A stretch of 64,000 bases of DNA from a virus. Its lineage: Duplodnaviria; Caudoviricetes. The translations under genes and the position numbers were made by a program. Below, piece by piece: positions 1 through 64,000 of this stretch; position 1 is the stretch's first letter; each line of letters starts with the position of its first letter. The stretch is from IMG/VR virus record IMGVR_UViG_3300032373_000001; one strand, 5' to 3'. A model generated the notes under the pieces. That model was not told the DNA's origin, ran no database searches, and worked only from the letters and a program-made list of their open reading frames with translations.

Positions 1-514
1 GGGCGAAGGCGTCGGCGAGGACAGCACCGCTGATCGGAGCGACGACCGGGATGTCGGGGTTCTCACCACCGGCGATCGAGTCGAAGCCTGAGGTCGCGAT
101 CGCGTCGAGAACGGCGAACACACGCTCATCCTCAGCAGCCTGGATCTGAGCCTGGGCCAGGTCCTGGGCGCGCTCGATGAGATCGAAACGGCGCTCCTTG
201 ATCTGGGTCAGGGGGATCTCAGGGTTCGATGCGATCTCGAACAGCGGGAAGATGACACGGCGGGGCTTGGTGATGGCGACGATGTTCTCGCCTTCCTCGC
301 CGACCACGTAGGCCGTGACATCGGGGTCCTTGTCGTAGATCGGCAGAGCGCCGTCCGGCAGCTGCTCGACCAGGAAGGTCTTGCGGCCGACGGCCATGTA
401 GTCGCGGCGCAGGCGCAGCGGCTGGGTCATGGAGGCGGCGAGCTTCGCGCGACCGGCTTGGGTGTTGAGGTGCGCCTTGATGAGGCGGGCCTTGACGTCG
501 TTGGAAACGGGCAT
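1..514 (-). CDS. Major capsid protein, N-terminal part (runs off the left edge; not in the ORF track)
   Basis: Manual translation from ATG at 514 (RBS GAGGAGG upstream): MPVSNDVKARLIKAHLNTQAGRAKLAASMTQPLRLRRDYMAVGRKTFLVEQLPDGALPIYDKDPDVTAYVVGEEG...FEIASNPEIPLTQIKERRFDLIERAQ..., open to position 2. Resembles HK97-fold capsids of large myoviruses; follows protease-scaffold-decoration genes; strong codon bias. Confidence 0.85.
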   Translation of the reverse strand, partial: MPVSNDVKARLIKAHLNTQAGRAKLAASMTQPLRLRRDYMAVGRKTFLVEQLPDGALPIYDKDPDVTAYVVGEEGENIVAITKPRRVIFPLFEIASNPEIPLTQIKERRFDLIERAQDLAQAQIQAAEDERVFAVLDAIATSGFDSIAGGENPDIPVVAPISGAVLADAFA

Positions 515-527
515 TTCTGATCCCTCC

Positions 528-1199
528 TCAGATGCGCTGATCGAAGACGATCTCGGACTGCGTGGAGTCCGAAGGCATCTTCAGAATGCCGATCGTGGTT
601 GCCCCGCCCACCGCGGAGTTGGTAGCTTCCAGGAAGAAAGCAGAGGTCGTGGAGATGTCAGCACCGGCACTGTCGACCCGGGGGGCGAGGTAGCCGTTGT
701 CCGAGGCAGCGAGGGCCATTCCAGCGGTGTAGGTCAGGGCAGCACCCTGAGCGTAGGCACCGGCGGCTGCGAGCGCTGCGGTCTCGAAGAGCTGCGAGGC
801 GTAGGTGCCTTGCGAGGACATGTACGGACCCTTGCCAGAGGCGGGACCGGGGGTGTTCTCGTAGGCGTTGCCCACAGCGGTGTTGATGAAGCAGCCCAGC
901 GGACGGATCAGCGTGGCCTGCAGGGCGGTGATGCCACCAGCAGCGACGGTGTTCGGACCGCCGATGTAGTTGGCTCCGACGTCCGGGCGGGTGAAGGCGA
1001 CCGAGCCACTCAGGACACCAAGCGTCGCAGTGTCGACGTTGTCCGAGATGGTGGAAGCGGTGGTGACGATCGGGGGGTTGGTCTGCGTAAAGGCGTCATC
1101 CGTCAGGATGCCAACCGTGTTCCGCACGCCGACGTGCAGAAGACGCAGGGCCGAGGAGCTCTCGGTCCAACCACCACTCGCCTGTCCAAGCAGAGACAT
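528..1199 (-). CDS. Putative capsid decoration/head-associated structural protein
   Basis: 223 aa, Ala/Gly/Thr-rich, immediately upstream of the capsid gene, RBS AGGAG; assigned from position only. Confidence 0.55.
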   Translation of the reverse strand: MSLLGQASGGWTESSSALRLLHVGVRNTVGILTDDAFTQTNPPIVTTASTISDNVDTATLGVLSGSVAFTRPDVGANYIGGPNTVAAGGITALQATLIRPLGCFINTAVGNAYENTPGPASGKGPYMSSQGTYASQLFETAALAAAGAYAQGAALTYTAGMALAASDNGYLAPRVDSAGADISTTSAFFLEATNSAVGGATTIGILKMPSDSTQSEIVFDQRI

Positions 1200-1297
1200 T
1201 CGATTCTCCTACTCTTTGTTCACAGGTTGGGTGAGACGACTGGTGGACAACCCCCCAGTCTTGACAGCAAAAGAGCCGTCTACAGAAGAGGGAGGCT

Positions 1298-1313
1298 TAT
1301 TGGCACACTATTC
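1298..1313 (-). promoter_or_regulatory. Weak instance of the recurring promoter-like motif (GAATAG-N6-AATA)
   Basis: Partial match to CGGTAG-N6-TATC, upstream of the decoration/capsid genes and just after a terminator. Confidence 0.35.
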
Positions 1314-1352
1314 AAAGAAAAGACCTCCTCTTGTGAGAAAAGAGGAGGTCTT
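1313..1352 (-). terminator. Rho-independent terminator after the scaffold gene
   Basis: Inverted repeat AAGACCTCCTCTT (1320-1332) / AAGAGGAGGTCTT (1340-1352), followed on the minus strand by TTTCTTT. Confidence 0.75.
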
Positions 1353-1386
1353 ATTTATGCGACGGGGCTTGACGCCCCTTGCAAGA

Positions 1387-2580
1387 TCACTGGAAGTGGC
1401 TGGTCACGTCCGGAGCCGACTGCCAGAGCTGGCTGAGGTCCATGTCACCCTCGGCCGAAGCCTCCTTGGTGACAGTGCCCAGCGTGGACGGGCCGGTCGA
1501 AGCCTTCTTGGGCTGCGGCTTGAGGTCGAGCTCGGAGGCTTCCTTGGCCTGCTCGTCGGCGAGACGGGAGACCTCATCGCCCTGGAGCTGGGCCAGGAGC
1601 GAGCGCTCCTCCTCATCGAGTGCCATGATGTTCATGGGGTCCATGTCCATCTCGACCTCCTCTTCCTCGTAGAAGGAAGAGGGCTCGTTCTGGTCCATGC
1701 CGACATCTTCCACGGCCTCGGGCTCCATCATGCCCTCTTCGCGCATCATCTCCATGTACATGGCTTCGTAGTCGTCGCCTCCCATGGGCTCACCGCAGGC
1801 TGCCTGAGAGGCCATGCCCTCTTCGTCGCAGGCCTTCTTCTTGGCCTCCTCGTCGACCTCGACCTCGACCTCCTCCTCATCGCTGTCGTCATCGCTGTCG
1901 TCATCGCTGTCGTCATCGCTGTCGTCGTCATCATCCTCATCGCCCTCATCGTCATCCTCGGCGAGGCGCATGAGGATGCGCTCCAGGCGGGCGACGCGGG
2001 ACTCGGTGTCGTCTTCGGCAGCGAAGCGGGTCAGGACGCGCTCCAGCGTCGCGATGCGGCCTTCCAGGGAAGCCTGCTTCTCTGACTCCTCCACCCCCTC
2101 AGCCTTGTGCTCGACCTCCTCCTGGATGGTCTCAGCGGCCTCAGCCTCAGCCTTCTCTTCCTTCTCGGTGCCCGCGGCCTTGTCCTCGGCCTGCTTGTTG
2201 AGGTTCTCGAGGCTGGTGAAGATGTGGGACTCGGGCAGGTCCATGAACAGGCTGGCTTGCCTCTCGACCTTCATCACGTCGGCGTCGGTGGAGGGCTCGC
2301 CCAACATCGCCGTGGCGAGGCGCAGGCAGAGGTTGGCCTTCTCGATGGCAGCCATCTTGGAAGCCGGGTGGTCGTGGCCCTCATTCGGGACAGCGGGTGC
2401 AGGTCCGTTCGGGTACGGGCCGGGGTGCGGGTCCTCAGCCCAGGAGCTGGGGTCGCCGTTCTCGTACTTGTCAGCCTCGGGGTCGGGCTGAGAGTGAGCG
2501 GGCGATGCCGGTCCTTCGTTGGGCACGGCGGGAGCCGCCGAGCTCTTCTTGTTGTTCCAGGTCAGTCGTTGACGAGCCAT
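1387..2580 (-). CDS. Putative capsid scaffolding protein (highly acidic)
   Basis: About 397 aa, very D/E-rich, helical repeats (RIATLERVL/RVARLERIL), between the protease and capsid genes; many K/R-x-A-S motifs. Confidence 0.7.
   Translation of the reverse strand: MARQRLTWNNKKSSAAPAVPNEGPASPAHSQPDPEADKYENGDPSSWAEDPHPGPYPNGPAPAVPNEGHDHPASKMAAIEKANLCLRLATAMLGEPSTDADVMKVERQASLFMDLPESHIFTSLENLNKQAEDKAAGTEKEEKAEAEAAETIQEEVEHKAEGVEESEKQASLEGRIATLERVLTRFAAEDDTESRVARLERILMRLAEDDDEGDEDDDDDSDDDSDDDSDDDSDEEEVEVEVDEEAKKKACDEEGMASQAACGEPMGGDDYEAMYMEMMREEGMMEPEAVEDVGMDQNEPSSFYEEEEVEMDMDPMNIMALDEEERSLLAQLQGDEVSRLADEQAKEASELDLKPQPKKASTGPSTLGTVTKEASAEGDMDLSQLWQSAPDVTSHFQ
1879..1926. repeat. 12-bp tandem repeat x4 (ATCGCTGTCGTC) encoding DDSD repeats in the scaffold
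   Basis: Four exact copies read directly from the sequence. Confidence 0.9.
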
Positions 2581-2592
2581 CACGAACTCCTC

Positions 2593-4047
2593 TTAGAGGG
2601 TTTGCGGGTTGTTGTTGCGCTCCCACTTGGAGAGCAAGGAGCCGACCCGGACAACAACCCGGAGTTCGGCAGAGGAAAGCTCCCTCCCCGCCGCGCGCAG
2701 GATGGCGCGCTTGTAGTCTTGCGGGGAAGTGTAGCGAACCGGGGAACCGACCTTCAGCGCCACCCGGTAGGGTGCGGGGTCGGTCGGGATGCCGTAGGCT
2801 TGGTTCAGGGTGGCGACCCCTTCCACCAAAGCCACTTGGGAAGAGGCGGTGCGGGTCAGCAGGTCCATGCTGACATGGTACGCCTTGCGAGCAAGTCGGG
2901 CACCAGCCTCTCGCTGAATCGAATCGTTGGGCTGGAATGTGACCTCCGAGTCTGCCTCGGACGCCTCATCTTCCCTCAAGTCCTCATCGATGCGGTCGTG
3001 GACCTTGTCCTTGACCTTCTCGTAGACCTTCTCGGTGAGGTCTTCGAAAGGCTTCTTCGGCTCTTCGCCCTTCGGCGCATCGCCCCCTTCCTCGTCGTCG
3101 TCCTCGAAGTCGAACGCCTTGCAGAACTTGGGGAGGGTGAGGTTGGCAGCCTTGCTCATGGCGGTGTCGGACCAGCCGGTGGGGGCCTGGGCCAGAACAT
3201 CCCGCAGAGCCTTCTTGACCTGAGCGGGAGGGAGGTCACCTGCATCGATCAGGTTGCGCATGACCGCCCCAGGGAAAGCCGGGACCTTGACCCAGCTGGC
3301 CTCGATGAAGTTCACGCCGCCCGGAGCGTCAGGGTTGTCCTTGTAGTCGATGTGGCCGCAGAGCTCTGCAACGACGCGCTTCTGTTGGCGCTCGTCCAAG
3401 AAGCTATTGAGCTTGCTGATCTTGATGTGGTCGCAGAGGTCCGTCTCATCGACCGCGACATGGCCGCACTGAGAGCAGATGGTGAAGTCTGTGGTACAGC
3501 CCATGCTGAGGGTGCCCATGACCCCAGCCCTGATGTCGCGGACCAGGGTCTCGTGCTTCCGGTCGGTGGCGACCAGAATGTCGATGTAGACCGAATCCCC
3601 GATGTCGCGGGCGACCGCATCCAGGATGCGACCCTTACTCTGGGCCTCGATCTGGACGTGCTCTTGGAAGTTGTGGCCCGCGATGAAGGTGGGGTAGCTC
3701 GCCGTCAGGACCGGACGGCTCCAGCAGTCGCCGTTGTTGTTGACGAACTGAGCCGACTTGTCGGTGATGTAGAAGTCGCCCCAACGACGGTCGATGGTCC
3801 GGGACCCGACCCGGACCCGACCCAGCTTGGCGTTGGGGGCCTGCTCAGTATCCACCGAAGCCACGATGGTGCAGTGAGTGAACAGGTACTTGTCGGGGTC
3901 CAGGCTGCCGCCCAAAATCTCCCTCGCCTGATCTGTCAAGTTGCGGTTGCTCGCACCCGAGGTTGCAGCGGTGCGCGTTCGGCTCCACTGGCGACGACTC
4001 ACGTAGGGGTGAACCACCATGGCATTGGCTTTCTTCGAGTGAGCCAT
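2593..4047 (-). CDS. Prohead maturation protease (HK97/assemblin-like) with C-terminal extension
   Basis: Motifs NNNGDCW, FIAGHNFQEH (His), GTLSMGC (Ser), Cys cluster CSQCGH...CDH, then FIEASWV.VPAF; position upstream of scaffold and capsid genes. Confidence 0.75.
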   Translation of the reverse strand: MAHSKKANAMVVHPYVSRRQWSRTRTAATSGASNRNLTDQAREILGGSLDPDKYLFTHCTIVASVDTEQAPNAKLGRVRVGSRTIDRRWGDFYITDKSAQFVNNNGDCWSRPVLTASYPTFIAGHNFQEHVQIEAQSKGRILDAVARDIGDSVYIDILVATDRKHETLVRDIRAGVMGTLSMGCTTDFTICSQCGHVAVDETDLCDHIKISKLNSFLDERQQKRVVAELCGHIDYKDNPDAPGGVNFIEASWVKVPAFPGAVMRNLIDAGDLPPAQVKKALRDVLAQAPTGWSDTAMSKAANLTLPKFCKAFDFEDDDEEGGDAPKGEEPKKPFEDLTEKVYEKVKDKVHDRIDEDLREDEASEADSEVTFQPNDSIQREAGARLARKAYHVSMDLLTRTASSQVALVEGVATLNQAYGIPTDPAPYRVALKVGSPVRYTSPQDYKRAILRAAGRELSSAELRVVVRVGSLLSKWERNNNPQTL

Positions 4048-4604
4048 CAGAGCCCTCCTTCGTCCACGCAGTCCGGGTCGAGCGCCGGGGCGTTGTGGGG
4101 GTGGTTCACGATGTCGTCAGTCTTGACGAGAAACATGCAGTTCGGGCAACCCATGAGGCGAGTGCTCTTGCCGTCCCGCCTCTTGTAGATGGCCTTCTTG
4201 AGGGGGGAATTCGGACCACAACGAGGACAACAGGGGCGACCGTCCGACAACTCGTTCTTCGTCATCCGGTAGCGGCGGTCGCATTCCACCCAGTACATCG
4301 CGCGAACACCTCGACCGGACCCTCCTGCGGGGACACGAACGGTCGGGGTTCCGCCTGGTGTTGAGTTGATTCGGGTGGGGATCACGTTGCCATTCTCATC
4401 GAAGTGCTGAAGGTCCTCCGCAGGAAAGCGGCGGTTGCCCGAGCCAGGGAACTCTACGTCCACCATGCCGATGGCAGGATAAACTGCAGTGACGGTGCCA
4501 GTCATGCTTTGAACGAAGCCGAACGGAGCCGCACGGTCCCCGACCGAGAACTCACGCCCTCGCTCTTGGTAGTCGACGTAATCCGCTGCGGCTTGCCGGG
4601 TCAT
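4047..4604 (-). CDS. Hypothetical protein with C-terminal zinc ribbon
   Basis: CCPRC...CPNC; RBS GAGGAG before ATG 4604; TGATG coupling to the protease gene. Confidence 0.6.
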   Translation of the reverse strand: MTRQAAADYVDYQERGREFSVGDRAAPFGFVQSMTGTVTAVYPAIGMVDVEFPGSGNRRFPAEDLQHFDENGNVIPTRINSTPGGTPTVRVPAGGSGRGVRAMYWVECDRRYRMTKNELSDGRPCCPRCGPNSPLKKAIYKRRDGKSTRLMGCPNCMFLVKTDDIVNHPHNAPALDPDCVDEGGL

Positions 4605-4609
4605 GAAGG

Positions 4610-5008
4610 TCACTCCTCGAAGAGGTTGAGTCCCAGGGCGGCGAACTTGGAGCCGAGGTCTTCGAGGGTGTTGCCCTCAACACGCTCCAACAGCTCCCCG
4701 CTCTCCTCGCCGTCGAAGGTGGCCATGTACGGCTCGTCGGCATCGTGCTCCAGCGGGGGCTGAACCTCAGCGATCTGGTTGGGGTCCCAACCACCGTTGG
4801 AAGCAGAGGCATCCTTGGTCTCGATCGGGAAGTTGCGGGCCGCAACCTTCTCGACGTGATCGCTGAGCAGATCCAGGCGCGTCTGCATGTCGCGTGCAAC
4901 CTTGGTGTCGATCTCCAAGACCTCGCTGGCCTCCTGGAGGAGGTCAGCGACCCGGTCGAAGAGGGCAGTGACATTGAGGGCACCCTTGCGGGTCAGCTTG
5001 TTGGCCAT
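4610..5008 (-). CDS. Hypothetical head-region protein
   Basis: 132 aa, RBS AGGAGG; carries a WDPNQI...DADEPYM motif also found in 39842-41023. Confidence 0.65.
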   Translation of the reverse strand: MANKLTRKGALNVTALFDRVADLLQEASEVLEIDTKVARDMQTRLDLLSDHVEKVAARNFPIETKDASASNGGWDPNQIAEVQPPLEHDADEPYMATFDGEESGELLERVEGNTLEDLGSKFAALGLNLFEE

Positions 5009-5060
5009 CAGGGCCTCCTGCAGATTAAGATGCTACACCAGGACACAAATAAGTGTCCTG

Positions 5061-5076
5061 TATTGACAATCCACCG
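5061..5076 (-). promoter_or_regulatory. Promoter-like motif CGGTGG-N6-AATA with an adjacent hairpin
   Basis: Intergenic; followed directly by the stem CAGGACAC/GTGTCCTG (5039-5060). Confidence 0.5.
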
Positions 5077-5088
5077 GGAGTAAAACGA

Positions 5089-8000
5089 TCAATTCCGGTG
5101 CAAATCGGACGCTTGCTTGCCGGTGGCAGTGATGAGGTTCTTCAGGTACTCCTGAACCCAATCGAGGAAGGCACGCTTAGACCGCAACTCTGTCATCTTG
5201 CGTTTAGGGGCAGCTTTGGCCCGCGCTTTCTTGGCAGCCCTCTTGTGGTCAGCGACCACTGCTTCGCGGCCGACCTCTTTGGTCACCGCCGGGTCCAAGA
5301 ACGCGGTCTCAGCCTGCATCAAGTCGATGAGGTGCTGCCGGATCTCATTGCGGTCCTCGTCGCTGAGGTAGCCTGAGCGGTCGGGGTCGGTGAGGAACTG
5401 AACCAGGGAGGCACCCGGATGGTCTTCCGGCAAGAGATCTTCCAAGTCTTGGTCCGTCAGATCCTCGTAGATGCTGCGCATCATGCGCTGGTCTGCCAGA
5501 CCCGAGCCACCGTACATGGAGAGGCCAGCCAACTTGTCCAGGGACCCAGCTTTATCTGCTGCCTGAACCAAGCGTGCCATAGAGCTGGCAACGCCCGTAG
5601 CCTTGTCCCCGTCTTGGATGGCGCTGGCCATCCCGATCCCACGCTGGATCGCCTCAAGGTGGTCCCGTTGGGCACTGTCCTCGGGAAGACCCTCAATCTT
5701 CTCTTCGACCCTTTCCCAGTGTCGCTGACGGGTATCCGCATCCAGCTTCTTGTAGGAAGAGACCGCGCTCAAGGCACGCTCCGCAGCAGCCTTCTTGCTC
5801 TCCTCGGAAGAAGCCTCACCCTTCGGAGGAAGCGGGTCTTCCAAGTCTACTGCGGGGTTGTCCAGCACGTTTTCGTAGTAGGCCATAAGCGCCAGGTTCT
5901 CCGCCAAGGTGGTGGGGTCCTTCACCGAACCTTTCTGGACCTGATCCGTCATATCCTTCAGGGCTTCCAGCAGCCGAGAACTGTCGGGGATGGCCTCTCG
6001 AACCAGCGAGGAGGACGCAGTACTGAACTGCTCCTTGAACTCCTCATACTGATCCGCCCCGAAAGAGTCCAAGACCTCGCGAGTCTTGTCGCGGGAGTCC
6101 TCGGGAACCCCCCTCAGTGCCCTGGTGGTGTACTTCTTCCGCTCCGTAAAATAGCGGTCCAGGGAGACCTCCGAGCTCTCATCCTCTTTCGGCTTGTCCG
6201 CCGAGGGAGCCTCTTTCTCGGGAGCCGCCTCATTCTGCTGGCGGAGCTTCTCTTGCTGAGACTCAGGCAGGGAACCGAACTCGACCTTGTTCCCGGTCTC
6301 TTCGGAGGTGTACTCCTTGCCCTCTGCCCAGTCAGGAACCTTCGCTGCCATACGAGCTACCCTGGCAGCGCTGGGCATGCGAGGGTAGCTTCGATCAAAA
6401 GGGTCGGGGGTCGGGACCCCCGAGGCCCGCTGTTCGCACTGACGCGACCGGATGCGGGTCTCATGTAGACCCGCATCCTTGTAGTTCTGGGAGCGGTCTT
6501 TCTTGTCCTGCTTCTCGTCGGGATCCTGATCTCCGTCGGTGTCGACCTTGCGGTTCCGGAGGTCCATGCGAGGAGGCTTCTTCTTGGGGGACTGCTGTAC
6601 CAGTTTCTCAGCTTCCCGGTCGTCCTTCTCCCCCTCGCTGAGAGTCGACTGCTTGAACCAGACTGCGGAGAGCTGACCCGACAAGGATGCCTTGACCTTC
6701 TTGCCCTTGTTCCGCTTCTCGTTGACCCACCGCCAGAACTGACCGATGGGCATGGTGGAGATCTCACCCTCCTTGAAGTATCCGGGCTTAGAGTACTGGT
6801 TCTTGTAGGCCCCGATGGCCTCCTCGACCGAGTTGAACCCCAGCATCACCTTGTCTTCATCGTACTTCCCGTCCCAAGGGTTGTGCTGATGAACCACGAC
6901 CACCAGAGAGCTGTCGTGGTTATCGCCCACATACACGTCGAGCTTGTCGCCGTCCGTACCCTCGGTGCCCCGGATCTCCCCGTAGTGGCAGATCATCTTG
7001 ACGGACCAGGGCTCCCCGTCAGGGTCCGTGCCGGAGCGGGTGCTGCCCTTCTTGTTCTCCACGTCGATCTTGACGCCCTGGAAGTCGATGAAGCCTTCGA
7101 AAGGATACTCTTTCCGCTTGGCCTTGGGGGGGAGGACCTTGACCGGGTGGAAGTTATGGGGAGACTCGACCAACTTCTGGTTGGTCGAGGCGAACTTCAC
7201 CGTATAGCCAGCAATCTGACGGGTCAGGTCCCCCACGCGATAGCTGAGGAGCTGAGCCTCTTCGTTGTCCCAGAGGTCCCGCACGTCTTCAGCAAGGTCA
7301 TCGATGCGGCGGAACAAGCGGATAAACCCGAGACCCGGCAGGGCGGGTCGCTTGCCGCTGCGGGGCTTGATGTAGCCCTCTACGACCTCCCGGAACTGTC
7401 GGTGGAGGTCGTAGAGCTTCCGGGATGCCCGGTGTGCCCCTTCTACGGCAGCCTCTGCGGCCAGCGCCTTGGTAACCGTGCTCAGATCTTCAACCTGCTG
7501 ATGGAAGGGCGACCGGATCTTGAGCGGGAACACGTCTGCAAGTTTGAGGGTCGCGAACCTCCAAGCACGCGGTCGGGCCGACCCCTTGCGCACGGACTCC
7601 ACGTGACGCATGAACTTCAGAAACTTAAAGCTCAGCGACTGAAGCTCCCAACTCGGCCAAAGCTCCGACGCCTCGTAGAGTGCCTCATCAGCCTCTTTCA
7701 TCTTCCCCAAGAAGTAGTCCCACTTGGGTTCCACGAGCGGGTTCTTGCGGGACTGCTTCATAGAGGGCTCGATGCCATCGATGAACGCGGAAGACATCTT
7801 TGCGTAGGCCCGGCCCAGCAGGGCTTCAGCGGCCTGAGCTCCAGGGTCATCCCTGAACTTGGTGCGCGACCCATGGCTGAATGCAGCGATGCGCGCCATG
7901 AGGTTGTAGGATTCCTTGTAGAGCGGGAAATACCGCCACGCCGGGTCAGCGTATCGGGGGCGCTCCTGGCCCGCATCCATGAGCTGGAGGTTGTCGTAGA

Positions 8001-9507
8001 CCCCCGAAAGCCCGGTCGCCTCCTTGGCGAGGCGGAGTTGGCAGCGGTTGTTCACGTCTACGATACGAGGGTTCTTGAGCTTGGTCGCATCGAACCACGC
8101 GGTGCTCTCGATCATCCAGCCCTCGACGAACGGGGCACCGCGCGCCGTGACGTGAACTCCGTCGTAGAAACCGGCGACCTCCGCCCAGTCGATGCGGATA
8201 TCGGAACCCTCTTCTTCGTAGTCATCCTGCTCAAAGGTCACTGGATCGAGGTAGGCGAACGGGTACACCAGCCCGAAGAGATAGTCCCTCTGAGAGTCGA
8301 TCACCAAGAGGTTCGCTGAAGGGGCCGGGTCCAGCAAGACCGCCTTCTCTCCGACCCACTCCGGCATCTCACCCTTACACCAGTCCAACCACGGAGAGAT
8401 GTTGCCCTTCAAGGTGCTGGTCCAGAACGCCTCGCGGGGCTTGAACCGGGCTACCTTCGGACTGAACATCTTCCGGAGGGTCTGGTACTGAAACTTCTGT
8501 CCGGGGCGGAGCAGGAAGACCTGAGTCCCGAGAGCCTTGGCTTGACGCTCCGAGGCGAACCGCTTCAGGAGCTCCCGGACCACCTGCTGACGGTATGCGG
8601 GCTCGGTGAGACCAGACTCCTTGACCTGCTGAGCCCAGACCCCAGCATCCTGCTCCAGCTTCGCCTGGGCATACTCCGAAAACCTGGCATAGCGCGTAGT
8701 CATAGAGGCTTCCTTGTCGAGCTTGTCCAACACCGTACCGTCCTGAAGGAAGCGGTCTACCATCCCAGGGACCAGGTACTGGCTTTTGAGCGTGCTGGCC
8801 TCATGGCCCACAGCTGCTGCCGCAATCTCCAGGGCATCGGCGAGCTCTTGCTTCAGGATAGGGTCCCGCTCTTTCCGGGGCGTGGGAAGCTCAGGACCAT
8901 CGCTGCGGATCTTCTTCAGGGCTGCACGCACCTCTTCGTTTGCGTGAAGACCCCGGAGGTCCTTGGCGGTGACCCCAAACTCCTTGAGGTAGTCGTTGAC
9001 CTCGGAGGCAGTGATGGAGCAATCCGCACCCTCGCAGAGCACCTTGTCGTCTGAGCCTTTGCCGTCGAGCGCCTTCTTCAGCGCCCCTACCAGGGCACCG
9101 TCTTCGACGGTTTTGTCGTGCTTGACGCCACTCTTCCCCACGTACTTGAAGGTGGCCTTGTTGCCCTCCACCGTGACGTGCTTCTTCAACCAGCCAGTGA
9201 CCCCGAAGTGCCCATCCTTGGCCGACTCCGGATTGCCCACCCTCTCGTAGGTGTTGTCGATGAGGGCCACAGCCAAGGCCGTAAGGCGCTTCTGAGGGTC
9301 AGAAGCGGAGAGGTCCTTCTTGTACTTCGACCGGAGCTTGCCGATGCTCTTGCGGAGCTTTTCGACGCGCTTGGCCTTGGCCTTGTTCCGATTGGACTGC
9401 TGGATGGGGCCGTACTCGTACACGGTCGTCTTCCCCGAGCCGTCTACCTTGTCGACCTCTTTCTTGTTCTTGTACTTGGCCAGGACCCGGCTCGGATCAA
9501 GTTTCAC
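5089..9507 (-). CDS. Giant multidomain protein: type IB topoisomerase, ART-like domain, inorganic pyrophosphatase-like domain and unknown domains
   Basis: Probable GTG start at 9507 (GTGA overlap). TopoIB pentad: YERVGN (R), GKSGV (K), KDLRG (R), GH-x8-Y (H,Y). InPase-like ENKKGSTRSG...HYGEI.GT.G.DGDKLDVYVG...YDEDKVMLGF. FWTS...YDGVH...WMIES domain is ART-like by inference. Confidence 0.8.
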   Translation of the reverse strand: MKLDPSRVLAKYKNKKEVDKVDGSGKTTVYEYGPIQQSNRNKAKAKRVEKLRKSIGKLRSKYKKDLSASDPQKRLTALAVALIDNTYERVGNPESAKDGHFGVTGWLKKHVTVEGNKATFKYVGKSGVKHDKTVEDGALVGALKKALDGKGSDDKVLCEGADCSITASEVNDYLKEFGVTAKDLRGLHANEEVRAALKKIRSDGPELPTPRKERDPILKQELADALEIAAAAVGHEASTLKSQYLVPGMVDRFLQDGTVLDKLDKEASMTTRYARFSEYAQAKLEQDAGVWAQQVKESGLTEPAYRQQVVRELLKRFASERQAKALGTQVFLLRPGQKFQYQTLRKMFSPKVARFKPREAFWTSTLKGNISPWLDWCKGEMPEWVGEKAVLLDPAPSANLLVIDSQRDYLFGLVYPFAYLDPVTFEQDDYEEEGSDIRIDWAEVAGFYDGVHVTARGAPFVEGWMIESTAWFDATKLKNPRIVDVNNRCQLRLAKEATGLSGVYDNLQLMDAGQERPRYADPAWRYFPLYKESYNLMARIAAFSHGSRTKFRDDPGAQAAEALLGRAYAKMSSAFIDGIEPSMKQSRKNPLVEPKWDYFLGKMKEADEALYEASELWPSWELQSLSFKFLKFMRHVESVRKGSARPRAWRFATLKLADVFPLKIRSPFHQQVEDLSTVTKALAAEAAVEGAHRASRKLYDLHRQFREVVEGYIKPRSGKRPALPGLGFIRLFRRIDDLAEDVRDLWDNEEAQLLSYRVGDLTRQIAGYTVKFASTNQKLVESPHNFHPVKVLPPKAKRKEYPFEGFIDFQGVKIDVENKKGSTRSGTDPDGEPWSVKMICHYGEIRGTEGTDGDKLDVYVGDNHDSSLVVVVHQHNPWDGKYDEDKVMLGFNSVEEAIGAYKNQYSKPGYFKEGEISTMPIGQFWRWVNEKRNKGKKVKASLSGQLSAVWFKQSTLSEGEKDDREAEKLVQQSPKKKPPRMDLRNRKVDTDGDQDPDEKQDKKDRSQNYKDAGLHETRIRSRQCEQRASGVPTPDPFDRSYPRMPSAARVARMAAKVPDWAEGKEYTSEETGNKVEFGSLPESQQEKLRQQNEAAPEKEAPSADKPKEDESSEVSLDRYFTERKKYTTRALRGVPEDSRDKTREVLDSFGADQYEEFKEQFSTASSSLVREAIPDSSRLLEALKDMTDQVQKGSVKDPTTLAENLALMAYYENVLDNPAVDLEDPLPPKGEASSEESKKAAAERALSAVSSYKKLDADTRQRHWERVEEKIEGLPEDSAQRDHLEAIQRGIGMASAIQDGDKATGVASSMARLVQAADKAGSLDKLAGLSMYGGSGLADQRMMRSIYEDLTDQDLEDLLPEDHPGASLVQFLTDPDRSGYLSDEDRNEIRQHLIDLMQAETAFLDPAVTKEVGREAVVADHKRAAKKARAKAAPKRKMTELRSKRAFLDWVQEYLKNLITATGKQASDLHRN

Positions 9508-12500
9508 AGCTGACTCCAACGGAGGGACAACTCTCGCATTGCCTGAATGCTGGCGAGACGCCCGGCATCTTGAAGGGGGGTATTCGGGGGCAAGTACCCA
9601 GGACTCGAACCGAGCGGGATGTTCTCTGGGGCACCCATGCCCCAGATCTGGACGCTGTTGAAGTCCCAGGAGCCCCGGGGAGCCTCCAACCTCACTTCCT
9701 CACCTACAGGCACGTAGGCGATCGTGACGTGGGGATTCCAGCGGGGGAACGAATCCTTGACCTCGAACCCCGCCTCTTCGAGCCGTGCGCGGAGCCCATC
9801 TCTGGCCCGATTGAGGTCGCGACTGAACCGGACCCTGCTGAAGATGACCTTTTGCTCAGGGCTCAAGAAGCGGTCCAGCCCTCTCAGGGCAGCCCGGACC
9901 GGGCCGCGGACCTCACTGAACGCCTGGGTGCAGACAACCTTGAAATCTTCCTCTCGCCCCTCGGGGACCTGACCCACGTACAGGAGGGTGATGTGGGCCG
10001 GGGATGGGTCCTCACTCTTGGTCGGGTACTGAGCCGCCAACCCCTCCGGGAGGGGAATGAACAGGCCCACAGAAGTGCCCGTGGGAGGGACCACCGCAGC
10101 AGCCTGGGCGGAAGCCGTTCGGCTCTGAGGGGCGGAGGCTCGCCGGGACATAAAAGTGTGACCCCTTTCCCGGCCCGTCTCGACGAACCCGCGACGCTTC
10201 AGCATGCGAATCGCGTGAGGGTTGACTGCATCCAGGCAGAAATCCAAATCCTCGAAGGCTTCAGAGATTGCATCGTACTCGTCGATGGCATAGTCCATGA
10301 GCTTGGCCCCGAGGCCCTGCTTTTGCCTGTCGGGGCGGACTGCGATGTCGAAGGAGTAGCAGTCGTTGCTAACCTCGTCGAACAGTACCGCGACCAGCTC
10401 CCCGCCGACCATGAGCCCTGCCTTGAAGTCCTTGCCGCTGAAGATGTTGATGCCCGCTTGCTTGGCGATCTCCCAAGGGTCCGGGCCATCCCACGGAACC
10501 TCGAAGACCCACTCGACCCGATTGCTGAGCTTCAGGGCCTTTTCCTCGCCGCCTGCTGCCAAGATAAGGACACCGTCCTCTTCTTTGAGCACATCACCCT
10601 CGAACCGGGCTCCCTGAGCCGTGGTCCAAGCGACCTTGGTCTGCTGGGTCCACTTCTCCCCATCGGTATCTCGTCCAGCCTCCAGCGCGCCGAGATAGAA
10701 CCAGTGCTCTTCGATGCTGGCACGATCTGCGCCGCGAGGCAGGGCAGCCGTAGACGCCCCGTAGTCGGGTTCGGTGACCAGCTCCCAGGTGTTGGAGTAG
10801 AGGACCGGGACGCCCGCAGCGTCTTCTTTCGACTGGCCGATCGTCGGGTGGATGCTCGCAGTACGACTCATGCCCGCCCCCTTGGGCTGAGGAGAACCAT
10901 TCGCATACAACCGGGAACCCCGAACATAGCGCACCAGGTCCTGTTCTCCCAGCTGATAGGGGGTGTTGCTCAAGAGACTCATGGCCTGGGCCTTGGTCAT
11001 CAGCTTCGGACCCTTCAGGACGACGTCCTGATTCCAGGTGACCTCTTCCGAATAGGAGGGCTTGGGCATGGTGTCGGTCCGGAACCGGATTGCAACGACC
11101 GGACCCTCATCCTTGTCGATGTGGGTAGTCTGGGTCCCCGGGACGTAGTCTCCCCACACCAACGAGATGGCATACACGGCATAGCCGCCGAACTTCTTGA
11201 TTCCGGGCGGGTCAAGCAAGAGCTTCTTGGAGCGGAGAATAGAGGCAGCACGCTTGGCGGTGGTGAAGTGGACGAACTCATCCGACGCCAAGTTCATCTC
11301 ATAGACGCGGCCTTCCATGAAGGTGGTCTCGCTCGTGGGCGTCGGACCCGCAGAGCCCACCTTAACCTTCATGGTATCTCCAGTCCACTCCCCACCCTTT
11401 TCCTTGTACCACTTGGCAGCCCACCCTTGATGGAATCGGACAGGCATCTTGGGGTGCTTATCTTGGGCCGACCTCAGCGCCTCGGCCCAGAGGGCTGCAT
11501 TCTCGGGCTTGCCGAAGTCCCCCTCAAAGAACTCCCTTGAACCCTTGAACCAAGCCGCCCGAAGCTGGCGAGACGCAGCGCTGGAGAACAGGCCCGCCAC
11601 AGCCTTGTAGGCTTCCCCGATCGCCTTCCTGTACTTGCCCTGAGCAGAGGCTCCGGCCCGCTTCAGGTCATAGAAGAACGCAAGCGGATAGGTCCGGGTG
11701 TCGTGCCGGCGCTGGCCCACCATGATGCGGAAAGCTGCTGCCCGTTCCTCTATCGGGAGGGCTTCCAACCCCTCCCGCATACGCTCAATAGCGTCCGGCA
11801 ACTTGGTGTAGAACTCCCGGTCGTCCAGCGAATGCTGCGATCGGTTTTGGCCCTGCTGGCGGATGTCCGGGGTGCGGATCTTCTTGCCGGGGAGGCCCGC
11901 CTGGATCTTGTCGGAGGCGAATCCCGCCAGAGTGCTCAGGAGGTTCTGGGCATAGTGGCGCATCTCGTGCTGAAGGGCCTGCTGGATCCACTTGGCGTTG
12001 ACCTTCGGGCTAACCTCGACCTCTATGACGGCGGTGCGCGGGTCGAACTCGGCCGAGCGACGACCTCTGGTGTCGCTGAGTATCAGATTCACCCCAGGCT
12101 TCTTGGCACTCCGAAGGATGTCACGCTTCATATTCTCGATGTAGGCGAGCATGTAGTCCGGGATCGGACCTTCCGGGGGCTGGAGCTTCTTCAGGAGGTC
12201 AGCGTTTTCCTTCTCGATCAGCTCCTCAAGGCGGTCCCCGTACTTCCAACCCTTGAGGTCTGCTTCGAACCTCTTCTGAACCGGCCCGCTCAACACCACG
12301 GCTTCTGGGTGGAGCTTGCTGAGCCGTTCCCACTCCTCCCATGCAGAGTTGTCGGAGCCCATGCCTTGGGCCACGCCCTTGTCCATACGGGTTTTAGCCC
12401 AAGAAGCGACGGCCCAGCGATACATCTCGTCCAACATCGCCGGAGGAGCTTCGAGCAGACCTGCCTGCTTCGATGCAACGAAACGGTCAGGGATACCCAC

Positions 12501-14897
12501 GGGCCGGGTAGCAGCGGCGCACTTTTCAGAAGAGATCCTGACCGTCGGGAGAACCTGCCGCAACATCCCCAGGATCATATCCGGAACAGCCTTGGGGCCG
12601 AAGGCAACAAGTTTCCCCAACGCTTCACAGAAGGACTCCTCGGGGTTCTTGTTGGCGTACCCGCTGATAGGTAGCCCCGGAACGCGGACCACGGGGGGCC
12701 CGCCCCCTTCCAGATAGTCCCGGATGTCCTCTGCTGAGTCGAGGCCCTGACTCGACGCGGGGCCGTACTCCAAGGCAGAGAGTTGGAGGTGTAGGATAGG
12801 GTCCGCCTTCTTCAAGGCACTATCGATGACCCAAGAGGCACCCACAGATTCCATCTTCCGAAGAGCCCGGCGGAGGTCCAAGTCCTTGGAGGTCCCCCGA
12901 ATGAGTCCCCCCCAAGTCTTCCGGGCATCTCCGGAGAGCACCGTCTGGTAAAGGTGATGGCCCATCTCATGGGCCATCACCCAGACAAACCTGCGGATGT
13001 CCGAGCCGAGCTCCCAAGGGGTGACGTGGATCATCCCCCTCTCATAGTAGGCCCCTGCGCTGCTGGGGACCCCCGCCTCAAAATTCCACTGAATGTGGAC
13101 CGGGACCATACGTTGGAGAATGATGGGGGCGGTTTGTTGGGAACGCTCCCGAAAGAGGGCCAAGCCCTGCCGAACGATCGGGAGTTTGTCTTGGTACGGG
13201 GAGTCTTCGAAGCCTCGGAACACCACGCGGAACCCCGAGAGGCTCACGACCTCTTCCTCCGGGACCAGAAAGGGGATCGGCTCCTGACCGCCGCGCAGAC
13301 TCGCAGACCACTCTGCCAAATCCCCAAGCACCGACCACGACTTGCGCGCCTTTGCCCGGATGCGGTTGGCCCACTTTCGGGCTTCGTCTTTCCACTTGCC
13401 CAGAGCTTCCACTTCGGCTTCCTGCCGGGACCAGAGCGGACGGCGCGTCAAGTAGGACCGAGTCTGAGCCTCTGCGTCCTCTCGAGAGGACGCATATCCC
13501 CGGTCCAAGTAGAACCGGACGAGCTCTTCAAACAGTTCCTCTGGGGGTCGCCAAGGGTTCCCCGAGGAATCCTTCACCGGAATTTGAGAAGAGGGGACCC
13601 TGCCCACCTCATAGGCGAACTCCCACATCGGCTTGAGTGCTCGATCCAAGAAGGCGCGGGCATCTTGAACATTCGCAGGGGAAGTCCTCCCAGGATACTG
13701 GGAGGAGCGGATGCGGCCTTCCAAGTCCTGGCGGACAGTAGCCGTGAAGGAATCGAAGTGCTCCCGCCAACGGTTGACGGCAGCAGATACCTCCTGGGCC
13801 TGAGAGATGCTTTGAACGCGGTCAGCGGCCTTGGCCAGGGCCAAGATGTCTTTCCGAAACCTCTGGATAAGGTTCTCGTCCAGCACTTCCTTGCGGGCAG
13901 TCTTCCCCGGCCCCTTCTTGTCAGCGGCTTCCATCTGCTGGAGGATCTTCTTGACCCAAGCGAGCCCAGGGTCACCGCCCCACAGGAGCCAAGAGACGTA
14001 CCCCTTGTCGTTCCAGGGCTCGCCCTTGTGCTCTTCGGAAATGCCCTTGTTCTTCTGGTGCCGACTGAAGAAGCCGTGCATCTGCTTGATGGTGTCGGGG
14101 GCGATGTTGTCGCGGTTCTTCAGGTTGACAGCGCGCTGAACGCCGGACCCGATGCCCTCTTTGCCAGCTTCCTCGGAAGTCAGACCGCCCTTGTTCGAAG
14201 GGGACGCCTTCTGACGATACTCCAAACCCTTCTCCGCAGCTTTCGCGACCGACTCCGGAGGCTGGAAGTTGATGCCCTTGTATTTCTCCGGCACAGCCGA
14301 CCGAAAGCTAAGGGCCTGCTTGAACCTGCGTGGACTCAAAAGGGAGGCTGCGCGGGGGAAAGCAAACCGCACCGGATCCTGACTGACTCGAACAGGGAGG
14401 TCAAGACCAACATCCCTCAAGAGGGTGGAGGCCCTCGAGACCCCGCCAGCCGAAGGGACCAGGAGCCCCATCATTGCCCCGCTAACCTTGACCGGGGCAT
14501 ATTCCCGCTTGGAGACCCACTCCCCCTCATCCTTTTTCCAGAGGAAGGAGTCGAGCATCGCCTGCCCCTGAGCCTCCTCGACGCACTCTTCATCCTCCTC
14601 GCCCCACTCCTCGTCGTAGCAGCCATCAGGGATTTGGAACTGCTCATACCAACCCTCCCCCGCGATGTAGTCTGCGTGAACGGGGTGCTCCTCGGCCCAA
14701 CGCTCTGTGTATTCCACGGGAATTAGCTGGCTCCGGAGCTTAGAGGCATCCAGCACCAAGCACACATCCCGATGACTGATGTCACCGCTGAACAGAGGCT
14801 TCACCGAGAAGCTCAAGAAGGGTGCGGGACTCTTCATGACCCCCGAACGAAGAATCTTGAGCGCGTTGGACCAAGAAGTGGTGTGGTAGAGATTCAA
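9504..14897 (-). CDS. Giant multidomain (polyvalent-type) protein: two ART-like domains, two zincin metallopeptidases, GNAT acetyltransferase, 2H phosphoesterase
   Basis: N-terminal YHTT...LSFS...EGEW; PPESVAKAA...WLLWGGD head-associated domain; HEMGH...YANKNPEESFCE; HEMRH...EFY; FVHFTT...SEEV; GNAT RQKQGLGAKLM...LKRRGF; 2H motifs HITL and HVTI. Confidence 0.8.
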   Translation of the reverse strand: MNLYHTTSWSNALKILRSGVMKSPAPFLSFSVKPLFSGDISHRDVCLVLDASKLRSQLIPVEYTERWAEEHPVHADYIAGEGWYEQFQIPDGCYDEEWGEEDEECVEEAQGQAMLDSFLWKKDEGEWVSKREYAPVKVSGAMMGLLVPSAGGVSRASTLLRDVGLDLPVRVSQDPVRFAFPRAASLLSPRRFKQALSFRSAVPEKYKGINFQPPESVAKAAEKGLEYRQKASPSNKGGLTSEEAGKEGIGSGVQRAVNLKNRDNIAPDTIKQMHGFFSRHQKNKGISEEHKGEPWNDKGYVSWLLWGGDPGLAWVKKILQQMEAADKKGPGKTARKEVLDENLIQRFRKDILALAKAADRVQSISQAQEVSAAVNRWREHFDSFTATVRQDLEGRIRSSQYPGRTSPANVQDARAFLDRALKPMWEFAYEVGRVPSSQIPVKDSSGNPWRPPEELFEELVRFYLDRGYASSREDAEAQTRSYLTRRPLWSRQEAEVEALGKWKDEARKWANRIRAKARKSWSVLGDLAEWSASLRGGQEPIPFLVPEEEVVSLSGFRVVFRGFEDSPYQDKLPIVRQGLALFRERSQQTAPIILQRMVPVHIQWNFEAGVPSSAGAYYERGMIHVTPWELGSDIRRFVWVMAHEMGHHLYQTVLSGDARKTWGGLIRGTSKDLDLRRALRKMESVGASWVIDSALKKADPILHLQLSALEYGPASSQGLDSAEDIRDYLEGGGPPVVRVPGLPISGYANKNPEESFCEALGKLVAFGPKAVPDMILGMLRQVLPTVRISSEKCAAATRPVGIPDRFVASKQAGLLEAPPAMLDEMYRWAVASWAKTRMDKGVAQGMGSDNSAWEEWERLSKLHPEAVVLSGPVQKRFEADLKGWKYGDRLEELIEKENADLLKKLQPPEGPIPDYMLAYIENMKRDILRSAKKPGVNLILSDTRGRRSAEFDPRTAVIEVEVSPKVNAKWIQQALQHEMRHYAQNLLSTLAGFASDKIQAGLPGKKIRTPDIRQQGQNRSQHSLDDREFYTKLPDAIERMREGLEALPIEERAAAFRIMVGQRRHDTRTYPLAFFYDLKRAGASAQGKYRKAIGEAYKAVAGLFSSAASRQLRAAWFKGSREFFEGDFGKPENAALWAEALRSAQDKHPKMPVRFHQGWAAKWYKEKGGEWTGDTMKVKVGSAGPTPTSETTFMEGRVYEMNLASDEFVHFTTAKRAASILRSKKLLLDPPGIKKFGGYAVYAISLVWGDYVPGTQTTHIDKDEGPVVAIRFRTDTMPKPSYSEEVTWNQDVVLKGPKLMTKAQAMSLLSNTPYQLGEQDLVRYVRGSRLYANGSPQPKGAGMSRTASIHPTIGQSKEDAAGVPVLYSNTWELVTEPDYGASTAALPRGADRASIEEHWFYLGALEAGRDTDGEKWTQQTKVAWTTAQGARFEGDVLKEEDGVLILAAGGEEKALKLSNRVEWVFEVPWDGPDPWEIAKQAGINIFSGKDFKAGLMVGGELVAVLFDEVSNDCYSFDIAVRPDRQKQGLGAKLMDYAIDEYDAISEAFEDLDFCLDAVNPHAIRMLKRRGFVETGRERGHTFMSRRASAPQSRTASAQAAAVVPPTGTSVGLFIPLPEGLAAQYPTKSEDPSPAHITLLYVGQVPEGREEDFKVVCTQAFSEVRGPVRAALRGLDRFLSPEQKVIFSRVRFSRDLNRARDGLRARLEEAGFEVKDSFPRWNPHVTIAYVPVGEEVRLEAPRGSWDFNSVQIWGMGAPENIPLGSSPGYLPPNTPLQDAGRLASIQAMRELSLRWSQL

Positions 14898-14905
14898 AGC
14901 GCCCC

Positions 14906-17323
14906 CTATACGTCGAGCTTCCAGCCACCGAAGAGGACCTCCGCCAACTTCTCCGCGGAGACCTCTTCGTCGATGAAGTCTTCCATATGAGAGGCGGTCA
15001 GGTCAAACTCCGTGGGGTCGTAGTTGTTGGCCTGGAACAGAGCAGCAGTGCGCTCCTCGTCCGGCGCGTTGGCCATCTTGATGTTGGCCTGTTTCTGAGC
15101 CTTGACGGCGACGGAGCTGGTGTCGCGGGTGAAGAGCTTGTTGTAGAGAGAGCACCGGTCCTCCCCGCTGGCCATCCGCCGCGAATGCGCGCACGTCCCG
15201 CAGCGCTCCATCTCCACCACCTTCGGGATGGAGTTTGCCCGGTGCTTCAAGGCTCCTCTCTCGCACCCAGTCACCCCGTGAGGTGAGGCATAGGCAGCTG
15301 CGTCCACGTACAAAAAGCCACTGCCTCCCTCGTGCTCCTCGCGGAGGGAGGCAATCCGGGGGGCTGCCGCCGAGAGAAGCCTCTCAGAGTAACGGTGCTC
15401 CAGGTAGTCGGTCAGGTCCTTGCCGGCCAAACCCTCTGCCATCGCCTGGCGTGCCCCCTTCAGGGCACTGAGGATCTGCCCCTCTGCGACACCCGCCTCC
15501 TTCTTCTCGGAAGCGGCGCGGGTGAACGTCGGCTGGTCGTACTGCTTGGCCTTCTGGGACTGATCAGCCAGGGCGGAGGTCTTCTTGAGCAGCGGGGCCA
15601 ACATCTTGATAGCGGCGGGGCGCTCGGACGCATCCAGCAAGTTGGAGATGAACCGTCGCAAGGTCTCCCCCCGAACGCCACGGTGCACCTCTTGTTCGAC
15701 GCGGGTGACCTTCTTCTTGAGGGTGGCCAGCTTGTTCGCTTCGCGTGCCTCAGCAGCCCTCTTCAGACTGTCTTCTTCTCGCTGGCGGGACCCAGAAGCC
15801 TTCTGGAGCGCCCACTCATCCATGTTCTGACCTGCGCCAGTCCCCTCGAACAACCGGGACCGGGACCGGGCGGCCAGCTTCGCAGCGACCTCCAGCTTGC
15901 GGCTGGGGAGGGCCGGGGAGTCCAGGATCCTCTGGGACACCGAATCCGAGAGGAACCCAGAGTCCCGCCAGCTGAGGATCTTACGCCGCGCTTCCTCTGC
16001 TTGAGCTTGCTTGTCCGCTGCCTTGCGGTTCTCTCGAATACCTTGAGCGCGGGCTTCCTGATCCCGCTCCCGTTCGGCACGCTGAGCAAGGCGGAGCATG
16101 CTCAAGGCCCGTTGCCCCTCAAGGCCCTCGGATGAGGTGCCAGAGTAGTTGCCAGAGGTGACCCTGTTCATGAGGATCTGCGCCGAACGGTAGATGTCAC
16201 CCGGCTGAGCCGAACCTTCCAGGATCCGGCGTGCGTCCTGCTCCGAGACGTGGCCCAGACGCACCAACTTGCGGAGGTGTTCCTGGGCGTCAGCTGCTGC
16301 CACTGCCTTGCGGTCTTCGCGTCGGTCGTAGACCTTGCGCTGCGGGGGCTGGTAGTTCCGCAAGACCTCTTGGGCCTCCCGAAGGCCGACACGCTGATCT
16401 GGGGTCAGGTTCCGAACGAATGCCGTCTGAGGGGCTTCCTTGTGGGGGCCACTCAAGAAGGCTGCTCGGAGCACCTCCTTGGGGTGACCCGAGGCCAGCC
16501 GGTGGCCGGCAGCCCTCAGCCGAGGGACGTAGTGAGCCAACGCCTTCTGCCAAGGTACACGGGAGACAGCTTTCTTGCCTGTGAGCTGGCAGCGCCCATC
16601 GTGGATCCAGGCGGCGTTTCGGAGCTGGTCTTCCGTCACGATCACGTAGAGGGCCTGCTTGGCGTAGCGCTTGACGTGACCGACGCTCCCCCGGTTGTGC
16701 CAGTCCGGGAAAGCCGAAGCACGGACATACACGTTCCCGTGCAGACCGTGCTCGGCCCGGATCCGGTCCAGCGAGGCGTCGAGCTTGTGAGCTTCCAGCC
16801 CCACTGCCTCGCGCGCTTGGCGAACGATCGTATCGATGTCGTGTCCGGCGATGCTACGGCGCATCGCATGGGCGAGAATCTTGCGGGCGACCCTTGCCGT
16901 GAGCTGCGCCTTCTGCTCCTGCACGTCATCTTCGAAGCGGGCGCGCTTGATGTCACGCTCCCAAGTCCGGACGCCGTCGGTGCTGCCGCCCCAAGCCTCC
17001 TCCAGCTCCGGGATGATCTGAGGAGTTTCCGGCAGCCGCTCGGGATCTTGAAGTTGGGTGGGGTCCAGCCAACTCAAGTCAGCCAACCCGTCCTCGTCCA
17101 AGAAGTCGAGGTTGAGGTTGGCGGACCCTGCGCGAGCAAGACCGTCTGGCAGGGCCGGGGCAGGGTGATGCTCCGGATCCAGCACGCCCCCCAAGACCCC
17201 CGCGCCATAATCCAAGGTGGGAAAGCCGTCCAGACCATAGTTGCTGCCCAGCGTGGGGGTCAGCAGGTCTTCGGGGATGTGGCTCTCGCCCAGGAGGTCC
17301 AGATCCGCGTTCTTGTCAGACAT
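14906..17323 (-). CDS. Large hypothetical protein, probable internal head protein with an internal duplication
   Basis: 805 aa; duplicated EH-G-x-x-G-x-x-YV-x-A-x-A[FY] segment followed by Cys; basic helical middle; K/R-x-A-S motifs. Confidence 0.6.
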   Translation of the reverse strand: MSDKNADLDLLGESHIPEDLLTPTLGSNYGLDGFPTLDYGAGVLGGVLDPEHHPAPALPDGLARAGSANLNLDFLDEDGLADLSWLDPTQLQDPERLPETPQIIPELEEAWGGSTDGVRTWERDIKRARFEDDVQEQKAQLTARVARKILAHAMRRSIAGHDIDTIVRQAREAVGLEAHKLDASLDRIRAEHGLHGNVYVRASAFPDWHNRGSVGHVKRYAKQALYVIVTEDQLRNAAWIHDGRCQLTGKKAVSRVPWQKALAHYVPRLRAAGHRLASGHPKEVLRAAFLSGPHKEAPQTAFVRNLTPDQRVGLREAQEVLRNYQPPQRKVYDRREDRKAVAAADAQEHLRKLVRLGHVSEQDARRILEGSAQPGDIYRSAQILMNRVTSGNYSGTSSEGLEGQRALSMLRLAQRAERERDQEARAQGIRENRKAADKQAQAEEARRKILSWRDSGFLSDSVSQRILDSPALPSRKLEVAAKLAARSRSRLFEGTGAGQNMDEWALQKASGSRQREEDSLKRAAEAREANKLATLKKKVTRVEQEVHRGVRGETLRRFISNLLDASERPAAIKMLAPLLKKTSALADQSQKAKQYDQPTFTRAASEKKEAGVAEGQILSALKGARQAMAEGLAGKDLTDYLEHRYSERLLSAAAPRIASLREEHEGGSGFLYVDAAAYASPHGVTGCERGALKHRANSIPKVVEMERCGTCAHSRRMASGEDRCSLYNKLFTRDTSSVAVKAQKQANIKMANAPDEERTAALFQANNYDPTEFDLTASHMEDFIDEEVSAEKLAEVLFGGWKLDV

Positions 17324-18038
17324 CGTAGTTCTCCAGGACCTCTTGAGTCAGTGCAGTGAACTGTCGCAGCTCTTGGAGCATCACCCCTTGCTCTGCGGAG
17401 GCCACTCGGATGTTGGGGCTCAACAAGACTGCCAGGGCCTCGCTGCTGGATTGAAGGCGGGCCATCAACACTCCACGGGCAGAGGCTTTCTTGCCGCGAG
17501 CGTTTTCGGCGTCTTCTTCCGCCTCCTCTTCCCGAGCCCACCCTTCGGGGTCTTCCTTGATGTCCTCAGCATCCTCGACGATCTCCTTGACCTCCTCTCG
17601 GTCGCGAGCGTCGAGTTTGTCTTCGGCCGGGTCCCAGTGCGGAGCCTTCAGCTCATCGTAGATGGTATCGCTCAAGGCACTCAGGACTTCGACGCAGTTC
17701 ATCAACTGGCGGCGCATGTCTGGGATCTTCTGGATGTAGCCCTTGCCCCCCAGAGCGCCGTCCGGAGAGATGTCCCGGGACTTGATCTTGACCATCCGCG
17801 CATGCGCGGAAGTTGCATGGCCCAGGGCCATCAAGGTCGACCGCATCACCACCGCCAAAGGCTTGAGGTACTTGGCGTTGAAGATGAAATCGTCATCGAT
17901 ATAACGCTCGCTGGGTCCGGTGGTGTTCCAAGCCCACTCGGACTTGTCCCCGGCACGGTCCTTGACGAACCGGACCTCACCAGCGGACTTGGTAAACCCC
18001 GCTCGGGCTACCACGCGCAGGGGGCTAACTCGGGGCAT
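17316..18038 (-). CDS. Hypothetical head-region protein
   Basis: 240 aa, RBS GAGGAG; N-terminal SPLRVVARAGFTKSAG leader; GKKAS and RVAS motifs. Confidence 0.65.
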   Translation of the reverse strand: MPRVSPLRVVARAGFTKSAGEVRFVKDRAGDKSEWAWNTTGPSERYIDDDFIFNAKYLKPLAVVMRSTLMALGHATSAHARMVKIKSRDISPDGALGGKGYIQKIPDMRRQLMNCVEVLSALSDTIYDELKAPHWDPAEDKLDARDREEVKEIVEDAEDIKEDPEGWAREEEAEEDAENARGKKASARGVLMARLQSSSEALAVLLSPNIRVASAEQGVMLQELRQFTALTQEVLENYDV

Positions 18039-18063
18039 AATCTTCTCCTCAAAGCAGGAGGAA

Positions 18064-18079
18064 GATAAACCCTCTACCG
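18064..18079 (-). promoter_or_regulatory. Promoter-like motif CGGTAG-N6-TATC
   Basis: Full consensus, 26 nt upstream of ATG 18038. Confidence 0.65.
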
Positions 18080-18098
18080 CTGGGAGACCCCGTCGGGA

Positions 18099-18716
18099 CT
18101 AAGCCTTCAGCGGCTCGCCCGTCTCATCGAACAAGCGGGTCAGCAGCAGGTTCCCATCTGCGTCCTTCTGGAAGTTCCAGAGGTCCCGATCCGCCTTGTG
18201 GATCAGGGTGTTGCCATCGCGGGCTGCCTTCACGAAGAAGTCGGTCAGGTCCCCCAACGAAGCCACACGGAAGCTCGAGACCGAAGATGCGATGCGGCCC
18301 CGCGGGTCCGCAGGCACTCCCACAGGTGCGGAAGCCTTCTTGCCTTGACCCGGGCGCAAGTACAGGGCACTCACCGTCCGGAGTTGGCCATCGTCCCACT
18401 GGACGAAGACGCGACCCTCATGGGAAGTGATGTCGCCCCCCGCACTGCGAACAGAGACCACTTCCCCGCCCATGCCGTTCCCAGGAGGGTTGTCCATGGA
18501 GAGGTAGGCTCCGAGGCTTCCGGCGAAAGTCACGCGGGTCCCTGCGGGGACGGGCAGCGACAAGGCGTGGGCCTCCCGGTGTTGGTCGGTCAGCTGGCGG
18601 ACCGACTCGAAGTCCTCTCCGAGGGCCTTGCCGCCAGCACCCTTGAGGAAGGAGTCCATCTCGGATTCCTCGCTCTGGTAGCCTGCGGCCATATCGCGCC
18701 AAAACTGATCGGACAT
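18099..18716 (-). CDS. Hypothetical head-region protein
   Basis: 205 aa, RBS GAGGAGG; GKKAS, RIASS and RVASL motifs. Confidence 0.65.
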   Translation of the reverse strand: MSDQFWRDMAAGYQSEESEMDSFLKGAGGKALGEDFESVRQLTDQHREAHALSLPVPAGTRVTFAGSLGAYLSMDNPPGNGMGGEVVSVRSAGGDITSHEGRVFVQWDDGQLRTVSALYLRPGQGKKASAPVGVPADPRGRIASSVSSFRVASLGDLTDFFVKAARDGNTLIHKADRDLWNFQKDADGNLLLTRLFDETGEPLKA

Positions 18717-18740
18717 CGGAACCTCCTCTCAGCGGTGAGA

Positions 18741-18756
18741 GATAGTCCCTCTACCG
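18741..18756 (-). promoter_or_regulatory. Promoter-like motif CGGTAG-N6-TATC
   Basis: Full consensus, 25 nt upstream of ATG 18716; overlaps the upstream stop codon. Confidence 0.65.
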
Positions 18757-19983
18757 GATCATCTCGTAAGAGGAGGAGCGGTCGGTGAAGTAGGGGTCCT
18801 GGATTCCCACCAACCCAAGCTGAGATACCGCCCGAAGACCGCCGAACTGGGGGTACTGCGCCAACTGCTCCTCGGAGAGGGCTGCTGCCACCTGGTCTTC
18901 CTTCACAGTATGAGGATAGACCCGGTGGATAGTGCGACCCAACGGGAGACGGAGAGACCAATCTGTGTAGACTGAGGCAGAGATGCTCCCCGTGTAGAAG
19001 TACTCTTGGGTGTTGTCGTGGTAGATCTCCTCGCCCTCACCCCCAAGACTGACGGATTCGATCTCCATGCCCTCGAAGCTGAGGCGGTCCCGCAACTTGG
19101 CCTGAATGTAGAAGAAGGTCTCGTCGGTGATATCGCTGGCAGCGTTGACGTCGCGGGCGGCGACGTCAATGTCCAGACTCATCTCGAACCTCCCCCCATA
19201 CTCCTTCGCACAGACCTCTCGGTACTTGCTGACCACGACCGCCATCTGATCGCCCTCTTGTGCCCTTCGCCCGAAGGCGAGAACGACTCCGGGGATGGCA
19301 GAATTGTTCGCCCCGTTTTCTTCCACGGCGAAGGGGCCAGTACGTGCCCCCGTGTAGTAGTAATCCACGCTGAGAGTAGTCCCCGAAGGGAGAGGCCCAG
19401 TCAGCACGATTTGGCCGGTGTCGGAATCCGCGGAGTAGTTGATGCCCTCGTACAAGGGGAGGTTGCTCGGCAGTTCAAACACATTCAAAGAACCCGGATG
19501 GAACCCTGCTTGGAGGACCTGATAGGTCCGAGGGTCCAGCTGAAGGGGGGACTCGTCGAGGGATTCGAGCAGCGGGTCCACATAGAACACCAAATACTCG
19601 CGGATGGCCCCCTGGTATTCGAACGGCTCCTCAACCACCGAAATGTAGTAGATCCCAGGGGCCGAGGGGAAGTCCCCGCCCGCCTTCTGAATGGCGCGCA
19701 CGTCTTCGCGGACCCACTCGATGCTCGTCCCAGGTCGGTTGTAGATCTGGGTCAGGGAACAATGAGAACTGACCCAGCCCTGAAAGTTGTCCGCACTGAA
19801 CTTCACAGGGTTCGCCGAACCCGCCTTGACGACGATGCCCTCTTGAGGGCGGGCCTCAAAGGAGTACTTGCCTTGGATATTGTCGACCAGGGAATCCCGA
19901 TACTTCGGGTGCTTGGCCCAGAACTCTCGGAGTTCCAAGATGAACCGACGCTTCAGGGCTGTAGTGAGGTCGAAGTGAGCCAA
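18751..19983 (-). CDS. Putative neck/tail-completion structural protein
   Basis: 410 aa, TTG start with AGGAGG; beta-rich; terminator-protein-like segment MSLDIDVAARD...YTGSISASV; function inferred from context. Confidence 0.45.
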   Translation of the reverse strand: MAHFDLTTALKRRFILELREFWAKHPKYRDSLVDNIQGKYSFEARPQEGIVVKAGSANPVKFSADNFQGWVSSHCSLTQIYNRPGTSIEWVREDVRAIQKAGGDFPSAPGIYYISVVEEPFEYQGAIREYLVFYVDPLLESLDESPLQLDPRTYQVLQAGFHPGSLNVFELPSNLPLYEGINYSADSDTGQIVLTGPLPSGTTLSVDYYYTGARTGPFAVEENGANNSAIPGVVLAFGRRAQEGDQMAVVVSKYREVCAKEYGGRFEMSLDIDVAARDVNAASDITDETFFYIQAKLRDRLSFEGMEIESVSLGGEGEEIYHDNTQEYFYTGSISASVYTDWSLRLPLGRTIHRVYPHTVKEDQVAAALSEEQLAQYPQFGGLRAVSQLGLVGIQDPYFTDRSSSYEMIR

Positions 19984-20006
19984 GGGTTACCTCCTGTGGT
20001 GGAGGC

Positions 20007-20588
20007 TCAGTCGTAGATCGGGCCGCGATCGCGACGACGCTTCGGGGCACGACCGCGACGCTTGGCTCCATGCTTGTCGAGGTACTCGATGATGTCGTCG
20101 GCGGTGAGCCCCCGCTTCTCCCACTCGCGCCTGCTGAGACCCGCACCCATGTGGGGGTGCGTCAGGTCAATCTTGGCAGGCTGGCCCTTGCTCATGCGGA
20201 CTTGGTAAACCAGCCGCCCTTCCTCAGACTTGATGTCATCGGGCAACAGGCGGTCCCAGGTCAGCGCCCAACCCAAGAGCTTGGCCACCTTCTTCTCCGT
20301 GGCCGAGAGCTTGTTGAACACCGCATCCTGCTGCGCCTTGTAGATGTTGTAGGCTTCCCGCTCAACCTGGCGGAACAGGGTGCCTGTATCATACTGGCGA
20401 ATCCAGTATCCGTACCAGTCCGCCGCATCCGCGAAAGTGCGGGCGAACCCCATGGAACCCCTGCTCACGAGGTACTCGGCGAGACCCTTCGCATCCCCCG
20501 CCTGAAGGAACGCTTCGACCTTCGGGTCTCGCTCCTCAGACTGCTTGGAGAGGCCCTCTTCCCTCAAAATATCAGCCAGCTTCTTCAT
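20007..20588 (-). CDS. Hypothetical protein with MKKLADILREEGL leader
   Basis: ATG 20588 with GAGGGG RBS; N-terminus resembles that of 38632-38883. Confidence 0.6.
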   Translation of the reverse strand: MKKLADILREEGLSKQSEERDPKVEAFLQAGDAKGLAEYLVSRGSMGFARTFADAADWYGYWIRQYDTGTLFRQVEREAYNIYKAQQDAVFNKLSATEKKVAKLLGWALTWDRLLPDDIKSEEGRLVYQVRMSKGQPAKIDLTHPHMGAGLSRREWEKRGLTADDIIEYLDKHGAKRRGRAPKRRRDRGPIYD

Positions 20589-20596
20589 GGTTCCCC

Positions 20597-22147
20597 TCAC
20601 AGGTTCTCGATGATGTACACGCCAACAGTGGCAGTGATGGCCCCCGAAGCATCGACGTCGAAGCCCGACCCAGCCTTGCTGCCTACCCCCAGAGTAGCCG
20701 TGGTTACGGGGCTCTCCAGGAGAACCGCATAATCTGCGCTGGGCTTAGGGATGTCGAAGACATACGACTCATTGGTCGAAGCCGCAAAGGCCAGGGTCGC
20801 ACGAAGGGTGCTTTCCCGTAGGGTAGGGGTGCCACCCCCATCGGTAGCAGCGCCTCGCGTACACTGCTCCAGGACCGCAGCCACGGTATCGCTCAGGGTC
20901 AAATCCCCCAGGGAGCTCCGCACGGCACTGAGCACCTGGGTGCCGCCCTGGGTCACGTCCCCGGCTTCAGGGCAGTTCTTCACGGCATAACTGCCGACGT
21001 TATTCAGGTTGACAGTCGAATCTCCCGCACGGAGGACCCCCAGGACCTCGTAGGTCGAGGTCGCCGTCGCGGGCTGGTCGTTGCCGTCGTCGTAGCTCAA
21101 CTGAAGGTTGTTGACCCACTCGATGTTGGCCAACCGGAACACCGCACAGTTGGTGATGTTGGCTTCCGAGGTGGAAGAGCTGCCCCTCCAGGAGCCTCCC
21201 CGGAAGGTCATCTCGTTGGAAGTGTCTGCCCGGACTTGGTAGCCCGTGTTGCCCGTAGCTACCAGCTCCAAGCCTTCTCCGAGGAGCCCTTCGACCAGGA
21301 CGTTCGAGCCTGCAGCCCCGCCGCCGGTGAGGGTTCCACCGCTCAGAGTGATGTCGGCGGTGGAAGTAGCCAGAGTGATGGCATTGCCGCCCGACCCCGC
21401 AGTGACTGCCGTTAGGGTGATGATGGCCCCTGCTACAGTCGCCTCCACCGTAGCGGCAAAAGAGTTCGCCACGTCGTTGATCGCCGCAGCAATCTCAGCA
21501 GCCACTGCATCTGGAGTGCCGCCAGAGACCGAAAAGTCATCGGCCCCCGAAGTGCGGGTGCTGAGTACTCCTGTGAGCACATTGCCGCTGAGGGTGAGGG
21601 TATCCCCCACGCTGAGAGGGGCAGCAGTCACCGTCGCGGTGCCCGTAGCGAAGGTGTCGGCTCCGATCACGCGAATGCACGCCTGAGCATCCTGGTCATT
21701 CTCGATCCGCAGGTTCCGCAGCTCTACCTTCTGAGGCGTAGTCGAGATGGCCGCCGAGATTTCCAGGGTGTCGCTCGCACCTGAGTTCTGAAGGGTCACC
21801 CCACCCGGTGAAGCCATCACCACCCCATCTTTCTGGAGCGTCAGGTTCTCCTGATACACTCCCGGCTGAATCCAGATGAGACTGGGAGCCGAAGAAGAGG
21901 AAGAACTGGGGACCGCATCGAGCGCGTCTTGGATTGAGGTGTATTCGGCCCCGCCCCCAGCCCGGCCGACGAGGAACACGCCCGTGACGTTCCGCAACCC
22001 CACCAGATCCTTCAAGGATGCAGTGACGTTGGGGTCACTGAAGCGGAGCCCGCCATCCGCGGTATCCCGATCGATCAACCGGGTGCCGAAGGTGGTGGTG
22101 CCAGGTTCGACCTGAACCTGGTCAGTCAAGAGCGGGGACTGAGGCAT
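20597..22147 (-). CDS. Putative virion structural/fibre protein with a beta-helix-like N-terminal motif
   Basis: GGGAEYTSIQDALDAVP...IWIQPGVYQENL (pectinesterase/beta-helix start), interrupted by an Ala/Thr/Gly-rich insert resembling sheath-type domains. Confidence 0.5.
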   Translation of the reverse strand: MPQSPLLTDQVQVEPGTTTFGTRLIDRDTADGGLRFSDPNVTASLKDLVGLRNVTGVFLVGRAGGGAEYTSIQDALDAVPSSSSSSAPSLIWIQPGVYQENLTLQKDGVVMASPGGVTLQNSGASDTLEISAAISTTPQKVELRNLRIENDQDAQACIRVIGADTFATGTATVTAAPLSVGDTLTLSGNVLTGVLSTRTSGADDFSVSGGTPDAVAAEIAAAINDVANSFAATVEATVAGAIITLTAVTAGSGGNAITLATSTADITLSGGTLTGGGAAGSNVLVEGLLGEGLELVATGNTGYQVRADTSNEMTFRGGSWRGSSSTSEANITNCAVFRLANIEWVNNLQLSYDDGNDQPATATSTYEVLGVLRAGDSTVNLNNVGSYAVKNCPEAGDVTQGGTQVLSAVRSSLGDLTLSDTVAAVLEQCTRGAATDGGGTPTLRESTLRATLAFAASTNESYVFDIPKPSADYAVLLESPVTTATLGVGSKAGSGFDVDASGAITATVGVYIIENL

Positions 22148-22151
22148 CTAC

Positions 22152-22490
22152 TCAGCCCTTCCCGTGCTCGTCCGAGGCCCCACGGACCGGCCACCGACCG
22201 CTTGCGCGGGACTCCGTCTCAGCGCTGAGGATCTTGTCCTCATTGATCTCCTCCAGAGCCTCCAGCTCCTCGACGAACCCCTTGATCAGGGACTGAGCTT
22301 CGGGGCTCGCGGGGTCCGTGTGGGGGAAGGCACCTTCGAGGGACTTGGTCACTGCCCGAACGACCCCGCGAGAGTAGAGCGCGACCTTGTCCAAGCTGGT
22401 CAGGATCGCCCTGCGGGTCTCGTCACCCTTCGGGAGAGAGCGAGCCAGCCGCACCAGAGCCTGTCGCTCCTGCTTCGAAATCCTTTTCAT
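22152..22490 (-). CDS. Small hypothetical protein
   Basis: 112 aa, RBS AGGAGG; leader ERQALVRLARSLPKGDETRRAILTSLDKVA. Confidence 0.6.
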   Translation of the reverse strand: MKRISKQERQALVRLARSLPKGDETRRAILTSLDKVALYSRGVVRAVTKSLEGAFPHTDPASPEAQSLIKGFVEELEALEEINEDKILSAETESRASGRWPVRGASDEHGKG

Positions 22491-24327
22491 CGGAGGTCCT
22501 CCTATCCAGAGTTGCCGATAAGGAAAGGATTGCTCTGGCGAGGGCCTCTATCGAGACAGTGTCGCCCGAAGCGGTCTTGAGGCTGGCGAAACGCCCTTGG
22601 CTCTCCTTGGGTTTGGCGTAGGTCAACCCCAAACCCTTCGCGAGCTGGGACACGACGTCGGAGTTCTCGACCAGCTGCCGTCCCGTGTCGCTATAGATGC
22701 CTCGCATCATCTCGTTGTATGTCGGATCGTTGACGGTCAGCCGGTCCCGCTCGACCTTCTCCCGCACAGCCACCGGATCGAGGTTCAGGAGCTCCAGGAT
22801 GGTGTCGATGTCCAGCGAGCCCTTCTGGTACAGGTTGTAGAGCGCGTCGAAGGTGTCCCGGTTGTCCCGCAGGGCAAGGCGGGTGAAGCTCAGGGAGGGG
22901 ACCAAGACAATCTTATCCCCGTCCTCGTCTTCCTCCACAAAGCCCATACGAGCACACATAGGACGCAAGAGGATTTCTTCCACCAGTTTCTGGAGCTGCT
23001 CTCGCAAGAGCATGTAGCGGGTGTTGATGGCCTCCAGGTTCACCCGGTCCCCGGAATAAGAGCCCTCTCCTGTCAGGAGGCTCTCCGTGATGCCCAGGCC
23101 CGCATACAACTGACGGTTGGTCAGCTCATACTCGCCGTCCAGGTTCAAGAGGCGCTGGTCTGCCCCCATTTCTTCCCAGCGGACCTCGAAGTTGGAGACG
23201 ATGGAATAATCCGGGTCCATCAGGGCCATATCGACCTGCTCCCGGAGGTCCTCCACGTCACCCAGGCTAAGATCTTCCCCGTACACAATGCGGATAGGGG
23301 TCATGTGCCGCGAGGCGATGGAGGTCTGAGCCTGACGGAGCTTGTCCCGATAGACCAGGGCTCGCATGCAGCACTGGAGGATCGAAGTCCCACGGGCCTC
23401 GTAGTCCGACTTCTTGTTGTAGAGGCAGTACACGAAGCTGCCAGCATACGGGTCCGTACCCAAGACCACGTTCCCACCCTTCCGGACCGCGTCGATCAGG
23501 TGGGGAGGCATGTCATCCACGACCTCCTTTGCCACCGGGTCTCCCGCTGCCGCCTGCTCGATGACCTTCTTGGTCTCGGAGTCCGGGAGCATCTCCACGA
23601 TCTTCTTGTCGGTGAAGTTAAACGTGCGGACCCTAATGTTCTCGGGGGGGAGGCAGACCAACTTGGTCCAGCCCTTGTAGTTCTTCTTCAGCCACTTGGC
23701 AGCGCGCTTGTCGGCGTCCTCGTACTTGATCCTCTTCTCTACAGCCTCACCATCTTCCGTCAAAACCCGCTGCGTGTAGTGAGTGATATCTTCCGGCATC
23801 TCCGGGTTCTTGTCCTCGCACCAGAGATACACCTCGCCGATGAGGTTGCGCTCACGGGTGATCGCCAAGAGCCGGTCCGTCAGGTCGATGCGCCGGACCC
23901 ATTTCTCACAGAAGCGCATCGCCGCCTCCGCCATCTTCCGATTCTTGGCGCGAGGGATTGCCAACCGTACCTTGCTGATCGGCAGGATGGAATGTAGGGA
24001 AATCGCCTGGCTGACGTAGGGTTCGTTCTTATCGAAGAAGCGGTAGTAGGCCCACTGCTCATGGAGGCTCTGGGGCAGCTCCAAGAAGTCCGTGGAGAGC
24101 TCCGGGGAGTAGAAGTTGCCTCCGGCTCCCATCACCGACCCGCCGTTGCCGAAGCCGCCTCCACCGTAGGATGCGGTCCGAGACTTCATCTGGCTGGAAA
24201 CCACCCGCCGAGGCGGGCCAGCCTTGGCCTTCTTCTTGCCGTCTCCGTTGGAGACCTTGTTGACCACCTGAGCATCATCTTCTTGCTGCTTGCCCAGCCG
24301 CTGGCCGAACCCCTTACGACGACCCAT
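22423..24327 (-). CDS. Portal protein
   Basis: YRFFDKNEPYVSQAISLH..., RERNLIGEVYLW, RGTSILQCCMRALVYRDKLRQAQ...IASRHMTPIRIV; near terminase; ATG 24327 with GAGGAG RBS. Confidence 0.8.
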   Translation of the reverse strand: MGRRKGFGQRLGKQQEDDAQVVNKVSNGDGKKKAKAGPPRRVVSSQMKSRTASYGGGGFGNGGSVMGAGGNFYSPELSTDFLELPQSLHEQWAYYRFFDKNEPYVSQAISLHSILPISKVRLAIPRAKNRKMAEAAMRFCEKWVRRIDLTDRLLAITRERNLIGEVYLWCEDKNPEMPEDITHYTQRVLTEDGEAVEKRIKYEDADKRAAKWLKKNYKGWTKLVCLPPENIRVRTFNFTDKKIVEMLPDSETKKVIEQAAAGDPVAKEVVDDMPPHLIDAVRKGGNVVLGTDPYAGSFVYCLYNKKSDYEARGTSILQCCMRALVYRDKLRQAQTSIASRHMTPIRIVYGEDLSLGDVEDLREQVDMALMDPDYSIVSNFEVRWEEMGADQRLLNLDGEYELTNRQLYAGLGITESLLTGEGSYSGDRVNLEAINTRYMLLREQLQKLVEEILLRPMCARMGFVEEDEDGDKIVLVPSLSFTRLALRDNRDTFDALYNLYQKGSLDIDTILELLNLDPVAVREKVERDRLTVNDPTYNEMMRGIYSDTGRQLVENSDVVSQLAKGLGLTYAKPKESQGRFASLKTASGDTVSIEALARAILSLSATLDRRTSDEKDFEAGATGSGAAGSLSPEG

Positions 24328-24667
24328 CTGCAATCTCCTCCGCCGCCTGCTGCTCAGCCGCCCTCAAGAGGGCTTCTTCTCGCTCCTGTCGGACCCGTTC
24401 TCGGAGCTGTTGCGCCAGCTCATCCTCGGTCATCTCGTCGGTTTCTCGAGGGCCATTGCTGTAGGGGCTCACCATGCTGGGAACGTCCTGGATCATCTCC
24501 AGGAGCCCCCGGAGGTGCCGCAGGGTCCTTCGCTTCCGCTGAGGAGGTACGCCTACGGCTTCTGAGGCAGAGCGGAGTGCAGCACGGACCTCGGACTCCG
24601 CTCGACGAAGGCGGATCAGGACCTCACGGTCTTCCGCGCTACTCTGGCGGATCCGGAAACGAGTCAT
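24314..24667 (-). CDS. Hypothetical protein
   Basis: 117 aa helical ORF, translationally coupled between terminase and portal. Confidence 0.55.
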   Translation of the reverse strand: MTRFRIRQSSAEDREVLIRLRRAESEVRAALRSASEAVGVPPQRKRRTLRHLRGLLEMIQDVPSMVSPYSNGPRETDEMTEDELAQQLRERVRQEREEALLRAAEQQAAEEIADGSS

Positions 24668-26580
24668 CGACGGCGGCCTCGGGGAATGGTGCGACTACTG
24701 TGGGACCCTACCCCAGTGCGGCGCGCGGACCTTCGGGAATTCCCGAAGGGGGTCTTGCCTGCTGAAGGCAGGCCCCGGCGACCGGACGCCCCCAGCGTTG
24801 CATGCTGGTAGGTCTTGTTCTGGGTAGCGCAGAACACCATGCGAACCAAAGCGTCACTGTAGTCGTCGTGTTTCCCTTCCATCTGGGGGGCCTCGACGTT
24901 GACGATGTACTTGGACTTGTACTCCGCCTGAAGCTCCAACAGCTCTTGGATGTAGTCACACCACTCCTCGTCGTCCGCCAACGGCCAGTTGTAGAGCCGC
25001 ATCTTATGGTCCATCATGAGGTGCATGAAATTGGTGTAGACCTGGGAGTTGAAGCTGGGGTTGAACAGCTTCGACTTGATGTTCTTCAGGCCACGGCGGT
25101 TCAGCGCCTGCTCGAAAGGGATGCCAGCCCACTGGTCGAACATCCCCTCCACGATGTAGAAGCGCTTGCTCAGGTCGTAGACCCAGTCCGCGACGTGATC
25201 GAACTCCAACCGCTCGTAGTCTGCGTAGTCGCCCTCGCCAGCGCGGATGCGCTCGATGTAGTCCAAGACTACGTTGCCATCCGGGTCGTTGTGGCCAACG
25301 GCGACTGCAGAATAGTCGCCGACGAGGGCGATGTCGACGCCCATGAAGTGGGGGGCGCGAGGCTGTGCCCGGAGCTTGGGGCGCATGTCGGGGACCACGC
25401 AATCGTGCAGGTCCTTGGGGGTCTGGATCCAGCCACGAGTCTGATCGCTGAAGATCGCACCGAACTCAGTGTCGAAGACGTTGGGGTCCTTTAGGTAAGA
25501 ACCGACGAACGTCTCAGCAGGAACTGTGGGGTTGACCTCCCACGTAGGGGCCTGGATGCAGAGGAGGTTGTCTGCGGCTGCGTTGTCGCCAAAACCCAAC
25601 CGGAACTGCTTATAGAAAAGGCCCTGCTTGCCCAGCGGCGAGGAGATCATGATGATCCGACCCTCGTTCTCTCCGACAGGCTTGGTCTTGTCGTTGGGGT
25701 CCTTCTTGCTGAAGGTACGGGTAGAAGGCTCGACCGCCTGATAGACCTCGTCGGCCGACGCCTGCCCCTTGTCTCCGAAGTGAGCGACCTCATCCAGGGC
25801 AACCAGCAGGTTGGCTCCACCACGAAGGCCCTTAGCCACACAAGACCGGAAGGTCACGTTGATGCTGAACCGGGCCTTGGGGTTGTCCGCGTAGGACCCG
25901 TACTGCTCGATGTCATAGGGGGTCTGGAAGGTGGCATAGCTCTGCGTGGCGTTCGCAGCATAGGGTCGGAAGAAGTCACACTTGGTGAAGTGCCCCGAGG
26001 CCTCCCTGTAGAGCAAGGACGCCTGGTCCTTGTCGGTAGCGACCGAGATCAGCTGGATGACGTTCGATTGAGAAGAGCCGTAGTATGCCTGGGGGTTGCC
26101 CTTCAGGAGGAGCTTGTACGCCTCATAGGCGACGATGCAAGACGTGATCAGCGTCTTCCCAGAACGGCGACCAACACTGAGTACCATCTCGCGGCGCTGC
26201 CTGCCAGGGACGACCGCATCGATGTTGCAGCGGCCCTCACTGTGGAGGTACTTGATGTAGCTGGCCTCGGTGTGGTACTGAGGGTTCTGCCGCCGGAAGT
26301 CTGTGATGACCACCCGATAGACGTAGAAACCATCCGTGTCAACGAGGTCTTCGTCGTAGGCTGGGTGGTTAGTCGGGATCGGCACATCCAGCGGGAACCC
26401 GAGGGGGTTGTCGTCCAGCCCCATACCATAGTGGGCCTTGAGGATGATACGCTGAACCGGGAACAGCTTGAGGCCCAGCCCCCACTCACTCTCCACGAAC
26501 GTAATGATGTCAACCGCCGCATCGTCCGTAGAGTTAGACGAGCGGCGACCGACGCCAGCTACCAGGTTCCCCAGGCTCAT
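24664..26580 (-). CDS. terL: Terminase large subunit
   Basis: Walker A SVGRRSGKT, Walker B VALDEVAHF, coupling motif MISSP, nuclease MGVDIAL and HDDYSDA. Confidence 0.92.
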   Translation of the reverse strand: MSLGNLVAGVGRRSSNSTDDAAVDIITFVESEWGLGLKLFPVQRIILKAHYGMGLDDNPLGFPLDVPIPTNHPAYDEDLVDTDGFYVYRVVITDFRRQNPQYHTEASYIKYLHSEGRCNIDAVVPGRQRREMVLSVGRRSGKTLITSCIVAYEAYKLLLKGNPQAYYGSSQSNVIQLISVATDKDQASLLYREASGHFTKCDFFRPYAANATQSYATFQTPYDIEQYGSYADNPKARFSINVTFRSCVAKGLRGGANLLVALDEVAHFGDKGQASADEVYQAVEPSTRTFSKKDPNDKTKPVGENEGRIIMISSPLGKQGLFYKQFRLGFGDNAAADNLLCIQAPTWEVNPTVPAETFVGSYLKDPNVFDTEFGAIFSDQTRGWIQTPKDLHDCVVPDMRPKLRAQPRAPHFMGVDIALVGDYSAVAVGHNDPDGNVVLDYIERIRAGEGDYADYERLEFDHVADWVYDLSKRFYIVEGMFDQWAGIPFEQALNRRGLKNIKSKLFNPSFNSQVYTNFMHLMMDHKMRLYNWPLADDEEWCDYIQELLELQAEYKSKYIVNVEAPQMEGKHDDYSDALVRMVFCATQNKTYQHATLGASGRRGLPSAGKTPFGNSRRSARRTGVGSHSSRTIPRGRRR

Positions 26581-27275
26581 GCGATCTTATCCTTCATCTT
26601 GCGCTTGGCGTCTTCCTTCCAGACATCAGCGTCCACCGACTTCACGAGATTGGTAAACGTGGTCTCGATCAGCTCCTCGCGGCAACCTGCCTGAGCCATG
26701 GCATCCTTGAAAGTCTCCAGGATGAACACGAACAGCGCTTCAAAGGCCGGGGAGTCCAGGTCGACCATGTTGGCCGAGGCGATCTTCTTCCTGTTGATCC
26801 AGAGGTCCGCCATGGACTTCAAGACCCGAGCGCGCTGCGCAGCGTACTTTGGGATGTCTTCAGGGCGACCTTGACGTTGAAGCTCCAGGCGCTCGAACTT
26901 GATCATCGCCGCTTCTTCGCTGAGCGCCTTCATCATCTGGGTGAAGGCGTCATCCCCCTCAGCGTCATTTCGGAGAGACTGAACCACCCGGTCGCCTGAG
27001 ACCAAGTCCTCCCGCGCCTCTTCGATCTCTTGGACCTGGGGGTTCGCAACCGGAAGGTGCGACTTAACCTTGTTCCGGCCCGGCTTGGACCGCATGACGA
27101 TGGGGGCCTTGGGGTTTCCCTTCAAGGTCAGGATCGCGTGGTCCTGAAGGTCCACCGCATCGGGGCGAACATAGCGCTCGTTGCCATTGGCGTCCAGGAC
27201 CTTGACACGCTGAGTCCCCGCAGGCAAGTTCGCCAAGATGTCTTTGCGGTCTTGGGGGGTCTGTTTCGTTGTCAC
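26577..27275 (-). CDS. Putative terminase small subunit
   Basis: 232 aa helical protein overlapping the terL start (ATGA); positional inference. Confidence 0.45.
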   Translation of the reverse strand: MTTKQTPQDRKDILANLPAGTQRVKVLDANGNERYVRPDAVDLQDHAILTLKGNPKAPIVMRSKPGRNKVKSHLPVANPQVQEIEEAREDLVSGDRVVQSLRNDAEGDDAFTQMMKALSEEAAMIKFERLELQRQGRPEDIPKYAAQRARVLKSMADLWINRKKIASANMVDLDSPAFEALFVFILETFKDAMAQAGCREELIETTFTNLVKSVDADVWKEDAKRKMKDKIA

Positions 27276-27297
27276 AGGGAGCCTCCGACAGGTGGGA

Positions 27298-28188
27298 TCA
27301 GCGGATCAAGACCGGACCGATCGAGGGTTCCCCGCTGCCCAGGACCCGGCGGTCGGGGCTGAAGGTGAAGTTCTGAGGAGAAGCTCCACCGCCATAGAAG
27401 GAAGTCCTGTTCCCGGTCGGCCCTGCGGGACCCGTCACAGTAACAGTCGGGCCCACAACACTGGCAGTGTACCCTGGAAGGGCATCGATCGCCGCCTCCA
27501 AGCGGGAAGCGACCGCATCTACATCAACGACAGCTGTGTAGTCGATCGTGATGGTGGTGGCAGCGTCCGGGGGAAGACCCGTCGTGTCGAGGGTGATGGC
27601 CCCTGTCGTGTAGTTGATTGAAGAGCCGCCAGGGTTGCCATCGCCAGTGAACCCTCCGACCCCATCACCCACCTGGGACCGGCCCACTGCCCCCGAGGTC
27701 CAATTTAGGGTGACAGAGCCCGCTTCGACCGGAATGTTGGCGGGAACATTGATCAGGTTGGGGCCTGCGGTGCTGAATACAGCAAGGGCTCCGTTGGGGG
27801 CAGTGTCGGTGATGTCCTCACCGGCGTAAGCTACGCCAGACTCGACGTCGAAGTCGACCCCAGACTCCAGGACATACTCCCCCAACCGGATCGTCGTAGG
27901 CCCCGCAAAACTGGTCGCAGCGACCGCGATAGTTCCAGTGGCCCGGACTGGGACCGGGGAGGTGGTGTAGTCCACGTGCCCCACCCGCGTATGAACCCCA
28001 GGCGAGTTGCCCTGCTGGTTCTCGGTGCCCTGCTCGTTGCCGGGGATCTCCGGGAAGTGCTGGATCGTGAACTCGGAACGCACCTTCACCGGGTTGCCGC
28101 TGGCACCCTTCGACGGGTCGCTGCTCCCCCGAAGGTTGGCGACCAAGATCTTGAACGGTTTCTGACCGGAGATGAGCTTGCGGGACAT
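27298..28188 (-). CDS. Putative virion structural protein (Gly/Thr-rich, Ig-like segments)
   Basis: 296 aa; GGSSINYTTGAITL...TITIDY segment typical of phage structural beta-domains. Confidence 0.5.
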   Translation of the reverse strand: MSRKLISGQKPFKILVANLRGSSDPSKGASGNPVKVRSEFTIQHFPEIPGNEQGTENQQGNSPGVHTRVGHVDYTTSPVPVRATGTIAVAATSFAGPTTIRLGEYVLESGVDFDVESGVAYAGEDITDTAPNGALAVFSTAGPNLINVPANIPVEAGSVTLNWTSGAVGRSQVGDGVGGFTGDGNPGGSSINYTTGAITLDTTGLPPDAATTITIDYTAVVDVDAVASRLEAAIDALPGYTASVVGPTVTVTGPAGPTGNRTSFYGGGASPQNFTFSPDRRVLGSGEPSIGPVLIR

Positions 28189-28211
28189 AGGCCCTCCTGA
28201 AACAGGAGAAC

Positions 28212-28227
28212 CATAGGCGAGTTACCG
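28212..28227 (-). promoter_or_regulatory. Promoter-like motif CGGTAA-N6-TATG
   Basis: Intergenic, 24 nt upstream of ATG 28188. Confidence 0.55.
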
Positions 28228-28243
28228 CAAGAAGCCCCGACGA

Positions 28244-29236
28244 TCAGGAGCTGGCGTATCCGTAGAAGAGCCAGCCGCCCGGCACAGGAACCGCGAAAGC
28301 GGGTCCCCACTTGTCGTTATTGTCCCCATCCTCGTACGCGAAATTCCGAGCTTCCCTCAGCGTTCGCGGCTTCCGGTCCCGGACCTTGAATCCGTGCTTC
28401 TCTGCGATAGTCCCAGAGTAGCCCTCATAATCTTCCCCTTCCTCTTCGGCCTCGAACCGCGCTTCGCTCTCTGCCGAAGCGCGAAGGTCCTCGAAGACCT
28501 TCTTGGGGTCTGACCCCCGGCCCCAGACAGAGAAGAAGTCTGCGCCAGCAGACTTCCCCCGTGCGGCCATGTACCGGGACAGGACGCGGAGCGGGTCGAG
28601 GGAAGCAGGTCTGCCTGCACTGAGGTTTTCCCGCCTCAGACGGTCCATCGTAGGCGGCCGGCATCCAGCCATGACTTGTCTCCCTTCGGGAGTGATCTCT
28701 CTCTCGATCGCGCAGGCAACCCTGCGTACCAGATAAGAGGGCCATTTCTCCGACCACTTGCTGTAGAAGAAGTCCTCGCCGCACACGCGGACGAGCTTCT
28801 CGGGGTTGGGCATGTTGGAGTCTGCTACCCAAACACACCTGCCCGTCAGGTCCCCGTAGCCTGCACAGTAGGGGGGCAATCCCCCTTCCGGCAACCCGTC
28901 GGTCACATCGAAGACCACCGAAGCGTGGGACCAGTCTCGACCTTCGGGATTCCAGGAGATCATGACAGGGGCACCTTTGTCGGTCCACTCCCGGAGTTGG
29001 GTGACTGTGGAAGGCGTCGTCAGGGTAGCCCGACAGCCGTAGTGCTGAGCTGTGGCCAGCGCCTGCTCCCACGCAGCCCCCCGCGTCGGGGTAGCCCCCA
29101 TGACCTGATTGACCTCATCCTCATCGCACTGATGCCCCAGAGCCTGGAGCGCCATACACATCGAGGTGGCCATACAGCTAAACTGAGTTCGCTGCCGGAC
29201 AGGTTTGATCATCGCCTTTGCGAAGAAATTCCTCAC
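28244..29236 (-). CDS. C39-like cysteine peptidase fused to a small unknown C-terminal domain
   Basis: GTG start 29236 (GTGA overlap, AGGAGG RBS); QRTQFSC (Q,C), WSHASVV (H), VADS (D). Confidence 0.7.
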   Translation of the reverse strand: MRNFFAKAMIKPVRQRTQFSCMATSMCMALQALGHQCDEDEVNQVMGATPTRGAAWEQALATAQHYGCRATLTTPSTVTQLREWTDKGAPVMISWNPEGRDWSHASVVFDVTDGLPEGGLPPYCAGYGDLTGRCVWVADSNMPNPEKLVRVCGEDFFYSKWSEKWPSYLVRRVACAIEREITPEGRQVMAGCRPPTMDRLRRENLSAGRPASLDPLRVLSRYMAARGKSAGADFFSVWGRGSDPKKVFEDLRASAESEARFEAEEEGEDYEGYSGTIAEKHGFKVRDRKPRTLREARNFAYEDGDNNDKWGPAFAVPVPGGWLFYGYASS

Positions 29237-31221
29237 GACTCCTCCTGTACGGGTGCCGCTGGCAAGCGGACCCAAAAAGTGCAACCCCGGCCGTGGCCAT
29301 CGCTTTCGACCCCCGCAGCACCCCCATGACGCTCGGCGATGCTTCTACAGAGCGCCAAGCCCACCCCCGTACCTTCAGACAGGTCAGGTCGGATGCGGGC
29401 ATAGAGACCCCAGATCTTGCCCTGCTCGGAGGGAGACAGACCCACCCCGTTGTCTTTCAGATACACAGTCAAAAACCCAGCGTCGATCTCTGACCAGACC
29501 GCCAAAGTCGGTTGCGGAGAAGTGTTGTACTTCGAGGCATTGCGGACGATGTTGTAGAACATTTCCCGGATCAGCCTGGAAGACCCCAAGACAGTGCAGT
29601 CCGGTGACGGTGCCATAGTGACACCCAAACCAGCCCGGCCTGCTTCTCGGACCAAAGACTCGAACAGAAAGTGCAAAGATACCGGCTCCAGCTCGTCAGG
29701 ATCCAGGTGGCGTGCCTCACTAAACCGATAGAGGCCACCGACCAAGTCCACGATCTTGCGGCCCTCCTCCGCAATCATGAGGAGCATTTCCCGGTGCTCC
29801 TCTGGGAGCTCGGGGGACTCCCAGAGGATCTCCTCGGCCAACCCCACGATACTACGCGGACCGCTCTTGAGCTGGTGTACGCTGGCAGAAGCAACGCGCT
29901 CCAAGTCCGCGTTGCTTCTGCGAAGAACTGCCAGGGCTTGGTGGGTGTCGTGAACGTCGGACCCCACAAAATAAATCTTGCCGGGGTCCGCCGAGACGGC
30001 GGACCAAGACACCCAGCGATACTCGCCGGTCTTGTGCCGCCACCGATTGCGGTACGAGGAAGAGGCACACCCGCTCAAGAGCTGGCCTTGAGCCTCGCGG
30101 GTCGTCGCCAAGTCTTCGGGGTGGATGAAGGACTCTACACCCTTAGCACAGAGCTCCCCCTCCGAAGAGGAGCCTGACCAACTCAGCAGAGCCTTGTTTG
30201 CCCAGAGGACCTTCTTGCCCTCTTGAATCCGAATAAAAGACAAAGACAGGTCGATCAACTCCTTGGCCTCTTCGCGCTCCTTGATGCGGGCGATCTCCCC
30301 CGTAACGTCTCGCCCGACCCCGTACATGTACTCCCCGATCAGGGACCCTCGCCACTCGATCGTGCGGTAAGGCCCCTTCTGGGCAGCGAGGGAGCCGGGC
30401 TTCGTCCGGTATCGGTTCCTGTATCCTTGAAGAGGAACCCCGGACTCTGACTCTTCTTTGACATGATCAGTGCCGGGGAGGTCCTCTGGGTGCATCAAGT
30501 CTTGGAAGCGGGTGGACTCGATCTCTTCGGGGGTCCACCCGAGAACGTCAGTCCAAGCCTTGTTCACACTGGTGTAGTAGTCCGAACCAGCCTTCATCAG
30601 GCCATACATCTCTGCGGCCTCGTCATAGATCGCCGAGGACAGAAACAGCCTCCGCTCGAACTCGACTTCTTGAGTGACATCGCGGGCCACCGCATAGATG
30701 TTCTTGCCGTCTAAGACAGCCCCACACCACTGAAGCCAGCGATATTCGCCCTTCTCCGCTGCGGGCGTCCCGGGCTTCGTCCGGTATCGGTTCTTGAACC
30801 GATACACGCGGGACCCGCCCTCAACATCACCCTTCTCTTCTACGGTTCGGAGGACGTCTTCGGGATGTACGAGCTCCTCCAAGAAGTTCATCGACTCAAC
30901 CTCTTCTGGAGTCCAACCCAAAACCGTTTCCCAGGCATCGTTTGGGTTCTTGAAAGAAGTGCCGCCCACCGGCATCAGGGCGTAAAGCTCATTTCCTCCC
31001 TCCAAGAGGCGTTGCATTAACAGGAGGCGCCGACCCCGCTTCTCCCCAGACTTAAACAGCTGACGCAGGACTACCAGAGAGACCAGCAGCAAGAGGGAAA
31101 CCCACCCCTGGTACACCCAAGAAGGGAAGTCCAAGAAGGGCTGCGAGATGGCCGAAAACCCCAAGACGCACACCAGCAGGTAGACCCAACCCTTGACGTT
31201 CGCGCGCAGCTCACTAATCAT
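29233..31221 (-). CDS. Membrane-anchored multi-PAS sensor histidine kinase
   Basis: Two N-terminal TM segments; three PAS-like repeats (HPEDV/HPEDL/HPEDL...NR[YW]R...YR); H-box SNADLERVASASVHQLK; N-box NIVRNASKY; G1 KDNGVG; G2 GTGVGLALC. Confidence 0.9.
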   Translation of the reverse strand: MISELRANVKGWVYLLVCVLGFSAISQPFLDFPSWVYQGWVSLLLLVSLVVLRQLFKSGEKRGRRLLLMQRLLEGGNELYALMPVGGTSFKNPNDAWETVLGWTPEEVESMNFLEELVHPEDVLRTVEEKGDVEGGSRVYRFKNRYRTKPGTPAAEKGEYRWLQWCGAVLDGKNIYAVARDVTQEVEFERRLFLSSAIYDEAAEMYGLMKAGSDYYTSVNKAWTDVLGWTPEEIESTRFQDLMHPEDLPGTDHVKEESESGVPLQGYRNRYRTKPGSLAAQKGPYRTIEWRGSLIGEYMYGVGRDVTGEIARIKEREEAKELIDLSLSFIRIQEGKKVLWANKALLSWSGSSSEGELCAKGVESFIHPEDLATTREAQGQLLSGCASSSYRNRWRHKTGEYRWVSWSAVSADPGKIYFVGSDVHDTHQALAVLRRSNADLERVASASVHQLKSGPRSIVGLAEEILWESPELPEEHREMLLMIAEEGRKIVDLVGGLYRFSEARHLDPDELEPVSLHFLFESLVREAGRAGLGVTMAPSPDCTVLGSSRLIREMFYNIVRNASKYNTSPQPTLAVWSEIDAGFLTVYLKDNGVGLSPSEQGKIWGLYARIRPDLSEGTGVGLALCRSIAERHGGAAGVESDGHGRGCTFWVRLPAAPVQEES

Positions 31222-31640
31222 CGAAATTCCGGGAGCTCCGCAAGGTCCAGCCAGAAGTCCGATACTACCTGCACCAAGCTGTCCAAGTCTTGGCGGCCGA
31301 CCGGCTTCTTGAGGTAGCTGTTGGCACCTTGCTCGTACGCACGGACGATGTCCGACGGGGAGGGGGATGTCGTCAGGACCAAGACTGGGATCTTCCTCAA
31401 CAACGCATCCGTCTTTCGGAAGGCCAAGAACTCATGCCCATCCATGACAGGCATGATCAGGTCCAGCAAGATCAGCTGGGGGCGGAGACCCAGCTCAACC
31501 ATAGAGATCGCGTCTCGCCCGTGCACCGCCACCTTGACTTCCACATTCTTGGGGCCATGGCGCTCCAAAGCCTTCCGCATGAGAAAAGCGTCTGCGGGTC
31601 GATCGTCCACGACCAGCAGGACTGGGATTTGGCGAGGCAT
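31218..31640 (-). CDS. Single-domain response regulator (Rcp1/CheY-like receiver)
   Basis: VDD, LILLDLIMPVMDG (phospho-Asp), VLTTS (Thr), YLKKP (Lys) all intact; probable ATG 31640. Confidence 0.92.
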   Translation of the reverse strand: MPRQIPVLLVVDDRPADAFLMRKALERHGPKNVEVKVAVHGRDAISMVELGLRPQLILLDLIMPVMDGHEFLAFRKTDALLRKIPVLVLTTSPSPSDIVRAYEQGANSYLKKPVGRQDLDSLVQVVSDFWLDLAELPEFR

Positions 31641-31641
31641 C

Positions 31642-32202
31642 TCAGCCCCCCGCCATCTGCAAGAAGCCATAGGCTGCTGCGCCACCTACGCCGACCAACC
31701 CCGCCGCCCAGAGGAGGTACTTCCCGAAGCCTTCCCACAGCACGGAAGCTGCCTCGCGGAGTTGCCTGTTCGCCTCATCTTCCCTTCGCCGGGCTGCCTC
31801 CACTTCTCGGTCAGAGAGCTGATGCGCCCGTTCGGCGGAACGCTCCTCCCGGTCCCCAGAGTGCTGGAGCACTCTCTCGATCAGGGACTTCTGATCGGCC
31901 ATCTGGTCCTGACGCTCTTTGCGTTCTTGCGCCAAGAGCTCGTCCATCTTGCCCACAAAGCCGCTGATGGTAGAGAGCAAGGTCTCAGTGGTGACGGTCT
32001 GTTGGGTAACCGAGCGGTCCAAGTTGTCCAACTTGGCCGAGAAGTCCCTCCGCAGAGAAGAGACCTCCGAGCTCTGTTGGGTCACCAAGTGCTTCTGGGA
32101 CTCCAAGAGCGCAGTGATCGAATCGGCCAAGTGAGACATAGAGGTGTCCAGCCGCACCAAAATGTCGCGCTCAGTCATCTGCGCTGTGCGATGCTCTTCC
32201 AA
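31642..32202 (-). CDS. Coiled-coil protein with a C-terminal transmembrane helix (holin/XhlA-like candidate)
   Basis: Heptad-rich N-terminal region; hydrophobic YLLWAAGLVGVGGAAAYGFL at the C-terminus. The holin call is inference. Confidence 0.45.
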   Translation of the reverse strand: MEEHRTAQMTERDILVRLDTSMSHLADSITALLESQKHLVTQQSSEVSSLRRDFSAKLDNLDRSVTQQTVTTETLLSTISGFVGKMDELLAQERKERQDQMADQKSLIERVLQHSGDREERSAERAHQLSDREVEAARRREDEANRQLREAASVLWEGFGKYLLWAAGLVGVGGAAAYGFLQMAGG

Positions 32203-32227
32203 GTCGGCCCCCTCAGAGGAGGCCGGC

Positions 32228-32243
32228 GATAGGTCAGCGACCG
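32228..32243 (-). promoter_or_regulatory. Promoter-like motif CGGTCG-N6-TATC
   Basis: 26 nt upstream of start 32202; heads the TM protein-regulator-kinase-peptidase operon. Confidence 0.55.
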
Positions 32244-32806
32244 GCGTAGAGCTCGACCCTCAAGAGGAACTGCTTGAAAGCCTCGTCCGGGACCCACCCA
32301 GCGCCAGCGAACTCTTCCTGGGGCAGGGGGTCCGGGATATTCCCCCAGAGCTCTGGGATCGGCCTGCCTCGGAGGTACTCGCGCTCCGTGCTGAGCAGGA
32401 GGTTGTCCACCCAGATCAAATCCTCGGTCATCCCCGGAGGCAACCCGCGCCACTCCCAGACCAGGTCCTGAACCTTGGCTTCCAGAGTGTAGTAGGCATC
32501 CTTGATGCCCGGGAAGCGCTTCAGCGGTCGGGGGATGTCCACCAAGACATACTCAGACCCATCGTGGAACAGGAACTTGTGCGCCATCTCTTCATCGCCG
32601 TAGCGCTGGAGGATGTAGTCGTGCCCTCGCACGGAGTGTTCCGCGACGGAGTAGAAGCGGTGCAGGTGACCGGCGAAGCGGCACTGGTTGCTCAGCGCGC
32701 GAGCCATGCCGAAGAGGTCCAGCATCTCGATCCTCGGATCGAGAAAGTCGAAGGCAGTTGCATCGATGGTTTCGATGGTGCAGTGACTCGGTTCGATGTA
32801 TGGCAA
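32234..32806 (-). CDS. HD-domain phosphohydrolase (YfbR/YfdR-like nucleotidase)
   Basis: ARALSNQCRFAGH...YSVAEHSV...LFHDGSEY..VDIPRPLK. Confidence 0.85.
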   Translation of the reverse strand: MPYIEPSHCTIETIDATAFDFLDPRIEMLDLFGMARALSNQCRFAGHLHRFYSVAEHSVRGHDYILQRYGDEEMAHKFLFHDGSEYVLVDIPRPLKRFPGIKDAYYTLEAKVQDLVWEWRGLPPGMTEDLIWVDNLLLSTEREYLRGRPIPELWGNIPDPLPQEEFAGAGWVPDEAFKQFLLRVELYAGR

Positions 32807-32808
32807 AG

Positions 32809-32838
32809 GGTCCTCCCAGTCGGCCGACTGGGAGGACC
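32809..32838. repeat. Perfect 30-bp palindrome (terminator-like; contains the HD gene RBS)
   Basis: GGTCCTCCCAGTCGG|CCGACTGGGAGGACC between the sheath stop and the HD gene TTG start. Confidence 0.85.
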
Positions 32839-32869
32839 GTACCCCTTAAACACACATCCAACCAAACAC

Positions 32870-35800
32870 TCAGGTCAGACTGCTCCGCAAAGAGAAGCGG
32901 AGGATGACGTACAGAAGGGGAAGAACCGGCGCATAGGCAGCCTGCGCTTCCACCGCAGTAGGGTCGTCCGGGGAGGGATTCGCCTCGACCCCGGCGTAGC
33001 CCTGAATGATCTGAGCCTTCTGGAGGCTGTCCAGAGTCTTCTGGAGCTGACTGGCGATCTGGGAGGTGATCCCCGCCAGGAACTTGTTGCCGGTGAACCC
33101 ATCCAGGGTCGAACGGCTCTGGCGCTGGACCTCGTCAGCGATAGCGATGACCGTTGGCAGCTTGGTCAGGGGGCCGGACATGTCCGTCGTCAGGCCTTGG
33201 CGGCAGAAGATCCGGTTACGCTCTTGGGTCATGACCGTGACACCGCGAACCGCAACCTGGTTCTGCTGGACCGGGTCCAAGACCCGAGCGATCTCATCGA
33301 ACGCGAAGACCTGGCGGCGCGTCCAGGGAGTTGCGACGTCGATGGAAGGGTTCGCCCTGGCTCCTGCCCAGGCCGCTGCCATGTAGCCGCCATCCACCAG
33401 GTAGGAATCCGAAGTGCCGTCCCCATTGTCCAGGGTGAGCGTGTAGATGTCTGGGTAGAGGAAGCGGAAGCGGGACCGACCGATCGCCTCTGCAGAGTTC
33501 CCGGCCTCTTGGGGTTGGGTTCCAGCGCTGAACCCTGCGAGGGCAGTACGCTCCGCGCGGAAGCGGATCGAGCTCTGGACGTCGCAGTGCAGAGCCATCT
33601 GCTCGTACAGGGCCTGGGAATCCGTCTTGAGCGCCGTGATGTAGTTCAGGAAAGCGCCACCGGGCAGCGGACCCTCAACATCTCCCAGGGCAGTCAGGTA
33701 GGCTGCCGTCGAGGCAGAGTCATTGACGCCATCACCGTCGGTGTCGGTGTCCCGCTGGACCTGACGGAGAGCCAAGATGACCGCCCCATTGTTCAGCGCC
33801 AAGTAGGACGCGAGACTCAGGGGGTTCTGAGTCCCGATCGAACCGTAGGCTGCCACGATCGTTGCTTGGCGGGTGAATAGCTGGGTGGCGTAGACCTGCT
33901 TGGCGTAGTCGTAGGTGGCGTAGTAGAGGTCCCCGATGTCCGGCTCGTTGCCGCCCCGATCGTAGGTCTCCACGATCCCGGTGTCCCCATCAGTCACCCC
34001 CAGCGTGTTGCTGACGATGACCTCAGCACCCGGAACCACACGCGAGGGGAGGTTGGCATCAGCAGTAGCCGCCGCCCGCACGGTGAAGGTGAAGGTTGCC
34101 GCTGCCGGGTAGCTGGTGCCGCCTTCCCGCTCCAGGAGGGTGAAGGTGAGGCCAGTGACCGCATCGCGGTAGGTCTGGCCGACCTGACCATCCTGACCGG
34201 TGCCCGAGTTGAGCACCGAGGTGTTCGCAGTACCGGAGCCAGTCACGATGTCCGAGCTGGTGACGTAGAAGCCTTCGAGGGCATCCTCACCAGTGCCGCC
34301 CTCACCTCCTGTGACTCCCAGGCCCGTTCCCGGAAGGGTGACGGAGGCGGTCGCAGCAACAGCAATCGCGACCGAGGAGGAAGTCCCGGCCCCTGCTGTG
34401 CCCTGACTCTGGATGTAGAGGTACGCAGCGTTGGCCGAATCCCGCACCGTCTTGGCAAGCGCTTCTGCTGCGAAGTAGGTTGCCGTGGGGCTGCCCCAGC
34501 TCAAGAGCGAAGCAGAGAGCGTTGCTCCAGAATGGGCCATCAAGGCCGAGACCAAGACCTCGACGCTCACATCGGTACGCTGGAAGACATCACCGCCAGA
34601 AAGCCCCAGGACGCTGTTGGCCGAGCCCGTGCCGAGCACGATGGTAGCCGACGATGCTGAACTGGCTCCCCGAAGCCGGAAGCCTGCACCCTCTTGGGTC
34701 AGGGTAGCGGTGGAGCTCGCTGCGGTCAGCGCTGCCTGAACCTGGGCGAGGACCGTGTTGGCCACCCCGACAGGACCCAGCGGGACATCAGCAGAGCCCC
34801 CCGAAGCAATGGCGGTGCCCGTAGCATCCGCGAACTCAACGGTGATCGGGGTGCCCTCGATCGTGAGCTGGAGGACGTTGTTCTGGGCGGTGGTTCCGCC
34901 GGCAGCGTAGAAGGTGACCAGCGGCTGACCGTCCCGAGCATCACCGTAGGTAGCAGTCGGGACCTGACCGCCGCTGAGACCGACGAGGCCCCGAACGGTG
35001 GGAGACTTGATAGTGGCCTGGGTTCCGGCCTGACCCAGCTCGTTGGGGGTGAGCCCCGCCTGGGTAGCGCCAGTCCCGCCGAGAACCTCCAGTTGAGTCA
35101 GGTCGAGGATGTCCTGGCCGTCGAGCGAGCCGCCGTTGCCGGGAACCAGCCGGTTCCGCAGGACGAGCCGATCGTTCAAGGTCGGAGTGTCACCCAGCGT
35201 GTAGAGCCGGGCGACGTCGGAGTTGACCAACTTGGCCTGGGCACCCTGGGCCCCGGCCGTCGGGAGACCGGCCAAGACCGCGAAGTCAACCGCAGTGGAA
35301 GCCCCGGCGACGAACTCCAAGAAGCCGCCGCCAGTGTCGGTCGGGTCGACCGTCAGCGCGAAAGTGAGGCGACCAGAGGAATCCGACCCGACCGCCACTG
35401 CGATGTCGATACCAGCCGCAGTGATTGCGGCATCCATCGCAGTTTGAACAGCCGTCGCCAGGGCCGAGACCGAGGCGTAGGTGCCAGCAGCGATGACGTT
35501 GCCGGCCGTCAGGCTGACCGGGGTCGAAGCGACCGTCGTGCCCGTGTAGTTCAGGACCAAAGCATCGTACTCACCCGCCGTGATCGTGACCGGGGCCAGG
35601 AACCGGGTGGAAGACTTGATGACAGGAACAGCGTCGGGGTCGTGGATGTGGTAGGTGTCAGTGACGACAGGAGCACCACTGAAGTTGACTCCGACCGTCG
35701 CCACCTTGGTGGTACCATCGTAGTCGGTGATGGTGCGGACATCACCGTTGGCCAGACCCGCCGTCGGGCGAACGGTCCAACCGATGTAGTAATCATCGAT

Positions 35801-38059
35801 GTCCGAAGCAGTCGCTGCCAGGGTGATGCTTCCGAGGGCACCGCCCTGGGCCGCTGCGAACTCCCCGAGAGATGCCCGGTTGATCGCTCGAACATAGGAG
35901 GCAGCAGTCGCCGTCGCAGAAGAGTCTGCCTTGGCCTGGATCAAGACCCCATCGATCTCCAGGTCGATGTCCCGGTTGGTTGAGTCGATGTCGTAGGTGG
36001 TGCCGCCCGAGTCCGCATCGTAGGAGACCACGTCCCCTACCAACTGACCGCTGAAGCCTGTCCCCGTAGCAGCCGGGTTGCTGAGCTTGACGAAGCCGCC
36101 CGCCAACGCAGAGCCGTCCACCTCGATGTCGAAGTTCTCCGAGGCCCCGGAGACCATGTAGTAAGGTCCGGAGCTGGGAACCGTGTAGGCCCCCAGCGTG
36201 GCACCTTGACTGGCGAAGGTGACGGTGACATCTTCCTCGACACCACCCGTGAACACTGAGGCGCTGAACGGGCTTTCGAAGCGGGCGTCGGGGTCCGACT
36301 CGCTACCGGAGGGGAACTGAAGGGTGATGGTCGCCAGCGCCGCAGACTTGCTGCCGAAGCGAGGGGTGTAGAGGGTGTTGCCATCCTCATCCTGCACCGA
36401 ATAGGTTCCGACGCCGCTGCCACCCGCAGACTCCGACGTGAAGGTGTAGTCCGCGTCCTGGAGGGTGCTGTAGTAGAAGGTGGCGTAGACGCTCGCACCG
36501 ACCGGGACCGGCTCACTCAGGGTGATCTGGTTGGTGGCAGCTTCAACACGGGTGACAGCAACACGACCGCGATTGACCGCATCGCTGAGGCTGTAGCCCC
36601 AGTAGGCGAAGACGAGGTCCGGTCGGTTGGTCGGCAGGTCCACGCGACCGTTGCTGACCTCGCTGAAAGTAGTGGTGTCCAGCGGAGAGTTGCGACCGTT
36701 CCCGGTGGTGGCTGTCAGCGGGAGGGTGAACGTGGTGCGGCTCTCGACCGGAGGCGAGACCGTTTGGTTCACCACTGCCGCGCACTCAGCCAAGTACTGG
36801 CGAGCATCGACCAGCGTCGAGCTGATCTGGTTGGAGCCGAAGGCCGTCCCGCCGACCGTCAGCTCGCCCTGCTCGACCAGCGTTGCCGCACCCCAGAGGA
36901 TGCGGTCCTCCTTGAGGACGTAGTCGGTGCCGTTGATGTAGTCGGTGCGATCTGGAGTCAGACCCACACGGGTGATCTCAGTGACTCCGATGTTCTCCAG
37001 GTAGTCGAAGGTGTCCTGCCAGGAGTTGAAGAAGTACTGGATGGTAACCGTTGCGCCCACTTCCGGAGCGAAGGGGAGAGTGACGGCACGAGTCTGACCA
37101 TCGACCGCAGTCGGGATCACCTGGGTGCCGTTAACCTTCACGGTCACGTCCGCAGTGTCAGTCGTGGTCACACCACCGTTGCTGCCATCGACAATCGGGC
37201 CTTGGAAGGTGTAGAAGACCTTGTTGCGGCTGGTGCCGTTGCCCTGCGTCAGGCCAAGCGTGGTGTTCGCGGTGCCCGCACCCACATCGACGTCGCGGTC
37301 TGCCGTGAGAAGCAGGACCGTTTGGCCGAAGGAGTTCTCCGCCGAGGAAGCAACGAGGCTGGTCCCAGTCGCAGCGGCGTTGATGAACGCCGCCACCTGT
37401 GCAGCAGTCCACCCGCCCGAGGGGCTCTCGGAGATGGCGACCGAGACTGCGTCCGTCGAATCGACAGTGAGCAGGAGGGTGTCGTTGACGTCCGTGGTGA
37501 TGGTGTAGTTCTGACCGACCTCCCCATAGATCGTGGGGGCATCGGGGGCGACCTGATCGCTCACCGTGTCGGTGATCAGGGTGTCGGTGCGGTTGAAGAA
37601 GTAGGTGACCCGGACCTCATCGGTCGCCTCGGGGGTGACGCTGATGCGAAGAACACCGCTGGCACCATCGATGGACAGGACGGCAACAGGCGACCCGTTG
37701 ACGGTGACATTGACACTGCCGGCGGTGGTCGCAGTAACGCCTGCGCCAGTGCCAGTGACGATCGGATAGTTGCGGACCTGGAGGCGGTCCAAGGTCCCAT
37801 CAAAGTTGCCGAGCGTGGCCTGCCCTGCGTTCGAGATGGAGACGACTGCACGTCCGGTCTCGTCTTCCTGCACGACCCGCTGATCGACGTTCGAGGAAGA
37901 GCCCCGAACCAGCTCCAACGCATCCCGCGTGAGGCTCTCGACAGCTTCGCCCATGAACAGAGGAATCCTCAGCGCAGCGGCGATGCCCTGGAGCGGAGAC
38001 TCCTGATTCGTCTCGGTGTAGACGCCTGGAGGGGCGTAAATTTGTCCGGGAAAAGCCAT
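32870..38059 (-). CDS. Contractile tail sheath protein (very large, many inserted domains)
   Basis: N-terminal YAPPGVYTET; C-terminal RQGLTTD...TVIAIADEVQR...AYAPVLPLLYVILRF typical of sheath proteins; 1729 aa. Confidence 0.88.
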   Translation of the reverse strand: MAFPGQIYAPPGVYTETNQESPLQGIAAALRIPLFMGEAVESLTRDALELVRGSSSNVDQRVVQEDETGRAVVSISNAGQATLGNFDGTLDRLQVRNYPIVTGTGAGVTATTAGSVNVTVNGSPVAVLSIDGASGVLRISVTPEATDEVRVTYFFNRTDTLITDTVSDQVAPDAPTIYGEVGQNYTITTDVNDTLLLTVDSTDAVSVAISESPSGGWTAAQVAAFINAAATGTSLVASSAENSFGQTVLLLTADRDVDVGAGTANTTLGLTQGNGTSRNKVFYTFQGPIVDGSNGGVTTTDTADVTVKVNGTQVIPTAVDGQTRAVTLPFAPEVGATVTIQYFFNSWQDTFDYLENIGVTEITRVGLTPDRTDYINGTDYVLKEDRILWGAATLVEQGELTVGGTAFGSNQISSTLVDARQYLAECAAVVNQTVSPPVESRTTFTLPLTATTGNGRNSPLDTTTFSEVSNGRVDLPTNRPDLVFAYWGYSLSDAVNRGRVAVTRVEAATNQITLSEPVPVGASVYATFYYSTLQDADYTFTSESAGGSGVGTYSVQDEDGNTLYTPRFGSKSAALATITLQFPSGSESDPDARFESPFSASVFTGGVEEDVTVTFASQGATLGAYTVPSSGPYYMVSGASENFDIEVDGSALAGGFVKLSNPAATGTGFSGQLVGDVVSYDADSGGTTYDIDSTNRDIDLEIDGVLIQAKADSSATATAASYVRAINRASLGEFAAAQGGALGSITLAATASDIDDYYIGWTVRPTAGLANGDVRTITDYDGTTKVATVGVNFSGAPVVTDTYHIHDPDAVPVIKSSTRFLAPVTITAGEYDALVLNYTGTTVASTPVSLTAGNVIAAGTYASVSALATAVQTAMDAAITAAGIDIAVAVGSDSSGRLTFALTVDPTDTGGGFLEFVAGASTAVDFAVLAGLPTAGAQGAQAKLVNSDVARLYTLGDTPTLNDRLVLRNRLVPGNGGSLDGQDILDLTQLEVLGGTGATQAGLTPNELGQAGTQATIKSPTVRGLVGLSGGQVPTATYGDARDGQPLVTFYAAGGTTAQNNVLQLTIEGTPITVEFADATGTAIASGGSADVPLGPVGVANTVLAQVQAALTAASSTATLTQEGAGFRLRGASSASSATIVLGTGSANSVLGLSGGDVFQRTDVSVEVLVSALMAHSGATLSASLLSWGSPTATYFAAEALAKTVRDSANAAYLYIQSQGTAGAGTSSSVAIAVAATASVTLPGTGLGVTGGEGGTGEDALEGFYVTSSDIVTGSGTANTSVLNSGTGQDGQVGQTYRDAVTGLTFTLLEREGGTSYPAAATFTFTVRAAATADANLPSRVVPGAEVIVSNTLGVTDGDTGIVETYDRGGNEPDIGDLYYATYDYAKQVYATQLFTRQATIVAAYGSIGTQNPLSLASYLALNNGAVILALRQVQRDTDTDGDGVNDSASTAAYLTALGDVEGPLPGGAFLNYITALKTDSQALYEQMALHCDVQSSIRFRAERTALAGFSAGTQPQEAGNSAEAIGRSRFRFLYPDIYTLTLDNGDGTSDSYLVDGGYMAAAWAGARANPSIDVATPWTRRQVFAFDEIARVLDPVQQNQVAVRGVTVMTQERNRIFCRQGLTTDMSGPLTKLPTVIAIADEVQRQSRSTLDGFTGNKFLAGITSQIASQLQKTLDSLQKAQIIQGYAGVEANPSPDDPTAVEAQAAYAPVLPLLYVILRFSLRSSLT

Positions 38060-38137
38060 GATTCCTCAGTGACCTTGGAAGGTAGTTGAGATGCAGAATG
38101 TCTCCGCAGGGTAACCCCCACGGCACCTACTCCCGGC

Positions 38138-38153
38138 TATAAACCAGGCACCG
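38138..38153 (-). promoter_or_regulatory. Promoter-like motif CGGTGC-N6-TATA upstream of the sheath gene
   Basis: Intergenic, flanked by the inverted repeat TCCCGG/CCGGGA. Confidence 0.55.
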
Positions 38154-38157
38154 GGAT

Positions 38158-38622
38158 CTATTGTCCAGAGGTCTTCGGTGCGGCCTTCTTGGCCTGGGCG
38201 ACCTTGAAGGCCGCATCCCGGTTCTGATTCACCCGGACGCGCTCTTTCTCGGTGATCACGCGATAGTCCCCTTCCTTGGTAGGGATGAGATGGTCCCGCG
38301 TCACAGCCCGCCCGGCCTCCCGCTCGTGGCGAACCCTACGGTCCTTGACCGCGTTCCGCTTTTCGATGTCGACCCACTTCTTCTCGGAATCCCGGCCGAC
38401 CGCCTTGTCGAAGTTCCAGTCATCTGAGGTTCCCGTGTTGGGGGGGAGTGCCCCGCGAACCCCAGCCTTGTGCTTGAATGCGAAAGAAGCCACCGAAGGG
38501 ACCTTCGGCATATCTTCCCCGCACTTCGGACACGGAATAGTAGGGGTCGCCCGAGAGGACAACTTCCAGAGCTTCTCTCGCTTGATTCGGCACTCTCGGC
38601 AGGCGTACTCATAGATCGGCAT
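38158..38622 (-). CDS. FmdB-family zinc-ribbon protein
   Basis: MPIYEYACREC...CPKCG...FAFK signature. Confidence 0.85.
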   Translation of the reverse strand: MPIYEYACRECRIKREKLWKLSSRATPTIPCPKCGEDMPKVPSVASFAFKHKAGVRGALPPNTGTSDDWNFDKAVGRDSEKKWVDIEKRNAVKDRRVRHEREAGRAVTRDHLIPTKEGDYRVITEKERVRVNQNRDAAFKVAQAKKAAPKTSGQ

Positions 38623-38631
38623 GCCCAGACC

Positions 38632-38883
38632 CTACCCGTTGTCCTGAACCCACTCGGCGGCTTCTTCGTAGTCCGTGGACTCGAACGTGGCTCCGGCCAT
38701 CAGCTCGCCGGTCCAGGTGCCCCAACCCATAGAGTAGAGGTAGCCCATGGGACGACCACGCCGGTCCTTGAGAACGTACTGATCACCGTCAACATCCCAG
38801 CGGGAATTGAGGCGCTTCAGGCGCTCGTACACGCTGGCGGTCCGGAGGTTCTCCGCACGAAGGATCTTGGAGAGCTTGTTCAT
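38632..38883 (-). CDS. Small hypothetical protein with MNKLSKILRAENLRTAS leader
   Basis: 83 aa; leader shared with 20007-20588. Confidence 0.6.
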   Translation of the reverse strand: MNKLSKILRAENLRTASVYERLKRLNSRWDVDGDQYVLKDRRGRPMGYLYSMGWGTWTGELMAGATFESTDYEEAAEWVQDNG

Positions 38884-39842
38884 GACATTTCCCGGTGAAG
38901 GTTGCGGGTGTACTCCTCAAGGGCTGCACGATACGCTCGACGCCAGCCCTTGTAGAGCGAGTATTCATCGAAGGTGTACCGACCCCGGCTCAGGTCCGAA
39001 ACGGAACCGTCTTGGCCGATACTGAGGAAGCCCAACTCTCCCGGCCAGTAGATGCGGGTGCCGACGCCAGGCTTGTGCCAGACCGTCAACCGATCGGGCC
39101 CCCCGTGCTTCTTGATCAGCCGAGAGAGATCTTCCGCCTTCTGCTTGGCCCCGGCCCGAGCCTCCTGCTCTTGCTGACGGGTTCGCTCCCTGCGCTCTCG
39201 GACCAGCTGCCTGCGAAGGTCATTCAGGCGCTGCTGCACTCGGGGCAGCAGCTTCTTGTGGAAGCCCAGCTCCGACGCTCCCAACCGCTCGATCTGAGCG
39301 ACCAGGGCCTCAATCTCCTCCCCCAAAGACTTTCCCGAAGCCTGGACTGTCTTGGGGGCAGCCAGTTGCTGGAGGAGATACTGATTCTCCTCGTGGGCGT
39401 TGGCGGTCGCCATGATCCAATCATCCAGGCCCAGCGTCATCGCCCCGGCTTCTTTGATGGCGTCGTAGGATTCCTGCAAGAGGTCCTGGAGGTCCTGCTC
39501 GCTCTGAAGTCCCCGGAGCACATGGTCCGCTTCTTGGGACCAACGCTCCATGCTGTACTGAATAAGCTGGCCCTGTAGGCTGAGGCCCACGCCCTCTGCT
39601 CCGAAGTAGCCGACGACCTTCTCTGCGATCTGATCGATCTGCACCTCGACGCTCTCGTAGAGCCTCTGGAACAAGAGGTGGTCGCCATAGAACGAAGGGC
39701 CGCGGACCTGCCAGTGACTGGTCTGGTAGGAGAGGTACATGGCACGGAGCATCCCCAGTATGCGACCGAGGCGTGCCTCGGTCACCGACCTCTGCTCAGG
39801 GGTCGCGCTGAGGTAGGCGCGCTTCTCTTGCTCGAAAGACAT
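38880..39842 (-). CDS. Dps/ferritin-like domain protein with extra C-terminal domains
   Basis: SHWQVRGPSFYGDHLLFQRLY...DQIAEK matches the Dps ferroxidase helices; probable ATG 39842 (TGATG overlap). Confidence 0.75.
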   Translation of the reverse strand: MSFEQEKRAYLSATPEQRSVTEARLGRILGMLRAMYLSYQTSHWQVRGPSFYGDHLLFQRLYESVEVQIDQIAEKVVGYFGAEGVGLSLQGQLIQYSMERWSQEADHVLRGLQSEQDLQDLLQESYDAIKEAGAMTLGLDDWIMATANAHEENQYLLQQLAAPKTVQASGKSLGEEIEALVAQIERLGASELGFHKKLLPRVQQRLNDLRRQLVRERRERTRQQEQEARAGAKQKAEDLSRLIKKHGGPDRLTVWHKPGVGTRIYWPGELGFLSIGQDGSVSDLSRGRYTFDEYSLYKGWRRAYRAALEEYTRNLHREMS

Positions 39843-41023
39843 CAGTCCTCCCAAACCAACTCGCCACCCGACAAAACCTCACCGCCTTTGAGTTCGCGCG
39901 GGAGGCCCACTTCCACAACCGCTGCGAACTTCTGGCGGGCCTGAGCCATGGCCGCAAAACGGTCGGTAGCTCGGACCAGCAGCCAACGGCTGGCCCTCTT
40001 GCCCTCTTCCTCCACCTTGACCTCGACCTCGTAGTTGGAGGTCTCGAGCTCTTGGAGCTCCGAGTTCTCTTCCTGGGTGAACTCGCTTTCCATCCAGGGC
40101 TCGTCAGCGTCTGATGCGTGGGGGCCTGGGACCTCGCTGCCGAGGTCGTTGGGGTCGAAGCCCTCCGCAGCCCCGACCTTCTCCTCGCGGAGGTTTGCCT
40201 TCTTGTCCAGGAAGTCGGGCTTCTTCTCGCCCTTCTCGCCGTCCTTGTCCTTGTCGTTCCCCTTGGGGTTGGGGTTGTCCTCGGAGGTGAACTGATGCTC
40301 CTTCAGGGCATCGGGCACCTTGCCGGCAACCTTCGGGGCGTCCGGATACAAGTCAAAGTAGTGCTTGCTGAACGCGCAGCGGCTGGTCTTCGAGTGTTCC
40401 TTGAGGAATCCCGTGATCCGTTCGTGTCGGTCCGTCTTCTTGGCGCTCAGGGCGAAGACCTGCTCCCCCATGTAGGCGCTGAGATCCGCGACCGAAGCCA
40501 TGCAGAGGCGGGCGGTGTCGGACGGAAAGCCGTACATGCCTCCCGCCAGCTTCTCCTTAGAGGCTTGACGGTGCTTGATATCCTCGGGGAGCTCCTGCAT
40601 GGCAGCGAGGAGGACCTTGGCCGCGAGACCCTTAGAACGCTTGGCGTGAGCCTTCATGAAGGGCAGGGATCGCGCATCCTTCTTGCAGGCATCCTTCGCG
40701 AGCTTCAGGGAGCGCTTCTGGGCACGCTTGACCAGCCGCTCGACGTCCGACTGGGTCTGCTTGGTGTAGCCGTAGAGGCCAGAGGCTGCTGCCTTGGAGG
40801 CGGGCTCAGCTTCCACCGGAGGACCCTCCTTGCGGTGCATCCCCTCTTCGTCGTCCCCGGCCTTCTTGAACTTGTCCTTGTATTCCTGGTTGTGCTGCTC
40901 CCAGGAATCTTGGACGGGCTGAGGCTGCTCGGCGAGCCAAGCCTCAAACTGCTTGCGCCCTTCAGGGCCGGACTCAAACCGCGCGAGGATCTGCTGGCGC
41001 TCGCTGGGGAGGAGAATGCTCAT
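39842..41023 (-). CDS. Hypothetical modular protein with internal repeats
   Basis: 393 aa; two A[SG]G[LM]YG[YF] repeats; DADEPWM motif; many K/R-x-A motifs. Confidence 0.65.
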   Translation of the reverse strand: MSILLPSERQQILARFESGPEGRKQFEAWLAEQPQPVQDSWEQHNQEYKDKFKKAGDDEEGMHRKEGPPVEAEPASKAAASGLYGYTKQTQSDVERLVKRAQKRSLKLAKDACKKDARSLPFMKAHAKRSKGLAAKVLLAAMQELPEDIKHRQASKEKLAGGMYGFPSDTARLCMASVADLSAYMGEQVFALSAKKTDRHERITGFLKEHSKTSRCAFSKHYFDLYPDAPKVAGKVPDALKEHQFTSEDNPNPKGNDKDKDGEKGEKKPDFLDKKANLREEKVGAAEGFDPNDLGSEVPGPHASDADEPWMESEFTQEENSELQELETSNYEVEVKVEEEGKRASRWLLVRATDRFAAMAQARQKFAAVVEVGLPRELKGGEVLSGGELVWED

Positions 41024-41056
41024 CTCAGGGACTCCTTTTATCAGAGCACCCCAAAG

Positions 41057-41072
41057 GATAGCCAGGATACTG
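41057..41072 (-). promoter_or_regulatory. Weaker promoter-like motif CAGTAT-N6-TATC
   Basis: Intergenic, 34 nt upstream of ATG 41023. Confidence 0.4.
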
Positions 41073-41075
41073 AGG

Positions 41076-41504
41076 TCAGATCAGGACGTCGTAGCCCACA
41101 TCCCCCGTGATGGTTGCCCCGGCTTCGAGCGTGAATCCGCTGATGGTCTTGTTAGTGACCCGGAACGGGGCGAAGACTCCGGGACTCAGGGCCACACGGT
41201 ACGCGGTCGAGGCCAGAGGGGAGGAGAACGTGACCACCTTAGACGCCTCTGCCGCAAAGCTCAGGGTGCCGTTGATTGCTGTGGTAAGTGCCAAGAGCGT
41301 CTCCACTTGACCCATAGCGGTCGCGATGTCGTCGGCGACTGATTGGGGGATCTGGGTGTAGGGGCTGACCACGAACCCGTAGGGATTCTGGATGTCTCGG
41401 ACGGAGATCACGCCAGCCTGATTGCTCACGATGGTGAACCGATAGAGCTCGCTGGAGGGGCCAGAGTTGTAGGTGAACTCGCTCTGATACAGAGTAGGCA
41501 TCAC
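41076..41504 (-). CDS. Hypothetical beta-rich structural protein
   Basis: 142 aa; C-terminal VTFSSPLASTAYRVAL...VTNKTISGFTL resembles the end of 20597-22147. Confidence 0.5.
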   Translation of the reverse strand: MMPTLYQSEFTYNSGPSSELYRFTIVSNQAGVISVRDIQNPYGFVVSPYTQIPQSVADDIATAMGQVETLLALTTAINGTLSFAAEASKVVTFSSPLASTAYRVALSPGVFAPFRVTNKTISGFTLEAGATITGDVGYDVLI

Positions 41505-41815
41505 CAGACTCCTGTGGTCTCGTAGCCCTTAGAGGTGAGCCATCGATCCAGCTGCACGAGACCCTCACGGTCCGAGGACCAAAGAGTCAAGCTGTCCCCG
41601 GCGAGGCGTATGCCGAGATCCGGCACCGGAGGCAAAGACGCGATGCGGTTCTTGCCGTCGCGGAAGGCTTTCAAGAACTGCGGGAGGTTCTTGACCCCAT
41701 GCCCGAAGTCATAAACGGCCACCCTCCACTCCGGTGAAGCTCTCGAAGCCACCCACTCACGGGCAATCCGGTAGGTCATCGCGACCCGCTGCTCCGACAA
41801 TTTCAATTTGCTCAT
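41501..41815 (-). CDS. Hypothetical protein
   Basis: 104 aa, RBS AGGAG; leader RVAMTYRIAREWVASRAS. Confidence 0.55.
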   Translation of the reverse strand: MSKLKLSEQRVAMTYRIAREWVASRASPEWRVAVYDFGHGVKNLPQFLKAFRDGKNRIASLPPVPDLGIRLAGDSLTLWSSDREGLVQLDRWLTSKGYETTGVW

Positions 41816-41839
41816 GGAGGTCTCCTGCAGAACTAAGAG

Positions 41840-41855
41840 GATAGGGCTCCTACCG
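41840..41855 (-). promoter_or_regulatory. Promoter-like motif CGGTAG-N6-TATC
   Basis: Full consensus, 25 nt upstream of ATG 41815. Confidence 0.65.
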
Positions 41856-41856
41856 C

Positions 41857-42459
41857 TCAGAGCGCATAGATGACCTCATCCCCCCACTCCGAACGGCAAG
41901 TGTCCTTGAGGATGTTAAAGTTCTCTGCCACCTTCTCGAAGACCTCGACGTAAACCCTCATAGAGGGCAGAAGGCGGAGTCGATCGATGGTGCGGAAGAA
42001 CCGATAGCGAACATAGCCTTGAGTGACGCCCAGCTCACGGGCTACGTCGCTCTGGCAAGTGGTCGCCACCATCCGCTCCATGATGCGGGCATCCACATCT
42101 TCCTGAAGGACTCCCCGAAGGTCCCGACCCATTCTCACGGGGTCGAAGTCCGGCAGTTCCATCAAGAAGCGTATTCGAGCTGCTCCCCGCTGAAGCCTGT
42201 AGCACACCGTCGGCTGGGAGACGTTGAACATCTCCGCGATCGTGGTCTGACGCAGCCTCAAGAAGAAATAGAGCTCGATAAAGTCAGCCTCCCTTGCAGG
42301 GATGCGGTCCAGATAGGACCGCACCTCATCCAAACGCTCCTGACCCTCTTCGTGAAGTTCTTCCCAGACCGAAGGCATCTCGGCCAAGGAATCTTCTTCG
42401 CTGAACATTCGTTCAAGGTCGCTGGGGTCCAGGAGAACGTAACGTCCCCATCCGCTCAT
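41857..42459 (-). CDS. Sigma-70 region-4-like double-HTH transcription factor
   Basis: IPAREADFIELYF...QTTIAEMFNVSQPTVCYRLQRG and QSDVARELGVTQGYVRYRF; no clear region 2. Confidence 0.65.
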   Translation of the reverse strand: MSGWGRYVLLDPSDLERMFSEEDSLAEMPSVWEELHEEGQERLDEVRSYLDRIPAREADFIELYFFLRLRQTTIAEMFNVSQPTVCYRLQRGAARIRFLMELPDFDPVRMGRDLRGVLQEDVDARIMERMVATTCQSDVARELGVTQGYVRYRFFRTIDRLRLLPSMRVYVEVFEKVAENFNILKDTCRSEWGDEVIYAL

Positions 42460-43256
42460 TCATCGCCTCCCGACGGGCGAAGGGCAAAGCGCGGAATTTC
42501 CTTGATTATCTTGAGGGTGCGAAGCCCGTCGAAGACGACTTGAGCCTGACTCCCCTCTGTGTGGACCACCTGACCACACATGTTCTTGTAGTCGCCCTCT
42601 GTGACGACTACAAGCATTCCTTCTGTGATCTCTTCTGCGACCATCTTGCCGAGGGAGCCCTTCAGCTCATCCACGGCGGCCTGAGACACAGTCTGGAGGA
42701 CCGTGACCGACCCTCCAGTGTAGTGCAAGACCCCCTTCAAGTTGGGGGAGCGGTGTACCGCGTTCAGGTACTCTTGCTCGGGGAGCCCCGACGCGCAAAA
42801 GGCGTACCCTTCCATGACGCTAAAGGTGTACGCCTTTCCGCCATACTGGTAGCTGACCGAGGGAATGAACACGGGGAGGTCCTTGCTCTTCAAGACCGCC
42901 CGTAAGTGCGGCTCCAACTCACCTTGAGAGGCCAGCTGGACCCCAGCATAACTCAGCTCGAAGACCACCCAGGTCTGGTCATCTCGGACGTCCCGGCTGA
43001 CTCGCTCTGGGCGAAGGACCAACATCCCCCCGGTCAAGGGTTTCGTCACCGGACACAAGCGGTCCAGGACCTCTCCCCTTGTAGCGGACCGGAACCCTGC
43101 CTCCCGAAGCAGACTGAAGAAGTCTGCTTCGCTGAAAGTCGTCAGCGAGCAGGACCTCATCTCACGCACCAAGGTGGATACAGCTTCCCCGAGGGAAGTG
43201 ATCTCCTCCCCCAGGACACTCAGGAGTTGTTCGAAGTTTTCCTCACTGAGTGTCAT
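42456..43256 (-). CDS. NusG/RfaH-like transcription elongation factor
   Basis: NGN-like WVVFEL...VFIPS...MEGYAF...VLHY; KOW-like EGMLVVVTEGDYKNMCGQV. Confidence 0.7.
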   Translation of the reverse strand: MTLSEENFEQLLSVLGEEITSLGEAVSTLVREMRSCSLTTFSEADFFSLLREAGFRSATRGEVLDRLCPVTKPLTGGMLVLRPERVSRDVRDDQTWVVFELSYAGVQLASQGELEPHLRAVLKSKDLPVFIPSVSYQYGGKAYTFSVMEGYAFCASGLPEQEYLNAVHRSPNLKGVLHYTGGSVTVLQTVSQAAVDELKGSLGKMVAEEITEGMLVVVTEGDYKNMCGQVVHTEGSQAQVVFDGLRTLKIIKEIPRFALRPSGGDE

Positions 43257-43273
43257 CTAATCCTCCAAGGGTT

Positions 43274-44620
43274 TCACCCTGCGGATAAGTGAAACTGTAC
43301 CAAGTTCCGGAACAACACTGGCTGCATCTTGCCAGTTTTCGGGGCCCGTGGTTGGGGGAGAGGGATCTCAGGTTCTTCTCGCAGGGTGTTGGAGGGACCC
43401 GGACCCACCCCCCGAGGATCGATAAACACTCCACCTTGAACGGTCGGTTCTTCGAAGGTCTCAGGGTCTGGGTCAGGCTCCTCTGTAATTTCAGTACCCG
43501 CAGGCGCCGCAGATGTGACCCCTAAAACAACTTGGGACATGCTCTGAATCCCAAGTTGACCCCGGAGAGCGAAGTGTACTGACCCGACATCCATCAGGAG
43601 CGTGTGGCGATTCACCCGGTGAGGAGGAGCAGCGAAGCGGGCAGCGATCCCTAAGAGGGTAGGACCCATCTTGCTGATGTTCCGGATTCGCTCGGGTTTC
43701 CAGTGGGAAGGGATTTTGCCGACGCCCAGGCTTTCCCGATAAGCGCACATCGATGCCTCGGCAAGACGCTCGTAGGCCGATGCGGGGCTGACCTCGTGCG
43801 CCATCTGGGTAGCGATGACGGTTGCCTTCTGAAGGTCGGTCGCCAGGTTCTCCAAGATATCCAGCGCGAGGTCATTGGCCCCCAGCCTCATGTACTGAGA
43901 GACGTTCGCCTTCGTCACCGCGCCCAACATGCTGACGCCCTCGACCGACTTCAACGCGTCCCGGATGTGACTCTCAGAAATCTCCGCGAGGGTCACCAGG
44001 GCATCGTGCTCGTACTCGATGCCCTCCTGCTGGCAGACCCAGGCGAGACGCTCTGCGATCTTCTCGGGGACGACCGAGCGAATGACGAAAGCTGGAGCAC
44101 AGCGACTGAAGATGGTGGAACGCATCCGCTCCGGCTCGGTCGTAGCAAAGATGCAGACGAGCTTCTTGTCCTGAGTGCCCTCGACGGAATCTTCCATCGG
44201 CTTCAAGAGGATGTCGAGGGCCTGCTTGGAGAGCTGGTGGCTCTCGTCGAAGAGGTAGATCTTCCGCTTGCCGCTGAAAGAGGAATAGCGGATCTCATCA
44301 ACGATCCGGGCCAGGTCCTCCTTCTTGGACTTGCTGGCAGCGTCCAGCTCCTCGAAGTTCTCGTGCGTCTTGCCTTCGAGGAGCGTGCGGCACGAGTGGC
44401 ACTCATTGCAGGGGTCCCCGTCGACAGGGTCGTCGCAAAGAAGCGCGCGGACCAAGATGCGGGCAGTGGTAGTCTTCCCGCTGCCGTGCTGACCGCAGAA
44501 CACATAGCTCTGCTGGAAGCCGCGACCCTCCTTGACGAACTGGCGGAGGACCGCGACGTGGGAATCTTGCCCCAGGACATCGTTGTAGTTTGCGGGGCGG
44601 TATTTGGTGTCGAGGGCCAA
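43274..44620 (-). CDS. dnaX: DNA polymerase III gamma/tau-like clamp loader
   Basis: KYRP...VLGQ, GQHGSGKTT, CNECHSC zinc motif, ELDAAS, DESH, SRC. Confidence 0.9.
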   Translation of the reverse strand: MALDTKYRPANYNDVLGQDSHVAVLRQFVKEGRGFQQSYVFCGQHGSGKTTTARILVRALLCDDPVDGDPCNECHSCRTLLEGKTHENFEELDAASKSKKEDLARIVDEIRYSSFSGKRKIYLFDESHQLSKQALDILLKPMEDSVEGTQDKKLVCIFATTEPERMRSTIFSRCAPAFVIRSVVPEKIAERLAWVCQQEGIEYEHDALVTLAEISESHIRDALKSVEGVSMLGAVTKANVSQYMRLGANDLALDILENLATDLQKATVIATQMAHEVSPASAYERLAEASMCAYRESLGVGKIPSHWKPERIRNISKMGPTLLGIAARFAAPPHRVNRHTLLMDVGSVHFALRGQLGIQSMSQVVLGVTSAAPAGTEITEEPDPDPETFEEPTVQGGVFIDPRGVGPGPSNTLREEPEIPLPQPRAPKTGKMQPVLFRNLVQFHLSAG

Positions 44621-44640
44621 GGGGAACTCCGTGCTTGCCG

Positions 44641-45057
44641 CTACTTACCGGAAGAGTTGCGCTTGTGCAGTAGCTCTTGAACACCCAAGAAGACCTCACC
44701 CAGTGAGGGCACCCACGGGTGAGGAACTGGGTGAGGGTCGTTGGGGTCCGCAAAGCGGAACTCAGTATGTACAGTCAGCTCAGGCTCCTCAGAAATCGAC
44801 ACCAAGAAGAAGTTGACCCTGTAAGGGATTCCGTTGCAGTCTTCGAGGTCCACCCAGAACTCGGGGTTCGGGCCGACCTCGGCGTTAACCCCAAGCTCCT
44901 CGGATAATTCGCGGGCGAGGGCTTGCCTGAGGGTCTCGCCGGGGTCCACCTTCCCCCCAGGCGTCTCCCAGCAGCCTGCGTAGCTGGGACCCTTGCGCTT
45001 CCCCACGAAGAGGTGACCGCTCTCATCGAGCCAAAGCCCCGAGACTACTTGAAGCAT
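44641..45057 (-). CDS. NUDIX hydrolase (MutT-like)
   Basis: Nudix box GGKVDPGETLRQALARELSEELG; probable ATG 45057. Confidence 0.85.
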   Translation of the reverse strand: MLQVVSGLWLDESGHLFVGKRKGPSYAGCWETPGGKVDPGETLRQALARELSEELGVNAEVGPNPEFWVDLEDCNGIPYRVNFFLVSISEEPELTVHTEFRFADPNDPHPVPHPWVPSLGEVFLGVQELLHKRNSSGK

Positions 45058-45521
45058 GATCCCAACCCCAGAGTCTCCATAGTGTCTTCGATGCTCCGGA
45101 CCTTCTCCAGGTAGCGGGAGCGCTCCGCTTCGAAGTGCTTCTGGGAGGTGCGGCCAATGTGGGCGCGGGAGCACTCAGGGAACAGCGTCAGATACTCCAC
45201 AGGAAACTCAGCGAAGGATCGCGTAGAGCCCCCATCGTTCTCCCAGTAGCCTGCGGTGAACCTCTTGATAGTAGGGTGCTCCCACCGGTGGGAGTAACTG
45301 CTGCCCATGTCCCAGAGGAATCTGTAGAGTTGCTCATCGTCGCAGCAGACCCGGATCTGGGCCGAATGCCTGGACCGCTGGGCGGTGTAGTCCTTGTAGA
45401 ACCACACCAATCCCGGACGGTACAGACCCTCCTCGCTGAAGATGGCGGCCAGAGTCAAGGACTGATCCCGCTCCTGCCGTTCTTTCTCTCCCTGGAGATG
45501 TTCGATGTACTGCTGCCCCAT
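45045..45521 (-). CDS. Hypothetical protein
   Basis: 158 aa ORF filling a co-oriented gap; start uncertain. Confidence 0.45.
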   Translation of the reverse strand: MGQQYIEHLQGEKERQERDQSLTLAAIFSEEGLYRPGLVWFYKDYTAQRSRHSAQIRVCCDDEQLYRFLWDMGSSYSHRWEHPTIKRFTAGYWENDGGSTRSFAEFPVEYLTLFPECSRAHIGRTSQKHFEAERSRYLEKVRSIEDTMETLGLGSCFK

Positions 45522-45817
45522 CTTCCGGAGGCGGGCCTTCCGCTGAAGCGGGGGGCAGCGAGGTACTTCTCGAGCTCCTTCATCGGATAGGTCTCTTCGA
45601 TCGGAGTCCTGGATGAGGGGAAGCGGCCACTCATGTGGAAGAAGGTGCCCTCGAACCCAGCAGGGTCCTCAATGAAGAGGACCAGCCTCTTGCTCGATTG
45701 GAGGGTCGCCTTGAACCCTTCAGGCATTCGGAGGTTCAAGTAGTTCTGGACCTCCTCCGGAGTGTAGTTTTCGGGGGAGCCTGCCTTGACCTCCCGCCTC
45801 TCCTGAATCGTGCCCAT
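45455..45817 (-). CDS. Hypothetical protein
   Basis: 120 aa; TGATG coupling with the upstream ORF. Confidence 0.45.
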   Translation of the reverse strand: MGTIQERREVKAGSPENYTPEEVQNYLNLRMPEGFKATLQSSKRLVLFIEDPAGFEGTFFHMSGRFPSSRTPIEETYPMKELEKYLAAPRFSGRPASGRWGSSTSNISRERKNGRSGISP

Positions 45818-46128
45818 CAGAAATCCAGTCCTTGTAGATGTTGCTTCCAGGCCTCATCCCACTCGCTGCGAGAATAGTTGCTTCGCCGGTGGTTGACGTG
45901 GTCATCCCCAAACAAAGAGGACTCCCACCTCTCGGGGAGGGAGAGTCCTCTTTTCCGGATCTCCCTCAGAGCCCGGTGCGCCTTCCGTTGGGGAGAGCAA
46001 GTTGCAATGGCATCCCGCTCAAACCCGCAACGAGGGACATCGTCAAGACCTTCAGGATTGCAGAGGCAGACGAGTGCCTTGCTGGCGAAGGTCTTAAGGA
46101 GGGTGAGGTCTTCGGCGGAGAGCTTCAT
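45817..46128 (-). CDS. Hypothetical protein
   Basis: 103 aa co-oriented ORF. Confidence 0.5.
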   Translation of the reverse strand: MKLSAEDLTLLKTFASKALVCLCNPEGLDDVPRCGFERDAIATCSPQRKAHRALREIRKRGLSLPERWESSLFGDDHVNHRRSNYSRSEWDEAWKQHLQGLDF

Positions 46129-46146
46129 GCCCCACCCTACCCTCTC

Positions 46147-46758
46147 TCAGTCGAGGGTGAGGTCAAAGACCGAGCTCGGGTCCTCCTCCGAAGCCGGAGC
46201 CTTCGGAGCGACGTGGGGGGCATCCTCAGCGTCCGGCATAGGCGCACCGGGCATCGGGACGAAGGGCTTGGTCTGCTCGCCGTTCTTGACCACGTCCTCG
46301 ATCAGGTCCGCGCCGTCCTGGGGGCCTCGGGAAGCCTCGTCCGGCATCGGCATCCACACGCCGAAGCGCTCAACGTTCTCCCGGAACATCATGACGTCGG
46401 GCGGGACCTTGTAGCACTTGTAGCCGCTCTGGCTCTCTTCGTCTTCGTCCTCGTCGCAGCGGCAGGAGCACAGGAGGGAGTCGAGGAGCGCCTTCCGCTG
46501 GCGGGAGGTCAGCTCGTGCTCCCAGCCGTCAGAGCCCAGCATGAGGATGAACTCCAGGGGCTCATCCCGGAGAGCGTTCATCGTGGGGTTGGGGCGCAGC
46601 ACCTTGCCGTAAATGCGACCGCCTCCGCGACGGTTCCACGCCTTTTCGCGGAACATCACCACGATCTTGTCGACGACCAGCGCGAGGTCCGGGTGGTACT
46701 GACCGACCAGATACTTCATCTGGTCCTGGATCTCATCGCGCGCCTTCCACTGTTCCAT
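46147..46758 (-). CDS. Phage metallopeptidase-like protein, HExxH motif degenerate
   Basis: F(I)LMLGSDGW..LT.RQRKALLDSLLCSC...PDV..FRENVERFG resembles small phage putative metallopeptidases, which usually read LLDHELCH. Confidence 0.55.
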   Translation of the reverse strand: MEQWKARDEIQDQMKYLVGQYHPDLALVVDKIVVMFREKAWNRRGGGRIYGKVLRPNPTMNALRDEPLEFILMLGSDGWEHELTSRQRKALLDSLLCSCRCDEDEDEESQSGYKCYKVPPDVMMFRENVERFGVWMPMPDEASRGPQDGADLIEDVVKNGEQTKPFVPMPGAPMPDAEDAPHVAPKAPASEEDPSSVFDLTLD

Positions 46759-46769
46759 GTAAGTCTCCG

Positions 46770-47522
46770 TCAGAGCTGAAACGCTCTCTTCAGTGCATGA
46801 ACCCCGCCCCGATCCCAGATCTCTCCGGGGTCCTTGCCTCCGGAGTACCGAACGGGGCGGGCTCGGAGGCCTGCCTTCTCAAGTCGGGCAGGCACCCCTG
46901 GGATCCATTTACCTGGGTCACGGTCTGAGGTGGCCTTGGACCGATCGTGGAAACCCGTGAGCTGCTTCTGGCCGGTCTCATCCATGTCGAACGCTACATG
47001 AACCATGGCGGTGCGCGCCAGGAACCTACGAAGGAAATGGAGCTGAAGCCGGCTCAACCTCGCGGTCCCACAAGCCAGAGCAACGTCCCCTTTCGGGAGG
47101 GCCTTGGAGATACACAGGTCGAAGGCCCCCTCCACCAACCACACGGACCCACCCGCCCAGATCTTCTGGAGCACAGAGGGGGCCATTCCGATGAAAGTGG
47201 GGTTGTGCTCACTGCGAGGCAAGCGGTAGTCTCGAACCTTCTTCTTCTCGTCGAAGGACCAAGTCCTGTACTCCACCCCCAAAACACGGCCGGAGGGGCT
47301 CCAATAAGGTAGGGTGAGCCACCCTGCCCTCCAGTCACCCCGCTCCCCATGCTGGGTCCGATACTTGCCTTCTGGGGCGGGCTCCGCCGGGGCCTGCCAC
47401 AGACCCACCTGCATCTCTTCCATCAGAGAGTAGGGAAGACCACGCCCCAGGACGTAGCCCTCCAAAGCCTCAGAACGGTTTGCGGCGGCCCGGAGCAGGC
47501 CAGCCTTGAGCCAGTTTTCCAT
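46770..47522 (-). CDS. DnaG-type primase core (TOPRIM), no N-terminal zinc-binding domain
   Basis: WLVEGAFDL, VAFDMDETG, GKDPGE motifs. Confidence 0.75.
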   Translation of the reverse strand: MENWLKAGLLRAAANRSEALEGYVLGRGLPYSLMEEMQVGLWQAPAEPAPEGKYRTQHGERGDWRAGWLTLPYWSPSGRVLGVEYRTWSFDEKKKVRDYRLPRSEHNPTFIGMAPSVLQKIWAGGSVWLVEGAFDLCISKALPKGDVALACGTARLSRLQLHFLRRFLARTAMVHVAFDMDETGQKQLTGFHDRSKATSDRDPGKWIPGVPARLEKAGLRARPVRYSGGKDPGEIWDRGGVHALKRAFQL

Positions 47523-47642
47523 CAGAACGGATCGGAGACCAGGATGTAAGGGGTGAAGCCCGGGTCATCGCAGAGCACCCCAAGGGGCCGCGACGCAGGA
47601 TAAATCGAAAGGGCAAACCAGAGAACCCGTCGTCCAACCAGC

Positions 47643-48236
47643 TCACGTCTCGTCGGGCTTCTCATCGTCCGGCTCCGGGTCGGGTTCCACTGCCGAGGCC
47701 AGAATCACGATGCCTCGGGAGGGGTTGTGGAATGCAGCGGCCTTTACCCCTCCCGCAAAGTCGACCGTAGTGCCCAGATACCCGCGATCCTCGGGCAACA
47801 GAACGGCCCAGGTTGCCGGGACCCAGGCTTCCTCTCTCGCCGATATGGAGAGAGGAATTCCCACCAAAGGGAATTCGGAGCCGTGGATCAAGTGCCGTTC
47901 TCCAGGCACCTCATAAGACTCCAAGAAGTCCAAGGCAGACTTCAAGCCCTCTTTGGTGGGCGGGAGCACATTGCCCCACTCCTGCTCCAGAGACTTCGCC
48001 CAGATCAACTGGAGGGCATCCCGGAAGAGGAACCCCAGGGGGATTTTGCGAGGGGCAGCGCGGATCTCAGGACCGGGCATCGCCCGGTCAACCCACAAGA
48101 AGTCCCGCGAAGAGGTCACCAGGTACGGACCATCGAGCCCTGGTGAGATGGGGATCTTCAGGATAAGCGGGCGGCGCTTGTAGGAAGGGTAGGTGATCAT
48201 CTCCGTCAGAACCATGACAGAAACCTCCGCCACCAA
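47643..48236 (-). CDS. Hypothetical protein
   Basis: 197 aa co-oriented ORF; start uncertain. Confidence 0.5.
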   Translation of the reverse strand: MVAEVSVMVLTEMITYPSYKRRPLILKIPISPGLDGPYLVTSSRDFLWVDRAMPGPEIRAAPRKIPLGFLFRDALQLIWAKSLEQEWGNVLPPTKEGLKSALDFLESYEVPGERHLIHGSEFPLVGIPLSISAREEAWVPATWAVLLPEDRGYLGTTVDFAGGVKAAAFHNPSRGIVILASAVEPDPEPDDEKPDET

Positions 48237-48979
48237 GAGGGGGGGTCTTGGTGGGCCGGAAGCTGGGCGGCACGGAAGTCTTCGAGTTCCCCTTGGAGGC
48301 GGGCGAGAGCTTCTGATTTGACCTGGGCAGCCCGGCGATGCTCCTCTGCGCGAGCATCAGCTTCGCGCAGAGCCTTCTCGGAAGCGGCCAGGGCTCGCTC
48401 TTGGCTGCGAATGATGCTGTCTTTTTGATCGGCTTGCTGCTGGATTTCTGCAGCAGCGTCCAGGTCTGCCTGGAGTCTCTCCGCCTTGGCCTGCGCAGCC
48501 TTCAGGGTGACCGCTCCTTCCAGGTAGGCCCCTTGAAGGGTCTGACGGTCTTCTGGGGTATCCGCCCAAGCCGCCACACCCCACAACTTCAAGGCAGGCT
48601 CCGCCTGTAGCATGAGGTGGCCTCGCTGGTCGTCATCATCCCCATTCGCCAAGACCCACAAGAGGGAGGCGATATCGGGAAAACGAGCAGCGAGGTCTTG
48701 CGGAGGGCGCGTCTTCAGAAACTCCCGCAGGCTCTTGCGGATCTGAGGCTCGGTCGCGCGGGGAGTATAGTCCGGGCACTCCGGGGCACGGTCATCCAAG
48801 ACCGGGTCGCACTTCTGGCAGTCCAAGGCGCAGACCCGGACTGCCCCCGTACCAAAGGTCACCTCTCGGTTATTGGTACAGCTGGGGCCGGTGCGGCGGG
48901 TGAGGTTGCGGACCTCCCGCTGGATGGCCCGGTGTACTGCCTGCTTCAACTTATGAGCAACCTGACCCTTGGACCTCAT
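48206..48979 (-). CDS. Hypothetical protein (Cys cluster, coiled coil, amphipathic C-terminal tail)
   Basis: Probable ATG 48979; CALDCQKC...C; ends PSWWRRFLSWF. Confidence 0.55.
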   Translation of the reverse strand: MRSKGQVAHKLKQAVHRAIQREVRNLTRRTGPSCTNNREVTFGTGAVRVCALDCQKCDPVLDDRAPECPDYTPRATEPQIRKSLREFLKTRPPQDLAARFPDIASLLWVLANGDDDDQRGHLMLQAEPALKLWGVAAWADTPEDRQTLQGAYLEGAVTLKAAQAKAERLQADLDAAAEIQQQADQKDSIIRSQERALAASEKALREADARAEEHRRAAQVKSEALARLQGELEDFRAAQLPAHQDPPSWWRRFLSWF

Positions 48980-48983
48980 GGCG

Positions 48984-49640
48984 TCACTTCTTCCTCCGAA
49001 GGGGCTTGAACACCGCCGCACCCTTCTGGGCTTGGATGCGGTAGGCAGTGTCCGCCTCTTCTACAAGAGTAGGATTGTGTGTTACCGCGAGGATGTCCAA
49101 ACCCAACCGATCGCTCAGCAGCGAAAGGAACCGGGCAACGCGGGGGATGTACTGCTCGTTGATGGCCGCCAGGCTCTCGTCCAGCAGCAAGATAGGTCGC
49201 AAACCCCTCCGCGTCAGAACTACGATGCGCAGCAAGACTGACTGGACAGTCGCCACGGCCCCACCGTAGGACTCCGTCACAGACCCTACAACCTCGACAC
49301 CATTCGCCTGCTTCTGGATGGTGTCGAATTGGACGCTGACCTTGCCCCGGTGGACCCCCACCTCCGCGCGGACGCTGATGGTCTGGTCATCGAAAATCAC
49401 CCCGAGCCCCTCGGTGAGGAGGGATTCGGCCGTCTTGGCGTTGCCGACGATCTCTTGGTCCAAGAGGTTTCGGAAAAGGTCAGCGACTTTCGCCAACACC
49501 TCACTCTCCTGCGTCAAGGACGCAACCAATTCCTCGGTTGCGTCCCGGCGTCGGACCAAAGAGTCCCGGTGATGGACCGCTTCCAAGAGGCGGGCTTCGA
49601 CCCCTTGGAAGCGGTCCGAAAGGTTGTTCAGTTCTTCCAC
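48984..49640 (-). CDS. SbcC/Rad50-like ATPase, C-terminal half
   Basis: Short coil, then signature SYGGA, Walker B ILLLDE and H-loop VTHN; no Walker A. Confidence 0.8.
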   Translation of the reverse strand: MEELNNLSDRFQGVEARLLEAVHHRDSLVRRRDATEELVASLTQESEVLAKVADLFRNLLDQEIVGNAKTAESLLTEGLGVIFDDQTISVRAEVGVHRGKVSVQFDTIQKQANGVEVVGSVTESYGGAVATVQSVLLRIVVLTRRGLRPILLLDESLAAINEQYIPRVARFLSLLSDRLGLDILAVTHNPTLVEEADTAYRIQAQKGAAVFKPLRRKK

Positions 49641-50800
49641 AGGATGATCGCGGTGTAGCGGTTGTCGTCCGGGAACTTGTTGCCGAACAACTCCTCCCCA
49701 TCCTCACCTTCGGGAGCGTTTACCCGGAACTCCACGTACCCGCCGCGCGCCTTCTTGTAGACGCCGAGAGAAAGGGTGTCGAGGCCAAAGGTGCTGGCGA
49801 CTCCCTCCAGGTAGCGAGTGCGGATGGTGAAGTCGGTCCAGTTATCCATGTCCCCCGCGAGGACCGACTTCTCCAGAGGGTACTCATCCAGCCCGCCCGC
49901 CTCGCAAGGCATGCTGGCGTAGACCTGACCGGAGTTGTAGCTGAAGGTGACATCGCTGTGACCCTTGGGGGCACCTGCGAGGAGGACACTGAGCGCCACT
50001 GCGAACTCTTCGCGGTCCAGAGTGAGCTGGACCGGCGGGTTCTGGTCGCTGGGGATCTTCAAATCCGGGAATTCCAGCACAGGGCGGGAGACGCCGAAGT
50101 AGCTGCCGTCCGACTTCCAGAAGGTGGTGCTGCCCCCACCGCCCACCGACAGGTCGCGGTCGCTGTTCTTGATCGTGATGGAGTCCTTGCCTCCGAGGAA
50201 GCGGGAGACCGTGTTTACATCCGAGGAGGGGATGCGGATGTCGAGCCCGGTCAGCGGCAGGTCGATCTTGAGGATCGACCTGCGGTCGCTGGCCCAGAGA
50301 ACACCAGCGCGGGACTCCACCTGAGCGATCTCCGGCTTGGTGGTGTCCTCATCGCTCATGAAGAACTTGCAGAGCGCCAGCGCCCTGTTGAGGGCAGCGC
50401 CGTCGATGGTGCCCATCTCCTCCGCCGACGCCATCAGGTTGTCGTTGGTGGGCCACTTGGTCGGGTCCAGGGAGCGGAGCCGGATGCGGGAGTGCGGCCC
50501 CTTGCACCTCACGTCACCATTGCCCTCGTACTCCAAAGTCAGCAGACCCTCGCCGACCGCTGCGACCCACTTCTCCAAACGCCACGCCTCCACGGTGAAG
50601 GCATCCCCGTCCTCAGCGTTGTCCACCTTCGAGATGATAGGGGCCGAAGCGAAGGTCTGGCGCGAGAAGGAGTTGACCTTGAGAACGCCGCCCGAGAGCC
50701 GGAAGAGGTAGTGGGAAGAGAGGTCTGCATCCTTGCCCACGGCAAAGCGTACAGTGCTGATCGCGGTCTCCAGGTCTTGCTGAGCCACCTGAATCTTCAT
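49628..50800 (-). CDS. dnaN: DNA polymerase III beta sliding clamp
   Basis: 390 aa; MKIQVAQQDLETAI start, three-domain clamp pattern, FTIRTRYL near the end; adjacent replication genes. Confidence 0.75.
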   Translation of the reverse strand: MKIQVAQQDLETAISTVRFAVGKDADLSSHYLFRLSGGVLKVNSFSRQTFASAPIISKVDNAEDGDAFTVEAWRLEKWVAAVGEGLLTLEYEGNGDVRCKGPHSRIRLRSLDPTKWPTNDNLMASAEEMGTIDGAALNRALALCKFFMSDEDTTKPEIAQVESRAGVLWASDRRSILKIDLPLTGLDIRIPSSDVNTVSRFLGGKDSITIKNSDRDLSVGGGGSTTFWKSDGSYFGVSRPVLEFPDLKIPSDQNPPVQLTLDREEFAVALSVLLAGAPKGHSDVTFSYNSGQVYASMPCEAGGLDEYPLEKSVLAGDMDNWTDFTIRTRYLEGVASTFGLDTLSLGVYKKARGGYVEFRVNAPEGEDGEELFGNKFPDDNRYTAIILWKN

Positions 50801-51066
50801 CGGATTTTCTCCGTGTAAGGCTTGAGATCAGCTTCCAGCTGATCCAAGTCGTTGTTGAACTTTTCGACCTCAGAGGCCAACGCCTCTTCGAGGGCCTTGA
50901 CCTTGGCACCCAACTCGGAGGGCTCGATGCCCATGGCCCGAATCTCATCCTCAACCGCCGCCACGTTGCGGTCAGCTGCCTCTTTCTGGCCCTGGATGCG
51001 CTGGGCCAAGGAAGAGAGTTTATCGCGGCGCTTCAGCGCCTCTTCCAACTTGTTGTCGATGTCCAT
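50797..51066 (-). CDS. Small coiled-coil protein
   Basis: 89 aa of continuous heptad repeats. Confidence 0.65.
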   Translation of the reverse strand: MDIDNKLEEALKRRDKLSSLAQRIQGQKEAADRNVAAVEDEIRAMGIEPSELGAKVKALEEALASEVEKFNNDLDQLEADLKPYTEKIR

Positions 51067-51075
51067 ACTGTGCCC

Positions 51076-52023
51076 CTACAGGGAAAAGTCTACGAAGCCG
51101 CCCTTAGAGCCCTCTGCCTCGGGGATCTCCGAAGGGCTGGGACCTCGGGAATTGCGCCGCTTCTGCCCCAGCCGCGCTTCACACGCCGACTGGAACTTAC
51201 AGTACTTGCAGGTCTTGGGGCTCGGGGTCGGCTCGAACTTTCGCTTTCGCATGCCGTTGCGGGCCTCGTTCGCCCGGACGGCAAGGCCGTGGATGTCTTC
51301 AGGATCAAACTCCACCCAGTGAACTCCCTCTTCCTCAAGGTCTTCCCCCGACTCTGGGTCTTTGGTGAGCATGCCCGCAGGGAAGCGATGCCACACGAAC
51401 CCCAATTTACCGGGGAGCTCTCGGTAGGTTCGCCAATAGGTCATGGCGTGCCAGCGCAGCTTGTCGGGATTGGCCCAACGCAGCTTGTACCGGGTGGAAG
51501 TGCCTTCAAGGATGATGGCGGGGGCCTTGTCAGAGCGAAGGAGGATGTCGGCGTAAGAGCCCACAGTCAGCCACTTGTTGAGCTGACCCAAGAGGTGAAC
51601 CTTGCTGCGGCTTTTCGATGTCAGGAGCCGGTGCCTCTTCATGGTCCGAACGTATCCCGCCGCCCCTTCCCTGACGACATCGAAAAGCTCTTGCGGGGAG
51701 CTTTTCGACGCTCGGACCGCGTGGGCGTTCTCGGGCTTGCGGAGGGCCTGGCGCCACTCACGCAGCGCAACCTTCTCCATGTTGGCGGTCAGCCTCTTGG
51801 GGTCCCGCCACAACTCGTTGTTGTAGAGTTGTGTCGTACAAGCGCGGATGACCTCCCCGATCAGGAGGCTCTCTCGGGGGTAAGGAGGCTCCGGGCGAGG
51901 TTTGGGCTGTCCGTAGCCTCCCCCGCAATCTACACCATCCCATCCATAGCCCCAGAGGAACATCTGCGGGCAGTGCTCGTAGGCTTCGAAGTGTTCGAAG
52001 TAGATTGCCGAATCTCGGTCCAT
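51076..52023 (-). CDS. PD-(D/E)xK nuclease-like protein (AddB/Cas4-like Cys pattern)
   Basis: YEHCPQ at the N-terminus and TCKYCKFQSAC at the C-terminus; GSYADIL; the expected DxK reads EGT. Confidence 0.65.
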   Translation of the reverse strand: MDRDSAIYFEHFEAYEHCPQMFLWGYGWDGVDCGGGYGQPKPRPEPPYPRESLLIGEVIRACTTQLYNNELWRDPKRLTANMEKVALREWRQALRKPENAHAVRASKSSPQELFDVVREGAAGYVRTMKRHRLLTSKSRSKVHLLGQLNKWLTVGSYADILLRSDKAPAIILEGTSTRYKLRWANPDKLRWHAMTYWRTYRELPGKLGFVWHRFPAGMLTKDPESGEDLEEEGVHWVEFDPEDIHGLAVRANEARNGMRKRKFEPTPSPKTCKYCKFQSACEARLGQKRRNSRGPSPSEIPEAEGSKGGFVDFSL

Positions 52024-52991
52024 TATTCCCCTGCTTCTTCGTAGTACCGAAGGGCGCGCTCGCGGACATCAACCAGCGTCTCATCGAGCTCCCGAATCTT
52101 GTCCTCGGGAGTACCCTCGGTCTGCTTCAAACCCTCCCGCAAGGAGGCTACGAAGCCGTCCATATTTACCTGACGCTCGACCTGAAGGCGGCGGCGATCC
52201 ACATCAAAGACCTCAGGAGCGGCTCGAACGGCAAGGCGGTGGGTAAGGGTCTCGATACCCTGGGGGGTGAACCGAAGGGCAACACACGCAGGTTGACGCT
52301 GCACCTCGTCTTGACTCAAGGAACCTCGGGTGAGGCTCCCCACGTTAACGAAGTGCTTCCCTTCGATGACCTCGACCCCCTGGTCCTTGTGCCAATGACC
52401 AAAGCAAAAGACGTCCGGAGCAGCATCGAGAAGGTCGTTATAGCGGACGATATCCTCCCCCTCGAACATGTTCCCGCCATGCCTTGAGGCAAGAACATGG
52501 GCGCAGCACACGAGGTAGTCCTCGTCCCTCTTCTCGAGGCTGAAGAAGCGGTCCATGTCGTAACGGTTGCCGTGGAAGGGGATGCCCACCACCCGCACCT
52601 TGACCCCACCCTCTATGAACACCACCTCGTGCTCGTCGTAGAGCCGCTTGAATATACCAGTGGAGTAGAGAACCCCCAGCGGCTGTTGCCCCAGGAACTG
52701 ATAGTTCCCATACACGCAGTCGTGGTTGCCCGGAACACAGTACACAGGGAAGGGGTACGCGGTGTGGTGATCCGCTACCATCCTCAGCGTCTCGTGGGTG
52801 TTCCGGCCTGGGCTCTTGATGTGGAAGAAGTCCCCGCCGTCCAAGATGGCCGAAGCACCCTCTCGGGCGGCAAAATCCCGGACTTGCCCCAGCTTGTCGA
52901 GGACCATAGCCCGCCAGTCATCAGTACGCGAGCTGGGACCGTGGTCCGCCATATGTACGTCTGTTCGCCATACCAGCGTAACCTTGGACAT
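52023..52991 (-). CDS. SbcD/Mre11-like metallophosphoesterase nuclease
   Basis: TDVH, GGDFFH, PGNHD, AH, FGHWH motifs. Confidence 0.85.
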   Translation of the reverse strand: MSKVTLVWRTDVHMADHGPSSRTDDWRAMVLDKLGQVRDFAAREGASAILDGGDFFHIKSPGRNTHETLRMVADHHTAYPFPVYCVPGNHDCVYGNYQFLGQQPLGVLYSTGIFKRLYDEHEVVFIEGGVKVRVVGIPFHGNRYDMDRFFSLEKRDEDYLVCCAHVLASRHGGNMFEGEDIVRYNDLLDAAPDVFCFGHWHKDQGVEVIEGKHFVNVGSLTRGSLSQDEVQRQPACVALRFTPQGIETLTHRLAVRAAPEVFDVDRRRLQVERQVNMDGFVASLREGLKQTEGTPEDKIRELDETLVDVRERALRYYEEAGE

Positions 52992-54215
52992 TTAGGGGCT
53001 CCCGAACAGGTCTAAGGCATCAAGGTCCGTAGACCTCTCAGAAGGGCCTGCCTTATTACCGTGAAGACGGGCCATCGCCAGGGGGAGATAGTCAGGGTTG
53101 AGGTCAACCCCGACATAATCGCAACCCTCAGAAAGCGCCACCATCCCCGTCGTCGCAGACCCGCTAAACGGATCCAATACCACCGGGCGGGACACCGGGG
53201 CATCGCACTTACAGGGAGGAGCCCAACCTCCGGGACAGCGCTTCTGGCCCAAGGCATTTCCCCCCGAACCGGACCCCTCCCGGACCCGCGCTCCCCCGTC
53301 CCCCCGACCCGGATCGCCCCCCACCTTCGCAGCGGTGGGGCGGAGTGCGCGGGACTGCAAAGCCCTCCCCCAAGGCTTCCCGCAAGAAGAACAGACACCC
53401 TTGGAGGAAGCACCGAGCAGGATCAAGGGGCGGACCAGCTCTGCGGGCCAGGTGGCGAAATGCGCCCCCCTGTAAGGCTTCGGGTTCACTTGAAACCCGA
53501 GCGGGTGCCCGTCGTCCGATAGAAGGACGGGCGAGTCCGCGTTCAAGACCTCCAGGGAATACTCCCAAGAGTCAGAGTTCCTCCAATTCCGCTTCCTGCC
53601 GTAACGCTGGCGGACCTCGAAGGGGTCATAGAAGTAACGCCCCCCCGAGTCAGGGTGAGCCAGGAGGAAGACGTACTCGGTGGCCGTCGTGGGTCGGTCC
53701 AAGACCGACTCAGGCATTGGATTCCGCTTCACCCACGGAGCGGCAGACCTCAGATACCAACCGTCCTGCTGTAAGGCGAAAGCCACCCTCCAAGGGGCAC
53801 CGACCAGGTCCTTCGGCTTCAACCCTTCAGGGGTCGGGGGTCGGGCCGAGTTCCGCTGACCGTTAGACCCCCTGTTGGACTGCTGCTTGAACCCCACGCG
53901 AGTACCGTGCCCCTGCCGGCCCCCCGAAGCGTAGGAATCTCCCAAGTTCAGCCAGAGAACCCCGTCCGAGCGGAGAACGCGACGAACCTCTCGGAACACC
54001 CCCACTAAAGCCTGAACGTAACCCTCCAAAGAGTCTTCCAGACCAATCTGGTCTTCGGTCGCACCGTAATCCCGCAACCCCCAATAGGGAGGGCTCGTGC
54101 TTACGAGATGCACGCTGTTCTCGGGCAATCCGCGGAGGGTGGCACGAGCGTCTTCCCCGTAGTAGAGTTCCGCCTTCCCGCCTTGGGGGGAATAGAATAC
54201 GTCAGGACTCCTCAA
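52992..54215 (-). CDS. Orphan DNA methyltransferase (N4-C/N6-A, beta class)
   Basis: TSPPYWGLRDY catalytic motif, HFATWP, VLDPFSGSATTG; probable TTG 54215 (TTGA overlap); no cognate endonuclease seen. Confidence 0.88.
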   Translation of the reverse strand: MRSPDVFYSPQGGKAELYYGEDARATLRGLPENSVHLVSTSPPYWGLRDYGATEDQIGLEDSLEGYVQALVGVFREVRRVLRSDGVLWLNLGDSYASGGRQGHGTRVGFKQQSNRGSNGQRNSARPPTPEGLKPKDLVGAPWRVAFALQQDGWYLRSAAPWVKRNPMPESVLDRPTTATEYVFLLAHPDSGGRYFYDPFEVRQRYGRKRNWRNSDSWEYSLEVLNADSPVLLSDDGHPLGFQVNPKPYRGAHFATWPAELVRPLILLGASSKGVCSSCGKPWGRALQSRALRPTAAKVGGDPGRGDGGARVREGSGSGGNALGQKRCPGGWAPPCKCDAPVSRPVVLDPFSGSATTGMVALSEGCDYVGVDLNPDYLPLAMARLHGNKAGPSERSTDLDALDLFGSP

Positions 54216-55531
54216 TGGACCGCCCCGCAGGTAGGACACTCACCGCGCTCCCCCAGCAGGGTGATGACTTCGGCCTTGACTTGAGCCAGCAGAAGGTCCA
54301 GGTGCTCCCTCTTGCTACCCAACTCCCGCTGACGTTCCAAGAGGGAGGAGCGGCGGTCGAGGGAAGCAGAGAGCTTCAAGATCCCCTTCTGGATGCGCTG
54401 CCCGCGGTCCCCCGAAGGCAGGGACACCGACTTGACCGAGGGCAACGCGCCCTGCTTCCGCAACGCCTCTTGCCTCCGACCGCTCAAGAGGCTCATCTGG
54501 CTCAGGAGCCGTACCAACGCGGGCAGCTTCGAAGGCTCCGCTACAGGAGGAGGGCAACCGGCCAAAAGCTGTTGCTTTTGGGCAGAGGTCTCATAGCGGG
54601 AACCTACTGCTCGGAGAGTCTTCCGCGAACGGGCCAACTTGACGACAGTCCCTGACTCAGGGACTGTCGTCCGGAAGCCCCGGAACCGAGCAGAGTCCTC
54701 CGATGCTCGAACCCAGCGGCGCTGGATCTGGTCGAGGCGGTGGATATCAGTCACGCGGGCCGGGGAGAGATGAGCATGCGACGGAACACGCCCCTCAAAC
54801 GCGCCCCAGTACTGGGCTTGGACTCGGGCCTCCCCCAAGCGCGCTTGGAGCGCGCGGAGCTTCTGCAGCTCCTGCTGCCTGGAGGCAAGGAAACTCCGGC
54901 AGCCCCTTAAAGAGTCGGACGCTTTTTGGAGATCCCCCAGACCCTCGAAGTACTCCAGGTCTTTGCTGAGAGTCCGCAGGTCTTTGCTGCGGACTCTCAG
55001 TTCTCCGTCCGTGGAGCGACGGTCCCTCTCGGTTAGGCGAAGGGCCTTGTTCAGCCTCCCCACCCGCTCTACGTCGCTAAGAGCCTCCGCTACGATCGCC
55101 CCCGACTTGTTCACCAGAAAGTAGTCACCCTCCTTCTGGCGGGCGATCTGGGGCCAGAGCTGTTGATTCCCTGCGGGGATGGAATCCACCCCCAAGGCAA
55201 GGACCTCTTTGGGTGCTCCGTGGCCTACAGACTCCAGCTTCACCCCGTTGAGCCAGTACTGATTGAGGGTTCCGCCCTTCTTGTGGGGCTTGGCCCAACC
55301 CTTCTCCCACTTGATGTGGGTGCCGTCGTCCAACCAGAGGTCGACGGTCAGGTGGGCGGTCCCATTACGGACCAGCGGGCCGGCAGTAGGGTTGGTGAAC
55401 ACCCCCCGCACGGCCCGCATCAGCGCACTCTTCCCGATGTTATTTGGGCCAGTGATGACCGTCAAACCTGAGAGGGTGACTTCCGCATCTTTGATAGATT
55501 GGAAGTTACGCACCCGAACTCGAACCGGCAT
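54212..55531 (-). CDS. SbcC/Rad50-like ATPase, N-terminal half ending at the zinc hook
   Basis: VRNFQS, Walker A GPNNIGKS, Q-loop QIARQ, long coil, terminal CPTC. Confidence 0.85.
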   Translation of the reverse strand: MPVRVRVRNFQSIKDAEVTLSGLTVITGPNNIGKSALMRAVRGVFTNPTAGPLVRNGTAHLTVDLWLDDGTHIKWEKGWAKPHKKGGTLNQYWLNGVKLESVGHGAPKEVLALGVDSIPAGNQQLWPQIARQKEGDYFLVNKSGAIVAEALSDVERVGRLNKALRLTERDRRSTDGELRVRSKDLRTLSKDLEYFEGLGDLQKASDSLRGCRSFLASRQQELQKLRALQARLGEARVQAQYWGAFEGRVPSHAHLSPARVTDIHRLDQIQRRWVRASEDSARFRGFRTTVPESGTVVKLARSRKTLRAVGSRYETSAQKQQLLAGCPPPVAEPSKLPALVRLLSQMSLLSGRRQEALRKQGALPSVKSVSLPSGDRGQRIQKGILKLSASLDRRSSLLERQRELGSKREHLDLLLAQVKAEVITLLGERGECPTCGAVH

Positions 55532-55550
55532 CAACGGCTCCTACGACGAA

Positions 55551-55566
55551 GATTACAGCCCTACAT
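55551..55566 (-). promoter_or_regulatory. Weak promoter-like motif ATGTAG-N6-AATC
   Basis: Intergenic, 20 nt upstream of the SbcC-N start; partial match only. Confidence 0.3.
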
Positions 55567-55570
55567 TACC

Positions 55571-56785
55571 CTACTTGTCGCCATCTTCGTCGAACATGCC
55601 GTCCAAGCCCTTCAGCTCCGCGCTGATCTCGTCATCCTCCTCCAGCGCCTCGTCCGAGAACTGCGCGGCGGCTCCCTGACCCAGGAGCGGTCGGACCGTA
55701 TCCCGGAGAGCATCCACCAACTCCGGGTTCTCCTTGAGGTGCTTGAGGAACTTCTCAGTCCCCTGAAGCATGAGGGACTTGCCCGGAGCACCTTCCCATT
55801 TGACCCAGGAGCCGGACTGCTTGATGATGCCATGAGCCTTGGCGATCTCCAGGAAGGAGCGGACATTGTCGATGCCCTCCCCCCAGCGGATGTAGAAGAT
55901 CTCCTCACGACCCTGGCTGCGGCTCATCTTGCACTTGATGGCGGTGACCTTGATGACACCACCGACCGTGCGCTCCTCGGTCTTGTGGGTCAGCTCGTTG
56001 AACTCCTTCGCCTTCTCGTTCTGGACACGACGGAGCTCCAGGCGAACCGAACTGTAGAACTTCCAGGCGTTGCCACCCTGCGGCTTGCTCTGCTTGCCCA
56101 TCCGGGCCATGGTGGCGCGGACCTGACTGATGCCGATGACCGCAGTGCCCGTCCGGGCAATGACACCCTTGAGCTTCGGCAGCTCCTGGGACCACACCGC
56201 CTGAAGCTCGCCGACCTTGCCCTGCTCAGCCGAGTCCAAGGCATCGCGCTCGGCCAGACGACGAGGCACCGCCGCACCGACCGAGTCGAAGACGATGACA
56301 TCGACGCCTGCGGTGGCATAAGCGATGGCGAACTTCACTCCGTCCTCGAGGGTCTCCGGCTGAAGCAGCTCGAAGCGGTCGGGGTCGGTGATCGGGATAC
56401 CCAAGCTGGCTGCGTAGTCTGGGACGATGTCGTTCTCCCAGTCGATGTAGACAGCGGTGCCCCCTGCGGCACAAACCGCAGCACAGCACTCCAGGGCCAG
56501 CGTGGTCTTACCAGCCGACTCGTGGCCCCAGATCTGGACGACGCGACCTCGCGGAAAGCCAGGGCAAGGGGGGACGCCGAAGGAGTTGGGCTCACCGCCG
56601 ATGAGGTAGTCGATCACCTCACACCCAGAAGTGAGGTGGGGGAGGCTCTGACGAAGGGCCTCCGGATCCAGCGCCACGCGGATGTCGGTGAACTTCTTCT
56701 TCAGCTTCTTTTCGAGGTAGCCGCGCGCTGCGGCCAGGGGGCTCTGCGCCCCGCTCAGGTCTTTTGAGGACTTAACGGTAGCCAT
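55571..56785 (-). CDS. recA: RecA recombinase
   Basis: GRVVQIWGHESAGKTTL, IVFDSVGA, GGNAWKFYSSVRLE; ATG 56785 (TGATG overlap). Confidence 0.93.
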   Translation of the reverse strand: MATVKSSKDLSGAQSPLAAARGYLEKKLKKKFTDIRVALDPEALRQSLPHLTSGCEVIDYLIGGEPNSFGVPPCPGFPRGRVVQIWGHESAGKTTLALECCAAVCAAGGTAVYIDWENDIVPDYAASLGIPITDPDRFELLQPETLEDGVKFAIAYATAGVDVIVFDSVGAAVPRRLAERDALDSAEQGKVGELQAVWSQELPKLKGVIARTGTAVIGISQVRATMARMGKQSKPQGGNAWKFYSSVRLELRRVQNEKAKEFNELTHKTEERTVGGVIKVTAIKCKMSRSQGREEIFYIRWGEGIDNVRSFLEIAKAHGIIKQSGSWVKWEGAPGKSLMLQGTEKFLKHLKENPELVDALRDTVRPLLGQGAAAQFSDEALEEDDEISAELKGLDGMFDEDGDK

Positions 56786-57435
56786 CAGGACTCCAGGTTG
56801 GACCAAAGGAAGAAACGGTCGTCTTCCCGGTAGATTGTGCCGCGCTTGACCGTCTTGCCAGCCTTCTTGCCGCGCGTAAACACCTTCACCTCAGTGAAGA
56901 ACTTCCGCTCGACGGGGGAGAGGTCGGCTTGGGAGAGGGTGCCATCGTATAGCTCCCAGAACCGAGCGCTCAGTCTGGCGCAATGGTATGCGTCGGCTTC
57001 GTTGTGGTTCCAGCGGCCAGGTCCTGCATCGACCTTGACTGCCTCGACCATGTCTTTCTTGTCCATCTTCCACCCCTTGGGGCGGTTGACGAGCTCTCTT
57101 GCGTGCGCCTTCAACTGGAGCGGGGTCCAGAAGACGACATCACATCGGGTCTGGCGGAGGGCCTCGCACGTGAACAGGAACAGGCCGTACATTCCTTCCG
57201 ACCACAAGTTCCCGAAGACTGGGAACTCAACACCCACGGCGTCGGGCCGAAGTTCTTCGACCAGCTCCACCAAGCGCTGGCGTTGCAGCATGTAGCGGGT
57301 GATGAATTCTTGCTTGGACGAGGTCTGGAACCGACCTCGTTGCTCGCACCGCCGAGGATCTCCTCCCGGCATGGAGGTGTCGTGCAGCGCCCAACCGTAG
57401 TTGGTCAGGGAAGGGTCTACGCCCAAGACTCTCAT
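56785..57435 (-). CDS. ruvC: RuvC-like Holliday junction resolvase
   Basis: VLGVDPSL, VGVEFP, DKKDMV, NEADA acidic active-site motifs. Confidence 0.8.
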   Translation of the reverse strand: MRVLGVDPSLTNYGWALHDTSMPGGDPRRCEQRGRFQTSSKQEFITRYMLQRQRLVELVEELRPDAVGVEFPVFGNLWSEGMYGLFLFTCEALRQTRCDVVFWTPLQLKAHARELVNRPKGWKMDKKDMVEAVKVDAGPGRWNHNEADAYHCARLSARFWELYDGTLSQADLSPVERKFFTEVKVFTRGKKAGKTVKRGTIYREDDRFFLWSNLES

Positions 57436-57451
57436 TCAAGCACTCCAACGG

Positions 57452-57509
57452 AAAAGGGGCCAGGAGAACGCACCCCCTGGCCCCGGCATCCCTCGCGGGT
57501 GAGGGATGC
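57452..57509 (-). terminator. Tandem hairpins ending in a U-tract (terminator)
   Basis: GCATCCCTC/GAGGGATGC (57486-57509), then GGGGCCAGG/CCTGGCCCC (57456-57484) followed by TTTT on the minus strand. Confidence 0.6.
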
Positions 57510-58298
57510 TCAGATCACGCCGTCCAGCATTCCATCGACGTCCGCAGCGATGTTCGCCGAGTTGTTGAGGGCGGTGGCGGGGTCCTTCCCATCACGCTTG
57601 GCGATGACCTCGGCCACAGTCATCTTCGTAGCCAGCTCGGCAGGAAGGCCGTCGACGATGGCCTTCACCTGGGAGAGGATCTTCCGAACGGTGGCCTTGG
57701 CCTGCGGCTTCTCGCTCGCCATGAGCGAGGCGAGAAGGTTGGCGGGGAGCTCGTCGCTCTCCTGCTCTGCGAGGAAGGTCAGCTTCTGGTACTCAGCACC
57801 GTTCTCCGGGCAGGAGAACAGCACGTCGTGCCGGCTGAGCGGGTTGCGCTTGTGGATCTTGGCGACCTGCTTGTACTTCTCGCTGTCGCCGTGGATCCAC
57901 GGGAGGACCTTCCAGCCCTTGCCCTTGGAGAACTTGTTCATGTCCAGGTCGCCCTCGTCGTTGGTCGGCCAGACGACAACGACGGTTGCAATGGCAGTCT
58001 TGGGCTTGCCGAACGTGTTGAACGCCGGACCATCGTGGAGAACGTAACCGGCCCCCTTGACGTAGTGGCGCTGGCAGCCGGTGAACCGGGGGACCGCCTT
58101 GGGGTTGAAGGTGCCGTCGGGCTGAATCAGGCCCTCTGTGGTCCAGGTAGGGTTGCCGTCATCGTCGGGCTCTCCGGGGATGCTGAACCAGGCGAAGGAG
58201 ATGCGGTCCGAGCAACCGTCCTTCGCACCGTACTTCTTCTCCTTGGTTCCGACGCCCTCGTCCTCAACGCCGATTCCGAAATCCATGAAGCCGTCCAT
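57510..58298 (-). CDS. Hypothetical protein, candidate single-stranded DNA-binding protein
   Basis: ATG 58298 with AAGGAGG; aromatic-rich beta core, acidic C-terminus; recA/ruvC context. SSB is inference. Confidence 0.4.
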   Translation of the reverse strand: MDGFMDFGIGVEDEGVGTKEKKYGAKDGCSDRISFAWFSIPGEPDDDGNPTWTTEGLIQPDGTFNPKAVPRFTGCQRHYVKGAGYVLHDGPAFNTFGKPKTAIATVVVVWPTNDEGDLDMNKFSKGKGWKVLPWIHGDSEKYKQVAKIHKRNPLSRHDVLFSCPENGAEYQKLTFLAEQESDELPANLLASLMASEKPQAKATVRKILSQVKAIVDGLPAELATKMTVAEVIAKRDGKDPATALNNSANIAADVDGMLDGVI

Positions 58299-58380
58299 GG
58301 CTTCCTCCTTGTGTTGTTGTGCGCCCGTGGGTGGTAGTGTTGGCGCAGAACCTATTACCCTAACCTTAGACTTGCCAAGC

Positions 58381-59352
58381 CTACGAGAACAGCCCATCAA
58401 GTGCGTTTGCGATGTTCTGTTCCTCGGCAGTCATCCCCGGCTCCTGAGTCAGGACACCGGTGAGAAGGTCATCCAAGAAATCAGCTTCTGCAGTGGAACC
58501 CTCGACAGCCTTCTTAGGCTGGGGTTCTGGCTCAGGCTCGGTTGCGACCGGGACCGGAGGCACTGACGGGACCGGAGGCACGTCTGAGACTGTAGTAGCC
58601 CCCAGATGACCGTTCTCACAGAGGGACCCGTCCGGGGTCTGGTGCTGAGGCTCACCGCAGACGCTACACAACCCCAAGTATGGGTAGGAATGCAGCGGAG
58701 GGGCTTCCTCCTGCACCTGCTCCGCCAGCATCTCTTGCTCGACCTCTTGGACGGTCTTCCCGGTCTCTCGGGTCCGCTTGAACAGCTCCGTCAGGGACGC
58801 CGGGCTCAGGCCCGCAGCGGTTGGGTCCTCGACCTTTCGGGGGGCTGGCTTGGAGCCCCATCGCTGGCCCAGGCCAATCTGCTCTTGGCAGAGCTTGAGC
58901 TGGTCCCGCAGGCGTCCCTGAGCGTCCTTGAGGTCGGCCTTCTTGGACTTGACCGCGCTCATGATCATCACCAGATCATCTCTGGTTGAGGCCAGTCTCG
59001 ACGCCAACTCAACTTGGGGGCGGAGCTGGTAGGTGGCAAGCGCTTCCTGCGTAGACTGGTTGCGGGCGGAACGGATCTCCACGTTGTTGGCATAGAGATC
59101 CATCTTCTCCAGGTCCAGGGTCAGCTCTGCCGTGCGGTGAGCTGCTTTGTACTGCTGGATGAGCGAAGAGATCTTGAGGTAGACTGCCTCGGTCTGACTC
59201 AAGAACCCGCGCGTGGCGGAGATCTTCTTGTTCAGCCTGCCGGGACCGTATCGAAGAGGGTCCGGATCAAGGAGCACCTCCATCGAGGTGAGCGCGGCAT
59301 ACAGCCTGTTGACCGCATCTTGAGAAACCTGGGGGAGGTCTTCAGCCTTCAT
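58381..59352 (-). CDS. Hypothetical coiled-coil protein with a zinc-finger-like motif
   Basis: 323 aa; CSVCGE...CENGH. Confidence 0.55.
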   Translation of the reverse strand: MKAEDLPQVSQDAVNRLYAALTSMEVLLDPDPLRYGPGRLNKKISATRGFLSQTEAVYLKISSLIQQYKAAHRTAELTLDLEKMDLYANNVEIRSARNQSTQEALATYQLRPQVELASRLASTRDDLVMIMSAVKSKKADLKDAQGRLRDQLKLCQEQIGLGQRWGSKPAPRKVEDPTAAGLSPASLTELFKRTRETGKTVQEVEQEMLAEQVQEEAPPLHSYPYLGLCSVCGEPQHQTPDGSLCENGHLGATTVSDVPPVPSVPPVPVATEPEPEPQPKKAVEGSTAEADFLDDLLTGVLTQEPGMTAEEQNIANALDGLFS

Positions 59353-59358
59353 GTTTCC

Positions 59359-60018
59359 TCACAGGGCTGGGTACAGCACCCGGAAGACATCTCGAACTTG
59401 TATGACATCTTCATAAAGGTGCTCGTATACACCTTCAGCATTACCTTCCAGATAGGCTTGGTAGACGCCCGAGCCCATGACGCCATCCTGCACGGGCAGT
59501 CCCAGGAGGCGGCAGATGGTGTCGAGCTTCTTGAGGCCAAACCCCTTGGGGTAGCCTCGGCTGGAGTCCGGCCACAGTTCCTGGGTGTCGAGGACACGCT
59601 TGTCCCAGGGCTTCTGGAGCGGGGAGCCCAGGAACTTTGCCAAGGCTGGCATCCCAGCCTTGAGCGCGCGGACCTGAAGGAAGGGGAGGTCAAAGCGCCT
59701 GATGTTGTGGCCGACGAACCAGGGGTTCCGGTAGTTCTGGACGTGCCTCCAGAACTCTTCCAGCACCAGCTTTTCCGAAGAGGGGGAACCATCGCCCCAA
59801 CAGAGGACAGGATCCCCAGGCCCGACTGCGAAGCCGATCATCCAGGTGCGACCCAGTGCAGGCCAGAGACTGGTGCTGCGGCGCACCTTGCCCTGGTCCT
59901 CGACCGTCAGGTCGCTCTTCGAAGCAAGGTGCTGCCAGAGGGTATCTTCCTCCTCGGCAGGCAGCGTCTCGATGTCGAGATAGAGGACGGTATCGTTGCG
60001 GGAAGGCTTGGTGCTCAT
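59359..60018 (-). CDS. Stand-alone 3'-5' exonuclease (DEDD, PolB-exo-like)
   Basis: LDIET, GHNIRRFDLPFL, LDT, HLYEDV. Confidence 0.8.
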   Translation of the reverse strand: MSTKPSRNDTVLYLDIETLPAEEEDTLWQHLASKSDLTVEDQGKVRRSTSLWPALGRTWMIGFAVGPGDPVLCWGDGSPSSEKLVLEEFWRHVQNYRNPWFVGHNIRRFDLPFLQVRALKAGMPALAKFLGSPLQKPWDKRVLDTQELWPDSSRGYPKGFGLKKLDTICRLLGLPVQDGVMGSGVYQAYLEGNAEGVYEHLYEDVIQVRDVFRVLYPAL

Positions 60019-60063
60019 GAGGGCCTCTAAGTCAGCTTAGAGGATACCCCCAAAGACTCAAAG

Positions 60064-60363
60064 TCACTCGAACACGGGAAATCTCGTCTCCGGGGAACCG
60101 CCCCCGGAGACGAGATTTCCCACCGCATCCTTGCGGGAACGAAAGCGAAAACCCCTCTTCTGGCTGTTGTACCACTTCCGGTCCATGCCCTGCCAGACCT
60201 TCCCGAGATTCTTGGGTCCTTGGTAGACCCAAATGATCCCGATAAGTCGGTCCGGGTCTCTCACCAGACGAACCGACTTATCGGATGCAGATTTGTCGGC
60301 CATGTTCTTCAGCTTCTCCAGCCCCCGCAGAAGCTTCTTCTCGGTGACGGAGGCCCTCTTCAC
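60064..60363 (-). CDS. Small hypothetical protein
   Basis: 99 aa; a partial promoter-like motif (GTATAG-N6-TATC, 60370-60385) lies just upstream. Confidence 0.5.
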   Translation of the reverse strand: MKRASVTEKKLLRGLEKLKNMADKSASDKSVRLVRDPDRLIGIIWVYQGPKNLGKVWQGMDRKWYNSQKRGFRFRSRKDAVGNLVSGGGSPETRFPVFE

Positions 60364-60379
60364 CTCAAGGATAGGCCCT

Positions 60380-62815
60380 CTATACCAAGTTGGCCAGTCT
60401 CATTGACAGCCCGGAGCTCCGCTCCTGGGCCTTGTTGTTCCGGATGGCCTTCATCACCGCCGAGCGGGTGCCTACCAGGTAGACGCGCTTCTTGGCTCGG
60501 GTGATGGCCGTGTAGAACAGGTTCCGCTGAAGCTGGCGTCCGAAGGCGTCCAAGACAGGCAGTACGATGACATCGTACTCCTGACCCTGGCTCTTGTGAA
60601 CAGTCTGCGCATAAGCCAGCCGAAGGACCTTGACGGCATCCGAGTACTTGTAGCGGATGACCCGGTCCGGGACGCCGGGACCTTCGAAGACCTTGACCTC
60701 GATCTCCTTGGCGCGCTTGTCGATGCGGCTGACCTTACCTACATCCCCGTTGTAGACTCGGTTGTCGTAGTCGTTCTTGATGACCATGACGCGGTCACCC
60801 TCGCGGATCACGTCGTTGCCCAGGCGAACCTCAACAAGGCCCGACACCTGGGGATTCAGGGCTTGGCGGAGACGGTGGTTGAGGACTGTCACCCCGGAGT
60901 CCCCGCCGTGGCGGGGACTCAAGATCTGGAAGTTGGCGCGCTGGTGGTAGAGGGTCCGGGCCAGGGCCACGACCTGATCGCTGGCGTCGGTCTCATCGGG
61001 GGCCTCCTTCAGAACGAAATCCTTCTGGTCGATCTGAGGGAACTTCCCGGCGTGAACGGCGTGGGCTGCCAGGACGATGCCCGAGGTGTCTGCTTGGCGG
61101 AAGATCTTGTCCAGGTGAGTGTGCGGGAAGACCCCCGACTTCACCATGTCGCGGAGCACGTCACCGGAACCTACAGAGGGCAGCTGGTACGGGTCCCCGA
61201 CGAAGAGGAAGCGGCAGTCCTCCCGCGTGGAGATCACGAGCCGATACAGCATGTAGAGGTCGAGCATCGAGCTCTCATCTACGATGACCAGCTTTGCCGG
61301 GTGAGGGTTGTCAGGACCATAACCCCACTCCTGGCTGCCCCGCGCGTTGGGGTCGCGGCCTTCAGAAGACCCAGTCACTCCAACGTAGGTGGCCTCCCGG
61401 TCCTCTTGATCCTTGCGGAAGCCCTTCGCTCCGAAAGCACGGTGAACGGTGTGGGCCTCTACCCCAGTGACGCTGGCCATGCGCTTGGCGGCGATGCCTG
61501 TGGGGGCTACAAGCAACAGGGGGATGCCTGCATCCCGCGCCACACTGACGATGGCCTTCAAGGTCGTGGTCTTGCCCGTGCCGGGAAGGCCCGTGAGGAG
61601 GCTCACCGGAGAGATCAGGGCAAGGGTCGCGGCCTTCATCTGATCCTGCGTGAGGTTGACCTTCTTGGCGCTGGCCCAGCTCTGGAGAGCAGAGCGCGCG
61701 GCAACGTCCAGCGTGCGCCCAAATCGGACCAAGGCGGTCTCCACATGCCCGCTGGACATCGCCAACATGTCCAGCAACTCGTCTTCTTCCAGGGGCCGCT
61801 TCAGCTTCAACGCGAGGGCTTCTGCCGACCCCACCTCGACCTTGTAGTGCCACGCATCATACAAGAGCTTGTTGCCGGGGTCTGTATCCCGGTCCACGAT
61901 GAGCTGGCCGCTCTTGACCAGGGCTCCGATGGCTTCAGCGATCTTGCGCGCTGGGGGTTGCCCCGAAGGGACCAACCGGGTGACCCGGTTGACCGCCCCG
62001 ACCACAGAGCAGTACACGTTGCCTTCTCGGACCACATCCTTGACGGCGCTGAGCACTGCCCCCTGAAGGCGTCCGGGATGGTCGAGGCCGACGCCCATGC
62101 CTTGGGCCAATGCGTCTGCTTCCTTGAACGTGATGCCAGGAACCTGGGTGATGACCCACGGGTTGCGAGTCAAGATCTCTTGAAGGTCCCCACCAAACTT
62201 CTTCCGGATCCGGCCGATCGCACGGGCGTTGAGCCCTGCCCGGATCAGGAAGGCCGCGCCGTCGATGTAGGTCCGAAGCGACTTCCAGTTGGTCAAGACG
62301 TGGGCAGCGGCGACCTCATCCATCCCCGGAGCCCCGTCGAGGTCCTCGGCTTCCAGGACCTCGAACATCGTTTTGCCCAGCTGCCGGGCATGGCGCTCCA
62401 CGGCGTACCGCATCGAAGGCCCGACGCCGCGGGAAGTCAGTGCCCCCTTGACCCGCTCGTTGGTCCAGTTGTTGAGGCTGACAGGCGACCGAACGCTCTG
62501 GAGCTGCTTGCCGTATTGAGGGTGGTTGATCCAGCGGCCCTCAAAGGTGAACCAGGTCCCCGGTTTCATCGCCATTCCGGGGAAGTCCCCCTTGACGGTC
62601 ACCGGGGCAGCGGTGCTCGCGAACAGGCCCATCGGGTCGTTGGGGTCGTTGACGGGGCTGACGTCCGGGCGGATCTTTAAGATGAAGAAGTCGTCGTTGG
62701 AGTAAACCACGTTCAGCACACTTCCGCTGAACGCTTGAGTCTTACTTTTGGGCTTGGGCACCCGCATCTCCTCTTGGGTTTTTTCGCGATGGCTCCATAG
62801 GAGCGCCTGCGTCAC
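60380..62815 (-). CDS. RecD2-like SF1B helicase
   Basis: N-terminal OB and HhH regions, GLPGTGKTT, APTGIAAK, VDESSM, GDPYQLPSVG, RQA, AYAQTVHKSQGQE, YTAITRAK; exact start uncertain. Confidence 0.92.
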   Translation of the reverse strand: MTQALLWSHREKTQEEMRVPKPKSKTQAFSGSVLNVVYSNDDFFILKIRPDVSPVNDPNDPMGLFASTAAPVTVKGDFPGMAMKPGTWFTFEGRWINHPQYGKQLQSVRSPVSLNNWTNERVKGALTSRGVGPSMRYAVERHARQLGKTMFEVLEAEDLDGAPGMDEVAAAHVLTNWKSLRTYIDGAAFLIRAGLNARAIGRIRKKFGGDLQEILTRNPWVITQVPGITFKEADALAQGMGVGLDHPGRLQGAVLSAVKDVVREGNVYCSVVGAVNRVTRLVPSGQPPARKIAEAIGALVKSGQLIVDRDTDPGNKLLYDAWHYKVEVGSAEALALKLKRPLEEDELLDMLAMSSGHVETALVRFGRTLDVAARSALQSWASAKKVNLTQDQMKAATLALISPVSLLTGLPGTGKTTTLKAIVSVARDAGIPLLLVAPTGIAAKRMASVTGVEAHTVHRAFGAKGFRKDQEDREATYVGVTGSSEGRDPNARGSQEWGYGPDNPHPAKLVIVDESSMLDLYMLYRLVISTREDCRFLFVGDPYQLPSVGSGDVLRDMVKSGVFPHTHLDKIFRQADTSGIVLAAHAVHAGKFPQIDQKDFVLKEAPDETDASDQVVALARTLYHQRANFQILSPRHGGDSGVTVLNHRLRQALNPQVSGLVEVRLGNDVIREGDRVMVIKNDYDNRVYNGDVGKVSRIDKRAKEIEVKVFEGPGVPDRVIRYKYSDAVKVLRLAYAQTVHKSQGQEYDVIVLPVLDAFGRQLQRNLFYTAITRAKKRVYLVGTRSAVMKAIRNNKAQERSSGLSMRLANLV

Positions 62816-62841
62816 GAGGTCGTACTTACCGGCAAAGGAAG

Positions 62842-62870
62842 CGGGGAGTAGTCCATCGGACTACTCCCCG
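62842..62870 (-). terminator. 13-bp-stem hairpin, terminator-like
   Basis: CGGGGAGTAGTCC-ATC-GGACTACTCCCCG followed by CTTCCTTT on the minus strand; a second imperfect hairpin lies at about 62881-62907. Confidence 0.55.
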
Positions 62871-62903
62871 GCCAGTGCTTGTAATCCCGCCTTGCGGGGC
62901 GGA

Positions 62904-64000
62904 TTACTTGTCTTGTTTCTTCTGCTCCAGGTAGCGGTGCGCGATGCGCTCTGCTGCCCGGTGGCCCCGGTAGTTGGGGTCGATCAGGTGCTGGTCGCTG
63001 ACCGCCCGATCGAAGGTCTCGCCGAAGTCCCGCTTCATACGCAGGTGGCGCTGCTCCTGCTCGCGCTCCAACCGAAGCTGCTTGCGGAGCTTCTTGAATC
63101 CGGGAACCTTCTTGAGACGGCGCAGGGCCTTCTCCATCTGGTCGTCGAACACGTCCTGGTCCCAGTCCATGACGTCACGGCGGGTGGGCCCGCGATAGGG
63201 CTCCGGACCCTCACCCGCAGGGTAGATGGGGCCGACTTGGCCGGTCCCACCCGGCCCCGGACGGCGCTGGCTCTCGGTGAGGAACTCCATCAGGTCCTGA
63301 CGCCCCATGATGAGGCCCGCGATCTCGGAGCTGCGGAGGGCATCCTCCATCCTCGGCTTGACACCCTTCCGCCACTCGGTGTTGAACAGGACTTCCTTCT
63401 TGCGGAGAGCCTCGGAGTCGTTCGGGTCCAGGTCCAGTTGGCCGCTGCGGATCAGCATCTTCACCGCAGCGCGGGCGTTCAGCGCGACTTGACCGTTCCG
63501 GGAGAACTTGAGGAGGGAGGGGTCCTGACGAACGAGGTCCCAGATCAACTTCTGGGTCCTCCCGGTCATCCGAGGACGGACCGCAGCGTCCACCAACGCA
63601 GCAACCTCCGGGTCCTTGTAGAGGAACTCCGTGAGCTGTTGCCAGTTGGCGTCTTCGAGGCTGCGAGGGTCAGCCACAGTCTCCTGAACCGAAAGGCCCT
63701 CGCCGACTGGGATGTCCAGCGGCATCATGAAGACCTCTTCCTTGGGCGCGGAGCGGGCCACGTCCATGCCGAACTGTCGGCCCGACTTCTGGGCGATGGC
63801 GTTGAGCCCTCCCAGGGTGGGGGCCTTCTTGGCCCGCGTTCCCAGCCAGTCGAAGACGCCTCGCCGGTTGAGCTTCGACAGCGGGGTGCCCGTGAGGGGG
63901 CTGTATCCCAGGAGAAGGCTCGAAGCGACGTCCGCCGGCATCAGACCGCGAACAGCATCCTGACCTTGAAAGGCTCCTCGGATACCCTTCAGGAAGCTCG
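62904..64000 (-). CDS. C-terminal part of a longer hypothetical gene (open to the right edge)
   Basis: The frame of 62904-63941 stays open to 64000 (SFLKGIRGAFQGQDAVRGL-MPAD...). Confidence 0.65.
   Translation of the reverse strand, partial: SFLKGIRGAFQGQDAVRGLMPADVASSLLLGYSPLTGTPLSKLNRRGVFDWLGTRAKKAPTLGGLNAIAQKSGRQFGMDVARSAPKEEVFMMPLDIPVGEGLSVQETVADPRSLEDANWQQLTEFLYKDPEVAALVDAAVRPRMTGRTQKLIWDLVRQDPSLLKFSRNGQVALNARAAVKMLIRSGQLDLDPNDSEALRKKEVLFNTEWRKGVKPRMEDALRSSEIAGLIMGRQDLMEFLTESQRRPGPGGTGQVGPIYPAGEGPEPYRGPTRRDVMDWDQDVFDDQMEKALRRLKKVPGFKKLRKQLRLEREQEQRHLRMKRDFGETFDRAVSDQHLIDPNYRGHRAAERIAHRYLEQKKQDK

Follow-up and report, generated by a model that had tools for sequence, protein, structure and literature searches.

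A two-component cassette among the packaging genes of a huge microbial-mat phage and its resemblance to three-part modules of related phages

The window, a stretch of 64,000 nucleotides (IMG/VR record IMGVR_UViG_3300032373_000001), belongs to the ~411-kb genome of an uncultured phage from microbial mats, the kinase gene being located on a contig of 410,989 bp. It was found to contain genes encoding a sensor kinase, a single-domain response regulator and a tail-anchored helical protein. The chances appear to be about even that these genes form a phage-owned two-component cassette, carried as cargo of a variable slot, which represents a derived form of a three-part module recurring in the clade.

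Genomic position of the cassette

Four genes of the minus strand are located between a 1729-aa structural gene and the gene of the large terminase. They are co-oriented and translationally coupled and encode the 186-aa tail-anchored helical protein (31642-32202), the 140-aa single-domain response regulator of the Rcp1/bacteriophytochrome-RR type (31218-31640), the 662-aa membrane-anchored sensor kinase (29233-31221) and a 330-aa C39-like papain-fold cysteine peptidase (28244-29236). The ATG of the receiver lies 1 nt past the TGA of the 186-aa gene, the start of the kinase overlaps the stop of the receiver (ATGA), and the start of the peptidase overlaps with the kinase (GTGA) and has AGGAGG 5 nt before the GTG. 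The coordinates thus confirmed the layout that had been proposed from an earlier, sequence-only reading, and the proposed position inside the virion and packaging block was also confirmed, namely by the genes of the large terminase, portal protein and head protease located downstream on the same strand.

The intergenic leader of the cassette (32203-32233, minus strand) contains, as read from the sequence, CCTATC and a small hairpin, and the TTG start is preceded by a ribosome-binding stretch rich in G. CCTATC had been considered a promoter-like motif. This was not upheld: the motif was found 17 times in the window with 16.1 occurrences expected, i.e., it is not enriched, and a search upstream of the gene cluster revealed no sigma-70-like site. 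The promoter status of CCTATC in the leader is unproven.

Next to the leader, a gene of a 190-aa HD-domain dNMP phosphatase was found (32234-32806, minus strand; PHROG 318, 2.5e-42). It is absent from the syntenic slot of relatives and shares the variable slot, not evidently being part of the cassette. A perfect 30-nt palindrome (32809-32838) immediately follows the 1729-aa gene at the upstream border of the slot; it is not a typical intrinsic terminator, because no T run follows it.

Relatives with 65-71% terminase identity keep the same order, namely the 1729-aa gene, the slot, the peptidase gene, two genes and the terminase gene. Their slots contain 0.9-5.9 kb of unrelated genes, the cargo differs in every relative, and neither a kinase nor a receiver gene was found in this syntenic position. 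Judging by this gene order, the packaging block includes a hypervariable slot, of which the signalling genes are cargo. In GC3 and codon usage, the cassette does not leave the range of the phage itself, which argues against a fresh import.

Kinases and receivers are typical cellular genes, and several kinase matches listed as "phage" in the databases were contaminated records, so an assembly artefact or bacterial contamination that wrongly joined a host kinase and receiver to phage DNA was considered. This explanation is hardly credible: five assemblies and three to four microbial-mat runs contained identical DNA with no deletion form, the junctions recur at 99.96-100% identity in five independent assemblies, and one contig of 137,957 bp from another run spans the whole region.

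The peptidase had been included in the signalling system by the sequence-only reading. It was attributed to Peptidase_C39_2 (PF13529) with 29.9 bits against a cut-off of 24 (Pfam, 9.6e-7), and it consists of a domain at aa 10-190 and a variable C-terminal extension. The model had a pLDDT of >90 across aa 10-185, and a Foldseek search retrieved PeiR (3.3e-7) as well as the peptidase domains of PCAT1 and ComA (range 3e-7 to 2e-5). Residues Q15, C21, H104 and D139, including the predicted catalytic Cys and His, were invariant in 24 sequences. The peptidase is encoded in 41 IMG/VR loci; within 10 kb on either side, no kinase or receiver gene was found in any of them, and in one relative the signalling cassette is located about 90 kb from the peptidase gene. 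Its inclusion in the system was therefore abandoned; as the comparison of loci indicates, the peptidase is a conserved core gene of the phage clade that merely adjoins the variable slot and is unrelated to the cassette.

Proteins encoded by the cassette

The response regulator was assigned to Response_reg (Pfam, 2e-19). Its closest solved structures were 6xvu (3.5e-24), then RcpB, Rcp1 and RcpA, and relatives with 37-47% identity carry the source name Rcp1. In an alignment of 22 sequences, the acidic pair D12/D13, the phospho-accepting D60, T90 and K112 were found in invariant columns. As had been stated earlier, there is no DNA-binding or other output domain, and the 140 residues comprise the receiver domain alone. 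The C-terminus DFWLDLAELPEFR, with conserved W130 and P137, contains the aromatic-Trp-Leu...Pro extension of the family.

The kinase was analyzed using Pfam, hydropathy and alignment of homologues. The proposed two transmembrane helices and three PAS domains were found: two adjacent helices form a membrane hairpin at aa 12-59 (hydropathy), and three PAS_3 domains (Pfam, 1.2e-29) are located at about aa 85-190, 205-310 and 330-420, the first two being 49% identical, i.e., an internal duplication. These are followed by the dimerisation/His domain with His449 and the ATP-binding domain (aa 548-656; Pfam HATPase_c, 1.8e-16). The N, G1 and G2 boxes (NxxxN..K, DNGVG and GTGVGL) are kept in the alignment with homologues, and the His/ATP-binding module was closest to the kinase modules of bacteriophytochromes (1.4e-16).

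The predicted phospho-accepting His449 (codon 29875-29877, minus strand) aligns with the H-box histidine (ASHDLQEPLR) of 25 cellular and 8 phage kinases. The histidine is kept in a degenerate H-box, SVHQLKSGPRS, and is followed by Gln, a residue present at this position in 3 of the 174 aligned kinases, 168 of which have Asp or Glu. Pfam HisKA did not match the window kinase at E ≤0.01, while nearly all of the listed homologues carry PF00512. Among ten phage kinases compared motif by motif, this one alone is without ASHDL; His-Gln was also found in one further scan locus, L143. Thus, the claim of intact catalytic residues stood for the receiver and for the ATP-binding domain of the kinase and failed for the H-box. 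The sequence and structure matches do bear out a real phage-borne kinase-receiver pair of the Cph1/Rcp1 output type. Owing to the degenerate H-box, the activity of the kinase is in doubt.

Such an H-box, unique among the ten motif-compared phage kinases, would be consistent with decaying or neutral cargo, i.e., passenger genes in a recombination hot spot that have lost signalling, as would the different content of the slot in every relative and the fact that no diverged orthologue was found for measuring selection on the cassette. We regard decay as very doubtful, since the four reading frames are intact, the catalytic residues of the receiver and the three boxes of the kinase are kept, start and stop codons are still coupled and codon usage is ameliorated. 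In addition, His-Gln is also found in active BceS-type kinases.

The H-box also lacks the acidic residue used for autophosphorylation, which would fit an interference with host signalling, where the receiver would be a phosphate sink for host kinases of its own family, the kinase a phosphatase acting on host Rcp1-type receivers so that a host response is switched off, and the anchored protein unrelated cargo. Both signalling proteins are members of a very large cellular family, as the 37-47% identity of the receiver illustrates, and single-domain receivers commonly act as sinks, as in branched pathways such as CheY1/CheY2. However, no host target can be named, and the recurrence of a membrane-tethered third part in related phages suggests that the phage has an output of its own, so this interference seems unlikely to us.

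In the 186-aa protein, a hydrophobic anchor was predicted at residues 163-181 (hydropathy), ending 5 residues from the C-terminus. Modeling using AlphaFold2 (mean pLDDT 73.5) led to two long helices (11-115 and 126-184), and residues 11-115 are, according to the model, a soluble helical rod. No homologue was detected among 5.8 billion proteins, and no Pfam or PHROG family was matched. Language-model features placed the protein near small phage proteins, DUF7201 clusters and XhlA clusters with scores of 0.87-0.90, which are leads only (atlas scores ≤0.90). The tail-anchored protein of locus L101 matches DUF7201 at 4.6e-4. The protein had been described as holin-like, a label that no test supported: no described holin family was matched, no lysin is adjacent, and the anchor ends 5 residues from the C-terminus.

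A wider variant of this idea, also put forward by the sequence-only reading, is a lysis-timing switch, in which the anchored protein is a holin, an antiholin or an XhlA-like lysis factor and is gated by the phosphorylated receiver, so that lysis would follow the energy or redox state of the cell. The language-model neighbours point in this direction, as does the helical rod with a C-terminal anchor, which presumably matches the architecture of the lysis-associated XhlA of Bacillus prophages; moreover, the output part is membrane-tethered in the modules of many phages. But no holin or XhlA match was found in Pfam or PHROG even at E up to 5, no endolysin gene adjoins either the window cassette or the modules found in other phages, and a protein of 186 aa with nothing past the anchor is unlike the known holin classes. 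We consider the switch quite improbable, and a role of the cassette in lysis timing is speculation.

Modules of other huge phages and the putative mechanism

The sequence-only reading had called such pairs unusual, which IMG/VR data did not support. The kinase type was found in 64 distinct loci, many of them on contigs of 180-676 kb; at least 24 contigs of at least 100 kb carry it, about 17 with an adjacent receiver. At least nine records of huge phages (G002, G007, G011-G015, G020 and G021), whose terminases are 46-68% identical to that of the window, contain a PAS kinase beside an Rcp1-like receiver, and eight of these nine also encode a fusion protein in which a long linker joins a receiver and a C-terminal membrane anchor. 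This receiver-linker-anchor protein (214-315 aa) was found beside the kinase in 11 IMG/VR scan loci and in L144 (G021) and L092 (G020), and nearly all such loci also adjoin an Rcp1-like receiver. In a separate phage lineage, the third part is split into a receiver protein and a following tail-anchored protein of 130-177 aa, and the latter proteins were the best non-self matches of the fused-tail profiles (1.3e-4 and 5e-3 among about 800 ORFs).

The likeness between the anchored protein of the window and the fused tails is weak and limited to a motif of 25-30 residues (hhalign P 0.006, probability 6%; pairwise z 3.5; scores as high in 25 of 2000 decoys). Compared with G021, identity was 39% for the receiver and 34% for the kinase ATP-binding domain, and identity of the kinase core to its counterparts in related phages was 24-25%. 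Related phages do not provide closer matches to the receiver and kinase of the window than metagenomic proteins do, which are presumably cellular, and a common origin of the cassettes is therefore not demonstrated. Phylogeny and synteny had been named as checks of the pair: the receiver tree leaves the window receiver unplaced, and the kinase and receiver are absent from the same slot in relatives, yet kinase-receiver modules are present elsewhere in related huge phages. On these comparisons, the window cassette looks like a receiver-less variant of the three-part module. The earlier assignment of the membrane protein to the signalling pair receives indirect support by analogy, since the receiver-linker-anchor proteins of sister phages are encoded beside the same kind of kinase and receiver.

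If the cassette functions as a variant of this module, the two-helix hairpin would hold the kinase at the inner membrane, without a periplasmic domain, and the three PAS domains would read a cytoplasmic cue. The kinase would determine whether the small soluble receiver is phosphorylated; given the degenerate H-box, its main activity may be that of a phosphatase or of a weak kinase. Having no output domain, the receiver would act by protein contact, and its most likely partner would be the tail-anchored helical protein, whose gene lies 1 nt upstream and whose putative counterpart in sister phages is either fused to a second receiver or located next to one. Such contact would place the controlled event at the cytoplasmic face of the membrane; this event could be lysis timing, the exclusion of other phages or a different process. 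A broader proposal is tentative and, in our opinion, somewhat unlikely: huge phages of the terminase clade would possess a conserved branched phosphorelay (a PAS kinase in the cytoplasm, a soluble receiver of the Rcp1 type and a receiver or helical rod tethered to the membrane) as a virus-encoded switch for a late membrane event, either lysis or phage exclusion, and the window would represent its rewired form, with the kinase at the membrane, a tether without a receiver and a changed H-box.

To our knowledge, phages sense their surroundings in few known cases, e.g., by arbitrium peptides and phage copies of quorum-sensing receptors, and classical two-component systems are treated as a cellular property. 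Since related huge phages carry a similar three-part module, it is probable that these viruses monitor the condition of the cell they infect. Judging by the window and its relatives, a kinase-receiver module with a membrane-tethered output may be owned by an entire clade of phages of 200-700 kb; a description of it was not found in the searchable literature. If active, the module would provide an experimentally tractable example of a virus that uses its own sensor to follow host physiology, and the combination of a receiver, a linker and a tail anchor would be a new architecture among receivers.

Comparison with known systems

Like the three-part modules (e.g., L096, L081, L092 and L144), the window encodes a kinase with PAS_3 domains that belongs to the same subfamily, and adjacent to it a single-domain receiver resembling Rcp1 and a helical protein with a C-terminal anchor, tightly packed in one orientation in huge phages with related terminases. 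However, its anchored protein has no second receiver domain, either fused or adjacent, its kinase is membrane-anchored with three PAS domains instead of one, and its H-box is degenerate. Gene order and genome position also differ, and kinship of its sequences with those of the other modules could not be demonstrated.

The peptidase shares the papain-like fold and the placement of Gln, Cys, His and Asp with the C39 double-glycine peptidases PCAT1 and ComA and with the pseudomurein endoisopeptidase PeiR. PCAT1 and ComA (C39 proper, bacteriocin-processing) are N-terminal domains of ABC exporters, whereas the window peptidase is free-standing, without an ABC transporter, has a variable C-terminal extension and is conserved beside huge-phage terminase genes. 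The 186-aa protein presumably resembles XhlA (Bacillus prophage PBSX, PF10779) and Pfam DUF7201 in its small size and in having a coiled coil ahead of a membrane anchor, but it has no sequence match to them and no neighbouring holin or amidase.

The receiver is closest (3.5e-24 to 5e-19) to those of Synechocystis Cph1-Rcp1 and of the Deinococcus radiodurans bacteriophytochrome and its response regulator (1i3c, 6xvu and 8avv), with which it has in common the C-terminal FWL...LP extension and the absence of an output domain. Unlike in these systems, the window kinase has no phytochrome GAF, PHY or bilin-binding parts, its input consisting of three PAS_3 domains and a membrane hairpin, and its H-box is SVHQLKSGPRS instead of ASHDLQEPLR. 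In addition, the window system differs from them in that the receiver gene precedes the kinase gene and both are encoded by a phage.

Gene layout and integrity of the cluster

The window belongs to a huge phage, and all its genes lie on one strand. In the minus-strand order, the 1729-aa gene (32870-38059), with which the downstream gene order starts, is followed by a 30-nt palindrome, a gene of an HD-domain dNMP phosphatase (32234-32806), a 31-nt spacer and a group of four genes. The latter encode a 186-aa helical anchored protein (31642-32202), a receiver (31218-31640) and a kinase (29233-31221), together called the cassette, and a C39-like peptidase (28244-29236). The variable stretch between the 1729-aa gene and the peptidase gene, referred to as the slot, thus includes the phosphatase gene upstream of the cassette. 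Genes of the large terminase (24664-26580), portal (22423-24333) and head maturation protease (2593-4047) were identified on the same minus strand using PHROG profiles. The database entry for the kinase protein places it on a 410,989-bp contig.

Reading of the sequence bore out all three tight junctions proposed for the four genes, namely TGA, one base and ATG between the 186-aa protein and the receiver, an ATGA overlap where the receiver gene meets that of the kinase, and a GTGA overlap where the kinase gene meets that of the peptidase, with AGGAGG ahead of it. The promoter-like motif suggested ahead of the cassette fared worse: CCTATC is not enriched in the window, and sequence scans found neither a promoter nor a terminator before the cassette. 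The palindrome (32809-32838; GGTCCTCCCAGTCGG/CCGACTGGGAGGACC) is perfect and is located immediately past the 1729-aa gene. No T run comes after it, and the contig of one assembly begins at it.

The cluster DNA was found again at 99.96-100% identity in five assemblies and three to four microbial-mat runs, and reads mapped from four runs contained neither a deletion form nor a joint. This indicates that the cluster is not an assembly artefact. A shared contig break at position 29650 is due to low coverage and is spanned by another contig.

Proteins of the cassette

Judging by its sequence, the receiver (140 aa) is a clean member of the Rcp1/bacteriophytochrome-regulator family. It contains a Response_reg domain (Pfam, 2e-19), and among solved structures it is closest to 6xvu, the Deinococcus bacteriophytochrome regulator (3.5e-24), followed by RcpB, Rcp1 and RcpA. 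Its metagenomic relatives, named Rcp1 in their sources, share 37-47% identity with it. The alignment showed that the acidic pair, the phospho-accepting Asp, Thr and Lys are retained, as are the C-terminal Trp and Pro of the family. In a quick phylogenetic tree, the receiver occupies a long branch within an unresolved fork.

The kinase (662 aa) has no close relative at the nucleotide or protein level in the phage collection or IMG/VR, and its best protein match anywhere showed 30% identity over 54% of the length. According to hydropathy, two membrane helices near its N-terminus form a hairpin that leaves hardly any loop, and it therefore has no periplasmic sensor. Three PAS_3 domains were found, the first and second of which are 49% identical. 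The sequence-only reading had considered the catalytic residues intact and the H-box region and receiver similar to the Cph1/Rcp1 pair. This was confirmed for the receiver, for the N, G1 and G2 boxes of the kinase and for its His/ATP-binding module, which is nearest to those of bacteriophytochrome kinases, but not for the H-box, which is degenerate: SVHQLKSGPRS versus ASHDLQEPLR in the subfamily. The His is aligned, the next acidic residue is replaced by Gln and the Pro is displaced. The residue after the His is Asp or Glu in 168 of the 174 aligned kinases and Gln in only three. Nearly all the listed homologues are recognised by the Pfam HisKA profile, but the kinase is not. In HisKA kinases, the acidic residue after the His is the general base for autophosphorylation, yet BceS-type kinases carry His-Gln and are active; the activity of the kinase is thus doubtful, though not excluded. 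Neutral decay of the cassette is a live alternative to a functional system.

A search of 5.8 billion proteins found no homologue of the 186-aa protein, and it belongs to no family of Pfam or PHROG. It was predicted to form two long helices, and its hydrophobic segment ends five residues from the C-terminus, which marks it as a tail-anchored rod. Modeling of its complex with the receiver gave a score of 0.00, which speaks neither for nor against their binding. Neither protein contains head-protease-type sites ([KR]xA[SG]), so that there is no sign of their packaging.

The peptidase and the cargo slot

The N-terminal domain of the peptidase was confidently modeled as papain-like, and the model matched PeiR and the C39 domains of PCAT1 and ComA. 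The Gln, Cys, His and Asp residues are invariant in the alignment. This domain was found in 41 IMG/VR loci (49-70% identity), whereas the hypervariable C-terminal extension makes the total length of the protein range between 183 and 1002 aa. In the clade (window 28244-29236; loci L003-L046), the conserved peptidase domain comprises 190 aa and starts with M..K.AKA[DN]V.P.RQRTQ[FY]SC.

The closest relatives (terminase identity 65-71%) keep the order of the 1729-aa gene, a gap, the peptidase, two small genes, the terminase and the portal. The gap is 0.9 to 5.9 kb long and is filled with different, unrelated genes in each phage; no kinase, receiver, anchored protein or HD gene was found in it. Hence, the peptidase is a core gene bordering a cargo slot rather than a part of the signaling system, as had been supposed, and its overlap with the stop codon of the kinase gene results from insertion and does not point to a shared function. 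In GC3 and codon usage, the cassette falls inside the range of the phage, which indicates that it is not a recent import. In the nearest deposited genome, that of an uncultured 485-kb phage (LR745208; terminase 54% identical to that of the window), the peptidase gene is at another location, and a search with the window's proteins and a kinase profile revealed no kinase, receiver or anchored protein.

The slot (window 29237-32869; also L003, L005, L010, L045 and L046) is a cargo hot spot, and its contents in the relatives include zinc-finger proteins, small membrane proteins and AT-rich genes. The peptidase extension itself looks like a carrier for swappable modules. The C-terminal domain of the window peptidase (28244-28660; motif YSGTIAEKHGF...DKWGPAFAVPV) shares homology with the first part of a separate gene that L010 carries in its slot (7180-7842; 32% identity, E 7e-8). 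The domain is thus mobile between the slot and the tail of the peptidase. Two [KR]xA[SG] sites (RPAS and KSAG; aa 209-229, window 28550-28612) are located in the linker before the extension, and their density is not unusual. In L007, the gene upstream of the peptidase gene shares the first 14 residues of the peptidase (9262-9984 and 9989-10825; MKKQSKANLTPKRQ against MRKQSKANLTPKRQ), pointing to a partial duplication or a common N-terminal tag.

Related modules and possible function

Scans of IMG/VR yielded 24 loci with an Rcp1-like receiver profile and 69 loci with a kinase-core profile built from six sequences; many of them are on contigs of 180-676 kb. About 35 of the 64 distinct kinase loci contain a PAS kinase with the canonical ASHDL(Q/R)EPL H-box and an adjoining single-domain Rcp1-like receiver. 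Nine kinase-receiver phage records (G002, G007, G011-G015, G020 and G021) encode a terminase 46-68% identical to that of the window, and two of the nine are complete genomes with terminal repeats (402 kb and, for G020, 436 kb). In G002 (C1:30560-33742) and G015 (C1:37025-40237), the terminase match falls into two parts about 1.3 kb apart inside a single ORF of 1115-1121 aa, which suggests an intein or another in-frame insertion.

A third component of 214-315 aa was found directly beside the kinase in 11 scan loci, in L144 (G021) and in L092 (G020), the last being a module with an intact ASHDL H-box. In this protein, a receiver domain is joined by a linker of 100-150 residues to a C-terminal segment that is strongly hydrophobic. 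In one module family, a conserved WGR-domain gene of about 350 aa (Pfam 3e-6; L092:2787-3839, also L088, L094 and L107) is immediately upstream of the gene of the third component and is a candidate for a fourth one. Another lineage (L075, L078, L101 and L105) has two genes in place of the third component, encoding a 257-275-aa receiver protein and a 130-177-aa tail-anchored protein. The free tail-anchored proteins were the best non-self matches of the fused-tail profiles (1.3e-4 and 5e-3; about 800 ORFs). That a receiver and a membrane-tethered rod are fused in one lineage and adjacent in another is classically taken to mean that they are functionally linked.

All three kinds of proteins recur in the window, where the kinase has PAS domains, the receiver is Rcp1-like and the helical protein is tail-anchored, the rod being devoid of a receiver domain. 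The 186-aa protein shares only a short motif with the fused tails (SSEVSSLRRDFS against SQEMSELRRDFS), and this likeness is marginal (z 3.5; hhalign P 0.006, probability 6%; 25 of 2000 decoys scored as high). The receiver and kinase resemble their counterparts in related phages no more closely than they do metagenomic proteins. Given the weak motif, the lack of closer kinship and the receiver tree, the cassette can be considered a variant of the module by architecture and not by demonstrated descent.

Beyond the observed domains, residues, coupling, context and recurrence of the cassette, a mechanism can be proposed. The kinase would sense a cytoplasmic cue via its PAS domains and determine how far the soluble receiver is phosphorylated, possibly for the most part via dephosphorylation. 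The receiver would act by contact, its most plausible partner being the anchored rod on the inner side of the membrane. The controlled membrane event might be lysis timing, an idea based on the architecture and on weak language-model neighbours, XhlA and DUF7201; one related tail-anchored protein matches DUF7201 at 4.6e-4. However, neither a lysin nor a holin was found beside any inspected module, and interference with host signaling is a live rival reading.

No description of the kinase-receiver module of huge phages or of the receiver-linker-anchor protein was found in the searchable literature, a limited library. None of two-component systems, Rcp1-type receivers and C39-like peptidases is new in itself. 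The same holds for the carriage of such a cassette by a phage, since PHROG has families for both kinases and receivers.
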